Source: Squalus acanthias (taxonomy: Eukaryota). Taken from it: a stretch of DNA of 64,000 bases. Under the pieces are notes generated by a model. That model ran no database searches. It was not told the DNA's origin and saw only the letters and a program-made list of their open reading frames with translations. Made by a program: the position numbers and the translations under genes. Every line of letters begins with the position of its first letter. Positions within the stretch are counted from its first letter, which is position 1. Below, piece after piece: positions 1 to 64,000 of this stretch. The stretch lies in contig CM059431.1 of the NCBI GenBank assembly GCA_030390025.1, positions 121,584,001 through 121,648,000 of the forward strand. Reading direction: 5' to 3'.

Positions 1-1
1 T

Positions 2-625
2 GCTGACATCTTGGGATTTGTGGAAGTATTCCCGGAGCCTCATTCTCCTGATGAATTCCTCCGTGTCTGCCGCGAGACCGATGGGGTCCATTTTGGTGGT
101 TGGGCAGAACTTGAGCCCTAGGGCGAGAACTTCGATTTCGTCTGGTTGAAGGGTGTGGTCCGACAGGTTGACGATGGACTTCCCTGTGGTTGCAACCATG
201 GTACCGGGGGAGGCTTGGTTGCTGCTGGTGGTGATGCCGAGTTTCTCAAGCTTCCTGTTCTTGATGCGCATGTAGGCAGCGTAGTTCCGTTGCCTCGTCT
301 GTTTGGTGGTGTCTCGTAACTGGTCTGCTGTGTCCTGAGCACAGGCTGAGAGCATGGACTCTATCTTGGTTTCGAGGTTGTGGCGTTTGCTGTAGAGCTG
401 GTGTACGAGATGGTTGAGGAGTGTGCGAGAGGTACGACGGCAGAGTCTCTCAGCGTAGTCTGTGTTGTATGTCGACTTGAGTGGGTTCGTGATCTGTAGT
501 CCTTTCGGGATCTTGTCTGCTTTCTTGCATCTCTGTAGATACTTGATGTCGGTGTCGATATGCGCGATCTTCTTGGCGATTCTCTCCACTTTGAGCCGGC
601 AGTTTGTGGTGTCGATAGTGGTCAT
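2..625 (-). CDS. Penelope-like ORF N-terminus, open to window edge
   Basis: Manual translation MTTIDTTNCRLKVERIAKK...IVNLSDHTLQPDEIEVLALGLKFCPT...EEFIRRMRLREYF; the VNLS..L...E..VL..GL.FCP motif is typical of Penelope RT N-termini. Confidence 0.85.
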   Translation of the reverse strand, partial: MTTIDTTNCRLKVERIAKKIAHIDTDIKYLQRCKKADKIPKGLQITNPLKSTYNTDYAERLCRRTSRTLLNHLVHQLYSKRHNLETKIESMLSACAQDTADQLRDTTKQTRQRNYAAYMRIKNRKLEKLGITTSSNQASPGTMVATTGKSIVNLSDHTLQPDEIEVLALGLKFCPTTKMDPIGLAADTEEFIRRMRLREYFHKSQDVS

Positions 626-712
626 GATGCGGAGATGCCGGTGTTGGACTGGGGTGGACAAAATTGAGAGGTCGCACAACACCAGGTTATAGTCCAACAG
701 TTTTATTTGAAA

Positions 713-750
713 TCACAAGCTTTCGGAGCTATCACTCCTTCCTCAGGTGA
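713..750 (-). ncRNA. Minimal type I hammerhead ribozyme motif
   Basis: Minus strand TCAC-CTGAGGA-A-GGAG(TGATAG)CTCC-GAAA-GCTT-GTGA: stem I TCAC/GTGA, CUGAnGA core, stem II, GAAA, palindromic AAGCTT stem III. Confidence 0.75.
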
Positions 751-1085
751 AGTAAATTGGATACAGAATCGCCAGAGCATATATAGATGGAAAAAAAAAG
801 CATGTGTACTTTACAATTGCAGACCAATAAATTAAATCATCCTGACTATCTGCCGAGGTGTGATAAAGTTAATTAAGTCAGCCAGGAAGGTACCACATCA
901 AAAGACATAGCAAGATACAACTGAGACAATGAGGTGTAGTCGCAGGGGTTCCAACGTGTCAAAAGCTGCCGTCTGTATGTAAAACGAAAAGCTTTAAAAA
1001 AAAAATTACTTTTTTACTGGGAAAATGTTTACTTTTTTACTGGGAATCACATCTGTGAACAAGCTAACGACGACTCGAGTCCGGA

Positions 1086-1718
1086 TCACGTCATGTATCG
1101 TGACATAAACCCAAGATCCCGATTGAGACCGTCTTCATGAGTTCGGAACTTGGCTATCAGTTTCTGCTCGATGATTTTGCGTTGTCGTGTGTTTCTAAGG
1201 TTGCCTTGGAGAACGCTTACCCGCAGATCCGAGGCTGAATGTCCTTGACTGCTGAAGTGTTCCCCGACTGGGAGGTAACAATCCTGCCTGGCGATTGTTG
1301 CGCGGTGCTCGTTCATACGTTGTCTCAGTGTCTGCATGGTCTCGCCGATGTACCATGCCGCGGTGCATTCTTTCCTGCAACGTATGAGGTAGACAACGTT
1401 GGCCGAGTCACATGAGTATGTACCATGTACCTGGTGGGTAGTGTCCTCACGTGTGATGGTGGTATCTGTGTTGATGATCTGGCATGTCTTGCAGAGTTTG
1501 CCATGGCAGGGTTGTGTGGTGTCGTGGTCGCTGTTATCCTGAAAGCTGGGTAATTTGCTGCGAACGATGGTACTTCTGAGGTTAGGCGGCTGTTTGAAGG
1601 CAAGTAGTGGAGGCGTGGGGATGGCCTTAGCGAGGTGTTTGTCGTCATCGATGACATGTTGAAGGCTGCGAAGAACATGTCGTAGTTTCTCCGCTCCGGG
1701 GAAGTACTGGACGACGTA
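1086..1718 (-). CDS. Penelope-like GIY-YIG endonuclease (C-terminal part of ORF, 5'-truncated)
   Basis: PCHGKLCKTC...NVVYLIRCRKECTAAWYIGETMQTLRQRMNEH...EQKLIAKFRTHEDGLN. Confidence 0.9.
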   Translation of the reverse strand, partial: YVVQYFPGAEKLRHVLRSLQHVIDDDKHLAKAIPTPPLLAFKQPPNLRSTIVRSKLPSFQDNSDHDTTQPCHGKLCKTCQIINTDTTITREDTTHQVHGTYSCDSANVVYLIRCRKECTAAWYIGETMQTLRQRMNEHRATIARQDCYLPVGEHFSSQGHSASDLRVSVLQGNLRNTRQRKIIEQKLIAKFRTHEDGLNRDLGFMSRYMT

Positions 1719-1899
1719 GGATAAACAAGCACATGGACTAGCAACTCATCCTGTCTCTGTCCTTCATTTGTTCTACCCACATGTAATACACTTTTGGTGA
1801 CGAGAATGGTATCCCAAAGCCATTTTTAGGGATCGTGGAAGGACACCGTGTTTAACCTTCATGTGGAAAAATTTAAGGTACACAGGAACAGTCACTGTT

Positions 1900-2760
1900 C
1901 AACGGGATTGGGCCAATCATGGCCGCACCTGCGGGATTCATCGGAAGCCTCGGCATGTATGACTGAGCTCGCGAACCATTCAGTTCTTACATTGAGCGGA
2001 TGGAGATGTTTTTTAAGGCCAATAACATTATTGAGACCGAAGACGCAGATGAGAAGATTCAAGCTCAAAATAAAATAATTCGGGAATGGAAGAAAGCAAG
2101 TTTTCTAATGGAGATCGGGCCAGTTTTCTACGGAACGTTGACAAACCTACTCGCCCCAGGGAAAGTGAAGGATGCATCATTTGAAGACATTGTTGAGAAA
2201 CTCAAGGACCATTTCAACCCAAAGCCGTTAGAAATAGATTTTGGTTCCAAAAACTAAAAACAAAGTGAAACCATCAGTGAGTACACTGTAGCTCTTAAGA
2301 ACCTGTCTTTGCATTGTAACTTCAGCATATTCTTGGATCGTGCGTTGCAAGATAAGTTTGTGTGTGGACTGGTGAATGAGTGCATACAGTCCAAGTTACT
2401 GAACACTCCAAATCTAACGTTTGACATAGCATGCAAAATTGCCCTATCTATGGAGATGGCATCTAAGAATGCTAGGGAGCTCCGTCCAACTCAAGTGACT
2501 CGTGCAGCTGAGGTCTACAGTCACAAAGCCACCGCCAAATCTAAAGTTGTGAGACTCTGTCAAAAGTATGTCGGTGAGAGCAGTTCAGTGAATTGTTATC
2601 GCTGCAATGGAAATCACTCATCACAGTCCTGCCAATACAGAAATGCGAAGTGTTTTCACTGCCAGAAGCAAGGCCATATTTCAATAGCTTGCAGAGCTCA
2701 TGGGCAAAGACTGGTTGAGAAAGTTAAAACTAGACTGGAAAAACATCTTCAGTGTAGATG
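1900..2760 (+). pseudogene. gag: Gypsy gag, disrupted
   Basis: ORFs 2000-2257 and 2309-2800; LQDKFVCGL, CYRCNGNHSSQSC, CFHCQKQGHISIAC. Confidence 0.85.
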
Positions 2761-2783
2761 CTTCAAAGAAGTGACTCAACACA

Positions 2784-4515
2784 ATGCTGAAAAAGTATGA
2801 AAGCATGTTCTCAGACAGTTATGAGGGCATCACTGGGTATGACGCGCATATCCGCATCAAATCCAATGCGAAGTCTGTCTATTGTAATGCAAGGCCGGTC
2901 CTCTATGCGTTGAAAGGTCAGGTGAAGGAAGAGCCAGCGAAGCTCAGAGAGAACGGAGTGCTAGTAAAAACTGACAAAAGTGAATGGGCTACCCCGATTG
3001 TGGTAGTGCACAAAGCAGACAAAACTGTACACTTGTGCGGTGACTACAAAGTTACTATCAGCCAAGCAGTTGATGATGAGCAGTACCCATTACCTACATC
3101 ACAAGATTGGTATGCAGCACTCTCTGGATCAAAGGTTTTCTCCAAGCTTGACCTGTCGCATGCTCACGCTCAGCTGAATGTTGACAAAGAGAGTCAACAG
3201 TAACTCACTATCAACACACACAAGGGACTGTACTCATACACCAAGCTGCTGTATGGTGTAAAGTCCTCCCCCAAAATCTTCCAGGCTACGATGGATAAGA
3301 TTTTGCAAGGAGTTTCAAATTGCTTATGCAATCAAGACGATGTGCTGATCGTAACAAGCAGTGAGGAAGAAAATCTAGAAGTTTTAGATATAGTGCTTCA
3401 AAGATTGAATGCCCACAATGTCAAATTGAAAAGGAGCAAATGTGCTTTTGTGCAGCCCGAAGTTACGTACCTTGGTCTGAAAGTTGATGCAAATGGCTTG
3501 CAACCAGTTAAGGAAAAGGTTGATGCTGTCATCAATGCTCCAAAGCCACAGAACGTGTCTGAGTTAAGATCTTTCCTTGGAATGGTCCAGTACTATTCAT
3601 GTTTCTAACTTGAGTTAGCGACCATGTTAGCTCCATTGCACGAGCTCCTCAAGAAGGATGTCCAGTGGAAGTGGACGAAAGCATAACAGGAAGCTTACGA
3701 TGCTTGTAAGAGAAGTCTCTCTAGTGATGCTCTACTTGTGCACTACGACACAGAGCATGAGCTTAAGTTAGCGTGTGATGCTTCCAGTTACGGTGTGGGA
3801 GCTGTCATAAGCCTCATAATGGATGACAGCCAAGAGAAACCAATCACGTTTGCATCGCGAACCCTCACAAAGATCGAAAGAAACTACGCACAAATTGAAA
3901 AGGAAGCACATTGCCATGTGTTTGGAATCAAGAAATCTCAACAGTTCCTGATCAGCAGAAAATTTACCTTGATAACTGATCACAAACCGCTCTTAACAAT
4001 ATTGGGGCCCAAATCTGCCATCCCTACAATGGCCACATCAAGAATGCAACGTTGGGCAGTGTTGTTGTCACAATATGACTATACGATTGAATATCACACT
4101 TCAATGCAGAACACAATCGCAGATGCCTTGTCCAGGTTGTCACATGAGGACTCATGTGTTGGGAGTGAAGGGGAGATTTTCACGCTAGGTGCAGTTGACA
4201 AAGACTTTCCCGTGAATGCAACTGAGATTGCAGATGAGACTCAGAAAGACTCAGTACTGAAAAGAGTCTATGAAAACACCTTGAATGGATGGACTGATAG
4301 TGTATGGACACAGAATTGAAACCATTCCATAATAATCGTACTGAATTGTCTTGTGAGCAAGGTTGTATCAAGTGGGGAAACAGAGTGGTGGTACCTACTT
4401 TTTTGAGAGATAGAATTCTGGCCTGAACTTCATACTGAACATCCAGGGATCATCAGTATGAAATCAATTGCAAGAAGCTTTGTTTACTGGCCTGGATTGG
4501 ACAGTGATCTTGAGT
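2784..4515 (+). pseudogene. pol: Gypsy pol (RT, RNase H, integrase Zn-finger start) with stops; protease and integrase core missing
   Basis: SEWATPIVVV..CGDYK, SKLDLSHA, NQDDVLI, LACDASSYGVGAV, NYAQIEKEA, TDHKPL, ADALSRL. Confidence 0.9.
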
Positions 4516-4840
4516 CACTTGTCAGCAAAGTAGATTGAAGTGAAACATATAGGTTCAAACAAATCTGAGATAGAAACAGGATCATCTTTGAGTTCGGAAT
4601 GAAAACAAAACAGCCCGAAAATTGGTTCAACACCAAAAGCTTCTGTAAGAAGATCAGGAAGGCTCCGCAAGCCTGTTATTAAACTGGAATTGTAGTTCAT
4701 TTGTAGGATTTGTAGTTCATTTAAATGAAAAATGTCAGTAGTTTTTGTTATGTGGTACATGTAATGCTGGGAAAGGTGGGACCATAGTTTTGTTGTATTT
4801 GAGAGGGGAATACATACATTTCTTTTTAAGGGGAAAGCAG

Positions 4841-4972
4841 TGTAATGTATTATCACATGGTTTGTCACATGGTTTAGAATGAGCATGCTCAGTTCGCTCT
4901 GGCCTAGTAAACAAGCACCTTGACTAGCAACTCATCCTGTCTCTGTCCTTCATTTGTTCTGCCCATATTACA
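4841..4972 (+). repeat. Gypsy 3' LTR (132 bp)
   Basis: Follows PPT, TG...CA ends with terminal inverted TGTAAT/ATTACA, direct repeat of 1721-1790. Confidence 0.85.
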
Positions 4973-5149
4973 CCTATTAAATGAAAACCAGACTGTGAAG
5001 TCACCATACAATCATGGGGCACACAGAAATGGTTTGAATTACCAACATTTTAATGTGCTCCAGAAATTAAATGATAAAAAATATAAAGGAACACCCATGT
5101 GTTAATCCTCAGTGATCCATAAAGCCTTTCTCTTTCTTTCTCTACCACT

Positions 5150-7000
5150 TCTACATCATTTCTTCAGCAGAGATGGTGGCGGGCTTCTGTGTACCTTTCT
5201 CACTCTCATGAGGTGCTCGCAGTAGATGACTGCTGAGTGTTGCAGCCCGTGAGGGTCTTGCCACTGACTGCTCCTCCTGCAGGGGCAGTCTGGGCCAGCT
5301 GGATTGCCGGCACCATGGTGAGTATTGGTTGAGGGGGTGGCAATGGATCAGACGTGCAGATGTTCTGAGAAAGGTCTGCAATTGCCTAGCCCAGTCCACC
5401 ATCCTCCCTCCCCTGGGGCAGCGGCACAACAGTCCTACCTGTCTGCAGGAGAGCAGACTGGAGGAGATCAGTGATGCCTTGGAAGCCCCGATCTAGTCTC
5501 TCTACCAGCTTTTCGAATCCAGTAGAGACGTTCGTGCCAGAGTTTGTGCAGCTGCTGCCTGAGCCTGCAGGCAGGCCATAACAGCTGGGCAGTGATTCAT
5601 GTGCGCGGCTGACTACAATTTCCATGGAGTTCACCACACGCTCCATTGTAAATTGCAGAGTTGAAAAACCCTATGACATCAGCCCACTTATAGTGGAGTT
5701 GGACTCCTCCATCCTCCCTCTGCTGTGTGGACAGTGTGCCAGGCAGGACTGACAATACCTCACACAGTTGCAGCTGTGCCTCCAGCATTCTCCTTTTCAT
5801 TGCTGGCCCCAGGGGTCTGCATCTCTGTCATGTTGAGCAGAGCTTGGAGAGGACAGCAACCTCCGGCGCGTCCTCTCTTCCACTGCTCCTGCCACCACTT
5901 TCTGCTCCTGCTCACCAGGTGCCGATCCATCTACCCAACTAAGAGGCTCAGTCGATGTGCTGGTACCTGCATTGGTGCCTGCAATGCATGCTTCCTTTGA
6001 CATTGCATCTCAGCAGGTATAAGGTCCTCTGATAAGTCTTCATCCTCTCCGGACAGGGGATCATAGTCTTCGTATGATGACCCTGGAGGAGAGAAGTGAA
6101 GGATACAATTTAGTGATGATACTTTGTAAATGTTGATATGCACCCGAATCACTTGATTAGAGTTGTTGATGCTCTGAAGTCCATGGGGGTGAAGTTGCAT
6201 GGGAGATGCAGGTCTGAAAGATTAATGCTGTCACCCTGCTCCACAGGAGGGCCAACCATTCCATCTCCAATGTTCGTGGTGCTTGTGATGCCACTTATCT
6301 GCAATGCCTCCTCCTCTGCCAGGGAAACTTCAATGATCTCCTGGCTCTCTCCCTAGCATTCTGTGCTCTCTTTTCCTATGGTGATGCAACAGACCTATGA
6401 GTGGCTCTGAGTAATGTGTGCATCCCAAGAATGCAATACATACGGTGATGATGAGAATCAGGCAGATGCATAAGGAGTGGGAATGGCATGTCTTTGAGGG
6501 CCATGGTCATGGTGCCATCTCAGGATGTGCAATGAGAGTGGGTGGCAGTGAATGAGGTCAGATGAGATGAGATGAGGATTGTGGTTACTGGCAATGGCGG
6601 AGGGAGAAAGTGAGAATCAAGCATATGAAGGGAGTAAGGATGTGGGGAGGTGCATGAAACTGATCCAATTGGTGCTGATGAAAGTGAAATGTGGGTGAGA
6701 AGTGGTGTGAATGGAGTAGGATTAACAAGACAGAGAGAAAGGGAGTACAATACACGATTTGGGCACATACAGCCATCTGCTAACCTTTCCTAACCTAGTC
6801 AGTTTGTTGAACTTTTTTCTGCCAATGGGAAACAACATCTCACTCCTGGCCCTTAAAGCACCCAGCAGAACATCAAGGGAAGCAAGGGGGCAACCTTCAC
6901 TTTGTTCGCAGTTCCTCTTCTTCTTTCCTCTCTGTAGAAACCTGCTAACTTCTTCCTCCATTTCAGTGCTGCATTGGGCCTTTAAATAGGTGCTGGGAAA
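5150..7000 (-). pseudogene. Harbinger-type Myb/SANT accessory gene remnant (intron-containing); element ends not identified
   Basis: SLDVLLGALRARSEMLFP...KKFNKLTRLGK resembles the other Myb remnants in the window. Confidence 0.6.
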
Positions 7001-8554
7001 TTGCATCGTGTGGGTCGGCATCACGCGCACTGACCTGCAGTGGAGATGTTGAACCCACAAGCAATATTCAAATGAGGCCTAACCATCAAATTCTGCCAGG
7101 ATTCCTCATCTCGAGATGTTGCATACCCGTCACCCACTACCGCCCTGCCCTCCTCCCAATGCTCCATTCCTATCTCTGTGTGAATATCGTGACCAGGGTG
7201 TCTAAAAGTCCCATTGTCCTTGAAATTTAGGGCTGGATTTTGCTGGGATTGGTGGCGGGTCGGGTGGGAATGTGTTTTTTTCCCCAGCGGGTCGGGACCC
7301 CGCTGTGAACCTGCCGCCACGTGCCTTTACCAAATGTCAGGTCTGTCAGCGCTGAGCAGACCCGACACGCAGCGGCGGGGGAGGCAATTAGAATCATTAG
7401 TGGCTTGTTTACAGAAACTTATCAATGTTTTTTTCCCAGCTTTTTTGATTTGATAGGTCGCCCAGCGGTTTCCCGCTGTGCCTAGACCTCGTCTGTGAAG
7501 CTGAGGCGGGAGGTCAGTGGCCATTGAATCAGCGGATGAGTTGACAGCTTCAAATGTAAAGTCAAAGCTCCCAGCTGATTGAGATATGTTTCCTTAAACA
7601 CTAGCTTCTCTAAACTGCATTTCCACTACAGATTCAAGATGCTGCAAGTTTTTTACACAAGTCTCCATGCAGTCTAACCTCATTATCTCTCCCACCATTG
7701 ACAGATCGCTTCTGTCATCTCTACTTCATCTGCCATTTATTCCATCAGCATGGGTGTCCTTGAAACTCTCTCACCTTGGCCCTCAGAATCCCACCACAAT
7801 CAGCCCCAAAACCAGCATCACCAAGGCACACCAGCATCACCAGGAACACCAGCAGCACCAGGAACACCAGCAACACCAACCTTCTCTGCAATCAACTGAT
7901 GCTGCACAGGACACAGGGCATCGACACTCAACCACATTGCTGCCCGGGAGGCCAGGGATGGCCTCACCATGGCCAGATTTACTTTACTTAACACTGTACA
8001 CCCTGGCTGCCACATGATGCACCAGGTTGGCAGCACTCCACACCAACACCAGTAACCATCCCTACAATGCCCAAACCATTCCTTTCACACTCATGACCAT
8101 TGCAGGGGGTACCGTTATGTCTCACCATTCACTGCAACTCACTAAGCCACTTCCAAAGGTGCACACCAATATGTCCAAAAATGCAAAGTGTTGAAAATAA
8201 AGTTTTCAATGTTTGAAACCACATTAACAGAAACTTTACATGAACATTGGATAAAACACCCAAGTGCCTACCCTTGTGTGTTGTTAGTTGGTAAGATTGC
8301 ACGAGGATGAGGGTGAGTGTGAGGGGTGGCTAGTGAGATGGGGATGTGATAATGTAGATAGAGAGGGATGGGTGGAGGTGCAAGATAAGTTGGTTTGAGT
8401 AAGGATGTGCAGGAGTAGGGTAGGGAAGGCAGAGTGATGGGGATGTGATGAGAGGCACAGCAGGGTGAGGTTGAGTGTGACTTTGTACTAACATTTCATG
8501 ATCTACTGAGATCATTGAAATGTTTGTGGTACTGCAGTCTGGTCCTCCTGACCA

Positions 8555-8582
8555 CCCTAACCCTGACCCTAACCCTAACCCT
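8555..8582. repeat. Short interstitial (CCCTAA)n telomere-like repeat
   Basis: CCCTAA CCCTGA CCCTAA CCCTAA CCCT. Confidence 0.7.
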
Positions 8583-8973
8583 GCTTGTGCCCTCCTCTGC
8601 AATGTGCAACCAGGCTGTGTTGATCGCCTAGCGAGGTCTCTTCCACCCATGGGAAGGGAAGAGGACCTCCCTGTGTGTGACTCTCTCCATAAGCATATGG
8701 AGGGTGTCCTGGGAGAGCCTGGGTGCAGCCCTGCACCTTTGTGCAGTGCTTGTCAGTGTTTGCAGCACCTCAATGCTGTAGAACACTGACAGCACAAATG
8801 TCAAAATTAAGTTGGCAATGGTCCCTTTAAGGAAACCGGCTGATGACACGTCATCAAATGACGTCACCGGACCCGTTTCCTCAAATTGGTCAGGAAACGC
8901 GCTGGGCGGGCTTAACAAGCGCAATCACGGTAAATTCATTTCAGTGGCTGGGATGGAGACAGCAGAGGGGTCG

Positions 8974-10305
8974 TGTAAGGTTTCCAAATTTTGCAGATCC
9001 CCAAAACCTAAGGAAAAAGGACTTTGGAACTACCTCAGAGTGATAAAAATGTATTTGGGCCTAACCTAAGGAATTTAAGACCAAAAATCAAGTTTTGGCA
9101 TTTTAAAAACATGTCTGGGCCTGTAAAGGGACAAGGAGGTGGGTTCGACCTCTGTAAAAGCAGATTTGGATATTGGAGTTAATTACACTGTCTGGGGAAC
9201 TGGGATGACCTCACTCAAGCCCAGCAGACATTAACATGTTAACAATAGATCCACGGAAGAGCAGTCTCCACCCCAATTTACAGAACTCATTAAAGACATG
9301 CATAAAACAGATACTCTATAGAAGTCTTAGGCCCAGTCAAGAAACCCAAAACATGAGGATAATTCAAACTCCGATTAAACAACAGATCGACAGGATGGAG
9401 CTATCCTGAAACCACTTCCCACATTTACAAACAGGTTACAGTTTACGAGGCCGCCAAACTCTTACAATGACCGGGATTTGATTTGGTTTTGATAAGGAAG
9501 CTTCAATTTGTATAATTGAAAGGCTGTTTTCTCAAGAAGTCAGTTCTGCAGTAGTCAGTTCAATTGAAAGCCTGTTTTCAGCAGAAGTGAGGGCTGGAGT
9601 TACAGAGTTCAGGAGAAGCAAAGAGAAGCAGTACAACAGTTCAGCAAGAAGCCAGTTCAGTAGAGTTACAAATGTTCAAGTTCGAGTTCTCCAGTAGAGT
9701 TACACAGCAGCAAGGAGTTCAACAAGCAGGCAGAAGGCAGCTTCCACAGTTCTGCAAGAAGGCAGTTCCACAGCTCGGAAGAAGACAGTTTAAACAGAGG
9801 CAGAGTTCAACAGAAAGAAGTTCAACAAAGAAGACCAACAGCTGCAGAAGTAGGCCGACACGCAGAGCGACCGCCTCAGTGACCATCGGACACCTCGCGG
9901 CAACAAGGGCCTTACGAAACTTTTTACTCAAAAGACTCTAAACCCTAACTCTCAACTGTCAAGGATTCGTTTGGTGAGCATTATCCCTGGTTCTCCAGAG
10001 TCCAACCTAGCTAGTGAAGTGGGATTGGGAAGGGTAAAGTGGGATTGGGAGGGGTGAAGTATTCTTTTAATGTTATTTCCCTCGCTTGTACCGAAGTGTT
10101 CCCCACCTTTAGAGTGCTAAGAGTGTTTGTGTTGTGTTTTACTTTCTTAAATAAAGATCAAAGTTCTTGCATCAAACTCAGTTGTCTGCTGCACCTTTTT
10201 ATCACAACCCCCAAATAAGTCCATGGTCTAGAACCAAGGGAGTGGGAGCGATTCGAACCGCTCAGAAGTCAGAGGTGAAGCTGAAACAAACCACCACCCC
10301 CTACA
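8974..10305 (+). mobile_element. Solo LTR (1332 bp)
   Basis: TGTAAG...CTACA ends, 4-bp TSD GTCG (8970-8973/10306-10309), AATAAA at 10150; homologous host site is empty at ~61128. Confidence 0.85.
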
Positions 10306-10680
10306 GTCGGGACCCGCCACCAACATTGCCCACCACGGACCCGCCGAGGTTTGTAAAATCCAGCCCTTAATGTTTTATGATGACTCTTCTCCAAAAAGCA
10401 CCACAAGATATAACACTGATTCAGCTCCTTTCAGATATTGCTTCATTTAACTTTATCACCAGCCATGCTAGTTTATAATCTGAAAATCTATTGGACTTGT
10501 ATTAGTGGTTCATGTATTACAAAGGGCAATGAACAATAAAGATGTAAAACACTGGGTCAAATAATCACTCACAAACAATAGTGGATACTGACAAATTATA
10601 ATTGTTTTGAGTTTCAACAAGCAATGAACTAACAAATCATATTCTACTTATACACAACTTTTTCTTGTTAGAAGATTGTA

Positions 10681-11085
10681 GATTCAAATCTTAAACCACA
10701 ATTTCAGCACATGATCTTTACTGATACTCCAGTGCAAAACCGAGAGAGTACTGCATTGTCAGAGGTGAGTTGCTCAAATGAGATATTAAACCAAGGGCCT
10801 ATCAGCCTGTTCTGGTAGTTCAGGTGGGTATTAAAGATTCCACAGCACCATTCAAACAAGAGTAGGGAGTTCCCTTGGGTGTCCTGACCAATGTACCTCC
10901 CTTATCCAAACTATCAAAAGCAGATTAATAGGTCATTCAGCTCATTGACATTGTCGTGCGCAAAATGGCTGGTGTGCATGCCTCCTGAACCACAGTCATA
11001 TTTCAAAATAATTTATTGTAAGGAAGCACTTTGAGATATTTCTGAGATGTGATCAGGCGACGTGTCAATGCAAATCTTTTATTTC
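10681..11085 (+). mobile_element. Deu-domain SINE (SacSINE1-like), degenerate
   Basis: ACTCCAGTGCA...CTGCATTGTCAGAGGTG...ATTAAACC core and 3' tail AAGCACTTTGAGA...ATGCAAATCTTTT. Confidence 0.65.
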
Positions 11086-11900
11086 AAATGAAGCACTGTA
11101 ATAAAAATGTCTTGCATATCATGTAAACATATTACGAAAACAGATATTGAGTTCTGAGTAATCAGTAGTCAGATGGTAGGCATAAATAACACATTGTATT
11201 AAGGAGTGTACAAAACTGGTATATTTTATGCTCTCAGTCCAATGAGAATAAATGGCGGTGAATAATTAAAAAAGCTACATTGGGAATTTGCTTTGGGGTT
11301 CTCCCGATTGACTGCCGTAACTTTGGCACAAGTTCAGTGGAAATTCTGGACAAACCAGGCAAACAGAGTTTCCGTTGTTCTGCTGATGGGGAGAAAACTG
11401 AAGGAAATTCCCGGCGTTAATATATCCATGAGCCTCCATGGCTGTGTCTACTGCATGTTGATCAGTTGGCATCTTGATATTGTCTTCAGAACTAACAGCA
11501 GTGGGGATCCACCAGCATTTCCACCAAGGAGTCCATAGCTGGATGGTAATATGAAAGAAAGTCAATGCAGAATTACTAATAAAACGGATATTTCTCTTAC
11601 TGTGATGGGAAAATGTCATGGAAGATGATGTGTTAAGCTCCATACAATTCTCTCTTAATTTGAAAGTGTCAAAATTGGCCTGCTTTCTTGCTTTTAATCT
11701 TGCTACACATGGGTGCGAGTATGTGCTCATATGTAACACACCTACTCTAGACTGTTACTGGGCACAAAACTACATAAATGGTTGTTGTTGTTATTGTTGT
11801 TGATGCCATTGTAATCATCGTGTTTGTGGTCATAGATGTCATGGTCATTCACATTCTACTCCCTGCCCTGACACTGATTCTGAAAATCACATTAAAGAGG

Positions 11901-12680
11901 ATCATAGAATCATAGAACCACAGAAATTTATGGCACAGAAGGAGGCCATTTGGCCCATTGTGTCTGTGCTGACCAAAAAAGAGCTATCCAGCCTAATCCC
12001 ACTTTCCAGCTCTTGGTCCGTAGCCCTGTAGGTTACGGCACTTCAAGTGCATATCCAAGTACGTTTTAAATGCAATGAGGGTTTCTGCCTCTACCACCCT
12101 TTCAGGCAGTGAGTTCCAGACCCCCACCACCCTCTGGGTGAAAAAAGTTCTCCTCAACTCCCCTCTAATCCTTCTACCAATTATTTTAAATCTATGCCCC
12201 CTGGTTATTGACCTCTCTGCTAAAGGAAATAGGTCCTTCTCTCTAGGCCCCTCATAATTTTATACACCTCAATCAAATCTCCCCTCAGCCTCCTCTGTTG
12301 CAAAGAAAACAACCCCAGCCTATCCAATCTTTCCTCATAAGTAAAATTCTCCAGTCTTGGCAACATCCTCGAAAATCTCCTCTGTACTCTCTCTAGTGCA
12401 ATCACATCCTTCCTTTAATGTGGTGACCAGAACTGCATGCAGTATTCTAGCTGCGGCCTAACTCGTGTTTTATACAGTTTATGCACAACCTCCCTGCTCT
12501 TATATTCTATGCCTCGGCTAATAAAGGAAAGTATCCCATATGCCTTCTTAACCAACTTATCTACCTGTCCTGCTACCTTCAGGGATCCATGGATATGCAC
12601 TCCAAGGTCCCACTGTTCTTCTACATTTCTCAGGGTCCTATCATTTATTGTGCATTCCCTTGCCTTGTTAGTCCTTCTCA
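11901..12680 (-). mobile_element. CR1 LINE 3' fragment
   Basis: VRPQLEYCMQFWSPH, LERVQRRFSRML, RLRGDLIEVYKIM; (ATTCTATG)n tail. Confidence 0.9.
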
Positions 12681-12916
12681 GATGGATCTGCCAGATGTTA
12701 GGCAGGTGAGATTTCCAATGCAAAAGTAAGATGATAGCGTTTTGCAGGTAAAATGCGTTTCAATGTTTCCTACTGCTGTCGTATTCATTTGGAAATGACT
12801 TGTGAATCTTGAAGTTTTCTCCATAATTCAGAATTAACCAATCTCTGTGCACTGACTGATTTAAACCATTGTTCTTCAATAAATTGAAAGTTGGTATTTT
12901 TTTTAATAAAGATGTA

Positions 12917-13667
12917 GGGCTGGATTTTGATACTGGGGCGGGTTGGGGTCGTATCATCCGCATTTCGTGTTATCCACCCGACTGCAATTGGATGTGGGAG
13001 ATTGATGCAATTTTCACCTAATTGGGCAATTGAGTTCCAGCATGTGGGAACCCATGAACCAATTAGTGGTTTCAGTCTGAAAGTCGCCTCTGATGATGTC
13101 ATCATTGTTGCTGCATTGCAGGTCAGAGACTGCCTGGCCTTTGCTGTGAGAGGACCTGGATGCAAAATGAGCAGCATCTCAGAGAGAGAGAGAGAGAGAG
13201 AGAATTTTTTTTTTGCATCCAGGTCCTCTCACAGCAAAGGCCAGGCAGTCTCTGAAGACATTCAATGCAGCAGCATCAGAGGCAACTTTCAGACCTAATA
13301 CTACTACTACCTTCATCACATCTCCGTTGTAATAGTGGACCTGCAGCTGATAGTCAGCTATCCACTTGTGCTCCCACCAGGTTTCACTGGCGTGTTTCAG
13401 ATCAGGCGTGCTTCACGTGGGAAAAGGGTTAAACTAGCTAAAATGTTTTAAAATGGCATTACAGAGCCAATTCAGGGCTTGTTAAGGGCTTTAATGGCCT
13501 CTCCCGCCACTTGGAGGCGGGACGGAGACAGGACCACCGCACACGATTTCATCAAAATTGCGTGAAGGCGGTATGGAGGCGGGATCGGGTCCGCCCACAA
13601 CTTTTCGCAATTTTAACCCCCCACACACCTCCAAACCCGCCTCCACGGGTCTATGAAAATCCAGCCC
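12917..13667. mobile_element. Harbinger-type MITE family A, copy 1 (internal hairpin)
   Basis: TIR GGGCTGGATTTT/AAAATCCAGCCC, TSD GTA; homologous to 16123-18401 and 34991-35718. Confidence 0.9.
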
Positions 13668-14388
13668 GTAGTGTTAGAATATTGGACACCAGTTGGGGCT
13701 GATTGTCCTATTATTGAACCTGGGCATATTGGATCGCCTGGCTACAGCACGTAAAGCAAAGTCAGGTTGGGAGGATCACACACTGGTTGTGCAGCTCGTC
13801 CAATTTTCCATCCATTTCAGTTAAAGATGGCTGAAAAATTGGAGGATTTATATATAAGAGCAAGTTTATCCGGCAATTAGATTGAACCAGACAGAGCAGT
13901 AAGGTTCCATGTTTGATTCCTAGTTTATATTAAGTTAGCTGGTCTTAGCGAAGATGTGCTATAATTGGATCGCTAGGAGTAGATTGATTGGCCACCTCTC
14001 TTAGCGAGGAAATAGTGTGCGGTTCAGGGAAACTGAATGAAAGGGAAGAAAATTAAACACAATTTAAAAATTGGGGTAAAACTTTTCAATAATAGATATG
14101 AGTGCTTAAAATTTGCAAGTAAAGTAAACTATAAATATTACAGTAAACTCCGGCTTTTGACAACTGATTTAATCATCAGTACAAAATCTGTATACACACA
14201 GAGATATATAGTAGGTACATTCATCACATGACCATGGAAAATCCTATGTAAACACCTGTTATGGAGTTATGCATGTTAAATGTGTCTACAATGACCTATT
14301 TCATTTGTAACCTTTTTGCTTCTCAGACCTATAACCCTCCAGTATGACTTCCCAATAATAATGTGGCACTGTCATGCTGAAATACATT

Positions 14389-15151
14389 GGCTCAGAAATG
14401 CGGGTTGGAGGCTTCCCGCGGGTGCAAGCCCCCGACCTGCACTTACATAGCGCACCTGCCGTTGTGCTGTGGGCCCGCGTGAGATTCCGATCCTGTGCCT
14501 GCTCCAGCTGCCGGTGTGCAGGGCTCGCGTATCCCAGCGGCGAAGCTAGTTCGCAGCATCCCCTGGGATCACGTGGGCCATGGGGAGCCAATCGGAGCAG
14601 GGAATCTCCATTCATAGATTTGACAGGAAGACCTGTCAAATTTATGAATAGAGATCGGCCCCAAAACCTAAGTAAAACTTCAAATAAATTTAAAAAAAAA
14701 TCACATTTTTAAAATAACTATAAATTACATAAATTAACTATTTTAAACAAAAATTAAAATTTTTGAAAAAATTAATTAAAGTTTTTAACAGGGCTAAAAA
14801 TAAACTTACCTTTCTTTAAAGTATTTAAAAATGATAAACCTGTGGAAAAAATGTTTCAATTTTACTTAATTCACCTCTTACCTTGTTAAAAGCAAGCCTT
14901 GCGCCTGCTTTTTCCACGCGCAGCTGCTAGGGACTTACCCGCACGGAGAAACCTGTAAAAAAAGCGGAAGTTCCAGGTCTACGCGCTGCCTCTCCTGCGC
15001 ACGCGTTTGACCTGTGAACCCCTTCCTTCAAGGAAACGGAAGTTCCGGTTTCCAGCGCATGCGCAGTGCATGCGCGAAACCGGCACTTTCGTTGGCCTTG
15101 CGGGTGAGTACACAGCGCGTACTCACCCGTGGGGACCCGAATTTCTGGGCC
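14389..15151. mobile_element. MITE family B, copy 1
   Basis: TIR GGCTCAGAAAT/ATTTCTGGGCC, flanks ATT/AAT; AT-rich core; homologous to 25980-26740 and 27503-28180. Confidence 0.8.
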
Positions 15152-16470
15152 AATGCAGCTTTGAGTCTGCAGGCAGTTACATGCTCTGGCCACTGGATGG
15201 CGCTGCAGATCAATATTTCAACCCTCTCCATTGGACATCTTTATCAGCCATGTTGCTTTTGCTGTCTACAATGCAAGTATCCAGACAACTTATGGGTTCT
15301 TTTAAAGTTCATTTTCTTTTATGTTAACTTTTGCACCCTCCTAGGTGATGTTCGATCACTACTGCCTGCCTCCTCCTGCAGTTCTCTGCCTGATGTTTAT
15401 GCCTCGGGTGCCACTCGTTTTCCAGAACTTCAGTTCCTCTGTTAGCTCCCCCATTTTGTTTTTATATTGCTGCTATTTTGACCCACTCACGCTTCGCAGT
15501 ACCACCATGTCAGACTGCTCGGGTCTCACAGTGTCACCATTTTGGCCCACTCAGGCCTCCTGTTTGCATATTTCAATCTGGTTGGGCCTTCTGCTGCCAA
15601 CATTTTGGGCCTTGGGCTGTGCGCCCCCATTTGCCCATTTAGGCCTCAGAGGTATAGAGGCAGCAAAAGAGGGCGACATGGGGGTATTCAGAGTGGTGAT
15701 GTGTCAGAAAGAGAAGGGAATATGGGGGCACATAGTGAAAAAGGTGGACGTGGGTGGCAGTAAAAGAGGGTTCAGGAGGACCTCGTTGTTCGGGGGGGGG
15801 GGGAGGCCTAGGGCAGGGGTGGCGTAACCTTTCCTTGTGGAGCCCGAGGAGCACTCCTGCTTCTTCTGGTGCCACGAGGAAAGTAAAAAAAAAGAAGATT
15901 CAGTTACCATTGTGGCCACTTCTGGCCCAGCCTCCTTTTCCCGCTGCGTTGCGGAGTGAGGAAGCCACAGGGTTTCCCAGTACAGGCCTCCAATTAAACC
16001 TGCAGTGGGCCCCCGATGACTTCATTGGAGCTCCACCTGCATATTTAAAGACTGGCTTCCAGCAGGTAGCACACTCGCCTGCTCATACAACAGGTTGAGA
16101 TCGGAATCCGTGGAAAGACAGTGGGCTGGATTTTGATACTGGGGCGGGTTGGGGTCGTGTTATCCACTTTTCGTGTTATCCACCCGACTACAATTGGATG
16201 TGGGAGACTGATACGATTTTCACCTAATTGGGCAATTGAGTTCCAGCATGTGGGAACCCATGACCCAATTAGTGTTTTCAGTCTGAAAGTCGCCTCTGAT
16301 GATGTCATCATTGCTGCTGCATTGAAGGTCTTCAGAGACTGCCTGGCCTTTGCTGTGAGAGGACCTGGAGGCAAAATGAACAGCAGCAGCCCTAAGTCTG
16401 CTCCCAGATATTTTTGCACCACCACTCCCAGATATGTCTCCCATTCACCACCAGATCAATCAATCAATCA

Positions 16471-17844
16471 GACTGGAAAACTGCTAATGTAACACCCTTA
16501 TTTAAAAAGGGCAGTAGACAGAAGGCTGGTAACTATAGACCGGTTAGCCTAACATCTGTGGTAGGTAAAATTTTGGAGTCCATTATTAAGGAAACAGTAA
16601 CAGGACATTTGGATAATCATAATTTAATAGGACAAAGTCAGCATGGTTTTACGAAGGGGAAGTCATGTTTGACAAATTTGCTGGAGTTCTTTGAGGAAGT
16701 AACATATAGAGTGGATAAAGGGGAACCAGTGGACGTAGTGTATTTAGACTTCCAAAAGGCATTTGACAAGGTGCCACACAAAAGATTATTGCTTAAGGTA
16801 AAAAATCACGGAATTGGGGGTAATATTCTGGCATGGATAGAGGATTGGCTATCTAACAGAAAGCAAAGAGTTGGGATAAATGGTTCATTCTCAGACTGGC
16901 AATCAGTAACTAGTGGTGTTCCACAGGGGTCAGTGCTGGGTCCCCAACTCTTCACAATCTATATTAACGATTTGGAGGAAGGGACCAAGTGTAACATATC
17001 AAAATTTGCAGATGATACAAAGATGGGAGGGAAAGTAGTGAATGAGGAGGACATAAAAAACCTGCAAGGGGACATAGACAGGCTAAGTAAGTGGGCAGAG
17101 ATTTGGCAGATGGAATACAACACTGGAAAGTGTGAGGTGATGCACTTTGGCAGGAAAAATCCTAGAGCAATTTATTATCTTAATGGCAAGAAACTGGAGA
17201 GTACTGAAGTGCAAAGGGATCTGGGGGTCCTGGTGCACGAAACTCAAAAGGTTAGTATGCAGGTGCAGCAAGTGATTAAGAAGGCAAATGGAATGTTGGC
17301 TTTCATTGCTAGGGGGATAGAATATAAAAATAGGGAGGTATTGCTTCAGTTGTACAAGGTATTGGTGAGACCGCACCTGGAATACTGCATACAGTTTTGG
17401 TGTCCTTACTTAAGGAAAGACATCCTTGCTCTCGAGGCAGTGCAAAAAAGGTTCATTCGGTTAATCCCGGGGATGAGGGGGTGGTCATATGAGGAGAGGT
17501 TGGGTAGATTGGGACTCTACTCATTGGAGTTCAGAAGAATGAGAGGCGATCTTATTGAAACATATAAGATTGTGAAGGGGTTGGATCGGGTGGATGCGGG
17601 GAGGATGTTCCCGATGACGGGTGAGACGAGAACTAGGGGGCATAGTCTTAGAATAAGGGGCTGCTCTTTCAAAACTGAGATGAGGAGGAACTACTTCACT
17701 CAGAGGGTGGTAGGTCCATGGAATATGCTGCCACAAAAAGCTGTAGAAGCTACAACATTAATTAAATTTAAAACAGAAATAGACAGTTTCCTAGAAGTAA
17801 AGGGCATTAAGGGTTACGGGGAGCGGGCAGGAATTTGGACATGA
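16471..17844 (+). CDS. CR1 LINE ORF2 reverse transcriptase, 5'-truncated but uninterrupted
   Basis: DWKTANVTPLFKKG, NYRPVSLTS, QHGFTKGKSC, YLDFQKAFDKV, GVPQGSVLGP, KFADDTK, RPHLEYC. Confidence 0.95.
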   Translation, partial: DWKTANVTPLFKKGSRQKAGNYRPVSLTSVVGKILESIIKETVTGHLDNHNLIGQSQHGFTKGKSCLTNLLEFFEEVTYRVDKGEPVDVVYLDFQKAFDKVPHKRLLLKVKNHGIGGNILAWIEDWLSNRKQRVGINGSFSDWQSVTSGVPQGSVLGPQLFTIYINDLEEGTKCNISKFADDTKMGGKVVNEEDIKNLQGDIDRLSKWAEIWQMEYNTGKCEVMHFGRKNPRAIYYLNGKKLESTEVQRDLGVLVHETQKVSMQVQQVIKKANGMLAFIARGIEYKNREVLLQLYKVLVRPHLEYCIQFWCPYLRKDILALEAVQKRFIRLIPGMRGWSYEERLGRLGLYSLEFRRMRGDLIETYKIVKGLDRVDAGRMFPMTGETRTRGHSLRIRGCSFKTEMRRNYFTQRVVGPWNMLPQKAVEATTLIKFKTEIDSFLEVKGIKGYGERAGIWT

Positions 17845-18076
17845 GTCTAGGTTCGGATCGGTCATGGCCCTGTGGGTAGTGGAGCGGGCCCAGGGACTGT
17901 GTAGCCTGATTCTGCTCCTATTTCGTGTGTGCAATTCTGTTAGATGCAGGAGATGGTTCTGTGATAGATAGTAGATTGGCGGTTAGGATCAGATCAGCCA
18001 TGATCTTATTGAATGGCGGAGCAGGCTCGAGGGGCCGATTGGCCTACTCCTGCTCCTATTTCTTATGTTCTTATGT
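16471..18076 (+). mobile_element. CR1 LINE (HER1-like), young 5'-truncated copy
   Basis: Open RT ORF, 3' UTR ending TCTTATGTTCTTATG. Confidence 0.9.
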
Positions 18077-18639
18077 TAATTAGCCAGCCAGCCAGCCAGC
18101 TGTGCTCCCATCGGGTTTCACATTCGTGGTTCAGAACAGGCGTGCTTCACGTAGAAGAAGGGTTAAAATCACAAAGGCCTTTCAAAATGGCATTATAGAT
18201 GTAATTTAGTGCTTGTTAAGGGCCTTAACAGCCTATCCCGCCTCTTAGAGGCGGGACGGAGTCGGGACCAGCAGACACGATTTAATGAAAATTGCGTGGA
18301 GGCGGAATGGAGACGGGATTGTGCCCGCCCGCCAGTTTTCACAATTTTAACCCCCCACACGCCTCCAAACCCACTTCCACGGGTCAATGAAAATCCAACC
18401 CAGTGTGATTGGTGCGGGCGAGCCCCATGGATCATTTTAACCACCTTCGGGTGAGCAGGATTTAAATCGGCTTTATTATTTCTGAAAACTATAGTAAATA
18501 ATTACCATAGCATACAGGTGAAAGATCTCTTTCCTTTAGATGTAGTGATATTACAAACATGGGCCGGGAATATCCTCGGGGGTTATCGATTGATCGACTA
18601 ATGTTACTCCGGTGGAAGACCGGCAGAAACCCCGTTTAC

Positions 18640-18900
18640 ATAGGAACAGGAGTAGACCATTCAGCCCCTCGAGCCTGTTCCTCCATTCAATTAGATCATG
18701 GCTGATCTGTATCTTATCTCTATCCACCTTGCTTCTGTATCCCTAATATCCTTACGTAACACAAATCTATCAATCTCTGTTTTGAAATTTTCAATTGACC
18801 TAGCCTCAATAGCTTTTTCAGGGAGAGAGTTCCAGATTTCCACTGCCCTTTGTGTGAACAAGTACATTCTGCCATCAAGCCTTAGCGGCCTAGCTCTGGT
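18640..18900 (-). mobile_element. CR1 3' UTR fragment inside a small TIR-like element (~18563-18977)
   Basis: GGAACAGGAGTAGACCATTCAGCCCCTCGAGCC...GATCATGGCTGATC is the reverse complement of the CR1 tail seen at ~18000-18060. Confidence 0.7.
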
Positions 18901-19014
18901 TTATCAGGGATTTATGCTGATCTTTCCCGGAAATAATGACTGGTGATGGGGAAAACCTCCGAGGAAACTTGTGGCAGTTTTTTATAAACGCACCTATCAA
19001 TTTGCTCTTTGCAA

Positions 19015-19130
19015 CTTCGCTGCCACGTTTCCTACATTGCAACAGTGACTACACTTCAAAAGTACTTAATTGGCTGTAAAGCGCTTTGGAACATCCTGAG
19101 TTTGTGAAAGGTGCTATATGAATGCAAATC
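19015..19130 (+). mobile_element. Deu-SINE 3' tail fragment
   Basis: GTTTCCTACATTGCAACAGTGACTACACTTCAAAAGTACTTAATTGGCTGTAAAGCGCTTTGG. Confidence 0.65.
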
Positions 19131-19949
19131 ATTTTTTAATGTGTTGAATCACACACTTTTCAAATGTGCAGAAATAAGCCCATTTATTCCCTGCATGGAA
19201 AAACATTTCAAACGAGAGGTTCCTTATCATATTTTTAATGGTGTTGTTTGAAATTGTGACCCAGAATGCCTGGCAGAGAGCAAAGTGAGAAAAATAATCC
19301 AATTGTTGCAAGAAAGCAGTGAAGAGGAGAGTGTTTGTTTAGTTTTTTATGAAGAGGGAACTGGTTCTATGATTATTGTTGGCAGTCACTTTTACTGAGA
19401 ATGAGCACACAGCTGAATGATATTTTTTAACTGCCAATGACTTATGGAAAATTATGTGTGGCCAGATTGTTGTCCCATACATGTATCTCACACATATATA
19501 AATATCCAGGCACACACACAATAAAGGAATAAAATATCATCCAACAATTAATCAATCTATTGGCTTAGTCTAAAAATAAAGCGCTATGTTAAGTGAGAAT
19601 ATGAAATTGCCTCAGGATGGTCTCGACCAAATAAAAACAATACTCAACCCATAATAACTCTTTCTCCTCTGACTGACTCTGATTCAAACTCCATAGGCAA
19701 AAAATTTGAGGACTTTATGCCTCCCGTTACCATCAGAAAATGGCAAAAGAGCAGCAGCCTTGTGTAGGGAGTGCTGCTGGATGCTTGCAAGGCCTTGGAT
19801 GGTAAAGGAAAGCCTCTGAGAAAACAGAAAATGCTGGAAATACTCAACAGGTCAGGCAACATCCGTGGAGAGAGAAATAGAGTTCACGTTTCAGGTCAAG
19901 ATGATACCTGACCTGCTGAGTGTTTCCAGCATTTTATGCTGTCATTTGA

Positions 19950-21110
19950 GATTTACACCACCCGCTTGCAGAGGGAAGGGGAAGACACAGAAGAGGAAGA
20001 AGCAGAAGAGGAGGAAGCAGATGGAAGGATGCATCCCAGACAGCCCCTTTGTGGCCGAGACATCCGAGACGGAATCATCCGCCTGTTGTCCCAGTGACCA
20101 CAAACAAAATTCCCCTTTCAACATTTGTCCTACACCTTACCTTCCCTCTGTTGTTGACCATCACAGTGTCCTCTTGGCCGCAATGCTGAAATAAAAGCCA
20201 CCACAGAGGAAACATTCCATTCCAACTTTATATATCTATCCATCCAATATGACATCCAGAAATCAAATAATCACCCTTATGCATTCTCTTAGTGACTGTC
20301 TTGTGTGTATTGCCTTTGCCTATCCTAGTGATGTCACGCAGTGCTACCCCAGTGGTTGCAGCTTGGCTGGTGGAAGGCTGCTGACTTTCAGTGGGGACAC
20401 TTCAAATGGTCTTGCTGGTTGACCTTGAGGAGCTGATGGCTGGGAGTGTCAAATCAATTCTCTTCTTCTTCTTCTTCTGCTTCTTCTTCACTCTCCTTTC
20501 CTCTTCTTGGTCATCCATTGGCTGCGTAGGCTGCATTTCTTGGGTGTCTGAAATGAGCAAGGCACAAGGGTAGAGTTGTGGTGAGGGGAGGGTGAGAAAG
20601 CAAGAGGTGCATACGAGAAGGATGATAATGTGTGAGGATACCAGCATCATGTATACTTTCGGCCCCACCACTGGCCAAGGGTTTAGCCATGCTCCTGCCA
20701 AGAATGGCCAGCACCGTCTCCTCCAAGGGGGTGAGGTGAGGCTAGAAATGGGAGATGTGCCTCGTGTTTGGTAGAGATTGTTGGTAGGTGAGTGATTGGG
20801 GGTGGGGGGAGTCGTGCATTGAGCAGTGTGTGAGGCTAGTGAGGCAGTTGGTAGGAGATGGCTTTTGACGATGCATTCACTGACCTTAACCAGTGGTCTG
20901 AGGTCATGAAGCTTCTTTGGGCACTGGAGCCAGGTGGTGGGGGCGACACTGGTGGCAGGGACGGCCTCAGTGATCTGGTCCCACATTGTTCTTTCTGGAG
21001 GGCCTCCTGTGGGTAGAGGATGTCTCTTGCAGTGTTGAACCCCTGCACAAAGCTGGAGTGCTCCATGCGAGACCCTGGGTACCACTTCCCTGGCTTGCTG
21101 ATCCATTTGT
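19950..21110 (-). pseudogene. Harbinger remnant: Myb/SANT gene with introns
   Basis: ORF 20402-21106: MWDQITEAV...TWLQCPKKLHDLRPLVK followed by GTGAGT donor; acidic downstream exon. Confidence 0.75.
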
Positions 21111-21412
21111 TAGTGCTGAAGCACTTTTCCCATTATTTGAGGTTCGGAAGGGAATTCAGCTTTAAGAACTGAAGAATCCCATTTGGGTCTTCTTTTTAAT
21201 GGTAATTTTTTTTATTGAAAGGCAGTAAGGGCTAAAATGTGCATTTTTTCACTCAATTATAATTTTTATTAGTTTTGAATGCATTGCCCCATTAATTCAT
21301 AACCCCTTTAATTGCCCACAATGCCTTGCGAACTCCACAGCCTCACTCCCACAGGCTGTAAGAAGCTGCAACGCTGACTGTGGTTGGGAACTTCGGGTCA
21401 GAGGCCTCCATT

Positions 21413-21840
21413 ATAGAAACATAGAAACATAGAATCTAGGAGCAGGAGTAGGCCATTCGGCCCGTCGAGCCTGCTCCGCCATTCAATACGATCATGGCTG
21501 ATCATCCAAATCCAGTACCCTGTCCCTGCTTTAATCCCCACAGTACACATATCCCACCCTACCCCCGTAACCCCACGTATTTAATTCCCCCTAACATATC
21601 CCATCCTATCCCCATAACCCCACATATTTAATCCCCCCTAACACTAAGGGTCAATTTATCATAGCCAAATCAACCTAACCCACACATTTTTGGACTGTGG
21701 GAGGAAACCGGAGCACCCGGAGGAAACCCACGCAGACACGGGGAGAATGTGCAAACTCCACACAGACAGTCACCCGAGGTCAGATTCGAACCCGGGTCTC
21801 TGGCGCTGTGAGGCACCAGTGCTAACCACTATGCCACCAC
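21413..21840 (-). mobile_element. HE1/V-type tRNA-derived SINE with CR1-like 3' tail
   Basis: Minus strand GGTGGCATAGTGGTTAGCAC (A box)...GGGTTCGAATC (B box), V-domain GTGGGTTTCCTCCGGGTGCTCCGGTTTCCTCCCAC, tail (TATGTTTC)n. Confidence 0.9.
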
Positions 21841-22026
21841 CAGGAAGACAGTAAGTTAGTGCTGCGCTCCACATCGCCGACCCCCAGCGCAAATTTTTCA
21901 CCGGTAGCATTTTGTGCTGCCATTTTCAGTGGCCGTTAACTGGAGCTGCTGGTGACACCGGTAATTCTGTTGGCACACACAAATTTTTTTTCCCCCCATG
22001 CATTTCTTATGCAGGAAACACTTTAA

Positions 22027-24207
22027 GGCCTACAAATTCGGGGGTTTTGTGTTGGCAGATTAGGCCCGTTATGATGAAAACATGGCCGCCTCACTTCCCC
22101 CTGCTTCCGGTGAGTCCCATGGTGGCCGCCATTTTGGGCAGGTCAGCAACGCTGCCGATGCCCGCGCTCGCTGCAGTTATTTAGATTACGCAGATCATGA
22201 CGTCAGTGAGTGTGCAATGCTCACTTGATGCCCAATTTGCCATTTTCACGTTCGACACTCCACTTACTGGCCTGTAATCATGATCAGCTGACCAAGCGTT
22301 CACTAGCAGGAAGGAGCCTCGAGCAGCACTATTTAAAGGGATCATCATCAACAACTTGCAGCTGATACTGCAACTCCTGCAGCTTTGTAAACTTGTTTGA
22401 AGTTCCTGAGGTAACAGGGAGTGTTGCTGCAAGTGGAGAACACCTTCATTCTCATTTAAAGGCTTCTGCTCACAACACTTGCTCACAGTCATGGACGCTC
22501 TACTTGCAGTCCCCCTTGCTCTTGTATCTTGGGGAGACAGAGTCGAGAAGATGCACACAGAGGGAGGAGGGGCAGGGCCAGGAGGGCTCTCAACAGGAGG
22601 CCTTACCCACCTAGGGTTTTCCGAGAGCACGTCTCTTATCTCCACTTAAGCGAGGAGCAGTGTGTTAGGATGCTCTGCTTCACCAAGGAGGTGGTCACAG
22701 AACTCTGCCACCTCCTGCAACCAGGCCTGCAGCCTCAGACCATGGTGAACACGGCTCCCCCAGTGACCCTCAATTTCTTCACCAGCGGATCCTTCCAGTT
22801 TGCAGCAGGAGACGTAGCTAACATCTCCCAGTTCTCCGTCCATCACTGCATCCGAGAGGTCACGGGGCTCTCTACACCAGTAGAAGGGACTTCATTGTCT
22901 TCTCTCTGAACTGAGAGATGCGGGACAACCGTGCATGTAGCTTTGCCATGATAGTGGGCTTCCCCATGGTGCAGGGTGCCATTGACTGCAACCATGTGGC
23001 TTTGTGGGCGCCGCATATCAATCCTGAGATGTTCCGTAACCGCAAAAGCTACCACTCTCTTAATGTGCAGTTATTGTGCGACCATGCCTAGTGCATCATG
23101 ATGGTCAATGTCCGCTGTCCTGGCAGCAGTCATGATGCTTTAATCCTGCGTCAGTCCAGTGTGCCCGCACTCTTCCAGCCACCACACCAAACCCAAAGGT
23201 GGCTGCTCGGAGACAAGCCCTATCCACCTGTCAGCCTGTCAGCAAGGGCTTCAACTTCTCCCGTTGCCACAGCCTTGGTGACTGCCCCTCCAATGATGTT
23301 GAGCAGGGACTCCTCCAGTTGGCTCAGGGTCTGTACAGCAGTTTGGCCGCCTCCCGTCTGCTGTTGTTCCCGATGGTTGTTAGCCACCTTTGCCTGCAAG
23401 AGAAAGGGAAGTGTATCAGTGAGTGTGGTGCAATGTGTTTGTGTGATGTGCCTGCCATAGTTGAAAAGCTGTCAGTCTGCAAGATGTGTGATGTGGGTGT
23501 CGGTGTTTCAGCAGTGGTAAGGTTGTGAGAGTGATGTGAAGCTATGATTGTGAGGTATCAATGGAGATAGGTAGAGATTGTTAGTAGGTGAGTGATGGGG
23601 ATATGATGCATTGAGCAGTGTGTGAGGCTCGTGGTGCAGATGGTGGGATACAGCATTTGCTGAAGCCTTCACTCAGCTTGACCTGCCGTGTGAGCTCATT
23701 AAACTTCTCCTGGCACTGTATCCATGTCCTTGGCATGGCACTGTTGGCCATGATGTAGGTAGCTATCTCCTGCCAAAGCCTTCTACTGGTAGCTTTTGAT
23801 GGCTTCCCGCCACCCTACGGAACAGGACACCCTGTCTTCTTTCAACTGCCACTACCAAGGCCTCGAGTGCAGCAGCCAAAAACCTTCTTGCTCTCTTGCT
23901 GGATTGTTGTGCCATGGCTTCATTTAGACTGACAATGAGGTGTTGCTGCAACAGACACCTCCCCTTTAAGTAGTGGAGAGAGCCTAGGCCAAACATTACT
24001 GGGCATTAGACTGCGCCCAATATTGGCCCACCTGTTGAGTGCTAAGCCTATCAGTAGCGTGTTTAGCACTGAAATCAGCGCTCCAATCATTATAATGAGC
24101 AGGCAGCATGAATTTTGCATGCTGCCTGGGCTATTCTGAACGGGCGCAGGCAAATAGCGCTAGCCCTTGACACCGCCCATTATTGGGCCTTATCCAATTT
24201 CTAGGCC
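22027..24207. mobile_element. Internally deleted PIF/Harbinger element (transposase + strand ~22490-23225, Myb - strand ~23230-23915)
   Basis: TIR GGCCTACAAATT/AATTTCTAGGCC; RRPYPPRVFREH, GFPMVQGAIDCNHV, PGSSHDALIL, WLLGDKPYP. Confidence 0.85.
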
Positions 24208-24829
24208 TTTGTTTTAGTTTGTGTTTTCATTGCAAAATCTAATCAACGTTTGCTGACATTCATTTTCAATGCTGAAAAATGAGTTTTAGCAATTTGGTTT
24301 ACCTGCGCTATCAATCAGTTTACGCAATTACGAGACGACCTTGTCCACAGAGAATAAAGCATTATTTTGCATTAAAAACTGGCAAGAAGAGTAATATTTT
24401 TCATACTCTTGAAATGACCATATCACTTTTTGCTTTTCCGCCTAAGTGGATTGTTTTTGTTCCAACAAAACTTTAGCCTTTCATCTTTGATGTTATCAGA
24501 CATTTCACTTAGTTAGAAGATATTGGGATAGATATTCGTCTTGGACGGTAACGCAAAATGGGCTGTATTTCCTGGGCCGCCTGTTATTCCACCGCCCAAT
24601 ATTCAGATCCATTGAGATGAGTGGAACTAAATATCTGGTGGAACGTATGACGAGCGCACGACACAGTACCGCTAATTTTGCCATATTGCCCAAGATGAAT
24701 TTTTATCCCAATGCAGGTCAGCGAGCACAGGGGTAATGGGTAAACGGGACTCGGTGGGAGTTTGGATGCGGGCAACAGAGTTTTGGGCGAGCTCAAGTTT
24801 ATGGAGGTGGAAGATGGCAGGCCATCCAG

Positions 24830-25520
24830 GAGAGTATTGGAATAGTCGAGACTAGAGGTAGCAAAAGCATGGAAATGAGGGTTTCATCAGTAGATTGAAA
24901 AGGGGAGGGCGGAGGCATGCGATATTACAAATATGGATAGTAAGCGTTCTTGGTGATGGACAGGATATGGGGTTGAAGCCCAACTCAGGGTCAAATAGGA
25001 CGTTGAGGTGGCTTCGGTATTCCCAATTTTTAATTGGAGGAAATTTCTGCTCCTCCTGAATATCGGACAAGCAGCGTGACAAATCGCAGGCAGTGGAGCA
25101 GTTGAGAGAGGCGGAGATCAGGTGGAGCTGTGTGTCGACAACGTAAATGTGGAAGCTGACGTGTTTTTGGATGATGTCGCTGAGGGGCAGCATGTAGGTG
25201 AGAATTAGGAGGAGGCCAAGGATAGATCCTTGGGGGACTCCAGACGTAACGGTGCGGGAGTGGGAAGTGAAGTTATTGCAGGAGATTCTTTGGCTATGAT
25301 TGGATAGATAAGAGTGGAACCTAGTGAGGGCAATCCCACTCAGCTGGACAATGGAGGAGAGGCGTTGGAGGAGGATGGTGTCAAAGGCTGCAGACAGGTC
25401 AAGAAGGATGAGGAAGGATAGGGCACCACGGTTACAGTCACATAGGATATAATTTCTGACTTTAACAAAGTCCGTTTCAGTGCTGTGGCAGAGGCGGAAA
25501 CTTGATTGGAGGGGTTCAAT
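24830..25520 (-). mobile_element. L2 LINE RT fragment
   Basis: GVPQGSILG.LLILTYMLPLSDII..VSFHIYVVDTQL. Confidence 0.8.
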
Positions 25521-25929
25521 TCAGGTCACATGAGCTCAAGGATGTAAGAGATATAGTGCAAGGGATCTCTGTAGTTACCTGTGCATGGGGAGGGGAGGTA
25601 TTACTGTCTGCAATATTGAGGTGTTACCATATGCAAATTTATTTTTGAACAGTCACATGTATCAACGTAACTGCGTTCTGCTGACACTGAGAATGCAACA
25701 CAGTATACAACTTTAGGTAAACTTGAGAATCACTAGCAGAACAGGTAAATAAGCAGATTTCATTAGTTAGTCGATGACTGAGTGAATCAACACAAGACAA
25801 TGCAAATTGTTTTAAAAACTTATTGAAAATGAGAGAATCTGAGGATGGAATTTTTCACTCTAAAAGAGGCCCACTGACCTCACGTGTAAATTCCTGACAT
25901 ACCCTCCCAGCTGGTGAAACTTCATAATA

Positions 25930-27400
25930 AAAACAGAAAATGACCTTTCATCAGAACTGGAAAAAGTTAGAGATGTAATGGCCCAGAAATTCGAGTCTCC
26001 GGCTTGCCGCGGGGGTAAGGATCGCACGCGCTCTTACCTACCGCGCCTGCCGTTGTGTTTTGGGCACACAGGAACTTCGGGTCGTTGGCCTCTCCCAACT
26101 GCTGGCGCGCAGTGCTTGCGTGTTCCAGGGGCGCAGTTAGTGCGATGCGACCCCTGGAATCACGTGGGCCATGGAGAGCCAATGGCAGCAGACCATCTTT
26201 CATTCATAGATTTGACAGGAGACCTGTCAAATCTGTGAATTGAAATCGGCCCCAAAAGAACAGCTAAACTTAAAATAAATTTTAAAAAAACATCACATTT
26301 ATAAAATAACTATAGTTAAATAAATTAACCACTTTAAACAAAAATTTAAATTTTTGAAAACATTAAAATACTTTTTAAAAGTGATAAAAATAAACTTACC
26401 TTTCTTAAAGTATCTAAAAAAGATAAACCTGTTGAAAAAATTTTAAAATTATACTTAATTAACCACTTACCTTGTTCAAAAGGGGTCTTACGCCTCCTTT
26501 TTATTAGCGTAGTATCTTCAATACTTACCCTCGCGTAGAAATCTGAAAAAAAATCTAAGTGTGCTGCATGCGCGCAGCCTCTAGCGCGCACGCGGTTCAC
26601 CTAGGAACCGCCCCCTTCACCATACCGAAAGTTTTGGTTTCCCGCGCATGCGCATTGCATGCAGGAAACCGGCACTTCGGGAAGCAATACGGGTGAGTAC
26701 GGATTGTGTACTCACCCGGGAATTGCCGAATTTTTGGGCCAACAGGTTTTAAGCAAGTGCAGAGGCAGGGAAAGGGGGAGGAGAGGAAAGAACGAAAGGG
26801 AAGGTCTGTGATAGGGTGGAAGGCAGGAAAGATTGAATGACAAAAGTGATGATGGTGCAAGGCAAAAGGGGGTGGTAATAGGACAATAAAAGAAACAAAA
26901 GATGGGTCTAGAGGAGCTGAAAATGACAAATGCAGAATCATTACCAGCACCTGCTGCCCGAAAAAATGGGCATGCTGGTTATGATGTCAGTGACAGTCTG
27001 GGAGAAAATGGCTTGATGTTTGGTGGTGTGATCATGGTCCAGGAGGAGGTGTGGAAGAGTTGGTGTTCAGCCTCAGCAAGGTAGAGCTTGGTTCGACGAA
27101 CAACAACAGCATTGTGGTTGGACTTGAGAGAACGGAGTGTTGCAAGTTCATAGGGAGGTAGGTTAGAGTGAGTGAGTGGAGTAGTAAAATTGAGATGGCC
27201 GATGTCACACCAGCAATTCCCAGTGAAAAGATCTAAAGAGTTTAAGAAGCCAGAGGGAGGGGTCCAGGCGAAACGAGAATTCTGAAGATGGGAGAAAGGG
27301 GGGAAGAGTCCTGGCCAAAGAAATGGACGCGGGAGGTGAAGACGATGGGAGAAGAGCTCACTATCGCGTTTGGAGCACAAAATTCATAAAATTACCCCAT
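25930..27400 (-). mobile_element. Deleted Penelope-like element remnant, interrupted by MITE B copy 2
   Basis: WTPPSG..SLDLF...HSNLPPYELATLRSLKSN..AVVV...YLAEAEHQL (ORF 26979-27380). Confidence 0.7.
25980..26740. mobile_element. MITE family B, copy 2
   Basis: TIR GGCCCAGAAATTCG/CGAATTTTTGGGCC, flanks AAT/AAC. Confidence 0.85.
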
Positions 27401-27502
27401 AGTCCCAGTTCTGTAACATCAGCAAACTCTGTGCTGGGAATGGCTGGGAGCAAGCCCCAGCACGCTGAGTTGGCTGCATGTATATCAGTTGATTTATATA
27501 AT

Positions 27503-28180
27503 GGCCCGAAAATTAGACCTAATGCGGGAGAGTACGCATTGTGTACTCTCGCGTATTAGGTCCCGAAGTGCCGGTTTCCTGCATGCACTGCGCATGCGCG
27601 GGAAACCGGCACTTCGGGTATTGCGAAGGGGGCGGTTCCTAAGTGAACCGCGTGCGCGCTACAGCTTTTACACATAAAGAAAGCAGGCGTAAGACCCCCT
27701 TTTAACAAGGTAAGTAGTTAATTAAGTATTATTTAAAAAAAAATTCAACAGGTTTATCTTTTTTAGAGACTTTAAAGAAAGGTAAGTTTATTTTTATAAC
27801 TTTTAAAAAGAATTTAAATTTTTTCAAAAATTTAAATTTTTGTTTAAAGTGGTTAATTAATTTAACTATAGTTATTTTATTAATGTGATGGCTTTTTTTA
27901 AATTTAATTGAGGTTTAGCTGTTCTTTTGGGGGCTTGTTGTATTCATAGTTTTGACAGCACTTCCTGTCAAAACTATGAATGAAAGATGGTGTGCTGCCA
28001 TTGGCTCTAACTGGCCCACGTGATCCCAGAGGTCGCATCGAATTAACTGCGCCTCTGGGACACGCACACACTGCGCGCCGGCACCAGGGAGAGGCCCAAA
28101 ACCATAAAGGTAGGCGCGCAGTGCGATATCGCGGGGGATCCTTACCCCCGCGGCAGCCATCGAACTCCAATTTCTGGGCC
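27503..28180. mobile_element. MITE family B, copy 3 (inverted relative to copy 2)
   Basis: TIR GGCCCGAAAATT/AATTTCTGGGCC, TSD AAT. Confidence 0.85.
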
Positions 28181-28611
28181 AATGAATATTCCCTGCGTAG
28201 GTTTACTTTGTGCCAGCAACTGGTCTAATGGGGCAGGCAGAAAATCTGCCTAGCACAGTGGTGGGCAAAATATGGCCCAGGTGCCGTATCCAGCCTGCCA
28301 GTTCATTCAATTCAGCCTGTTGGAGCTCGAGCTGCATATTTGTCTTGCGAGGGGAGGTCGCTCAGGGTTACTGCGCCTGGGAGTAGTCTACGACCCAGAA
28401 CTGGGGCAATTAATATAAAAGCTGCTGGGACTGCTGCTATATGTCTGATGCAGATCTGCTTCCCGTTTGTGCTCTGGAGCCGGCCTAATGTCTGTCTGTG
28501 GCTCTCTCCCGCTCTGGCTCTGTGAACCACTTTTCTAAAATCCGTCACTCATCGCTGGCTGGTGGGGGCGCTGCTGTGCGTGCGCACTGGACGCTCCTCC
28601 TCCGTCGAGTC

Positions 28612-29302
28612 ATGGCTGCACATCTCGGCGACTCTTAGTTTTGCCGAAGAAAGAGACCGGCGCTGCACCTTTCCTCTCCCGGACCTCATCCCACTTTGAG
28701 CCCTGAACAAACCCCACACTCCGAGCCCTGAACAAACCCCACACTGAGCCCTGAACTCACCCCACACTCCCAGCCCCGAACTCACCCCACACTGAGCCCT
28801 GAACTCACCCCACACTGAGCCCTGAACTCACCCCACACTCTGAGCCCTGAACTCACCCCACACTCCCAGCCCTGAACCCACCCCACACTCCGAGCCCACC
28901 CCACACTCCGAGCCCCGAACTCACCCCACACTACAAGCCCCGAACTCACCCCACACTCCCAGCCCTGAACTCACCCCACACTCCCAGCCCTGAACTCACC
29001 CCACACTCCAAGCCCTGAACTCACCCCACACTCCGAGCCCTGAACTCACCCCACACTCCCAGCCCTGAACTCACCCCACACTCCGAGCCCTGAACTCACC
29101 CCACACTCTCAGCCCTGAACTCACCCCACACTCCCAGCCCTGAACTCACCCCACACTCCGAGCCCTGAGCAAACCCCACCCCGAACCCTGACGAATCTTA
29201 GTTTTACCAAAAAAAGTGTCTTTCCTCTCCTGATACCCAGGCAGGGGAGTTCTCATCGCCGTCTTCGACACGGAAGTGGATCCCGGAGCACAAGGACTCC
29301 AG
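28612..29302 (+). pseudogene. TPP2: Captured TPP2 exon 1 fragment split by a minisatellite
   Basis: ATG 28612; LPKKETGAAPFLSR (28641-28682); [27 protein letters not shown] (29240-29302); vertebrate TPP2 N-terminus as recalled: [39 protein letters not shown]. Confidence 0.88.
28686..29190. repeat. Minisatellite, 25-bp unit CACTCC(C/G)AGCCCTGAACTCACCCCA, about 20 copies
   Basis: Direct tandem periodicity, no unique spacers. Confidence 0.95.
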
Positions 29303-30703
29303 GTAATGCGATTGTAGCTCAGGCCTGGCGAAGCCTCGGGCTCCCATACTCAGCACATTAAAAAGAGAACACCTCTCGCATCGGAGGCACCTCAGACTCG
29401 AGCTACGTAGACTTTCAGTACAACATGTAATCGATCAATTAATCATTTCATTCATTTTAGTAACGGAAGATTTTACTATTTTACACTACATTTTGTGTAT
29501 TTAAGATAGTATCTGACTACTATCTGAATTTCTGTTTACTATTATGCAATGTTTATGTTTATGCGATGTTTCCTCTCATTTTTTTTGTCCCTTTAAATTT
29601 GCTGCGTAGCCGTGCATGCACAGTATCTCTTTCGCAGCAGGAGCTGGTGAGCCGCCTGTGCGGGACCTCGAGATTGGTGGGTGACCGCGCGGCCATGCAT
29701 CTTAGGGGGAACATTTCTGTGCGGGCCTCAATAGTTCACCAAAACTTGTTAAGTTGCTCTCCAGCCCAAGTAATTGCCCACCCTTGGCCTAGCAGCTCAA
29801 ATTTAAAGGGTTGTGGCCACTTAACAATAACTTGCTGCATTATGGGAGAAATACTAGGGCTAAGCTGCACCTGAGTACAAGTTGAGAAGAGTGCTTCTGA
29901 AGTGCGCTCTGCCTGATGGTACCTGAATGTGTCATTGTTTGCTGGTTACCATGGCTCCATTGCTCCCCCAGTCCTTTTGAAGGGACTTGTGCAGGTGAGG
30001 AATGTGGATCACTACTACAAGACTGAGAGGTTGTGGCCGCTGGCTGCAGTGCCTTCTGCTTGATGTCCAAAGTCACCAGTCAGAAGACCTCCTGCCTTGC
30101 CGATACTCCTGATCTATCTAGAAAAAAAGAAATTTAGCTGTTTGAAGGTTGGTGTAGATTGTTGGTAGCCCTTCTCTGATCCTCCAATCTGAGGGCCTGG
30201 ATGTAGCCTCAAAGGCCCAGTTGCAATAGGCCGGCTGGCTTCTGGGTATCCACCAGACAGAAGGCCAGGAAAACGAGGCAGGAAGCATATTGATAACACT
30301 CCACCCCTATTATCATACTATTTGAATGCATCAATTCTTCTCTAGGGGGAAATCCCCAGAAGCATGCAAAGGTACTGGATACCTTGTGGAACAGGTCTCT
30401 GCTCCTGTTGCCTCTTCTTTGAACCTGGGAAGTAAACATATTGAGGGAGCAAGGCAGAAAAGAATCAGTCCCATTGCTTCATATATTGTAAAGTTTCAAA
30501 ATATAATTGAAATATTTGTCAGGCTTTGCCAAGGCTGTTGGGGTTAAGGGAAGGGAGATGTGCCAAGCAAATATGCATTGAAAGGAATTCCAATGTGGGG
30601 AATGCACATTTACAAAATGAATGGTAAATAACTGTCAGTTTACCGGCCTTTCAATATTTTTCTAACCACAGCTCAAAAGGTCATGTGGACTTATGTAAAC
30701 TTT

Positions 30704-33261
30704 GGGCTAGAAAATCATTATAGCCAAGAAATGGGCAGTGTTAGACTAAAAATGGTTAAGTTGCGCGAACCTGAAAAATCATCTAGGCTGCACGCAAAAT
30801 TCGTTCTCACTTCTCATTAAAATGATTGCAGTCATGATTCTCGTCTAAAAAGCCAAGCTAATTGGCGTTACACTGAAAAGATGGAGCAATATCGAGGGCA
30901 GTCTAAACGCAAGTAATGATTGCCATAGGCTTTTTAAACTACTTAAAGGGAAGGCTCATTGATGCTGCAGCACCTCATACTCAGCATTGTTGGGTGTGCA
31001 ACTGCCTCAACAACCATAAGAAAATGGGCAAGGAGAAGTAGCACTTAATTACAAATCCTGATGGCAGATTGTCGCCCCGATAAAACTTTGGAGGCATTGA
31101 TTTTAGCAGTGGAGGGAGACGGGTGATCCTGTATCCGGCAACTGGCAAGAGGTCCTTGACACAAGTCTGCCAGACTATGTGGAGAGAGGTGGCAAACCAC
31201 GTCATGGGCAGCACTATGCTCTCCACGACCCACACCCGGTGCAGGAAGAAGTTTAACGACCTCACACGGGTGGTCAGGGTGAGTGAATGCTTCAACAAAT
31301 GCTACATACCACCATCTGTACCACAAGCTTCACACACTGCTCAATGCACCACACCCCCAGCACTCACCCACCAACAATCTCTACCTAGCACCCACATCTC
31401 ACACCTTGCATGCAATGACAGCTATTCAACTATGGCAGGCACAAGGGTCATTTGTTATTAGAATTCATGTGATATGTGTGATATGTTTATAGATAAAATT
31501 ATTAATTGTGTTTAGAATATTTTGTGGTCTCTCTCATTTCACCTTTGCGCTCAGGAGGACACTGTGATATGCTATGAGACAGTGATTGTATGATGGGGAT
31601 CTGGTGTGCTACGAGGATCTGGGGTTTCATTCATGCGATTGGAGTCTGATGAGCCGGTCATGGACAACCCATCTGGAAGGCCAATTGTTTTGCTGTCTCC
31701 GCCCTCCCTGTCCTCCTCATCCTCCTTTGTCTTGTCATCCTCCTAAAGTGGTCCCACAATCCCTGCTGGCAAGGGCGGTGCCCTCATGATGGCCAAGTTG
31801 TGGAGCATGCAGCAGACCACCATGAAATGGGACACCCGCTCAGCCGAGTACTGGAGGGCTCCTCCTGAGCGGTCAAGGCAGTGGAACTCTTTCTTCAGTA
31901 GGCCGATGGTCTGCTCGATGATGTTCCTGGTGGCAGTATGGCTCTCATTATATGAGTGCTGGGCACGAGTGTTGGGGTTGCGGAGGGGAGTCATGAGCCA
32001 GGTGAAGAGTGGATAGCCCTTTATCTCCGAGCAGCCACCCACGAGCTTGACGTGGTGATGGGAAGAGTGCTGGCAGACCGATCTGGCGCAGGATGAAGGC
32101 ATTGTGGCTGCTTCCAGGATAGCGGGCATTGATACTAAGGATTCGCTGTGTGTGGTTGTACACCAACTGCACATTAAGTTACAGAAGATCTCAGGATTGT
32201 TATGCACTGCCCGCAAAGCCATGTGGGTGCAGACGATGGCGTCCTGCACCATGGGAAAGCCCGCTATCCTGGCAAAGTCGGCACACTTGTCTTGCTTCTC
32301 TCTGGTGATTGGGAAGCCAACGTAGTCCCTTCTCCTGCTGTAGAGAGCCTCAGTGACCTCCCGGATGCAGCAATGGACGGCGAACTGTGAGATGTTAGAT
32401 ATGTTTCCTGCTGCAGACTGGAAGGATCTGCTGGTGAAGAAGTTGAGGGCCACGGTGACCATGCCTGCCACTGGGAGAGCTGTGGTCGTCCTGGTCTGAG
32501 GCTGGAGGTCTGGTTGTAGGAGGTGGCAGAGTTCTGTGACCACCTCCTTCATGAAGCGGAGCCTTCTAATACACTGCTCCTCATTTAATCGAAGGCAGGA
32601 GAAGTGATGTCGAAAGACCCTAGGAGGGTAAGGCCTCCTGGTGAGAGCCCTGATGGCCCTCCTCCTCCCTCTGCGCACATGTTCCTGTCTTTCTCGCTGC
32701 CTCCGCTCCCTCTGCCGTAGATCCTGGAGGGTGAGGTCCACTGCCAGTATAGCCCGCAAGAGTTTTAGCAAGTGTTGTAGGTTGGAGCTTTTCAGAAATA
32801 ATTATGGAGTTTTGTACTTGCCACAACACTCCCTGATACCAAAGAACCTTGAAATGACTAAAGTAAACTCTTGCAGTAGCAGGAATTAGAACACAGCCAC
32901 TCAAACTTCACAAACCTGTCAGATGCGAGTGATTGGTGAGGATCCCTTTAAATCGCATTGCTGGAGCCGGCTTCATGCTGCTGCCGCCACCTCAACCTGT
33001 CGTTGTTTTCTCCAGCCGGTAAGTTCATTGACTGTAATGAAGGTGGGAGATTGGGCATCAAGTCAGCGTTGCACACTCACTGATGTCATGATCTCCATGA
33101 TGGCGAGGTCCCTGATGATCCAGTTCAGCGGCAGCGCTACCGGCAAGACCGATATGGCGTGCAGTGCTGGAATCAGCATCAGGTGTCGTTTAAGCTCTCA
33201 ACGGTGTTTTACCGCCCTCTCGTGGCACTAACGTGTGGTGCAAACCGCACACATTTCCGCC
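30704..33261. mobile_element. PIF/Harbinger element remnant (Myb + strand ~31020-31440; transposase - strand)
   Basis: MWREVANHV...TRCRKKFNDLTRVVR|GTGAGT; ends approximate. Confidence 0.8.
31743..32771 (-). pseudogene. Harbinger DDE transposase (HARBI1-like), frameshifted
   Basis: RRPYPPRVFRHH, GFPMVQDAIVCTH, YPGSSHNAFIL, WLLGDKGYPL, YNESHTATRNIIEQTIGLLK..F.CL, CCMLHNLA. Confidence 0.9.
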
Positions 33262-33419
33262 ATTTGTTTCTTATAGGGGTTAAGGTGTTCATTTCCTGCT
33301 TAGTGAGGTGCTAAACTGTGATAATCGCAAGTGAACCATGTTTTACTCTCATGTAGGATAAGTGTCACAGTAGGCCTAACAGAAGTTGTTGTGTTTCAAT
33401 ATTTTCATAAATCGTTTGA

Positions 33420-34020
33420 CTCTACCTCTCCACTACCTGGCTCAATCTCTTCACTGGCATTGGCACTGTGCTGTTAGACTGCTTGTCCAACATTCAGTCT
33501 TGGCTGAGCCGCAATTTCCTTCAGCTAAACATTGGGAAGACTGAAGCAATCATCTTTGGCCCCTGCCACAAACTCCATACCCTTGTCACTGATTTCATCT
33601 GCCACCCCAGCCATTATCTTTGGTTGAACCAGATTGTTCGTAATCTCAAAATCCTACTTGATCCTTAGCTGAGCATTCAATCCGCTATCCTGTCCATCAC
33701 AAAGACTGCCCAGTTCCACCTGCATAACATCACCCACCTCCGTTTCTACCTCAGCTCATCTTCCGCTGAAACCCTCATCCAAGTCACCTCCATACTTTCC
33801 CGGCCAGCCCCGCATCATCCGCCCTCTGTAAACTTCAGCTCATCCAAAACTGTCCTGCCCATATCCTATTTCACACAAAGTCCCCCTCACCCATCACTCC
33901 TGTCTTTGCTGATCTACATTGGCTTCCAGTGGCCCAATGCCAGAAATTTTAATCTCTTATTCTCGTGTTAAAATCCCTTCATGGCTTTTCCCTACTCTAC
34001 CCTTACAAATCCCCTACCTG
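33420..34020 (+). mobile_element. L2 LINE fragment (3' end resumes at ~37915-38210)
   Basis: CLSNIQSWLSRNFLQLNIGKTEAIIFG; LHWLPV-type tail. Confidence 0.75.
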
Positions 34021-34028
34021 AACTCTTT

Positions 34029-37000
34029 GGGGAAAAATTCATCCCCTTAGTGCCTCCTATTAGCGCCAGTAGATGGTGCTAATGGGGCGCTAGACCAGTA
34101 TCACCGGGGTGAGGCGAATCCAGCGCCACACGTCAAATCCGATCCCCCGTAGCACCGCCAGTAAGAGGTATCGCCGGGAACGTCAACACCAGGTAAATCG
34201 TGATGTCAGTGAGTGTGCAATGCTCACTGACCACCCAATTTGCAAAATTGATTCTCGCCACTTACCTCACCACCTGGAGTAAACAATGCCAGGGAGAGCT
34301 GGTGTGCAGCAGCAGGAAGCCGGCTCCAGGGATGTTATTTAAAGGGATGATCAGTTATCATTCGCAGCAGTCAGGTTAGTACAGTTTCAGTGGTTTTTTG
34401 TTAGTTTCACCCACTGCAACAGTTTCATTCAGTAATTTCAAGGTTCTTTTGTATCAGAAGTCTTCTAACAACTAAAAGGTAGCTACATTTATTCTTCAAA
34501 GATTCAAACTGCTACGCTTGGTAATATGGGAGTTGTACTGGCCTGCCACCTCACCCTCCAGGATATATGCCGGAGGGAATGTTGGCAGCGAGAAAGATTG
34601 GAACATGTGGCCAGAGGGAGGAGAAGGACCGTGAGGACTCTCACCAGGAGGCCTTACCCTCCGAGGGTATTCCGAGAGCACTTCTCCTACCTTCAATTAA
34701 GCAAAGAGCAGTGTATTAGATGACTCTGCTTCACCAAGGAGGTGGTCACAGAACTCTACCACCTCCTCTAAACAGACCTTCAGCCTCACACCAGGATGAC
34801 TTAAATCTCAAATTCTCTTTGCTCAAAACATCCCCATCATTCCATTCCTCTCGCAGGCCATATCACAGCGCAAGGCTGAAATGAGAGACACCACAAAAGA
34901 ATGATAACTGAAGTAATAAATTTCTAAAAAAACTAGTGGACACATATTTACAACAAAAATATTTACTTTTCATCCTTTTGCAAACACTTAGGGCTGGATT
35001 TTGATACTGGGGCGGGTTGGGGTCGTGTCATCCGCATTTCATGTTATCCACCCGCCTGCAATTGGATGTGGGAGATTGATGCAATTTTCACCTAATTGGG
35101 CAATTGAGTTCCAGCATGTGGGAACCCATGAACCAATTAGTGGTTTCAGTCTGAAAGTCGCCTCTGATGATGTCATCATTGCTGTTGCATTGAAGGTCTT
35201 CAGAGACTGCCTGGCCTTTGCTGTGAGTGGGCCTGGATGCAAAATGACAGAGAGAGAGAGAGAGAGAATTTTTTTTGCATCCAGGTCCTCTCACAGCAAA
35301 GGCCAGGCAGTCTCTGAAGACATTCAATGCAGCAGCATCAGAGGCGACTTTCAGACCTAATACTACTACTACCTTCATCACATCTCCGTTGTAATAGTGG
35401 ACCTGCAGCTGATAGTCAGCTATCCACTTGTGCTCCCGCCAGGTTTCACTGGCGTGTTTCTCATCAGGCGTGCTTCACGTCAGAAAAGGATAAAACTAGC
35501 TAAAACGTTTCAAAATGGCATTACAGAGCCAATTTAGGGCTTGTTAAGGTCTTTAATGGCCTCTCCCGCCTCTTGGAGGCGGGACGGAGTCGGGAACACC
35601 GCACACGATTTTATCAAAATTGCATGGAGGCGGGATCAGGTCCGCCCACCACTTTTCACAATTTTAACCCCCCACACGCCTCCAAACCCGCCTCCACAGC
35701 CCTATGAAAATCCAGCCCTTAGTGCCTTTGCCTACTCTAGTACTCATACGAAGTGTTGGACCAGTGGCTGCAGCAGGGCTGGTGGAAGGCTGCTGAGTGT
35801 CCGTGCGGAAGATTTCTGATGGCCTTGCAGGACGTCCTCGACCAGCTCTGGGCCTAGAATGCCTGGCTGTAGACTGCACCACCTCAACATCAGCGGCAGC
35901 AGTCTGGGCTGGCTGAATGACAGGCAGCGACAAGGGCAATGGCGGAATGGCAATGGTGGGAGTGGGAATGTTGTCATCCTGAGAGAGGACAGCAGGTTCC
36001 TGCTCCACTGACCCACTGCCACTCCATCGGGGCAGCACCTCAGCATCCCTAGCAATCTGTTAGAGCACAGATTGCTGGCCTTCTACGACACCATGAAAGC
36101 CCCAGTCGACGGTGGTAGACCCAGCCATGATGGCAGCAGTCAGAGCTTGCGTGGCATCAAGCTGAGACTGCATGAGAGCAGCCTGAGATTGGATACCACC
36201 ATCCAATAAACTCCATTACAGCACAAAGACATTGCATCGCTTCCACCTGTGCTGCATTGGAAGCTGCTAGATCGCCCATCACACGTGGCATCAGGTTTGG
36301 GTCGCCATGGTCTCTCTGTGTGTCTACCATCCTTTGTAGACTGGAAATGATGGGCTCCATGGTGTACGCAGAGCCTTGTGCAATGTTGGAGGCGGACTCC
36401 TCCACGCTCCTTACCATTGCCGAGAGGCTCTCAGGCACCCTTGCCATTGCACCTATCATCTCCATGTGGATGTCCATCACCCTTCTTCTAAAGCCCTCCC
36501 CATCGAGGTCCTCATCTGAGTCCTGTGCAGCAGAACTCGCACATGAACTCGCCCTTCGGGGAGCTGGCCCCCGAGCTACCTTTTACCCCTGGCCTTGCTG
36601 CAGCCCACTCATCCCCGGTGCCTCATCCTGTGCATTCCTCCTGCTATTATGCTAGCCTCTAAAGAACGCGTAGTGCTTGTATCTGAGCTGGTGTCTGCGG
36701 ATGAGAGATGCAGTGACGCTGTGTATTCTTCATCCTCCGCCTCTTCTTCCGCCTCGCTCTCTACCATTCCCTCAGGGACAGGCTGCTTAGGTGCTTGCAG
36801 ATTATCTGAAAGCATAAAGGCACAAGAGTCGGGGTAAGTTTAGGGAAGAGGGGCAGGAAGGGAGAAATGCATGTATGCAGCATTATTAGCTGGAAAGTGC
36901 GAAACGCTTGTGGGGTGAGGGGGAAGTGGGATGTCAGAAGGAGGAGTAGGGATGAACATACTGTTGTTGTCCCCAAGGGGGTCAACGTCACCGGTGGCCA

Positions 37001-37900
37001 CAACGCCCACCAACTGGTGCCCAATGATTTGCAGCACTCGATTCTCCAGCGCAGACAGTGGTTGTGTGTCGGCTTGTTCCCCGCCTGTGCGTTCCTGCTC
37101 CCTCCTGTTGTGCGCCACCTTGGCCTGCAAGAGAAAGGAAAGTGCATGAGTGAGTGTGGAGCAATGTGTTTGGGTGATATGTGCCTGCCATAGTTGAATA
37201 GCTGTCATTGTGTGCAAGGTGTGAGATGTGGGTGTGAGTGTTGGTAGGTAGAGATTGTTGGTGGGTGAGTGCTGGAGCGGGGGGTGTGCTTTGGGCAGTG
37301 TGTGAAGATTATGGTACAGATGGTGGTATGTAGCATTTGTTGAAGCATTCACTCACCCTGACCACCCGAGTCAGGTCGTTAAATTTCTTGCTGCACTGTG
37401 TGTGGGTCCTGGTGACCACAGTGCTGCCCGAGACTGCTGCACTACCTCCCTTCACATGGTGCGGAAGACTAATGGCGAGGGCCTCCTGCCACTTTCCAGA
37501 TAGTGCACTGCCCTTCGTCTTCCCACAGCAAAAACCAATGTCTCCAATGCTTGATCGGAGAATCTGTGGGCTCTCTCCCTGGGGCGTGGACCTGCCATGA
37601 GCACACCTGGTTCAGTCCTTCGGCTCCTTCTCCTTGTTCTGCTTTTGCTTGCTGAGGCAGCTGCACAGCCAGCAATGCTGAGTATGAGGAGCTGCAGCAT
37701 CAATGAACCTCCCCCTTAAGCAGTGGAAAAAGCTTGTCACAATGATGAGCTGCAATTATACTCCACCTGATATTGGTCTATCTTTTAAGTCTAACACCAA
37801 TGAGCTTGGGTTTAAAGACTTGGTTTAGGTCTCCAATCATTGTATTGAGCAGTGAGGACGAATTTTGTGTGCAGTCTAAAGCATTTGTGCCTGGTTCTAA
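34029..37900. mobile_element. PIF/Harbinger remnant (transposase 5' end + 34526-34800; Myb gene - ~35720-37600) nested in L2
   Basis: RRPYPPRVFREHFSYL; RERAHRFSDQALETLV; ends approximate. Confidence 0.75.
34991..35718. mobile_element. Harbinger-type MITE family A, copy 3 (internal hairpin)
   Basis: TIR GGGCTGGATTTT/AAAATCCAGCCC, TSD TTA. Confidence 0.9.
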
Positions 37901-38216
37901 TTCTTCAACTTTTCTACTGACACCGCCCATTCCTTGGCCATAACGAATTTGTAGCCCAGTATTCCTCTGACTCGGGCCTCTTTACCCCACCAAAGGAGCC
38001 TGTGCATTTTGTCGCCTCGGCCCCACACTCTAGAATGCCATCCCTAAGCCTCTCCACCTCCTTCTCTTTCTTTAAGACTCTTCTTAAAACTGACATCTTT
38101 CACCAACCCTTTGGTCATCCCTCCTAATATCTCCTTTCTTTGACTTGGAGTCCATTTATTTTAATTTGTCTCTGTGAAGTGCTTTGGGACATTTTTATGT
38201 CTTAAACGCATTTTAT

Positions 38217-41200
38217 GGTTGGAATTTCCTGGGGTCCATGCAGGCGCGATTGGAGGCGGGTCGGGTGGGAAATTTGAAAAAAGTCAGAGCGAGTTGGAAA
38301 CCTGCTGTCATCCCGCCCCCACAAGCCTTTCCCTCAGGTGCGTTTGCTGGTGCGGCAGCGACTCGACCGACGGACGCGGGCGACCTAATTGAAATCATTA
38401 TCAGCTTGTTGTCAGACATTTCCCTGCATGGCTACGAGATTCACGCAGCTCAGGAACCATGTCTGTCAACCTGAGGTAGGAGTTGAGTGGACATTGATCC
38501 AGCTAATTACTTGACAGCATGAAATGTACTATAATAGCTCTGATCTCACAGCTGATCACTTTCCTCAGGCAGAAGCTGTTGCTGACTACATTGCCAGCAC
38601 AGATTTAACTTTCTGCAGGCTGCAAGTATTTCCAGCAAAGTCTCTATCCAGTGTCACCTCATTGGAAGAACCTCTCTCACCATTGACAGATTACTTCTGT
38701 CAACTCTACTTGACCTACCATCTATTCCATCAGCATGGGTGCCATTTATATTATCTCAACTTGGACCTCAGAATCTGACCATGATGAGCCCCAACACCAG
38801 CAGCACCAACAACAACACCACCAACCTTCTCCGCATCCACCTGATGCTGTACAGGACAGAGGGCATCAGCATCCGAGCACATTGGTGCCCGGGAGGCCAG
38901 GGATGGCCTCACCATGGTCAGATTTACTTAACTTTATGCTGTACAACCATATGACTACGAGATGCTGCACCAGGTTCAGAGAGATTTGAGTGTCCTCGTG
39001 CAAGAAACACAGAAAGCTAGCATGCAGGTAAAGCAAGCAATAAGGAAGGCAAATGGCATGTTGGCCTTTATTGCAAGGGGGTTGGAGTATAAGAGTAAGG
39101 GAGTCTTGCTACAATTGTACAGGGCCATGGTGAGACCACACCTGGAGTACTGTGCACAGTTTTGGTCTCCTTATCTAAGGAAGGATATACTTGCCTTGGA
39201 GGTGGTGCAACAAAGGTTCACCAGGCTGATTCTTGGTATGAGAGGGCTGTACTATGATGAGAGATTGTGTAGAATGGAACTATACTCTCTGGAGTTTAGA
39301 AGAATGAGAGGTGATCTCATTGAAACATACAAGATTCTGAAGGGGATTGACAGGGTAGATGCTGAGAGGTTGTTTCCCCTGGCTGGAGTGTCTAGAACTA
39401 GGGGGCATAATCTCAGGATAATGAGTAGGGCATTTTAAACTGAGATGAGGAGGAATTTCTTCACTCAGAGGGTTGTGAATCTTTGGAATTCTCTGCCCCA
39501 GAGGTCTGTGAATGCTGGGTCTTTGTGTATATTCAAGGCTGAGATAGATAGATTTTTGGACTCTAGGGGAATCAAGGGATATGGAGATCGGGCGGGAAAG
39601 TGGAGTGGAGGTTGATGAATGGCGGAACAGGCTCGATTGGCCGTATGGCCTACTCCTGCTCCTATTTCTTATGTTCTTCTGTTGGCACCACCCCACACCA
39701 ACACCATAAAGCATCCATACAATGACCAAGCCATTCCTTTCACACTGACCACCATTGCAGGAGGTTTTGTTATGTCTCACCATTCACTGCAACTCACTAA
39801 GACACTTCCAAAGGTGCACACAAATGTGTCCAAGGCAGAAAAGTGGTGAAAATAAAGTATGTAATGGTTGACAATACATTAACAGAAACTTGCCATTAAC
39901 ATTGACTAAAACAGCCAAGTGGCTACCCTTGTGAATCTACTTGTGTGTCATCTTTCTCTTCTGTGTGCTAATACGAGGTGCTTCCCCTGTGGCTTCAGCA
40001 GAGGTAGAGGCAGCCTGCTGACTTCCCTGCTGTAACTGCTTAGACACTGTTGGCGGACGTCCTCTGGGTTTTTGAGCCTGGGATGGCCCCGCCAAAGTCT
40101 GCTCCTCCTGCGACTGTGCAGGGGCAGACTCGGCCATCGCAATCCGGGGAGCCATCTGGGGCTCTGACTGAGGGGGTGGCAATGGAGGAGACGTGTAAGG
40201 GCTTTGAGAGGAGCCCCCAATTGCATGTCCCCTCTTACTATCATCCCTCACTTGGGCCACCCGCACTTCCCTGCTGCAAAGGAGCTGGAGAGCACCTTGC
40301 TGCACATCAGTGGGGCCATGATGACCCACGTCTATGCTGACATCCCTCCTAGAGAGGGTGTCTATGAGCCTCTGTCATCTATGCTCCATAGAGACCATGT
40401 GCTCCTGTGAGTGGCACATTAGCTGCTCCATGCAGGTGGCCATCTTATCCATGGAAGAGCCTACTGTCATCATCGCCTGCGACACGGTGGTGCTAATGTT
40501 GGAGATGGACTCCTTCATTCTCTGAACATTTGCAGACATCGCAGTTGCAAAACCTGTCAGAGCCCCCTGCACTTCTTCCTGTACCTCCAGGATTGCCCGT
40601 TTTCTGGATGGCCCCCGAGGCTTACCGTCTGCATGCAGCTGAGCAGAGCTGGGAGCGTCCTGTGCCCTCCGGCGAGGCGTCTCCACTGCTGTCCCTGTCT
40701 CCACCATCTGCTCTTGCTCACTTGTGATTTGTGATGGACCCGATGACAACACTACTCTATCTCGCATGCGACCCACTGAGGTTTGCGTCTCTGCGCTGGT
40801 GCTGGGTGCACTTATGTCTGGTGAAACTGTGCCCTCAGAGGGTGGAGGCTGCTAGGAGGAGTCATATTCCTCTTCCTGCTAGACAGTGGGGGGTGGGGGG
40901 GGTGGAGGGGGAGGAGCCCTTGATGGATCTGTGAGAGAGTAAAGAGATGAGTTAGATAAACCATATGAAGAATGGGTGCAGATACCATTATGCACATGGT
41001 GACCATTCAGTGGCTGATGACATCAATCCCCACATGAGTGACTGATTTATGCCATGTAGCTCTATGTTATGTAATTCTGTCACCAGGTTGCTGAGATGTC
41101 CCCCCTCGCTCCGTCTCCCACCTCCAGCTGCTCAGCCACTCCCGATACTTCCAACGCAGCCTCCTCTGCTGTTGTGAGGGTGGCAAATGATGGAGTGCCA

Positions 41201-42126
41201 CCTCCAGTTCTCTTTCTCTCCCTCTTATTTTGGGCTCTCTTCTCCTACAAGGAGGGAAAGAAGAGAAGGTTGAGTGAGAATAATGGAATGAGTGTAAGGA
41301 ATGGATGAGTTACATCTTTAGAGGGAGATTATGATGGAATGGGGTGGCAATGCCAAGTGGCCTCTTTGTGTGTTGTTAGTTGGTATGATTGCGTTAGGAT
41401 GAGGGTGAGTGCGAGGGGTGGCTAGTAAGATGGGGATGTGATAATGAAGATAGAGAGAGAGGGTTTGGTGGACGTGCCAGGATTGTTGGTATGTGTAAGG
41501 ATGTGCAGGATTAGGGTTGGGAAGGCAAAGTGATGGGGATGTGATGAGAGGCACAGCAGGATGAAGTTGAGTGTGGCTTTGTACTCACCTTCCCAGATCT
41601 AATGAGATGATTGAAACGTTTGCAGCACTGCACCCAGGTCCTCCTGAACACATCCCTGATAAGCTTTTGACCTCCTCTGCAATTTGGAGCCAGGCTCTTT
41701 TTGTCTCCTGGGGAGGTCTCTTCCACCCATTGGAAGGGAAGACAACCTCCCTGTGTGCTCTGACTCCCTCCACAAGGATATGGAGTGAGTCATCGGAGAA
41801 GCTGGGTGTAGCCCTTTGCCTCTGTGCAGCCATCTCTCCAACTGTTTGGAGCAATGAAATCCTCCAGTGTGCTGCCTGCACACTCCTCGATGAACCTTCA
41901 AATGCAATGTGGCCATGGTTCCTTTAAATATACCAGATGAAAATGCATCATGGCTGATGTCATCAGATCCACACCATTTAACTGGGCTGGGTAACGCCAG
42001 GGCGGGCTTAATAGGCCCCATTATCACAAAGCCGATTTCTGAAGTGGGATGGAAGCGACAACGGGGTCGCGACCTGCCACGGTGACCGTCCTCACCCGAC
42101 CCGTCCAGGTACAGCAAATTCCGGCC
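38217..42126. mobile_element. Harbinger element with near-complete multi-exon Myb gene (- strand ~39937-41833) and deleted transposase
   Basis: TIR GGTTGGAATTT/AAATTCCGGCC; MAAQRQRATPSFSDDSLHILVEGV...WLQIAEEV...RTWVQCCKRFNHL; homologous to 7230 and 59456 elements. Confidence 0.8.
38975..39680 (+). mobile_element. CR1 LINE 3' fragment
   Basis: ORF 38962-39438 VRPHLEYCAQFWSPYLRKDILALE; CR1 tail. Confidence 0.9.
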
Positions 42127-42299
42127 TTTAAATGCAAGTTGCTGTTGTCGGTATCCGGACACTCAACCTATGAATGAGCAAAAAAAATGCTTCCTATCCA
42201 TCTTAATAAGCATAGATAATCTGAAAATGATGGAACGATGAGCTCCTGATTCAGGATTGAGATGAAAAGCTTTTGACAGATCAATAATGAAAGGTGTGA

Positions 42300-42950
42300 C
42301 CATTCTAGTCTCGTTTATTAATTGAAAAGCCTCTGTGAAGGTCCAAGGTTCATAGCACAGAACACCACCAAGGTGTAAAAGTATACGGAAGAAGATGAAA
42401 TGCATCAAGCAGTAGTGATTAGATGTTGGGTTTTAAAAGCCTGCGGATTATCAGAGTAACAGGAGACTGAAAGAGATCAGGACCTTCAGAGGTTTGATGG
42501 TCTAAGAAAAAAATGAATTGGAGTAGGAGATGGTGTGATGAGTCTTGATTTTAACATGGTGAGGACGTAGGGAGGCAGCCTTGTGTATAATTAAATCAAA
42601 CTTTAAAGGAGTAATGACATTGTAGTATTGATACAATAAAGAGAGATGAGAAATGTTGGAGGCTAGGGATGAAGGAAAGATTGCCTGTCAAGCAAGCTTC
42701 TTGTGTACAGTCCAGATGAGTAAGAGCTGTATTAGAAAAGCTTCCACAAAAAAGGGAGCAGTGTTCCAGTTGAGAGCAGATTGCAACTTTATAGATAGTT
42801 AAGTACTGTTGAGGGGGAAAGCGTTTGGCAAGAAAGAGGAAATTGAGCTTCGTACACGCAACTATATCAGCGGAGGAGCTGTATAGTCTGATGTTTGCAT
42901 TGTTAATGCACATGTGCACCAGCGCACGGGGTATAATATAGAACAAGATC
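42300..42950 (-). mobile_element. Old non-LTR retrotransposon RT remnant
   Basis: LTIYKVAICSQLEHCS; IDLSKAF nearby (ORF 42163-42408). Confidence 0.45.
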
Positions 42951-44854
42951 AAAAACCCATAATGCTAGATCTCTGCTCTTTTATCACATGATGCATATTT
43001 TCTGGGGGTAGAAGGTGGGGGAGCTCCCAACTGAATACTATTGTTATGAAACAGAAGTGACTTTTGTATGCCCTCTGCAAAATTTTCTAGAGATCATGCA
43101 TCGCGTCCATTAATGACGGTTGCAAATCTAGGGTTAGTAGGTTTTAATTATTCAGTAAGAAAATTTATTTAGCAGCTAAAAGGCACAATGTTTCTTCAGT
43201 TCTTCTGTTTTCTTTCTGCTGGCACGTCATTTTTTATGAGTCTTTGGGGCCCATCTTTAACTTTCACCCGAGCCCGGCACAAAGTCCGAAGCTGGCGCGA
43301 AAGGCTCAAGCCATTTTTGGTTCAGGCCTCATATCATTATCATTGATGAGCGGTTGGCGCTCGTTTGGCCGCTCAACACCTGGCACAAAGGTGCACACCC
43401 ACCCCCGTGTACCTGAAAATTGCAAATGGGTTCCTACAACTGGTGTAGGAGCCTGATTTCCATCATTAAGCAGTCTCCTGTCAGAAACAGGTGGGCACGC
43501 AATCGCTCATTTACAGACCTGCCTGAAAATTACATCAGGCAGATCTTGGCTGCCAATTGGGCAACCGGCAACTTTCAACTGTCGGCCGTCTGTTTTTCAA
43601 GCAAGAAATGGACGGCCAGCACTTGAAAATCGCCTCCTTTGTGTCAATTGATGGAAAAGAAATTGTCCCCAGCACCTTTATTGGCACTAATGCATTTACC
43701 AATCAGAATTTCCTACCTGTGTTCGGAAGAATTGGAAGACCAACGGAGGGATGCCAGGCAGGACATGCTACACAAGAACTATTTTGCGCTCATGCACCCA
43801 CTGATAGCCACATGTGCTGGAAGAGGTGACCAGAGGGCGCTTTGGCAGTTAGTGTATGCTGAGGCTCCGATTCTAAAAGAAAGTAGGGACAGCATGCCCG
43901 GTGATTCTGTGATTCCAAGTGGGAAGTGATGCTTGCAAGGGGCACAACTCGGGAAATTGCAAGTGTGCAGCCTCGATTTTTCATCCATTCATTTTAATCT
44001 TCTGAGAATTGCTCCCCGTGACTTGATCTTTTCCACCGGAGTGTGGAATCACCCCTGCCGTGCCTTTGACGAACTGAAGGAAACAAATTTTCATCACCCC
44101 ATCAAAAGGCAATGCATGAGTATCAAAGCAAAGTTGATCTGTTAATATACAATTGTTATTTTTGTGCTGTTTTTTTACCATTCTAATTTTGGGGATATAA
44201 ATCAATTTTCTTTACCAAGCAAAGTAATTTTTGTCATTTTTCTAATTAGTTAAGGTTGTTCCTTTTCCTTACAAAATTTCAGTGAATATGAAATTTGACA
44301 ATGTATTCGTATAGAGTCTGCATCTTCTATCTAATTAATTAGGAAATTTGCATTGGTGCCGTGAATATGTTGATCATTAAAGTGATTAATTATATTAATA
44401 TCGAATCTAATTTGCATGTTAATTGCCTTCTTATTCATTTTAAAGTCAAAATACATGACACGGGAAGCAATTTGGTCTTGTTACAGATTCAAACAAATTG
44501 GTAACAATCTTTGAAATGGTTTCTTTTCACTGGCAGTTTTTAAAAGCAAGACTTTAGATCTGAAAAATTCTGATATATCAAAAAACAGTGAATGAAATGA
44601 CTGCTAGGCAACATTAATAATTAAATAAACATTGAACAGGCTTTGATGATATTTTGAAAGAAAACAGTCAGTATTCCAAATATATGTGAGCCATTAACTC
44701 TCCAAGCTAAAATGTTAAATGATTGAATTTGTTTGCAGCAGTGGAACACTTCTCCCATACTAGGGAGCAGTAATCATCTCACATCTAATATTACCTCATT
44801 GACATGTCCAGTGGTAGCTACAATAGGTTGCCACTATTCAAGTATACCATAAAG

Positions 44855-46289
44855 CAGTGGTGGGCAAAATACAGCCTGGGGGCCGTATCCGGCCCGCCAA
44901 TTCATTCTATCCAACCCGCTGGATGGGCCAGAAATAGAACGCGAGCTGGAGCTCGAGCTGCACTTTAGTCTGAGTTGAGTCATGGCTGCTCATCTCGATT
45001 ACTCTTTTACCGAAGAAAGTGATCGGTGCTGCGTCTTTCCTCTCCCGGTACCTAGAGTATGGCGGCAGGGGAGTTCTCATCACTGTCTTCGACACGGGAG
45101 TGGATCCAGGAGCACAAGGGCTCCAGGTAATGCGATTGTAGCTCAGGCCTTGCGAAGCCTCAGGCTCTCGTACTCAGCACACTGAAAAGAGTCGGCGGCC
45201 CCGCAGACTCGAGCCACTCTGCCAAACAGCCACATAGACTTTCAGTACAACATATAACCGAAAGATCAATCATTTATTCATTTAGTAACGGAAGATTTTA
45301 CTATTTTATACTACATTTTGTGTATTTAAGATAGTAACTGACTAATATCTGAATTTATATTTATAATTATTGGGAGGGTAGAAGTGGGAGTGATGATTAA
45401 AGCTATGAGTTGGCTTGTTTCAAATTTACCAATTTAACACTTAGCTCTCACCAATGATGTTAGTGGGGTTATTAATTTTTGCACAATTATACACTCGTTT
45501 TAATATTATCCCACTTAATTAGCATAGTGGAGGTATAACTAAATGGACCCGGGTATATTGGATATTACATTCACTGTTTTTAATTTAAGCCCTTTTTTCC
45601 CATACCATGAACAATTCAAGCTTATTGTCATGACTGGAAGAGGGATGTAGAGATTTATGTCGTTGGTCAGGCCCAGTAATAAATAGCACTCGGGGAAGAA
45701 ATGCGTATTATCATGGTGCATTGCTTGTGGCCATTCTCAAGTGAAAGTCGGTGAACTATAGGTGGCTTGGCTTTTCTCAGGAGTGATCGAACCTTGACAA
45801 TGAACAAGCCAATTTGATGGCTGATCTGGGTCGCAATTTGTGGTATAAATCCTGTTCTGAGCCACCTAATTGTTTCTTAGCGAGGTATCAAAGGCATCAA
45901 AGTAGCACTTTCATGTGCAATTTTTAAAAGGTTGTATAAATGATTTTATCCTTGATTGTGCATTATACTATGTTCATAATTCCCATCGGAAGCAAAATCG
46001 ATCACTCATTTTCCACTACAAGAATTAATTTAGACCATTTGGAATAAACAGACCGAGAACCTTTCAATGTGATTCGTAAATCTGTATCATGTCCGTTAGC
46101 ATGTTAATTAATAAGTGTTGTTATTTTTATTAAATGTGGAAACAAAATGAAGGGTTCTTTATACAATAAATGCCGTAACAAGTTTTAGTGATAGCTGTTG
46201 TTCACACAATTCATTTTATGTGTGCGGCCCTCAACAGCTCACCAAAACTTGTTCAGTGGCCCTCCAGCCCAAATAATTGCCCATCCCTG
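44855..46289 (+). mobile_element. Non-autonomous hAT element B carrying TPP2 exon 1
   Basis: TIR CAGTGGTGGGCAA/TTGCCCATCCCTG, perfect 8-bp TSD CCATAAAG; shares ends and cargo with 28256-29786. Confidence 0.9.
44982..45126 (+). pseudogene. TPP2: Captured TPP2 exon 1 (ATG out of frame after a small deletion)
   Basis: 45004-45126 translates [41 protein letters not shown] followed by GTAATG donor. Confidence 0.9.
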
Positions 46290-47197
46290 CCATAAAGCAA
46301 ATTAAAACCGCAGCAGTTATAGAGAAAAACTAAGAATCCTGTATATCTGGTAATACAAACCAGGCCAATTAGCATCTCAAAGACAATGACAGGTTAACAT
46401 TTTGAGTCGGACCCTGCATCAGGATTACACAGGTGACAATATTGAAAATGTCAAAATACTGAGATTATTTTTTGTGATTTTCATAAGCAAACAATTTATG
46501 CATTTGGGTGAGTTGTATGTTTGCTATTATGGTCTTATTTTAAAGAAGGTTACACCATTAGTTAAAATAGCAAAGCGATGCATGTCACATGAACATATTA
46601 AGTGCTCATTCTCCATTATTACCGGCACTAACTTCCAGCCTAATATTTCAATAAAATGGGGCAATACTCAAAGGAAACCATTAGAGGCAGCACTGTCCCT
46701 GACCAAAGTGGATCCAGAGGGATAGGATGGTGCATTTTTGGTTATTTTAAGTAAATTTTATTAAAAAGAACAAAAGTTTAATTACTTACTTGATGTTCAT
46801 TGACCATAAATATGTGGAGACATTAGGACCAATTTTGTTGGCTCCCCATTGCCCTGCTGTTGTGCAGGTGTGCTGCACCTGTCCAGACTCAGGAATGACA
46901 AATGTACTGACCTGGGCCATTAACATGGGCACCCCAGCACACACTTTCCCCTTGGCTGGGCCTTGCACTGAAGGGCAGAAGAGGAGAGGCCTGCAGCTGT
47001 GCTTCTGGTCACTGGCTTTAGGGCTTTCTGGCTACTTCTGAAGAGCAGCCACCAGTAAACCTTGAAGACATAAGATAATCGGTAACAACTTACCTTGGCC
47101 TTTTCATTTCTCTTTGGGCTGTTCTTGGGACCCTTTCGGATCCTCTGATCCATGGACGTTCTGGCACTAGCTCTAATGCCTAGAATCTTCAAGTGTC

Positions 47198-48859
47198 TGT
47201 AAAGTTTCGCAATTATCGCGATTCAAAATAACACAAGAGAAGCAGATTCGTTTGATCAGTTTTATTAAACGAAATGCTGTCCTGATAATAAAGGACACAG
47301 AAGCCTGTAAAATGGCCACCGTGCATCGTGGCAGAAGCTTCCAGAAACACAGTGGGCAGACAAAATGGCGTCGAATATACATTTAGTATAAGATTGGATC
47401 ATACTCGGTAAACACTAATAAAGACAGGACGCAACCCGTTTGCATTTGGAACAATAGCAAAGATATAAGTGCTGGAATCGTTTTCCTATGCACAGTAAGG
47501 ATCATTGAACTGGGCAATCGAAGGCCCATCCAGACACATCAATACACAAATACCCCCCCCCCCCCCCCGGCTCTACAATGAGAGAGACATTGACGGGTGA
47601 TTAAGCAAGTATTCGGGGGCCCCCAAAACCAGTCAGGGAGATGATTCATACACATCCTGGCTGGGTCAACAATGGGGAAACATTAACGGATAGATGGCCA
47701 GTTTCAGGTGCTACCGAAACCCGTTAAAGAAGATAATCGCCCCATGCTGGGAGTATTGAGAGCCAATATTACACAAAGGACAAACATTAAGATTTGAGCG
47801 GGAGATAAGCGGACACATCACTATAACTATAGAGAACAAATGTCCATCGGTCTCTTGACTCTTATGCTCTTATCTCTGCTGACTCTTGACTCGGGCTGAA
47901 CTCTTATCCCTATCCTCTGGTAACGCTCTGCTGGACGGGCAACCTTCTGTGTTTTCTCTCTGGACTTTGTGGACTCTTGACTCTTAGCCGTACTGGTCGG
48001 TTATTCGAGTGTTGGGTGGAGCTCAATCGGTACGAGCCGCCCCGACAAGGGCAGGTAACAGGGTACACCATCCCAAGCGTCGGTAAACGGTGTCTGGACC
48101 CGGAGGCCGAAGGAGAAGAAGACGAGAAGAAAATCCACGTGCCGCCACGGTCAGTAAACCCCGACCGCGCCGAAAATATAAATACAGGACTTTTCTTTGA
48201 GTTCTACCAACTACAACCTGTGTTGAGCACAGGAAGACTCTTCTTTGAACTGTGTCTGAGGTCCGTTGGGTTCTTCATGACAACAGGGAGTCTGGCCTGC
48301 TTTTCGCAGCAGCGAAAGTAAACAAGTGGGGTACAGAGACCCTTCCAAACACGTGACAGTCAGGCGCTGCAGCGAAACGAGCTGAGCTGCCTCACTTTAA
48401 AAATCTCCGAAGTAACACGAGTGGTGAGCATGTTTTCCGATCCTACAAATCTAGACGTAGTGTAGGTATTATTAAGGGAGGGTGTTTTAATAAGGTTAAG
48501 ATATAATGTGTTCCCCTTTCTACAATGTGCCGTGTGTTCTCCATTTCCACAGACCAAGCTTTATGAATGTATGTATACTTGTACTATCGTTGATTTGCGC
48601 CTATGACATGTATTTCATGATTTTAGACGCATGCAATAAAGATTTCCATTTCGTACTATTCAACCGGGTCTATTTGAGTTTTTCTCTGCATTACTGCTCA
48701 CTGCACCTAAGTCCAGTGTTAGAACCGTAAGGGCGAGTGGGTCGAACCACTCACAGGTGCTTATTGCAATAAGGCTGGCCGGAGACCAGAGCAAGCAATA
48801 GTATTAGGCAACGAAGGCCTAACCTCGCACAAGCACCGTCTGAGACACGCCCCCTTACA
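47198..48859 (+). repeat. 5' LTR (~1.66 kb)
   Basis: TGTAAAG...CCTTACA, AATAAA at 48635, PBS directly after; 3' ~500 bp match 63513-64000 in reverse complement. 5' boundary inferred from the TG end only. Confidence 0.8.
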
Positions 48860-48864
48860 GAAAA

Positions 48865-48882
48865 TGGCGACCGCGGCAGGAC
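48865..48882 (+). promoter_or_regulatory. Primer binding site (tRNA not assigned)
   Basis: TGGCGACCGCGGCAGGAC 5 nt after LTR end. Confidence 0.75.
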
Positions 48883-48936
48883 ATTGGCAGCAGGAGAGTA
48901 ATGTTTTAGACCCTAATTTTGAATAGGCGAAATGTG

Positions 48937-50664
48937 ATGGATGAGAGGGTAGCCGACTATGTGTTTGGGAAGGTTAACTTAACCAAAAAGTGGATAAGTG
49001 ACCTACTGATGGATAAGCGTCTGCTAGACGCCGCCATCAAGTGGACAGGTAGTAAAGATCATAAGAAGTCGGTAGAGAAAGCGGTCTGGCTGATGTGCTA
49101 CAAGAAGCAAGTCCAACTTTCGGACCAGGTCATTGCAGCACAGGCAGCTCAGATCAGGGAATTGGAAACTGAGATGGAGGAAAAGGTTACGGGAGGACAG
49201 AGACTCATTGCATCATTGAATGCGTTACATCAGGAACGCCAAATAGTAGCTAACCACCACGAGGCTAAGATTGATTACCTAGAATGTCAGGTCACGGAAG
49301 CAAAATTAAACGAGGGTAGGATTAGAGAACGGTGTGTCTGCCTAGCTAACCAGATAAAAGCCCAGGAAGAAAGCTTGAAGGGAGTTAGGGCGGCATACAA
49401 GATGGCCCTCGAGGATAGGCATGAGGGAGCCGACCACAGTGTTTGCCAGAGGGAGATAGAGAACCTAAGGGAGTCCCTGAGTAAGGCAAACGGCTTGGTG
49501 TGTCTCATCAGCCCGTCAGCGAGCCAGCCACAGGTGGGTAGGGAATTCCCAAAATCCCTACCGGAAAAGGCAGAAGAGGTATCTGCCACTGCGCCCTCCG
49601 CGCCACCCAGCTATACGGCAACCTGGGTAAGGGAGGAAGTGGTGGAAATAGAGAAGAAGGTTCCCGAGGTAGGACAATCCCCGGAGGTAGTGTCGAGACC
49701 GAGACCGATGTGTCCGCTCCGAGGTCACAAGAGAGGCCCGAATGCGGACAATGGGGAAGACGGGGATATCCTGAGCCAACTTGTATTGCCCCACAGCTCA
49801 CACCAGCTGAGAGCAATGATTAGCCATGTACGGAAGCTGTCCGAGTCAGTTGACCCTTCCGTACATTTTAGAGAAGTAGAACAGACCGCAGCGATTAATG
49901 GCTGCGACGACGAGGAAAAGACCAAAATGTTGCTGTTCTCTTTAGATAGCTCGATCCTTCAGTGTCTCTCCGACGAGAGCAAGAAGGGAAATAAAACCTA
50001 TGGGGAGTTACGGGACGAGGTCCTAGAAGTGTTAGGGGCGGATGACGAAGGTCCGTTCTTCAGATTGAGTCAGACCGTACAGATGGAGGGAGAACCCCCG
50101 AAGGTTTTCGCCGACAGACTGTGGCCAGTATACCAGCGTAGCTGCCCAGGTGCGCCAGCGCGCACCTATCTGGGCGGCGCCGGGAAAGCTCATTGGCTCA
50201 GGTGCATGGTAGCCAACAGCTTGCCAGCCGTCAGGGAGCAGGCCAGTGCGTGGTTTGATCCCACTAACCCCGCCACAATGGAGGAGTCTGTCCTAAATCG
50301 ACTCACCATAGGGTATCGGAACACTAGGAGCATGGGAGCGCGTCCCCTTAAGGGAAAGGTGCATGAGGCAAAGCCCGCAGCTCCGGCTCAGAAAGAGTGG
50401 CATCAGGAGGGAAATCGCGCCCCACAAACCAGTGGTGTTTGTTACGGGTGCGGGAAGACAGGTCACTGGCGTAAAAACTGCAGGAATCCCTGGAAGGACT
50501 CCAGGGACAAAGCTCCCGCAGTCCGAACCCAAGCGCCTGTCTCCGAGAAAGGAGCTGGTGTGCCTATCTATCCCGATGCGATAGAATCAATGTTAGGAGC
50601 CATGCGGTCTCTCATGACCTCACACGGGGAGGTAGCAACAGCCCCATACAACCCAGACTTCTGA
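48937..50664 (+). CDS. gag: Gag polyprotein, open (first ATG 48937)
   Basis: N-terminal coiled coil, PSAPPSY late motifs (49594-49614), capsid-like Q.EGEPPKVFADRL, CYGCGKTGHWRKNC knuckle (50440-50481). Confidence 0.9.
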   Translation: MDERVADYVFGKVNLTKKWISDLLMDKRLLDAAIKWTGSKDHKKSVEKAVWLMCYKKQVQLSDQVIAAQAAQIRELETEMEEKVTGGQRLIASLNALHQERQIVANHHEAKIDYLECQVTEAKLNEGRIRERCVCLANQIKAQEESLKGVRAAYKMALEDRHEGADHSVCQREIENLRESLSKANGLVCLISPSASQPQVGREFPKSLPEKAEEVSATAPSAPPSYTATWVREEVVEIEKKVPEVGQSPEVVSRPRPMCPLRGHKRGPNADNGEDGDILSQLVLPHSSHQLRAMISHVRKLSESVDPSVHFREVEQTAAINGCDDEEKTKMLLFSLDSSILQCLSDESKKGNKTYGELRDEVLEVLGADDEGPFFRLSQTVQMEGEPPKVFADRLWPVYQRSCPGAPARTYLGGAGKAHWLRCMVANSLPAVREQASAWFDPTNPATMEESVLNRLTIGYRNTRSMGARPLKGKVHEAKPAAPAQKEWHQEGNRAPQTSGVCYGCGKTGHWRKNCRNPWKDSRDKAPAVRTQAPVSEKGAGVPIYPDAIESMLGAMRSLMTSHGEVATAPYNPDF

Positions 50665-51453
50665 CTGGAACCGGTGCAGCCTGCCTACCTGTGTCCCTTT
50701 GAAAGACACGCACAGGAGGGGGCCTCCTGTAAGGAGGCCAGGTTAAAAGAGCAGGCCTTGCGGGAGGAGAACGCCCGCTTAATGGGGAAAGTAGATGGGC
50801 TAGAAGGGCAGCTTAGAGACATAAAGGCAGCCTACAGGGTAGCCAGGAGCCGGGAGTATGAGGATTTAAACCATGGGCCCTGTGAGGAAAGGATAAAAGG
50901 TCTGACCCAAGCCCTATCCAAAGCCAGAGGGATGGTTTGCTCAACAACCCCGGCGGAATTCACCACCCCGCAGTTGCAAGCCATGGTAGCAGAGTTGCCC
51001 AAACTAAAACAGAATAGAAATCTGCAGCCTCCAGCAGGCGAGATTACACAGAATGCACAAACAGGGGCGGTGGCCTGTCATAGGGGAGGGGCCAAACCTG
51101 CGAGTGGGGACTCTCAGCCCCGGGTAGAACCGCAGGGCACACAGGCCGGTAAAGCAGCCTGTGTGAGGGGAGAAGACATTTTGGAAAAGTGTAGGATCTT
51201 TTCTTGGTCTTGGGATTCAGATGAGGAAGAGCTCGGAGAGCTCGACCAAGTTAGTGACCCGGTCGGAGAGGTGGTGGGGTCGGAGGACGGAGGTTTCGCC
51301 CCCGACCCAAGCATAGGGGAGATAGGGATTGCAAGTGGAGTTCCACTTACTGGGGAAACAAGTAGGGTGGAGTCGAAACCGCAGATCCCGAGCCCAGGGG
51401 GGCGGAGCCAGGGGAGACAGAGCCGGCGGCTGTGGTGGGACCACAGGCCGTGA
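50665..51453 (+). CDS. ORF2, in frame with gag after one TGA; contains a diverged second Gag coiled-coil segment
   Basis: Same frame as gag; 50734-50940 aligns ungapped to gag 49297-49503 (25/69 aa identical by hand). Confidence 0.7.
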   Translation: MEPVQPAYLCPFERHAQEGASCKEARLKEQALREENARLMGKVDGLEGQLRDIKAAYRVARSREYEDLNHGPCEERIKGLTQALSKARGMVCSTTPAEFTTPQLQAMVAELPKLKQNRNLQPPAGEITQNAQTGAVACHRGGAKPASGDSQPRVEPQGTQAGKAACVRGEDILEKCRIFSWSWDSDEEELGELDQVSDPVGEVVGSEDGGFAPDPSIGEIGIASGVPLTGETSRVESKPQIPSPGGRSQGRQSRRLWWDHRP

Positions 51454-51973
51454 CGGTGGAAGTCTCGGTTCCCTGTCCGTTGGTCCTGGAAATCTTGCCC
51501 AAGGTAGCCCTCCGTAGGTCAAGTCGGACACCCCAGCCCAGGAAGTTGTGGCCAAATCCCTCGTACACCCCCAGGCGTAAGTTCAAGGCAGCCCAGGGAG
51601 ATCCCAGTCCCAGCACAGCGTCGACAGGCTGCGGCAGATCAAAGGAAGGGGTCAGTTCCCCCCCGCCACTGGGAAAAGCTCGTGGCAGCCTTCGCAGACT
51701 TTAGGTAGGCCGCCCTGGGAACGGGCGGCGCTGTACAGTTAAGTTTAGGATAAGTTTAAGTTTATAGTTTTTTTAAGTTTGGTAAGATTGTAGTTTAATT
51801 TTTAAGTAACTGGTAAAATGATGGGAGTTAGTGATAGGAATAGTTAAAGTCTATCCAGCATACATGTCTTTTTACGTGAGACGAGGTCAAGGGACCCGCT
51901 CACCCTTCACAAAGGCCAGAGACTCTTGGGAGGCTGGCTACATCATTTTATCTGATCACAGGAACCAGGAAAG

Positions 51974-53814
51974 ATGGAAAGGATTCTGATAGTGCTCGCA
52001 ACGATCGGATATGGATTGGCCTATCGGGGCCTCACCAAGGATGTCGTTGTGTTTGGTTGCTCTGGGGACACGGCCCCCATCGCGACGGATGGGACCGGGT
52101 AGCGAGAGGCTGAGGAAACCGTCACTTATTTCCACAAGGGAAGGTGGCCGGGATGGCTGGGAACGAATTTGACGGAATACTCCAGCGCATCCGGATTTGC
52201 CTACAAAGAGACTTCTTCACTGTATCCCAGGGTGAGGATCATTGCACCCAGAATCAGCGTCACCGTCGGCAAAAGGATTTGTTTGACATGCAATGGGAAG
52301 GTCCCATTGAGCCGATGGTGGTGGTTACGGAAGTTAAGCAAGACTATGAGAAATTCCTCGGTCGAGTGGGAGCGATTGGGTAACAATACCCATCGGACAA
52401 TTACGGGGACTAATGGACAATTGAAAGTCTGTTGGGACAAATGGTGGGAACCGAATGAGGGAATATATGTGTGTATGTGGGATCAAAGTACGTTTGCCCC
52501 AAGGGTATATCCATATTTTTCCTACGACAGTGGCAGGATGACGGGAAAGGGATGAGGTGGGATCTCAGCACCAGGGGGTGTGGAGCTCCATTCTCTCCGA
52601 TCCCAGTAAACGCCACTGAACTCATCACGCACCCACACAAGTCTCCGCCCACGATTCCGGTGGCTTTGGCTCAGGAGGAAGGGTGCCCTAAAACCACTAA
52701 GGGGCCCGGGAATGGTCTGGTACTGGTGCCAACAGATCAGATACTATATCAAGGGGTACATTACGCGGTGGCCTCGGTGATTTTAAATCTCTCCGAGGTG
52801 CATTTACCAGAGTGGTGCCCCAAAGAAACGGAAAAATTGTACCAGGTCCTGTTAACAAACATGTTCAGGCAATTTTATGAGTTTGATTTTGCAGAGGTTG
52901 ACAAAACAAGCTTATACACCACACCACACGAAGTTTTGGGTCAGGTGGGGAGACAAAGAAGGGGTGTTGTGAACGATGTGTTCACTGCTTTTAATACGGG
53001 AACATCTGTGGTCAACGCTCTAGACAATGTGGAGCTGCAGACCCAGATCAACGGTTTAAAAACACAGTTAAAAAGCATCCTCAGAAACGAGAACAAGGTA
53101 GTAGGGTCTGATTTACATGAGGACCAGGCCATAACACTACACTTAAAAGAGATTATAGCAGAGCTGGAGAAGCATGCGAGAACGGTAAATGCCCTGATCA
53201 GGGAAGATCGGAACGCATCCGATCAAGCTGCGCAGAACGAGGTGTGCGTACTATACGGGGTGTGGTTACTGGGCGAGGGCCGCAGTAATTTGAAGGATTT
53301 AAAACAAGGTTTGGTCCCGTCCTGGATAAGTAACAAACACCTGCAGGCGCTCCACCCTTTTCAGAACGCATTAAGCCCGTGCCAGCTCAGGCTAGCCTCA
53401 GAGGCATACCCAGTCCCCGTGGACTGCGGACGGTCAAATCATACTATCATGGGGATAGTAGTACGGATGTCGGTGTTGGGCGACACAGCAAAGCCCGCCC
53501 CGGTGTACCGGGTGGAGAACATTGGTGTCATTCAGGGGGGAGCCCACATTCGCTACGCAGCGGTCCCACCTTACGTCATCCGCTGGGAGCAAACGATGAC
53601 AGGTACCGACCTTTCGGGTTGTCGTGGCTGGGGAGCACACATCATCCTGTGTCCCCAGCTCTTGAATGCCTTTTTAACACCACAATGCGGGTTCAGAACG
53701 GCTGGCGCGAAGCCCATGAATTGCACCATGGAAGCAATGACACAAGATCATATGCCCCCACAGGTGGCATACATAGGGGGTGGAACGTATTGCATTACCA
53801 CTGCAGCGCATTAA
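51974..53814 (+). pseudogene. env: Envelope glycoprotein: signal peptide, Ig-like domain, class I F-like fusion protein; TAG at 52100, frameshift ~52500-52550, C-terminus truncated
   Basis: MERILIVLATIGYGLA; VTVGKRICLTC..WWW..GQLKV..NEGIYVC; furin RQRR (52951-52962) + GVVNDVFTAFNTGTSVVNAL + heptad; Cys-rich region; no TM anchor. Confidence 0.85.
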
Positions 53815-54846
53815 TACCATGCCCTTATGCTCATCTATTGTCATAACAGAATCTGTTGTTAGCCAGCCCACCCCTTTCTTTACCGCTTTTTATAAATTCT
53901 TTGCTATTACGTTTATACAAGCTACAGGATTTATTTTTACACTCCTTCTTTTCCCTCTTTATTTTCCTGGTTTCCACGAATAGACATTAGAAAATGGGAC
54001 ACATGCTCTATTTGAATACTAAAGTCAAATTATTTGAAATTTTAACCTGCAATGAAATTAAAATTCATTCAAATTTGCTTGGAGAATTTTACTTATTTGG
54101 ATGACTTACTGGAATCCCTGATTCATCTTATTCAAGCTAAAAGTACAATTAAACAGAAATGAGTTAAAACAGCCAAATTGGAGGCATCTTGCTCAAAGTT
54201 TTGGAAACAAAATGCCAGCAAGAAGCAAATGTAAGATCTGCAGTGAAAATCTCCCGAGTCAAAATTAGAGTTTTGTGATGCATACAAATATGAAAGAAAG
54301 CGAAAAGAAGTGAAATACCCATGTTTGACCAAGTGGTTTACTTTCCAATAAGCCGGTGGATAGTCACAGTGTGAAATCAGGCAGGAGGTGGGTTAGGAGA
54401 TTCAGATTGGCATATTCTAGAGTTGGGTAGGGGTCGGGTTAGCAGAGGGTGCAGGACACCTAGGTGTGTTCACATACACAAATCTTTGAAGGTGCCAGGA
54501 CAAGTTGATAAGGCTGTTAAAAAAGCATACGGGATATACTTGGCTTTATAAATGATGGCAGCAGTGCCATTTTGGAGCTCACACTCCAGCCCATGCCCTC
54601 TCTTAACCTCACACAGCTGAACACGCGTTAAGCAGTATGAAGGACCCCCACCAGTGCTATTTAAAGGGATCAACAACTACTTACAAGTTAGATGCTGGTT
54701 GATTTCTTCTGGCTGTTGTTATGATTCTACAAGTGTTTGGTGCTTTCCATAGTTCTTTCAAGTTGCTGAAGTCGACAGGGAGTGGCAGGCGCTGAAGGAC
54801 TTTTTCCTGACTTCAAGGCATCTGCACGAATTAGTTTCTCCCAGAC

Positions 54847-55860
54847 ATGGGTGCACTAGTTGGCATTCCCCTTGGAATACAGCATGACTGGGAGAATGAG
54901 CAGAGGCTGCACAGAGCAGGACAAGCTACTAGAAGAGGGAGGAGGGGGAGATGGGTTCTCAGCTGGAGGCTATATCCATCCAGGGTGTCCAGGGAGCAAT
55001 TCTCCTACCTGAACCTCAGCGAGGAACAATGTGTGAGATGTCTGAGCTTCAATAAGGACCTCCTCACTGTAATCTGTCACCTGCTGCAGCCACAACTGCA
55101 ACCTCAATGGAGGGCAAGGACCTCATTGCCAGTGGCTGTGAAGGTGACCATGGCGATCAACTTTTATGCGTCTGAATCCTTCCAGGTGGGAGCTGGAGAT
55201 ATTTTCAACATCTCGCAGTTTCCCGTCCACTGTTGCATAAGGGTGGTCATTGAGGCTCTCTATTCAAAGAGAACTGACTACATTTCATTCTCTCTGGTAG
55301 AGACCAGCAGGTGGAGTGAGCATACAGGTTCACTAGGATTGCAGGCTTCCCCATGGTGCAGGGTGCCATTGACTGCACGCACATTGCTTTGCGAGCGCCG
55401 CATGTCAACTCTGCCATACACCGGAACCGAAAGGGATTGCACTCTCTCAACGTCCAGCTGGTGTGCGACCAGAGGTAGCGAATCATGCATGTCAATACCC
55501 GGTATCCTGGCAGCAGTCACAACGCCTTCATTCTGCAGCTGTCCGCTGAGTCTTCTGCATTTGAGCCACCATGGCAAACCAAAGGGTGGCTACTGGGCGA
55601 CATGGCTCCTGACTCTGGTGAAGAACCCACACACACGTGAACAGCATGCATACAATGAAAGTCATGCTGCCACATGAAATGTGATAGAGTAGACCATAGG
55701 CATGCTGAAACGATGATTCTGCTGCCTGGACTACTCTGGAGGAGCCCAGAAGTACTCGGCAGAGCAGGTGTCAAGATTCGTCGTGGTCCACCGCACAACC
55801 TCGCCATTATAAGGCAGCAGTCCTTGCCACCAGCTATACAACGAGCAGCTGAGGAGCAGG
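54847..55860 (+). pseudogene. Harbinger transposase (HARBI1-like), disrupted
   Basis: YPSRVSREQFSYLNLSEEQC, GFPMVQGAIDCTH, YPGSSHNAFIL, YNESHAAT. Confidence 0.9.
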
Positions 55861-57085
55861 ACTAACATCTCTGGGCCTAACATAGTCAGTTAAATTGCCT
55901 ATGGGACTGTCTGAAACCAAGGGAGAAAATTAGATTTTCTCTTACCTTTAGTTTTCTAAGGAATCTTGTAGCCACAAAGTCTTGGTCCTTAATGTATATT
56001 CATTTAATTCAGTATCTCCCCTACCACATCCGTCAACTATCCCCTTCTGTATAAATTTTAGCTCTGTCACTCCAAAATATTAGTATGATTAAAAAACACT
56101 TCCGTTATTCACACTCAGTTATTTTTTTCTACCCCTTTCAATTGTACAAATAATTTTTTTCATTCTATTCGCTAAGTCCTCCATCTTGTGTGCTTAAGTA
56201 TAAACAATGCATCCTCCACAGCTTTGTCCTTGGGATACAAACATGCCACAGTTTGCAACACAGAGTTGACGCCAGTGCTGCCATTTTCATCGTCATCGCT
56301 GGAGCTAACGCCCTGAGTTAACCTCGCCAAGCTGAACATGCAGTCAGCAGCACGAAGGACCCCACAACAGTGCTATTTAAAGGGATCATCACCAACTTTC
56401 AGGTAACTTGCTTCTTGATTTCTATTGGCTCTGCGTTAGATTGTAGAAGTCTTTGGTGCTTTCCACAGTTGTTTGAAGCTGTTGAGTTGACAGGGAGTGG
56501 TGCTGCAAGTGGAGAAGGCCTTGGTTCTGACTTCAGGGTTCTGGTCAGACCACTTGCTCCCAGTCATGGGTGCTGTAGTTGCCATCCTCCTTGGCCTGCA
56601 GCATGACAGGGAGATGGAGCAGAGGCAGCAAAGAAGAGGAGAAGCTACTCGCAGAGGGAGGAGGGGGAGAAGGGCTCTCAGCGGGAGGCCTTACGCACCT
56701 AGGGCGCAATCTTACCAGCCCTGGGGAGGTGGGTTTGGAGGCAGGACTGCCGGGAAAATGGCGGAATCTGGGGGCGGGTCCCCATCCCGCCCCCAACCCG
56801 CCTCCGTGCCATCTTCCCAGGACGCGGGTAGCCGACCCGCGCTGGGTCCCCACTCCTGGACGCGGGAAGGGGATTACAGCCATTTAACTGCCTGTTAACA
56901 GGTCGTTAACAGGCAGTTAAGAGGATTATCCCCATTTTTCCAACTGAGGCGCGGGCTTCCCGGTGTCGGGAAACCCCGCCAGGGTCACCGAGGCGAGCAG
57001 TGGGTCTGCAGGGGTCAGCGGGGTGCAAAAGTGCGCTGTGAAGGTAAGTGATGGGTGCAAGTGTGGAGAGGTAAGGATGTGACTC

Positions 57086-57790
57086 CCAGATCTCGTTGCA
57101 CTTCCCCTTTTCCAAATCTATTGCCGTTCAGATAATAATCAGTCTTCCTGTTTTTGCCACCAAAGTGGATAACCTCGCATTTATCCACATTATACTGCAT
57201 CTGCCATGCATCTGCCCAATCACCCAATCTGTCCAAACCATACTGGAGTTTCTCGGCATCCTCCTCACAGCACACACGCCCACCCAGCTTTGTGTCGTCT
57301 GCAAACTTAGAGATATTATATCTAGTTCCCTCGTCTAGATCATGAATATATACTGTGAATAGCTGGGGTCCTAGCACCGATCCCTGTGGTACCCCACTAG
57401 TCACTGCCTGCCACTCGGAAAAAGACCCGTTTATTCCAACTCTTTGCTTCCTGTCTGCCAACCAGTTCTCTATCCAAATCAGTACCTCACCCCAATCCCA
57501 TGTGCTTTAACTTTGCACGCTAATCTCTTTTGCGGGACCTTATCGAAAGCCTTCTGAAAGTCCAAATACACCACATCCACTGTTTCTCCCTTATCTATTC
57601 TACCAGTTACATCCTCAAAAAATTCCAGTAGATTAGTCGGGCATGATTTCGCTTTTGTAAATCCATGTTGACTTTGTCCGATCCTGTCACTGTTTTCCAA
57701 GTGCTCTGCTACTACATCTTTTATAATGGACTCTAGCATTTTGCCCACTACCGATGTCAGGCTTACCGGTCTATAATGCCCCGTTTTTTC
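57086..57790 (-). mobile_element. CR1 LINE RT internal fragment
   Basis: ORFs 57015-57461 and 57479-57913: YRPVSLTS, GVPQGSVLGP, KFADDTK. Confidence 0.9.
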
Positions 57791-58499
57791 TCTACCGCCT
57801 TGTGCTGCAATGGAAGCTAAGACTTCAGCCATCAGACGTGGCATGATGGCTGGGTCCATAAGTGCGTTTATGGATCTGCCCACCCCTTCCATGCTGGAAA
57901 GGATGGGCTCCAAGCTCTGCCCAAAGCCCTGTGCTCTAGGCTGGAGCTGGACTCCTCCATATTTCTTGACATTGCATTCAGGCTTTCTGGCAGGCCTGCT
58001 AATGCACCAATCATTTCATTCTGCATACCCATCAACGTTGTTCTGTAGGCCACCCCATCGAGTCCTCATCTGCGTCCTGTGCAGCAGAACTCATGAGCGA
58101 CCTCGGCCCTCCAGGGAGATGGCACTTGTGCTACTCTTGCCTCCTGCCCTGGCTGCAGCCCACTCATGCCTAGTGTCTCACCACGTGCACATCCCACGTC
58201 TAACCTATCCTCTAAAGTATATGGAGTGTCAGTATCTGAGCTGGTGGCTGGGAGTGTAAAATCAAGTGACAGTGTTTCGTCTTCTTCTTCACTCTCCTCT
58301 CCCTCTTCTTGTTGAAGCACTGGCTGGGCAGGCTGGATTTCTTGAGTGTCTGAAAGGAGAAAGGAACAAGGGTAGGGTTGTGGTGAGGGGGAGTGGGGGA
58401 AAAGCAAAAGGTGCATGCTTACACCATGGGCAGATTGTAAATCAGAAGAGAATGTGGGATGAAGGGGGAAGTGGGATGAGAGAAGGAGGATAATGTATG

Positions 58500-61400
58500 C
58501 AGAACATAAGATTTAAGAGCAGGAGTAGGCCATACAGCTCCTCGAGCTTGCTCCACCATTCAATAAGATCATGGCTGATCTTTGACCTCAATTCCACTTT
58601 CCCGCCCGATCTCCATATCCCTTGATTCCTCGAGTCCAAAAACCTATCTATCTCAGCCTCGAATATAATCAACGACTGAGCCTCCACAGCCCTTTGGGGT
58701 AGAGAATTCCAAAGATTCACAACCCTCTGAGTGAAGAAATTCCTCCTTATCTCAGTCTTAAAATGCCGACCATTATCCTGAGACTATGCCCTCTAGTTCT
58801 CCACTCTTCAGCCAGGGGAAACAGCCTCTCAGCATTTATCCTGTTAATCCCCCTCAGAATCTTATATGTTTCAATGAGACCACCTCTCATTCTTCTAAAC
58901 TCCAGAGAGTATAGGCCCAATATAGGTAGTGTGGTGCAATGGGGAGTTACCGACCTGACTCACTTTCCTCATTGGTTGACTGTTGGACACCAAAGGGTCT
59001 GCTGGGGTTCCAGGAAGCCAGCTTGAAGATTGTGGAAGAGGCAAAGATTTCCCTGTTAAGGTACTTCCACGCCTCTCTTCCAGGACAAACTTGAGGACTT
59101 GTGGCTTTCGCTGGACTGCAGCAGTTACCAGAAGGACCCATTGCCGGCAGCCAGGTATTCAGCCATTTCTGCACTCTGTTTCCTGCCTTCAATCTACTTA
59201 ATCTCTCCTCATAGGACAACCCTCTCATCCCAGGGATCAATCTAGTGAACCTTCATTGTACTGCCTCTAAGGCAAGTATGTCCTTCCTTAGATAAGGAGA
59301 CCAAAAATGTGCACAGTACTCCAGGTGAGGTCTCACCAAAGCCCTGTACAATTGTAGTAAGATCTCCTTACTCTTGTACTCCAACCCCCTTACAATAAAG
59401 GCCATCATGCCATTTGTCTTCCTAATGCCTTGCTGTACCTGCATGCTAACTCTCTGGCCGGAATGTTACCAGTGCTCAGCGGACAGGATCGGTGGTGGGT
59501 CGGCAGTTAAATGTGAATTGATTGACAGCGGGTCGAGGACCTTTGCACACTTGTCTTTCCCGATATAGGGTCTGCCAGCACTGAGCAGACCCAACAGGCA
59601 GCGGTGGGGGAGCCAATTTAAAGGATCAGTGGCTTGTTTACGGACACTTAACAATGGTTTTAAATTTACCTATTGAAATTAATAGCTCGCCCATGGATTT
59701 CACGCTGTTGCTAGACCACGTCTGTGAAGCTGAGGTGGGAAGTCAGTGGCCATTGAATCAGCTGATGAGTTCACAGCTTCAAATATCAAGCAAAAGCCCC
59801 CACCTTACAGAGATATCTCCCCTCAGCCATAAGCTCTTCCTCACTGCATTTCCACAACAGATTCACCATGCTGCAAGTCTTTACATAAGTGTCCATCCAG
59901 CCTCACTTCATTACCTCTCCCACCATTGACAGATCGCATTTGTCAACTCTACTTCACCTGCCATCTATTCCATCAGCATGGGAGCCCTTTATACTCTCTC
60001 ACCTTGGTCCTCAGAATCCCACCACGATCAGCCCCAACACCAGCAGTACCAAGAACAATGCCAACCTTCTCCATAATCACCTGATGCTGCACAGGACACA
60101 GGACATCAGCACCCGAGCACATTGCTGCCCTGGATGCCAGGGATAGCCTCACCATGGCCAGATTTACTTCACTTGACACTGTACACCCTGGCTGCCACAT
60201 GATGCACCAGGTTGACAACACCCCACACCAACAACATAAAGCATCCCTACAATGCCCAAGTCATTCCTTTCACACTCATGACCACTGCCGGGGGGGGGGG
60301 GGGGCGGTGGGGGGCGGGGGAGGTACCGTTATGTCTCACCATTCACTGCAACTCACAAAGCCACTTCCAAAGGTTCACACAAATCTGTACAAGAAAGCAG
60401 TGTTGAAAATAAAGGTTTCAATGTTTGACGCCATATTAATGGAAACTTTACATGAACATTGCATAAAAAACCTAAGTGCCTACCCTTGTGTGTTGTTAGT
60501 TGGTATGATTGCACTCAGATGAGGGTGAGTGTGAGACGTGGCTAGTGAGATGGGGATGTGATAATGTAGATAGAGAGGGATGGGTGGAGGTGCAAGGTAA
60601 GTTGGTGTGAGTAAGGATGTGCAGGAGTAGGGTAGGGAAAGCAAAGTGATGGGGATGTGTTGAGTGGCACAGCAGGATGAGGTTGAGTGTGGCTTTGTAC
60701 TAACGTTTCATGATCTAATGACATCATTGAAAGGTTTGCGCCACTGCAGCCTGGTCCTCCTAATGACATCCCTGCTTGTGCCCTCCTGTGCAATGTGCAA
60801 GCAGGCTGTGTTGGTGTCCTGGGGAAGTGTCTTCCGCCCATTGGAAGGGAAGAGGATGTCCCTGCGTGCTGTGACTTCCTCCATAAGCATATGGAGGGAG
60901 TCATGGGAGAGCCTGGGTGCAGCCGTGCACCTCTGTGTAGTTCTTGTCAGTCATTGCAGCACCTGAATGCTGTACATGGTCCCTTTAAGGAAACTGGCTG
61001 ATGACGCATCATCAAATGACGTCACCAGACCCGCTTCCTCTAATTGGCTGGGAAATGCGCTGGGCGCGGCTTAACAAGCCCAATCAACTGAAATTCATTT
61101 CAGACAGTGGGATGGAGCCAACAGCGGGGTCAGGACCCGCCACCGATATCGCCCGCCACGGACCCGCCGAGGTCAGCAAAATCGTGGCCTCTGTGTTTCT
61201 TGTACTAGGACACCTAAATCTCCCCGAACACCAACATTTAACAGTGTTTCACCATTTAAAAAATATTCTGTTTTTCTATTCTTCCTACCAAAATAAACAA
61301 CCTCACACTTCCCCACATTATACTCCATTGGCCACCTTATTGCCCACTCACTTAAACTGTCTATATCCCTTTGCAGGCTCTTTGTGTTCTCCTCACAGCT

Positions 61401-61845
61401 TACTTTCCCACCTAACTTTGTATCATCAGCAAACTTGGATACATTGCACTCGGTCCCTACATCTAAGTCATTAATATAGATTGTAAATAGCTGAGGCCCA
61501 AGTACTGATCCTTGCGTCATCCCACTAGTTACAGCCTGCCAATCTGAAAATGACCCATTTATTCCTACTCTGTTTTCTGTCCATTAACCAATCCTCTATC
61601 TATGCTAATACATTAACCCCAACCCCATGTGCCCTTATCTTGTGTAACAACATGTGGCACCTTATCGAATGTCTTTTGGAAATCCAAATATACTACATCA
61701 ACTGGTTCCCCTTTATTTACCCTGCTAGTTACATCCTCAAAAAGCTCTAATAAATTTGTCAAACACGATTTCCCTTTCATAAAACCATGTTGACCCTGCC
61801 TAATCATATTATGATTTTCTAATTGCCCTGTTACCACTTCCAGTA
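58500..61845 (-). mobile_element. CR1 LINE split by a ~270-bp insert (58921-59189) and a Harbinger element (59456-61189)
   Basis: Collinear RT pieces 61845-61190, 59455-59190, 58920-58500. Confidence 0.85.
59456..61189. mobile_element. Non-autonomous Harbinger element
   Basis: GGCCGGAATGTT/AAAATCGTGGCC ends, TSD TCT, interrupts CR1; homologous to 7230-10366. Confidence 0.85.
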
Positions 61846-62665
61846 AGATATCGGCATCCTCTATTGTTTCAGCCCAGTTGCAGGCCATGGGCTTCAGCCA
61901 TGCCCCTGCCAAGAATGGCCAGCACCGTCTCCCCCCCTGGGGGTGAGGTCATGCAGGCGAGCCTGTCTCCCGCCAGTTAAGTTCTTCTGTCATCGATTAT
62001 GCACCACCTTTTCCTGCAAAATGAAGGCAAGTGTATCAGTGAATGTGGTGCAATGTGTTTGGGTGATGTGGCTATCGTGGTTGAATAGCTGACAGTGTGT
62101 TCAAGTTGTGAGATGTGAGTGTGAGGCTTGCAGCAGTTTCTGCGGGTGAGGTGAAACTATGAATATGAGGTATGAGTCGTGTTTGGTATAGATTGCTGGT
62201 AGGTGAGTGATGGGGGTGTGATGCATTAAGCAATGTGTGAGGCTAGTGTTGCAGATGATGGGACATGGCATTTGAAGATGAATTCGCTGACCTTGACAAC
62301 TCGTGTAAGGTCACTAAACTTCTTCCTCACTGTGTCCATGTCCTTGGGGCTACACTGCTGGCATTTACCACAGTGGCTATCTGCTCTCACTGCACTCTGG
62401 TCTGTTGCCTGGAGGGCCTCCTAGCCCCCTGTGGAAAGAGGACCTCTCTCCTGGAGTTGACCTCCTGGACCAATTAATTGGAGCTAGCCTTGCACAAACT
62501 TGGGCCCCCTGCTGAGCAGCGTGTTAAGTGCTTGGCTGAATGCTACAGCCATTCAAATGAGCAGGCAGCACACAGTTTGCGTGCTGCCTGCTGTCTTTCA
62601 AACGGAACGGGTTGCTATCGCATCGCGATCCCCGTGCCCATTTTCAGGGTTATCGAATTTCTAAG

Positions 62666-63512
62666 CCATGGACTTTCCAAGGGCCTTTGATAAGGTACCA
62701 CATAGTAGACTCATGACTAATGTCAGGGCATGTGGAGTTAGGCGAAAAATAGCAGAATGGATAGCAAACTGGCTACAAAACAGAAAACAGAGAGATGGGG
62801 TTAAAGGTAGTTCCTCAGATTGGCAGAAAGTAGGAAGTGGTGTTCCACATAGACGGGTGCTGGGGCCACTGTTGTGCACCATTTAAATAAATGATTTGGA
62901 ACTCGGGAATCGGAAGTGCAATATCAAAATTTGCGAATGACACCAAATTTGGGGATATAGTTAATACCGAGGAAGACTGCGAGAAAATGTGCGAGGACAT
63001 TAATAAACGTGCAGAATTGGCAAGTAAATGGCAAATTAATTTCAATATAGGTAAATGTGAAGTAATACATTTTAGTAGGAGGAACATGGAGGCTACCTAC
63101 TCCTTGGAAAATAAGAGTCTAAATGGGGTAGAGGAGCAAAAGGATCTAAGGGTACAGATTCACAAAACATTAAAAGTAAAAATGTAGGTTAACAAGGCAA
63201 TAAAAAGTGCAAACAAAGCACTGGGGTTCATTTCTAGAGGAGTAGAATTCAAAAGCAGAGACGTTATGTTACTAAACGTATATAGAACTTTTGTTAGACC
63301 ACACTTAGAGTAGTACAGTGCACAGTTCTGATCTCCATATTACAAAAAGGATATAGAACCACTGGATAAAGTGCAAAAAAGATTCACAAGGATGATGCCA
63401 GAACTAAGTGGGTGCAACTAACAGGGAAGATGAACAGGCTGAAGTTCTTTTCTCTAGAAAAGAGAAGACTGAGAGGTGACCTCATAGAGGTCTTTAAAAT
63501 GATGAAGGGGTT
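62666..63512 (+). mobile_element. CR1 LINE RT fragment, interrupted by LTR
   Basis: MDFPRAFDKVPH, KFANDTK, RLRGDLIEVFKMM. Confidence 0.9.
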
Positions 63513-64000
63513 TGTAAGGGTCACGGACTGGTGCGAGGTGAGGCTTTCGTTGCCTATACTATTGCTTGCTCTGGTCTCCGGCCAGACTTTTGCAATAAAC
63601 ACCTGTGAGTGGTTCGACCCACGCGCCCTTACGGTTCTGACACCTGGACTTAGATGCAAGGAGCAGTAATGCAGAGAAAAGACTCAAATAGACCTGGTTG
63701 AATAGCACAAAATGAATGTCTTTATTGCATGGCGTCTAAAATCATGAAATACATGTCATAGGCGCAGATCAAAGAGTGTACCTGTATACACACGTTCATA
63801 AAACTTAGTCTATGGGAATGGGGAACACACGACACATCGTAAAAGGGGGAACACATTATACCTTAACCTTATAAACCACCCTCCCTTAATATACCTAAAC
63901 TACGTCTGGATTTGTAGGATCGGGAAACATGCTCACCACTCGGCTCACTTCGGAAATTTAAAATGAGGCTCTCGGCTCGTTTCGCTGCAGCGCCTGACTG
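63513..64000 (-). repeat. LTR of the same family as 47198-48859, inverted, runs off window
   Basis: Reverse complement matches ~48357-48859 and ends CCCTTACA at 63513. Confidence 0.9.

Follow-up and report, generated by a model that had tools for sequence, protein, structure and literature searches.

The element at positions 28256-29786 of the window (the whole stretch of 64,000 nt of Squalus acanthias DNA analysed here; contig C7 of a 3.71-Gb assembly) belongs to a real Pack-hAT-like family that is present in hundreds of copies and carries pieces of at least two host genes, TPP2, which was taken as DNA, and MYBL2 (B-Myb), which was taken through RNA. Our overall reading, to which we assign a probability of about 0.8, is that a non-autonomous hAT-like family collected host sequence stepwise and was amplified in trans, that its MYBL2 sequence was acquired via RNA, and that its copies are now neutral passengers. 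The parts of this element, together with a second family member encoded in the same window, are as follows.

28248-28255, no strand: left copy of the 8-bp TSD, GCCTAGCA, with TA at positions 4-5
28256-28321, plus strand: left element end, comprising the TIR and a subterminal region common to all subfamilies
28322-28347, plus strand: TPP2 remnant covering about -34 to -10 relative to the ATG; this branch has lost the founder's start at -66
28349-28603, minus strand: antisense 5'UTR of MYBL2 (B-Myb) exon 1, the rest of a spliced exon 1-2-3 insert whose coding part is deleted
28604-28682, plus strand: TPP2 from -8 to about +84, with the ATG at 28612 out of frame and a stop after 8 codons
28698-29191, plus strand: minisatellite of 25-nt units (20.4 units), a subfamily trait
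29190-29302, plus strand: duplicated start of exon 1, then the 3' half of the exon with the codon for the subtilisin-type Asp, up to the donor
29303-29538, plus strand: TPP2 splice donor with the initial 236 nt of intron 1, which align with the host gene at 79% (E 1.2e-61)
29562-29714, no strand: nested MITE (about 150 nt) bounded by 15-nt TIRs of its own
29718-29786, plus strand: right element end with TIR
29787-29794, no strand: right copy of the 8-bp TSD, GCCTAGCA, 8/8 identity to the left copy
44855-46289, plus strand: second family member, of founder type, with a perfect 8-bp TSD, ATG at 44982, donor at 45127 and a 145-nt exon

The window copy is composed of insert C (the MYBL2 insert), the MITE and the minisatellite, with deletions. 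Its flanks are identical at all eight positions, in agreement with the first-pass annotation, which had proposed hAT-like TIRs and a perfect 8-bp TSD; the TIRs themselves are imperfect, with 13 of the 20 terminal bases matching. The ATG (28612, within a start context at 28607), the donor GT (29303-29304) and the two TPP2-like peptides (LPKKETGAAPFLSR at 28641-28682 and 21 amino acids at 29240-29302) lie where they had been claimed to lie. However, the peptides are split by approximately 560 nt, occupied by the 25-nt minisatellite and a short internal duplication, and the ATG is out of frame with both of them. The leader, previously described as CpG-rich, is so only mildly, with a CpG o/e of 0.41-0.68 compared to 0.46 for the window.

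The captured exon encodes the N-terminus of TPP2, including the subtilisin-type Asp, as had been suspected. In a sister copy without the minisatellite, 40 contiguous amino acids match Drosophila TPP2 (3LXU, E 8.5e-10), and their best named match is shark TPP2 at 93% identity; the 21 amino acids of the window copy, used alone, have TPP2 as their sole match (E 0.46). The host gene has an open coding exon 1 of 162 nt at C7:79.129 Mb (locus L037), which uses the same donor as the element, and the longest copies of the family align with it between -66 and about +700, counted from the ATG. Comparison of the sequence following the donor with TPP2 intron 1, which had been named as a check, gave a match over 236 nt (79%, E 1.2e-61), indicating that the TPP2 cargo was taken as DNA. 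Neither of the two conditions named in advance as refuting the TPP2 reading thus applies. Capture at the DNA level, with the intron retained, by a TIR element that later transposed is fully supported, and its copy number is far higher than could be told from the window sequence.

Capture of a housekeeping promoter together with the exon is not supported. TPP2 sequence extends upstream only to -66, with about 35 of these 66 nt remaining in the window copy, and the rest of the leader is antisense MYBL2 5'UTR. When the 781 nt upstream of host exon 1 were used for a genome search, only the last 56 nt matched 39 other places (among the best 40 of 416 candidates), so that the TPP2 promoter proper is not carried by the copies. 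The TPP2 promoter was rejected as a source of the leader, 3.5 kb of upstream sequence yielding one match of 18 nt (E 0.004) and one of 14 nt (E 0.52). Likewise, no match was found in the 8.8 kb before exon 2 of a second TPP2 paralogue, whose exon 1 lies outside that stretch. The possibility that host TPP2 lost a 300-nt ancestral segment which the element has kept is ruled out by the MYBL2 source of the leader and by the existence of insert-free founder copies. The second paralogue, located at C6:131.00-131.10 Mb, is a diverged multi-exon gene that matches shark TPP2 at about 50-82% per exon. We also observed that exons 1-2 of host TPP2 (C7:79.12-79.13 Mb) are separated by 1.78 Mb from exon 3 onward (77.18-77.34 Mb) on the same strand, due to either an assembly ordering problem or a real rearrangement.

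A genome search with the left 435 nt of the element returned 349 candidates, the best 40 of which comprise the window copy and its dispersed relatives at 76-85%. Copy number in the genome, for which a count had been suggested, is high: a 22-nt donor word allowing up to two mismatches occurs at a minimum of 328 sites, the host gene included (4 for the control), and a 31-nt right-end word allowing up to three mismatches marks at least 583 right ends (0 for the control). The TIR ends are conserved across copies. Both ends were found in 33 of 74 loci, and the TSDs agree at seven or more of eight positions in 23 of these 33 loci, being perfect in 12. The ten loci with poorer agreement comprise six composites with an outer left end (described below), one locus with a 6/8 match, one that is off by one base, and two that are unexplained. 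TA is found at positions 4-5 in 22 of the 23 verified TSDs, and the T2/A7 pattern in four of the 23.

Non-autonomous elements of the hAT Charlie/Buster type have short TIRs starting with CAG and an 8-bp TSD with a central TA, and we take TA at TSD positions 4-5 to be the criterion for the Buster/Charlie branch of hAT. Judged by its ends and TSDs, the family would fit the non-autonomous hAT-like elements of Charlie/Buster type, from which it differs in that its interior is largely host-derived. As regards the features of Pack-TIRs, neither parental gene, TPP2 (L037) or MYBL2 (L045/L046), is flanked by a TIR element, and no element ends were found beside the captured stretch in host TPP2. The multicopy feature, several copies with distinct TSDs, is present. 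The element is covered, at a likeness of at least 80%, by contigs from three further labelled organisms; contigs of X8 span both the TIR-leader and leader-exon joins, and X1 spans the leader-exon join. In addition, contigs of all four runs compared skip the element at its ends, with the strongest joint having an 8-nt overlap (X1, X4). The presence of the element and of the leader joins in the contigs of other organisms indicates that the family and its C subfamily are not private to this assembly.

The second copy in the window (44855-46289) contains TPP2 contiguously from -66 to about +700, with no MYBL2 insert and no nested MITE, and serves as the empty-site control. It lies only 15 kb from the copy at 28256-29786, while the family averages approximately one copy per several Mb. 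The two copies belong to different subfamilies, which argues against a simple local hop. Insert C is present in 31 of 74 loci and insert B in 19, while the other 24 lack any 5' insert; these counts are biased since 30 of the 74 loci were fetched with a C query. Insert D is found in 10 C loci. Minisatellite units are likewise found in 10 C loci, related units being present in 10 of the 30 loci fetched with the window copy. The 8-bp TSD of the nested MITE is intact in founder-type copies, and its empty site is seen in three loci. B and C copies share a shortened intron end at TPP2 +401, and both lineages also have members with the long intron, suggesting either recombination between copies or recurrent deletion.

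Insert B, of about 200 nt, is located at TPP2 -12, some 5 nt from the MYBL2 insertion point, and occurs in 40 copies or more; a genome search with it gave 40 best places, all of which span most of the element query. It contains (L042:1554-1749 and 18 further loci) words that we presume to resemble ZNF143, CCAAT and YY1 sites. Insert D is an AT-rich segment of about 430 nt within TPP2 exon 1, accompanied by a short duplication (L013, L007, L011, L024, L026 and five other loci). No source for inserts B and D was found among the loci compared. A composite subfamily (L041, element strand 772-1439; L115-L120) has an outer left end and 670-830 nt placed before the TPP2 element. Its outer segment has a promoter-like start and a GTGAGT donor, and may represent either the first exon of another gene or the 5' part of an autonomous element, no source having been found for it; the outer TSD was recovered in two of six cases (6/8 and 7/8).

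The 530-nt internal segment does not continue TPP2 intron 1, as no match was found across the whole intron, and a 61-aa open stretch in it has no Pfam or protein match that would mark it as a transposase or another gene; its source was not found. A cargo-free parent carrying this segment was also sought and rejected: 17 of the 19 loci with the segment carry TPP2 within 1.15 kb, and of the remaining two L109 resembles a deletion derivative, while L110 is preceded by a different repeat.

The leader of the window copy (28349-28597) matches the 5'UTR of MYBL2 exon 1 in antisense orientation, at 72% over 278 columns (E 5e-37). In three other copies (L009, L014, L023) the leader contains about 200 nt more, and this extra part, read on the opposite strand, encodes a Myb domain (Pfam E 3.6e-8), with chondrichthyan MYBL2 accounting for 10 of its 10 protein matches. 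In host MYBL2 (L045/L046), introns with GT-AG borders separate the exons, by 5.6 kb between exons 1 and 2 and by 6.9 kb between exons 2 and 3. The three exons are contiguous and intron-free in all five long copies, two of which form a segmental pair; exons 1 and 2 meet exactly in L047 and L048, and small deletions are found beside their junction in the other long copies. The fact that these exons are joined without the 5.6- and 6.9-kb introns indicates that the MYBL2 cargo came through RNA. A spliced antisense cargo of this kind is unusual for a TIR transposon in animals.

The MYBL2 insert starts about 300 nt before the MYBL2 ATG, stops within exon 3 without poly(A), and is placed at TPP2 -8/-6 with a 3-nt duplication. 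The five long copies share a single end base in exon 3, directly against TPP2 -6, and most C copies have no MYBL2 coding part. The insert shares precise intron removal with canonical LINE-made retrocopies, but differs from them in keeping the 5' end, in having no poly(A) and in being accompanied by only a 3-nt duplication. NRF1-like and E2F/CHR-like words are often located at or upstream of start sites, and as the MYBL2 piece includes such words, its 5' edge may not be purely of mRNA origin.

In order to determine the coding state of the copies we located both the start context and the donor, which was possible for 52 loci out of 77, with two pairs of segmental duplicates counted in. The 162-nt exon length of the host was found in none of the 52 scorable copies; the commonest length is 145 nt, corresponding to the loss of 17 nt between two TCTTTT repeats within the exon. 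Since this deletion is typical of the family, the founder was already frameshifted before the catalytic Asp. The frame from ATG to donor is open in 6 of the 52 copies through later indels, and in four of those it is the TPP2 frame. The ATG is retained in 43 of 52 copies and the GT in 46, while about 44 and 46 are expected at 5.5% per site, so that their survival corresponds to the neutral expectation and gives no sign of selection. Divergence from the family majority and a tree were obtained for 42 of 74 loci over the region +90 to +400. Outside CpG, the copies diverge by 5.5%, the window copy by 3.8% and the host by 6.2%, and the tree of copies is star-like. This indicates that capture took place shortly before a burst of amplification. 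We infer that the copies today are neutrally decaying passengers that make no TPP2 peptide and are most probably inert.

The structures of the copies reveal a stepwise history. The founder, of about 1.45-1.6 kb, holds genomic TPP2 from -66 to about +700 next to approximately 530 nt between TIR ends, and it already had the 17-nt deletion in exon 1; the capture itself may have occurred when repair or replication at a transposon break switched template. This founder then spread by transposition to hundreds of sites, where it is flanked by TA-centred TSDs of 8 bp. Further inserts, visible as structures in the copies, founded the subfamilies: the nested MITE, the 200-nt insert B, the insert C of about 500 nt, the 430-nt insert D, the minisatellite, and the outer left end with about 670 nt. 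For insert C, a break located 6 nt upstream of the TPP2 ATG may have primed reverse transcription, which would have begun within MYBL2 exon 3 and run off close to the 5' end of the mRNA, after which the end would have been rejoined with a 3-nt duplication. RNA-templated repair of breaks is a published topic (PMC12065846), and the edges of the MYBL2 insert resemble a trace, left in the germline, of reverse transcription that was primed internally at a break. Since intermediates have been preserved, the copies reveal in which order sequences were gained and lost.

Alternatively, the MYBL2 piece might have been copied as DNA from a processed pseudogene, or it might be the remnant of a full-length retrocopy whose 3' part and poly(A) disappeared after its insertion in the element. 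Both routes have been described for bat Helitrons (PMC4224331), and a later loss would agree with the frequent internal deletions in the family and with the absence of the coding part from most C copies. However, a genome search with the spliced MYBL2 coding part returned seven candidates, all of which were scored and proved to be five element copies and two host exons (C11), with no free retrocopy among them, and the end at one exon 3 base, directly against TPP2 -6, common to the five long copies also speaks against these routes. We regard these routes as rather unlikely, though not negligible.

The MYBL2 sequence contains words that could confer regulation. Among the 31 C-type loci, the full E2F word is found in 8, a CHR-like word in 17, and an NRF1-like word in 9. 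The retention of these words is no more than neutral decay allows, that of the E2F word being below the neutral expectation of about 14 of 31. The window copy has kept the CHR-like word (28530-28538) and lost the E2F word. In the 5' region of host MYBL2 the E2F word is followed by three bases and then TAGGAA; this hexamer is the CHR of the mouse B-myb promoter, which acts with the adjacent E2F site and binds DREAM (PMC4176359). It is conceivable, although improbable, that the family is a repeated collector of gene 5' ends (TPP2, MYBL2, possibly insert B and the outer exon-donor segment) at the level of both DNA and RNA, that each gain founded an amplifying subfamily, that B-Myb E2F/CHR elements were seeded back to back with a splice donor, and that some copies are now cell-cycle-regulated promoters or alternative first exons.

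The first-pass annotation had gone further in proposing that mobile promoter-exon-donor cassettes could be spread in this way. The cassette sequence has indeed spread as DNA copies, but the TPP2 promoter upstream of -66 is absent, the exon is frameshifted and retention of ATG and GT is neutral. The stronger version of this proposal, that copies initiate transcripts which are then spliced to neighbouring genes, in the manner of HelibatN3 and NUBPL, appears quite improbable. It draws on the GT kept in 46 of 52 copies, on the MYBL2 E2F/CHR-like element of C copies (E2F in 8 of 31, CHR-like in 17 of 31), the mouse counterpart of which binds DREAM (PMC4176359), and on the exon trapping by HelibatN3 seen in cells (PMC4778049). 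Nevertheless, TPP2 sequence upstream of -66 is lacking, ATG and GT are retained at neutral rates and the E2F word below them, the window copy is without the E2F word, and the long open frames of the window (150 aa or more) include mobile-element frames and no recognised host gene. No RNA data set was listed as containing the window copy. Contigs on the sister copy L003, all from other organisms, gave no usable donor joint or loose end, since a flanking repeat dominates their output; neither observation speaks for or against expression.

That the element is a copy of the TPP2 5' end made by segmental or tandem duplication and lying by chance between repeats, for which local TPP2 exon-1 duplicates seemingly annotated in another shark (P0003, P0005) would offer a parallel, has next to no chance of being correct: it is already refuted by the distinct TSDs, and is further contradicted by hundreds of dispersed copies with identical ends, by a host gene without element ends beside the captured stretch, and by the lack of the family deletion in the duplicates annotated in the other shark. 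In that shark (P0003, P0005, P0121-P0125) the annotated short genes consist of an intact TPP2 exon 1 and a foreign exon, and several of them are located on the tpp2 chromosome. They are probably local duplicates; as candidate members of the present family they were rejected, since they lack its 17-nt deletion.

Plant Pack-MULEs and other Pack-TYPE elements unite pieces of several unlinked genes within a single TIR element, favouring GC-rich 5' ends, and usually have low copy numbers and unspliced genomic cargo. Pack-type capture had been described as best known in plants. Animals too provide documented cases (PMC8277862; PMC4224331). Tan et al. 2021 report 370 animal Pack-TIRs in 100 reference genomes, with hAT as the commonest carrier (208 of 370), and describe them as nearly all single-copy and arising without transposition (PMC8277862). 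These elements and the present family have in common that host genomic DNA lies inside a TIR element. Four Pack-TIRs in the survey are multicopy, among them Pack-hAT-N8_XT (CAPSL 5'UTR), which has several copies with distinct TSDs as observed here; the illustrated multicopy case has three copies, compared to the 328 or more donor-bearing sites of the present family (PMC8277862). The family is accordingly a counter-example, at hundreds of copies, to the single-copy view of animal Pack-TIRs. The survey discarded intron-less cargo by design, and a cargo such as MYBL2 exons 1-2-3 would fail its filter (PMC8277862). The word shark does not occur in the main text of that paper, the supplementary species of which could include cartilaginous fish.

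The closest precedent that we found is provided by bat Helitrons (Thomas et al. 2014, PMC4224331; Grabundzija et al. 2016, PMC4778049), which have the same architecture. In these Helitrons a first exon and intron were amplified to a thousand copies and retrogenes were gained secondarily, the examples being HelibatN3 (NUBPL), HelibatN217.1/N22 (TMBIM4 and a TACC3 retrogene) and N211/N424 (SRPK1 and an RPLP0 retrocopy), with secondary amplifications of 6 to 26 copies (PMC4224331). Unlike these rolling-circle elements, the carrier here has TIRs and 8-bp TSDs and belongs to the cut-and-paste transposons. All four retroposed cases in Helitrons are 5'-truncated and have poly(A) and a TSD, whereas the MYBL2 insert contains the 5' end of the mRNA and has no poly(A) (PMC4224331). 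Promoter function was demonstrated for HelibatN3 (PMC4778049); for the present family it is hypothetical. A TIR element that amplifies a fragment of spliced mRNA belongs to a class that was filtered out by the survey (PMC8277862) and that we found reported, within the sources consulted, only for Helitrons (PMC4224331). A literature search found no TPP2- or MYBL2-carrying transposon of this family; a Repbase or Dfam consensus, outside the scope of that search, may exist. The large number of copies permits a direct test of whether promoter-like cargo favoured amplification or was co-opted later.

The nearest named proteins to the TPP2 and MYBL2 cargo are those of sharks and rays. All long open frames of the window (at least 150 aa) that could be recognised belong to mobile elements. 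At 48910-53814 there are frames of retrovirus-like gag and env-like type, and LINE, Penelope-like and Gypsy-like frames also occur; the frames at 31743-32801 and 54835-55677 are presumably Harbinger-like transposases. Just left of the element, at 26080-28103, there are long nested inverted repeats with arms of 141-194 nt, which probably represent a foldback element or two opposed copies of another repeat.

Follow-up and report, generated by a model that had tools for sequence, protein, structure and literature searches.

Pack-TIRs, which hold host sequence between the ends of a TIR transposon, have been surveyed broadly in animals by Tan et al. 2021, whose main text counts 370 of them, including 208 hATs and four multicopy cases with few copies each, so that multicopy Pack-TIRs are rare in animals by that survey (PMC8277862). 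The same text describes Pack-hAT-N8_XT of Xenopus tropicalis, with three copies that contain a piece of the CAPSL 5′ UTR, puts the multicopy share of rice Pack-MULEs at about one third, and presents gap-filling and fork-stalling/template-switch models of capture (PMC8277862). In bats, HelibatN3 is described in the text of PMC4224331 as holding the promoter, 5′ UTR, exon 1 and part of intron 1 of NUBPL in about a thousand copies. The TSD consensus of the Buster group is given as nnnTAnnn in the text of PMC3517528.

Here we describe a family with TPP2 cargo from two copies, elements A and B, in a 64,000-nucleotide stretch of shark DNA (the window). TPP2 exon 1, which is host non-TE sequence, lies between the ends of one element, and the family is a Pack-TIR by the tested features, a known kind that is unusual here in copy number and host lineage. 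It resembles Pack-hAT-N8_XT, as published, in the host 5′ fragment within an apparent non-autonomous hAT, the distinct TSDs and the transposition after capture; unlike that three-copy element, it occurs in a shark and, by its depth signal, would comprise hundreds of older copies that fall into subfamilies. Like the bat Helitrons, it has a high copy number in a vertebrate and a cargo that covers the 5′ part of a housekeeping gene up to and including the first donor, but these are described as rolling-circle elements without a TSD, whereas the TPP2 family is of the cut-and-paste TIR kind with an 8-bp TSD. The 8-bp TSD with a central TA and the short, imperfect inverted ends starting with CAG are as described for Buster non-autonomous hATs, from which A and B differ in carrying a host exon and a probable intron. 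Plant Pack-MULEs also amplify gene fragments within a TIR transposon, but in the cited description they belong to another superfamily and kingdom and have many cargo genes, against the one cargo gene shown here.

The copies look far more numerous (apparently hundreds) than those of published animal cut-and-paste gene captures. In that case, a cut-and-paste element could multiply host exons in a vertebrate genome on the scale of the bat Helitrons. The pipeline of Tan et al. takes a unique BLAT top match with at least 90% identity and a length ratio of 80-120%; as described, these filters select for recent captures whose source is unique and would tend to miss such a family (PMC8277862). The words "shark" and "TPP2" occur 0 times in the main text of that paper, whose supplementary tables could list a chondrichthyan case. 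Our literature searches returned no paper on a TPP2-carrying hAT family, for which a name may exist in repeat libraries.

From its ends and TSD, element B is classed as a non-autonomous hAT of the Buster type. The hAT label of both A and B rests on these features because no transposase was found, and there was no Pfam match inside B. The ends of A and B also resemble what we take to be Charlie-type end motifs. B is closed by two perfect copies of CCATAAAG, and an exact 8-mer at a fixed place has a chance of about 1.5e-5 with equal base frequencies. Its inverted ends differ at two of 13 positions, and their length falls inside the hAT short-TIR range of 5-27 bp. A scan of the window with the 13-mer end is weak by itself (seven matches with up to two mismatches, compared with 3.06 expected); TSD-closed elements were opened by just the two exact matches in the scan. 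In both A and B, the TA at TSD positions 4-5 fits the nnnTAnnn preference. The positions of all features are given in Table 1.

Table 1. Elements A and B and their parts, numbered from the first letter of the window.
Feature	Position	Strand	Remarks
Element B	44855-46289	+	Classed as non-autonomous hAT; 13-nt inverted ends, perfect TA-centred 8-bp TSD
Left TSD of B, CCATAAAG	44847-44854	+	8 bp, TA at positions 4-5
Left end of B	44855-44981	+	13-nt TIR (44855-44867), then subterminal sequence; 81% likeness to A over the first 69 bp
Captured TPP2 exon-1 coding remnant of B	44982-45126	+	ATG at 44982; 17-nt frameshifting loss before 45004
Frameshifted 67-codon ORF of B	44982-45185	+	From captured ATG through donor; no credible homologue
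GT donor at conserved exon-1 boundary and ~240 bp common to A	45127-45370	+	Read as start of TPP2 intron 1
AT-rich segment without counterpart in A	45371-46220	+	36% GC; co-amplified in family
Right end of B	46221-46289	+	TIR 46277-46289; 87% like last 69 bp of A
Right TSD of B, CCATAAAG	46290-46297	+	
Element A	28256-29786	+	Ends same as B; TSD GCCTAGCA (28248-28255, 29787-29794)
GC-rich segment of A upstream of ATG	28345-28611	+	57% GC, CpG o/e 0.69; missing in B
TPP2 exon of A, ATG at 28612		+	13-nt loss at deletion site of B; split by 25-bp minisatellite (28698-29191); short internal duplication
Alternative 3′ segment of A	29564-29716	.	Ends complementary at 10/15 positions; probably a small TIR element, nested

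The insertion and its relatives were followed in Logan contigs aligned on 44405-46804 at 80% likeness, using four of the 18 listed runs: X2 and X5 (two samples of organism A), X6 (organism B) and X16 (presumed RNA), with the shares of organisms C-E excluded. The left junction of B is bridged by a contig of X2. At the right junction, contigs of X2 and X6 both end at 46261, 29 nt inside the element, slightly short of the 31 nt that the bridging rule asks for, which suggests that the insertion is common to organism B as well. The flank in organism B differs from that of element B at 18 of 546 letters. Within the window, 1 kb on each side of element B is unique. To its right, at 46325-46644, some bins have 4-12 times the depth of the unique flank, indicating short low-copy repeats there.

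The stop-free TPP2-like frame of B comprises 41 codons (45004-45126) and is followed by a GT at 45127. It matches Drosophila TPP2 (3LXU) with an E value of 2e-9, the query being shifted by one codon. A search of a protein collection gave 17 matches, 14 of which are full-length TPP2s, with sharks and rays ranking first. Compared with 13 chondrichthyan TPP2s, six to eight of the 41 residues differ in B (35/41 are as in shark TPP2), whereas the chondrichthyan proteins show at most four differences among themselves over the same region. The frame ends in AQGLQ, the chondrichthyan form; the bony vertebrates compared end in PGMQ. Because the exon of B has chondrichthyan-type residues, the donor was the host lineage's own TPP2. 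The captured fragment includes a DTG motif, which presumably holds the catalytic aspartate of TPP2. The residue before this motif is F in both A and B and L in all 13 chondrichthyan sequences. At 45020, where B departs from TPP2, 52 contigs have the TPP2-like letter.

Counted from the ATG, the first L of the frame is preceded by 39 nt (13 codons) in shark TPP2, by 22 nt in B and by 26 nt in A. The losses of 17 nt and 13 nt, respectively, are at the same site behind the ATG, and both shift the frame. A contig (record 11) crosses the deletion site of B with 0 gaps, so that the 17-nt loss is present in another copy. The sequence-only reading had missed this loss, and also that some 260 bp located before the ATG in A have no counterpart in B. 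The contiguous frame is no sign of coding use, because it is severed from its ATG, and no TPP2 peptide is possible. The 67-aa product of the frameshifted ORF had one match among 1.84 billion representatives, a tandem-repeat protein, which we judged to be due to chance. Over 36 codons, A and B differ by six synonymous and six non-synonymous changes (pN/pS 0.37, P 0.08, not significant); some excess of synonymous changes may be due to CpG decay. No further TPP2 exon was seen in the window among the matches listed. Neither element has the features of a functional TPP2 paralogue, as the ATG is out of frame in both and no other exon stands in the window. In X6, one contig (record 27) exceeds the length of B by 17 letters over 44978-45275 and has a depth of 6.3 (single-copy); judged from its length and depth, it may be the undeleted source exon.

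Genomic read-through proteins of many animals agree up to the Q at the end of the exon and part after the next V. Because they diverge past this point, the GT corresponds to the conserved exon-1 donor. A ray-like read-through (P0001) continues for 67 residues past the donor, and its frameshift-tolerant alignment scored 36 with B and 49 with A, against maxima of 32 and 41 in 40 shuffles. In an unanchored nucleotide-profile test, the score of B (19.2) was not significant against a shuffle maximum of 20.8 and a window-tile maximum of 23.2, and that of A (21.2) exceeded its shuffle maximum of 19.5 yet stayed below the tile maximum of 23.2. In an anchored test, done after the unanchored one, P0001 compared with the 200 nt past the donor beat 200 of 200 local shuffles in both A and B. 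It also scored above the 36 other read-throughs of the 37 compared. These comparisons lend moderate support to the reading of the ~240 bp as the start of TPP2 intron 1. The retained donor GT, the missing exon 2 and the anchored intron likeness point to capture at the DNA level and not to a retrocopy.

Element A has a different composition between the same ends. The last 50 nt of its GC-rich upstream segment resemble the ray-like TPP2 5′ region (linked tblastn match, E 4.6e-4); in a local nucleotide-profile test, the upstream piece of A was not significant (upstream of B, 22.3 vs 15.6). The minisatellite inside its TPP2 exon has 20.4 copies of the unit, and beyond it the exon start is repeated in decayed form. 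Around the alternative 3′ segment of A, a TSD was looked for and none was seen. The right end of this segment stands before 46220 in 37, 27, 44 and 4 contigs; it probably is a nested small TIR element that marks a large subfamily. An unclassified non-coding repeat with internal palindromes occurs in at least three copies in the window (27502-28181, 25979-26742 and 14388-15153), one of them just left of A.

When B was compared with the window by blastn, every match lay in A. Four pieces were matched, namely the two 69-bp termini (left 81%, right 87%), the exon start (81%) and 45033-45370, which aligns to 29218-29545 of A (82.6%). Between the 2-kb flanks of the two elements, blastn gave no match at E 0.01. 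Because the two elements have different perfect TSDs and unlike flanks, they are separate insertions of one family. Several claims of the sequence-only reading are borne out by these data, namely the different TSDs, the 41-codon TPP2-like frame that ends at a GT, the ~240 bp common to A downstream of it, the ~850 bp absent from A, and transposition after capture, as seen in the TSDs and flanks. Its description of B as an independent element is accurate for the insertion; the capture itself appears to be common to A and B, which share the deletion site, the change of L to F before DTG and the intron start. Contigs that mix features also exist, record 11 combining the B-type deletion with another 5′ context. 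The best reading is that A and B derive from one cargo-bearing ancestor and were shortened in different ways.

The contigs extend this picture to a large family. In total, 1913 (X2), 1206 (X5) and 1927 (X6) contigs were aligned, most of them less than 95% alike. The unique flank bins have a depth of 8-16. Relative to the flank, the depth of the exon bins is 299-350x, 303-358x and 148-206x, and the median depth of the extra segment is 195x, 187x and 69x in X2, X5 and X6, respectively, both being summed depths and not copy numbers. The right-end bin reaches about 850-1030x the flank, well above the exon, and its counts may take in relatives without cargo. Among the rows listed, at least 24 and at least 36 contigs leave into unrelated flanks before 44855, and 26-53 contigs per listed row enter unrelated long flanks behind 46289/46290. 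The contig flanks agree at just 0.41-0.49, with a TCTAGA-like consensus that accords with the nnnTAnnn preference of the Buster type. Among the pieces listed, diverged copies span the junctions of left end and exon, the donor, intron and extra segment, and extra segment and right end (records 10, 12, 13, 20 and 23). Many diverged copies with unrelated flanks are thus present in organism A and organism B, and we estimate that the family would number in the hundreds. It is multicopy by its distinct TSDs in both window copies (2/2) and the unrelated flanks in many contigs. An abundant family had been proposed from the window letters, together with the alternative that only two copies exist through segmental duplication; the contigs and the unlike flanks agree with the proposal and contradict its alternative.

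The AT-rich segment of B (45370-46220) has just two chance matches of 18-24 nt to the rest of the window. None of its six frames matched Pfam. A single PDB match at E 0.11 across the six frames (none below E 0.1) and an Rfam match to mir-210 alone (23.6 bits against a gathering threshold of 50) were dismissed. Contig joints include variants that skip 861 bp (45364-46226, with A-like breakpoints) or 599 bp. In X16, a contig runs from the left end directly to about 45720, with TPP2 absent between them. X6 and X16 each also have a contig that matches B as far as 45387 and from there departs into other sequence, which is identical in the two. Such contigs fit a little better with an element interior that hosts the TPP2 piece, or with a second capture, than with plain further intron.

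If the family gathers host fragments serially, as the modular cargo of the sequence-only reading implied, the segment would be a second captured locus. It is missing from A, the contigs of X6 and X16 leave B at 45387 alike, which would be expected of the source intron if this point were the limit of the TPP2 capture, and the left end reaches ~45720 free of TPP2 in X16. However, the same contigs fit the segment as the element's own interior. There was no match in Pfam, in PDB below E 0.1 or near the gathering threshold in Rfam, nor a further TPP2 exon, and the differing piece of A resembles a nested TIR element rather than host DNA. Serial gathering is a doubtful reading, and a modular second cargo would be no more than a candidate identity for a segment that has no protein or RNA-family match and is amplified with the family. 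As for the segment itself, an element body is quite possible, if somewhat short of an even chance; more TPP2 intron seems rather unlikely, and so does a second locus.

We consider it highly probable that the family arose by one DNA-level capture in a non-autonomous hAT, after which the exon was soon inactivated and the element was mobilised in trans, with deletions and nested insertions coming later. A single capture, a copy number in the hundreds, the order of the deletions and the capture mechanism are what we infer. A non-autonomous hAT of the Buster/Charlie type would have captured the 5′ end of host TPP2 once, as DNA, taking up the 5′ region, exon 1, the donor and the start of intron 1, probably via template switching in repair or replication, as judged from Pack-TIR models. 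An early deletion behind the ATG would have inactivated the exon, and a related transposase would have moved the loaded element in trans to many TA-centred sites. Internal deletions and nested insertions would then have split the family into subfamilies: B would have lost the TPP2 upstream part but kept its long 3′ interior, and in A, which would have retained the upstream part, a small TIR element would occupy the place of the interior. The cargo would be a neutral passenger, unable to encode TPP2. Against this explanation stand, among others, the unequal deletions of A and B (13 and 17 nt), the lack of significance for B in the unanchored intron test, the right-end counts that may take in cargo-free relatives, and the A/B pN/pS of 0.37, which is below neutral, though not significantly.

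The unequal deletion lengths would also be expected if the same hAT family had captured TPP2 exon 1 several times independently, and A and B do differ at both junctions and are merely 81-87% alike. The common deletion site, the common non-TPP2 F before DTG, the identical 5′ and 3′ ends of the shared sequence and the mixed-feature contigs (record 11) make this very unlikely. A and B lie 15 kb apart on one strand, as copies made by segmental duplication of one locus might, but the different perfect TSDs and the 2-kb flanks without a match contradict such an origin; a chance likeness to TPP2 in an ordinary hAT is opposed by the E value of 2e-9, the 35/41 identity and the donor at the conserved boundary. 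Either of these would be hardly credible. Use of the cargo is a different question: an A-type promoter/5′ UTR with the donor might start chimeric transcripts, or small RNAs derived from the repeats might act on TPP2. The donor GT is retained in A and B, the upstream piece of A is rich in GC and CpG, the pN/pS is below 1 (not significant), and the extra segment has two kinds of common motif, an acceptor-like site (45771-45780) and AATAAA (45678, 46043 and 46165). Nevertheless, both elements have the frameshift behind the ATG, B has no upstream piece, and six replacements in 41 codons exceed the at most four among chondrichthyan TPP2s. One listed contig of X16, in which cover is no gauge of expression, crosses the donor unspliced, and no joint at the donor was seen among the rows listed. 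The data show no sign of function, and we regard use of the cargo as improbable.

A wider proposal, to which we give only limited credence, is that Pack elements abound in sharks much as they do in rice, which would make sharks a hot spot among animals. A module of TPP2 promoter, first exon and donor, with a second captured piece, would have been moved by this hAT family to hundreds of loci before the two species split, some copies would start or trap spliced transcripts, and multicopy cut-and-paste capture would be common in chondrichthyans instead of a 1% rarity. The family, with its apparent hundreds of copies, is large enough to date the capture, to order the deletions and to test gap-filling against template switching followed by transposition. 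Its TPP2 copies will disturb TPP2 annotation and read mapping in these sharks.

Short TPP2-like models of Mustelus asterias were considered as copies of the family and rejected, because exon 1 in these models lacks the deletion and keeps the frame, and because several carry accession numbers adjacent to TPP2, on a contig of equal length. In these models (P0002, P0007, P0018-P0022), an intact in-frame TPP2 exon 1 is spliced to a novel exon. Some of the short genes adjoin TPP2 by numbering and some are on small scaffolds, and they probably stem from a separate event in which the 5′ end of TPP2 was duplicated locally.

The window consists almost entirely of repeats. Long open frames of 584 aa and 451 aa lie within 48910-53814, and 48357-48833 recurs inverted at 63528-64000; we take the frames to be gag-like (584 aa, with a CCHC knuckle) and envelope-like (451 aa) parts of an LTR retroelement. 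Related decayed frames at 31743-32801, 22192-23227 and 54835-55833 presumably derive from PIF/Harbinger transposases, which they resemble. The segments 1086-1745, 2258-4319 and 16396-17844 have what appears to us as likeness to a GIY-YIG endonuclease, a Ty3-like pol and a CR1-like reverse transcriptase, respectively.

Follow-up and report, generated by a model that had tools for sequence, protein, structure and literature searches.

A pol-replacing cassette in a probable satellite family of SnRV-like endogenous retroviruses in Squalus acanthias

Our comparisons within the Squalus acanthias genome show that pol of an endogenous retrovirus (ERV) has been replaced by a cassette of about 450 nt, and that the resulting elements have inserted many times with both LTRs. 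The cassette occurs on gags of both lineages recognised here (A and B), within A in many sub-lineages, and a closely related autonomous partner occurs in the same genome. We are highly confident that the pol-less family is helper-dependent, and think it likely that it forms a satellite subfamily of an SnRV-like ERV, exchanges sequence with its helpers by recombination and requires a translatable second open reading frame (ORF2).

The pol-less element, its copies and its helpers

Within the window (the whole stretch of 64,000 nucleotides analysed) the element lies on the forward strand at 47198-53819 and is ordered LTR-PBS(Arg)-gag-UGA-ORF2-env, without pol. Its 5' LTR (47198..48859, 1,662 bp, TG...CA) has ends that match both LTRs of sister copies, and the sister LTRs used to delimit it carry 4-bp target site duplications (TSDs) outside. 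The 18-nt PBS (48865..48882), which starts 5 nt past the LTR, pairs with the 3' end of tRNA-Arg(TCG) as encoded in this genome; 424 genomic sites carry its complement together with T-loop letters, and ARAGORN called tRNA-Arg(tcg) at both of the two such loci that were cut out. gag (48937..50664, 575 codons plus TGA) is open and encodes an N-terminal coiled coil, a capsid-like helical region and a single CCHC knuckle that Pfam detects weakly, short of its cut-off (E 0.0011). Residues 63-185 form long helices in a low-confidence single-sequence model (pLDDT 44.9), for which Foldseek gave no match, and as this model is too poor, only position and homology identify the capsid domain. ORF2 continues in the gag frame past the UGA for 262 codons in this copy, and the env ATG at 51974 stands 1,309 nt past the gag stop. 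env (51974..53819) encodes an F-type class I fusion protein with a hydrophobic leader and an RQRR furin site (52951-52962), and ends before the transmembrane (TM) segment. The window copy is dead, with a frameshift in ORF2 near 51375, env interrupted by a stop at 52100 and shifted in frame near 52479, and an end at about 53819 without TM segment, polypurine tract (PPT) or 3' LTR.

The original prediction of a pol-less layout was borne out, as a Pfam scan of seven ORFs gave no match to protease, RT, RNase H or integrase families. Moreover, the layout recurs with distinct TSDs in 16 full-length colinear copies (91-100% identical, among 42 matches listed), and so belongs to a family. A 3' LTR is present in 14 of 15 sister copies, perfect and mutually different 4-bp TSDs flank 7 of the 9 evaluable copies (10 were tried), and in 11 non-tandem copies the LTR pairs are 96.8-100% identical over 416-539 bp. 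These repeated enzyme-less insertions with LTRs, PBS, PPT and TSDs place the family among non-autonomous LTR elements. gag is open in the window copy and in 7/16 full-length copies, while env is broken in the window copy and in 13/16. Across the genome the start of the cassette gave 1,591 probe matches, its middle 286 and the RT 2,396 (reversed-probe controls for cassette and RT, 0-1 matches), with 307 for gag-A and 574 for env-A; because the probes are lineage-specific, these counts are no census. All 20 cassette-start loci sampled along C1 read gag end-UGA-cassette, the Pol tail was reached in 19, and env lay downstream in the one locus extended that far.

The helper that the original prediction had called for exists as a pol-bearing relative in the same genome, which together with the recurrent layout supports the suggested satellite-like, probably helper-dependent nature of the family. 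This parent is 96% identical to the window element in LTR end, gag and env (the gag region over internal positions 1-1778). In this helper (L031), 96% identical to the window element on both sides, 1,437 open codons following TGA-CTA comprise PR-RT-tether-RNase H-IN, with Pfam domains RT_RNaseH at 470-602 and RNase_H at 650-792. Lineage B also has helpers, with 11/20 loci continuing into protease, and in helpers of both lineages a UGA stop separates gag from a pol in the same frame.

The cassette and the frame past the gag stop

ORF2 had been taken for a second Gag module, a claim that did not hold: it consists of 12 Pol-start codons, about 130 codons of a foreign Gag coiled coil and then the helper Pol tail (90%). 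The cassette itself (50638..51086, forward strand) is made of a foreign gag end, UGA-CUG, these 12 Pol-start codons and the diverged-Gag codons, which cover the coiled coil and first capsid helix. Its Gag piece is 35% identical over 74 aa to the element's own lineage-A Gag, and 44% in aa and 64% in nt to lineage-B Gag. Past the Pol start no DNA match to the element's own gag or to the helper was found, so a simple duplication of its own gag is rejected, and at 64% nt lineage-B gag is too distant to be the donor. Protein searches of 755 and 282 candidates returned no donor, and the ESM Atlas gave unnamed clusters only, under 0.9. Downstream of the junction at 51087 lies the Pol C-terminal tail (51087..51704, forward strand), acidic and then basic; amino acids 142-346 of a sister copy's ORF2 are 90% identical to helper Pol 1233-1437. 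The basic LRRSSR stretch, suspected to be the remnant of an integrase end, is indeed a Pol C-terminal remnant, located at residue 1374 of 1437 in the pol-bearing parent, past the integrase core and the SH3-like C-terminal domain of integrase. The cassette's gag end was also considered as a marker of helpers and rejected, as 20/20 loci having that gag end run into the cassette. The gag stop is followed by CUG (UGA-CUG) in 54/77 loci and not by the classic CUA, UGA-CUA being a known readthrough context (PMC13517186), and no significant stimulatory RNA fold was found 3' of the UGA in five windows (z -1.5 to +1.4). Two sequencing runs, which we guess to be RNA, contain the cassette as contigs, an observation of its presence only.

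The same cassette replaces pol in lineage B, which is about 65% identical to A. Of eight cassette loci without an env probe match six join a different tail, five of these with an env about 66% identical, and all three checked loci of this kind carry lineage-B gag. Pol-less copies (25) and pol-bearing ones (13) interleave on a gag tree, with seven label changes, at least five of them forced by supported branches, and a single gag clade of pol-less copies is rejected (p-AU 3.7e-5), in a tree that recombination distorts and for which a single RT probe supplied 12 of the helper gags. At synonymous sites the divergence is 0.15 in gag vs 0.04 in the cassette, and gag and env have been exchanged between pol-less copies and helpers. 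dN/dS is below 1 in both gag and env, a check that had been proposed for the family, and because both are exchanged with helpers this purifying selection is not assignable to the pol-less lineage. Together with the broken envs, this makes the originally suggested supply of structural proteins by the satellite no more than a possibility.

Among the 55 loci having both anchors (25 lacking the second were left out) the frame past the UGA is retained in 53, across 13 length classes; the 8/8 classes with at least two loci are in frame, and each of the two exceptions is found in one copy. Outside coding parts 10/102 shared indels would preserve a frame, a control dominated by 1-nt indels, which makes 1 in 3 the fairer null. 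Given that null and independence, the chance that all seven non-reference classes are in frame is about 5e-4, bearing in mind that the classes are not all independent events and that some junctions use codon-aligned homology. dN/dS is weak in ORF2 as a whole (0.5-0.8): values below 1 for the pooled A+B cassette (0.60, 0.36-0.95) and the B set (0.47, 0.27-0.88) lean toward some constraint on the protein, and the A-cassette gives 0.67 (0.36-1.29), the Pol tail 0.81 (0.58-1.14) and the coiled-coil core of the cassette 0.46 (0.12-1.93, an interval that includes 1). That ORF2 stays readable through many rearrangements and in two lineages suggests that it is selected, and we hold selection on its frame to be quite probable.

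Explanations for a conserved frame

In the satellite reading that we prefer, helper Gag-Pol would package the satellite RNA, which helper enzymes would reverse-transcribe and integrate, and template switching in homologous flanks (gag end and Pol start at the left, Pol tail at the right) would move the cassette onto whichever helper is active. Ribosomes would read through the gag UGA into ORF2, as pol expression requires in the helper, and selection would keep the frame past the UGA open. The most likely reason would be that translation aids the RNA in cis with its residues only loosely constrained, whether by shielding from nonsense-mediated decay or by co-translational packaging as for mouse IAP 1-delta-1. 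Readthrough does protect RNA from this decay, dependent on the downstream ORF (PMC5360307). Provided that the frame is selected, we lean slightly toward translation as such being what matters, over a dedicated function of the protein.

A protein function is the subject of a rival to which we give perhaps one chance in a handful or a little better: the readthrough product would be a functional Gag-Pol mimic, with a cassette coiled coil that pairs with that of Gag and aids co-assembly of satellite RNA with helper Gag and Gag-Pol. The first 45 or so cassette codons, heptad stretch included, are kept in every variant seen, the heptad stretch is duplicated in the commonest sampled class, the cassette has passed between lineages only about 65% identical, and the pooled (0.60) and core (0.46) dN/dS values agree with such a role; however, the core interval includes 1, the tail is near-neutral (0.81), and the downstream half of the cassette has been lost from most copies (286 vs 1,591 probe matches). 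We regard it as similarly tentative that the cassette is a selfish ‘satellite-maker’ module, which recombines in and makes any co-packaged helper lineage a pol-less satellite, the mimic being its product. If so, it would act where Gag meets Pol and in the Pol tail, on at least two lineages and in several host species, its captured Gag coiled coil would win the satellite access to helper enzymes, and it would represent a defective-interfering module that has a germ-line genealogy to itself and copy numbers near those of its helpers. Rather unlikely in our estimation is that the cassette is the neutral scar of one old recombination, carried along by pol-less RNAs that spread because they are shorter, and that its frame reflects only codon-aligned switches and few sampled founders. 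The intervals for tail and A-cassette are compatible with neutrality, and homologous peptides serve in the 69-nt duplication as well as in the re-joins to Pol, but the frame survives a 138-nt deletion that has just 4 nt of microhomology, and likewise changes of 3, 6, 9 and 15 nt; neither a stop nor a frameshift in ORF2 is shared among the loci compared, and no cassette-free pol deletion was seen among the loci sampled with gag probes, which favour cassette loci.

The remaining two rivals concern the copies themselves. That they were kept or amplified for the host, as dominant-negative Gag/Env restriction or a developmental Gag like zebrafish Bik-1/2, has the open gags and the Bik-1/2 precedent (bioRxiv 2024.03.25.586437) in its favour, yet the copies number in the hundreds, are dispersed and have stops and frameshifts of their own, which fits selfish spread, and no locus stands out, and we judge it very improbable. 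Multiplication of a few deleted proviruses by segmental duplication or gene conversion, in place of reverse transcription, does account for some copies, as three C17 loci share one truncation and tandem arrays occur on C1 and C3. As a general explanation it is largely refuted by the seven different perfect TSDs, and two PBS types and LTR pairs closer within than between copies also count against it, leaving it hardly credible.

Several known systems resemble our satellite family in part. Bik-1 and Bik-2 are gag-only derivatives of lokiretroviruses, without pol and partner-dependent (bioRxiv 2024.03.25.586437); they differ in having neither env nor a Pol-tail fusion. Mouse IAP 1-delta-1, as described in PMC7411935 (citing Saito 2008), is likewise a non-autonomous subfamily needing helper proteins, in which a gag-pol deletion yields an in-frame fusion that aids transposition in cis. 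It is a plain deletion within one family and without env, whereas the present element has a whole Gag, keeps env and carries an inserted foreign Gag piece, its fusion would arise by readthrough, and its cassette spans two lineages. Canid ERV-Fc1(a), a defective ERV spread by complementation, offers a common lesion that spreads among co-packaged genomes via template switching (PMC6407205); those lesions comprise stops, frameshifts and a deletion affecting env, while here the lesion removes pol and keeps the frame open. In the literature searched, outside of which lay most subscription journals, Repbase and Dfam, we saw neither this family nor a cross-lineage pol-replacing cassette described. 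Its hundreds of rearranged copies are a natural series in which the post-stop frame is kept while residues drift, so that one can ask why non-autonomous retroelements translate a useless-looking ORF, be it for RNA stability, packaging in cis or the protein. One cassette across retrovirus lineages 35% apart is also a fossil record of cross-packaging and of satellite-helper dynamics in a vertebrate germ line.

Affinity of the family and its envelope

A lokiretrovirus assignment, as in the original prediction, finds some likeness in the F-like Env with a furin site, the dual RNase H and the N-terminal coiled coil (‘smc’) of Gag. We reject it on RT motifs: in Wang & Han's alignment PFG(Y/L) is present in 24/24 loki rows and absent from the helper, which has PQGF, and a 9-residue helper motif matches the SnRV rows only (3/3), which at the motif level suggests an SnRV-like Pol. 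A hand count gives about 69/138 helper RT residues shared with SnRV and about 52/138 with Loki-Lch. In an RT tree of 32 rows, none of them SnRV, the helper joins frog and coelacanth Pols within a retrovirus-like group (100/100) that is separate from gypsy. The best named matches of its integrase (40-42%) are ‘NYNRIN-like’ frog and coelacanth proteins that carry the same non-loki RT motif, and its dual RNase H (tether + RH) is a feature common to all retroviruses. SnRV uses an arginine tRNA as primer, and the element's PBS is also of Arg type. In both, pol continues the gag frame past a stop codon, although the context is UAG-GGC in SnRV and UGA-CU(A/G) in the element, and the Gag of both combines an N-terminal coiled coil with one zinc finger (for SnRV, PMC2717909). 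SnRV carries accessory 3' ORFs and an Env whose cytoplasmic tail is long (PMC12193657), whereas the element has a tail of about 30 residues compared with 136, and about 400 nt between env stop and LTR leave no room for a 3' ORF. The SnRV clade is known from a cartilaginous fish as elephant-shark CmiERV lineage I (Han 2015, PMC4422223), and lokiretroviruses were found in 0/3 chondrichthyan genomes screened (Wang & Han 2020, PMC7947760). No pol-less satellite of the SnRV clade was found in the literature searched.

The F-type Env of the original prediction fared better, as the model of a sister-copy Env has a predicted paramyxovirus/pneumovirus F fold, matching hPIV3 F with E 1.6e-12 and NDV F with Z 10.9 (rmsd 19.6, 364 aligned). 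The signal peptide, RXKR site, coiled coil and TM segment are those of a Mononegavirales F-like protein. The Env may also have an Ig-like head (Pfam Ig_3 E 0.13-0.27; antibody chains E about 1), in a part of the model where pLDDT is low. SnRV Env had no entry among the 50 BFVD matches listed, a library from which SnRV may be absent. Foamy Env matches the same model, as do walleye epsilonretrovirus Envs (E 1.1e-10 and 1.8e-8), and an F-type Env is therefore not diagnostic of a lokiretrovirus: the envelope, here paired with an SnRV-like Pol, does not mark one by itself. Considering this pairing and that foamy and walleye epsilonretrovirus Envs match the model of the element's Env, an F-type Env early in retrovirus history is favoured.

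A chimeric ORF2 in place of pol

From 47198 the element comprises, in order, a 1,662-bp LTR, an 18-nt PBS lying 5 nt past it, an open gag of 575 codons ending in TGA, an ORF2 in frame behind this stop, a 270-nt spacer and env, and among the seven ORFs scanned none matched an enzyme family. The PBS is complementary to tRNA-Arg(TCG) genes of the same 3.7-Gb genome, in which the window is located on contig C7 (424 pattern matches; ARAGORN positive at 2/2 loci). The original prediction had called for a pol-bearing helper, and we recovered one in this genome: locus L031 shares 96% identity with the window copy in two stretches, LTR end plus gag and Pol tail plus env; between them lie 1,437 open Pol codons (PR, RT, tether, RNase H and integrase), and the env of L031 is broken by an insertion. 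Since the two differ only within ~450 nt (50638-51086, the cassette), ORF2 is a chimera made up of 12 codons resembling the Pol start, ~130 codons of diverged Gag in which a coiled-coil end is joined to the first capsid helix, and a Pol tail that shares 90% identity with residues 1233-1437 of helper Pol. The Gag piece shares 35% identity with the element's own Gag and no match at the DNA level. The proposed second Gag module is not a second Gag but this ~130-codon fragment, set between Pol-start codons and Pol tail; LRRSSR, suspected of being a remnant of the integrase end, lies in this tail at helper residue 1374. We did not find the donor of the Gag piece. A lead to its lineage is the pol-bearing locus L108 (G000:C4:17656780-17657080), whose gag end is like that of the cassette and whose protease start is unlike those of the lineage A and B helpers.

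The window copy itself is dead: the reading frame of ORF2 shifts near 51375, that of env is interrupted by a stop at 52100 and shifts near 52479, and likeness to every sister copy stops at 53819, ahead of the TM segment, PPT and 3' LTR. Many copies, in lineage A as in lineage B, have an ATG that overlaps the PBS and starts a Gag extension of ~24 codons in frame (window 48864-48936; L031 1-152; locus L062 202-310); an indel near 48914 breaks this frame in the window copy. This ATG may be the true Gag start. The pol-less loci L014 and L015 (~1495-1520) have an 18-nt PBS unlike that of other copies, which may match another tRNA-Arg isodecoder and would then be a trace of alternative-tRNA priming. 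At G000:C26 39.0-42.2 Mb, tRNA-Arg(TCG) genes are repeated in tandem over long stretches, in units of ~1.62 kb that include tRNA-Ser(GCT). Elsewhere in the window, the 3' portion of another LTR from this family, with 88.5% identity, occupies 63528-64000 (-); this solo or 3' LTR is followed by DNA that is not part of the element. Other repeats lie at 2-1745 (-), 3687-4319 (+), 16396-17844 (-), 31743-32801 (-), 54835-55677 (+) and 28690-29203; they include a 25-nt tandem repeat and fragments that, from their translations, are presumably Penelope-like, gypsy RNase H-like, LINE RT and Harbinger-like transposase.

A multicopy family and a cassette common to two lineages

Sixteen full-length copies align colinearly with the internal region at 91-100% identity, and there are partial copies as well as a subtype in which the ORF2 tail contains a duplication (32 of 8,797 candidates were scored, with 42 matches listed). 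Ends were fetched for 10 copies, of which 9 were readable, and 7 of these are flanked by perfect 4-bp target duplications that differ from copy to copy; the pol-less layout recurs at distinct sites, as anticipated. Among the full-length copies gag is open in 7/16, ORF2 (339-348 codons) in 12/16 and env (~780 codons) in 3/16. In 11 non-tandem copies the two LTRs share 96.8-100% identity across 416-539 bp; 1% divergence corresponds to ~23 My at the shark rate of 2.2e-10 per site per year assumed by Han 2015 (PMC4422223) and to ~2 My at a mammalian rate, leaving ages uncertain tenfold. Genome probes matched the cassette start 1,591 times, the cassette middle 286 times and RT 2,396 times, with 0-1 for reversed controls; being lineage-specific (gag-A 307, env-A 574), these counts are orders of magnitude and not a census. 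Along contig C1, gag end, UGA and cassette were read in 20/20 cassette-start loci, 19 of which go on into the Pol tail, and env is present in the one locus followed beyond this point (89% over 311 aa). Tandem pol-less units measure 7.4-7.8 kb versus 11.9 kb, an insertion included, for one pol-bearing pair. The junction of gag with cassette and that of cassette with tail are both bridged by contigs from runs under two other organism labels, so this layout also exists outside the present genome. Pol-less tandem arrays (units of 6.4 and 7.7 kb) and clusters resembling segmental duplicates were seen at G000:C3 64.29-64.32 Mb, C1 143.66-143.67 Mb, C6 55-57 Mb and C17 54.2-54.6 Mb.

Eight of the cassette loci had no match to the env probe; two are lineage-A variants and six join the cassette (91-96%) to another tail, five of these with an env ~66% identical, and all three checked carry the ~65% identical gag of lineage B. 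Helpers exist for lineage B too: among 20 B-gag loci lacking the exact cassette probe, 11 run into protease, 8 into the cassette and 1 into neither. In a tree of lineage-A gags (25 pol-less, 13 pol-bearing) the two labels interleave with seven changes, at least five of them forced, and a single clade is rejected (p-AU 3.7e-5), in a tree distorted by recombination inside gag and with helper gags picked by one probe. Within A synonymous divergence is 0.15 in gag and 0.04 in the cassette, a fourfold difference. The simplest reading is that satellite and helper RNAs were packaged together and that reverse transcription repeatedly switched templates between them.

ENS-1 is a known non-autonomous ERV. 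So are IAP 1-delta-1 (PMC7411935), Bik-1/2 (bioRxiv 2024.03.25.586437) and canid ERV-Fc (PMC6407205). For a gag-plus-env satellite with a foreign-Gag cassette in place of pol, common to lineages, we found no description in the limited range of literature searched, with Repbase and Dfam outside it.

Probable affinity to snakehead retrovirus

Env was modelled from a sister copy (26-row alignment), and the model, with a pLDDT of 57.5, resembles the F proteins of paramyxo- and pneumoviruses (best E 1.6e-12; Z 10.9), in keeping with the F-type envelope originally predicted. The model also matches foamy Env (Z 8.3-8.6) and walleye epsilonretrovirus Envs, and the F fold is therefore no marker of lokiretroviruses. 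The N-terminal domain of Env (window 52103-52555) is beta-rich and hints weakly at an Ig fold (Pfam Ig_3 E 0.13; antibody chains E ~1). The nearest PDB entries to helper RT-RNase H are the MLV and foamy enzymes, ahead of Ty3, and the RT clusters with frog and coelacanth 'NYNRIN-like' Pols, separate from gypsy elements. Counted by hand over 138 residues, helper identity is ~50% to snakehead retrovirus (SnRV) versus ~38% to the lokiretrovirus reference Loki-Lch. We take the Arg PBS to be an SnRV feature as well. Similar to SnRV, Gag has a coiled coil and one zinc finger, with gag-pol in frame (PMC2717909), and SnRV-like ERVs are known in elephant shark (PMC4422223). In the compared part of the Wang & Han alignment (PMC7947760), a 9-residue helper motif is found in SnRV rows only, and PFG(Y/L) stands in 24/24 lokiretrovirus rows where the helper has PQGF, which speaks against the earlier lokiretrovirus assignment at the level of RT motifs. 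Taken together, these features make the element probably SnRV-like and not a lokiretrovirus.

Conservation of the frame and a model for propagation

Pairwise dN/dS among real copies is 0.22 for the Gag N-terminus, 0.31 for the capsid region, 0.24 for the Env fusion core and 0.40 for the Env N-terminus, all intervals lying below 1 as the original prediction had expected of open ORFs; as both genes are traded with helpers, this constraint may have been earned there. Values were 0.67 (0.36-1.29) for the cassette in A, 0.60 (0.36-0.95) with A and B pooled, and 0.81 (0.58-1.14) for the ORF2 tail. The frame gives a clearer signal than dN/dS. ORF2 was compared at 55 loci carrying both anchors (25 loci lacking the second anchor left out, 5 duplicates skipped), which give 13 length classes (-174 to +69 nt); 11 of 13 are in frame, including 8/8 shared classes, the two others being single copies, and no shared stop occurs in ORF2 among the copies compared. 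In the non-coding comparison (LTR, spacer, 3' UTR) 10 of 102 shared indels are in frame. Nesting among part of the classes, and the use of homologous codons at some junctions, make this evidence strong but not decisive.

Alongside the structure, multiplicity, target duplications, helpers, mosaicism and frame conservation, which are observed, we propose that the satellite RNA, by way of its own LTRs, Arg PBS and PPT, would be copied and integrated by helper Pol, and that the gag UGA would be read through as in the helper. The stop context is UGA-CUG in 54 and UGA-CUA in 23 of 77 loci, chosen for a TGA at that place; UGA-CUA is a known readthrough context (PMC13517186), and no stimulatory RNA fold for readthrough was found. 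The open ORF2 frame would then help in cis: RNAs read through into an open frame are shielded from NMD (PMC5360307), and in IAP 1-delta-1 the fusion promotes transposition in cis (PMC7411935, citing Saito 2008), both of which fit a frame that is preserved while its residues drift. The rival explanation is that the coiled coil acts as a protein, and in its favor the coiled coil is the one cassette part never lost and is often duplicated; dN/dS in its core is 0.46 (0.12-1.93) across the 77 loci. By eye, short hydrophobic-Cys/Ala motifs recur at likely Gag and Pol domain borders in the window gag and ORF2 and in L031 Pol, three or four times in ORF2, and may be protease sites or crossover homologies.
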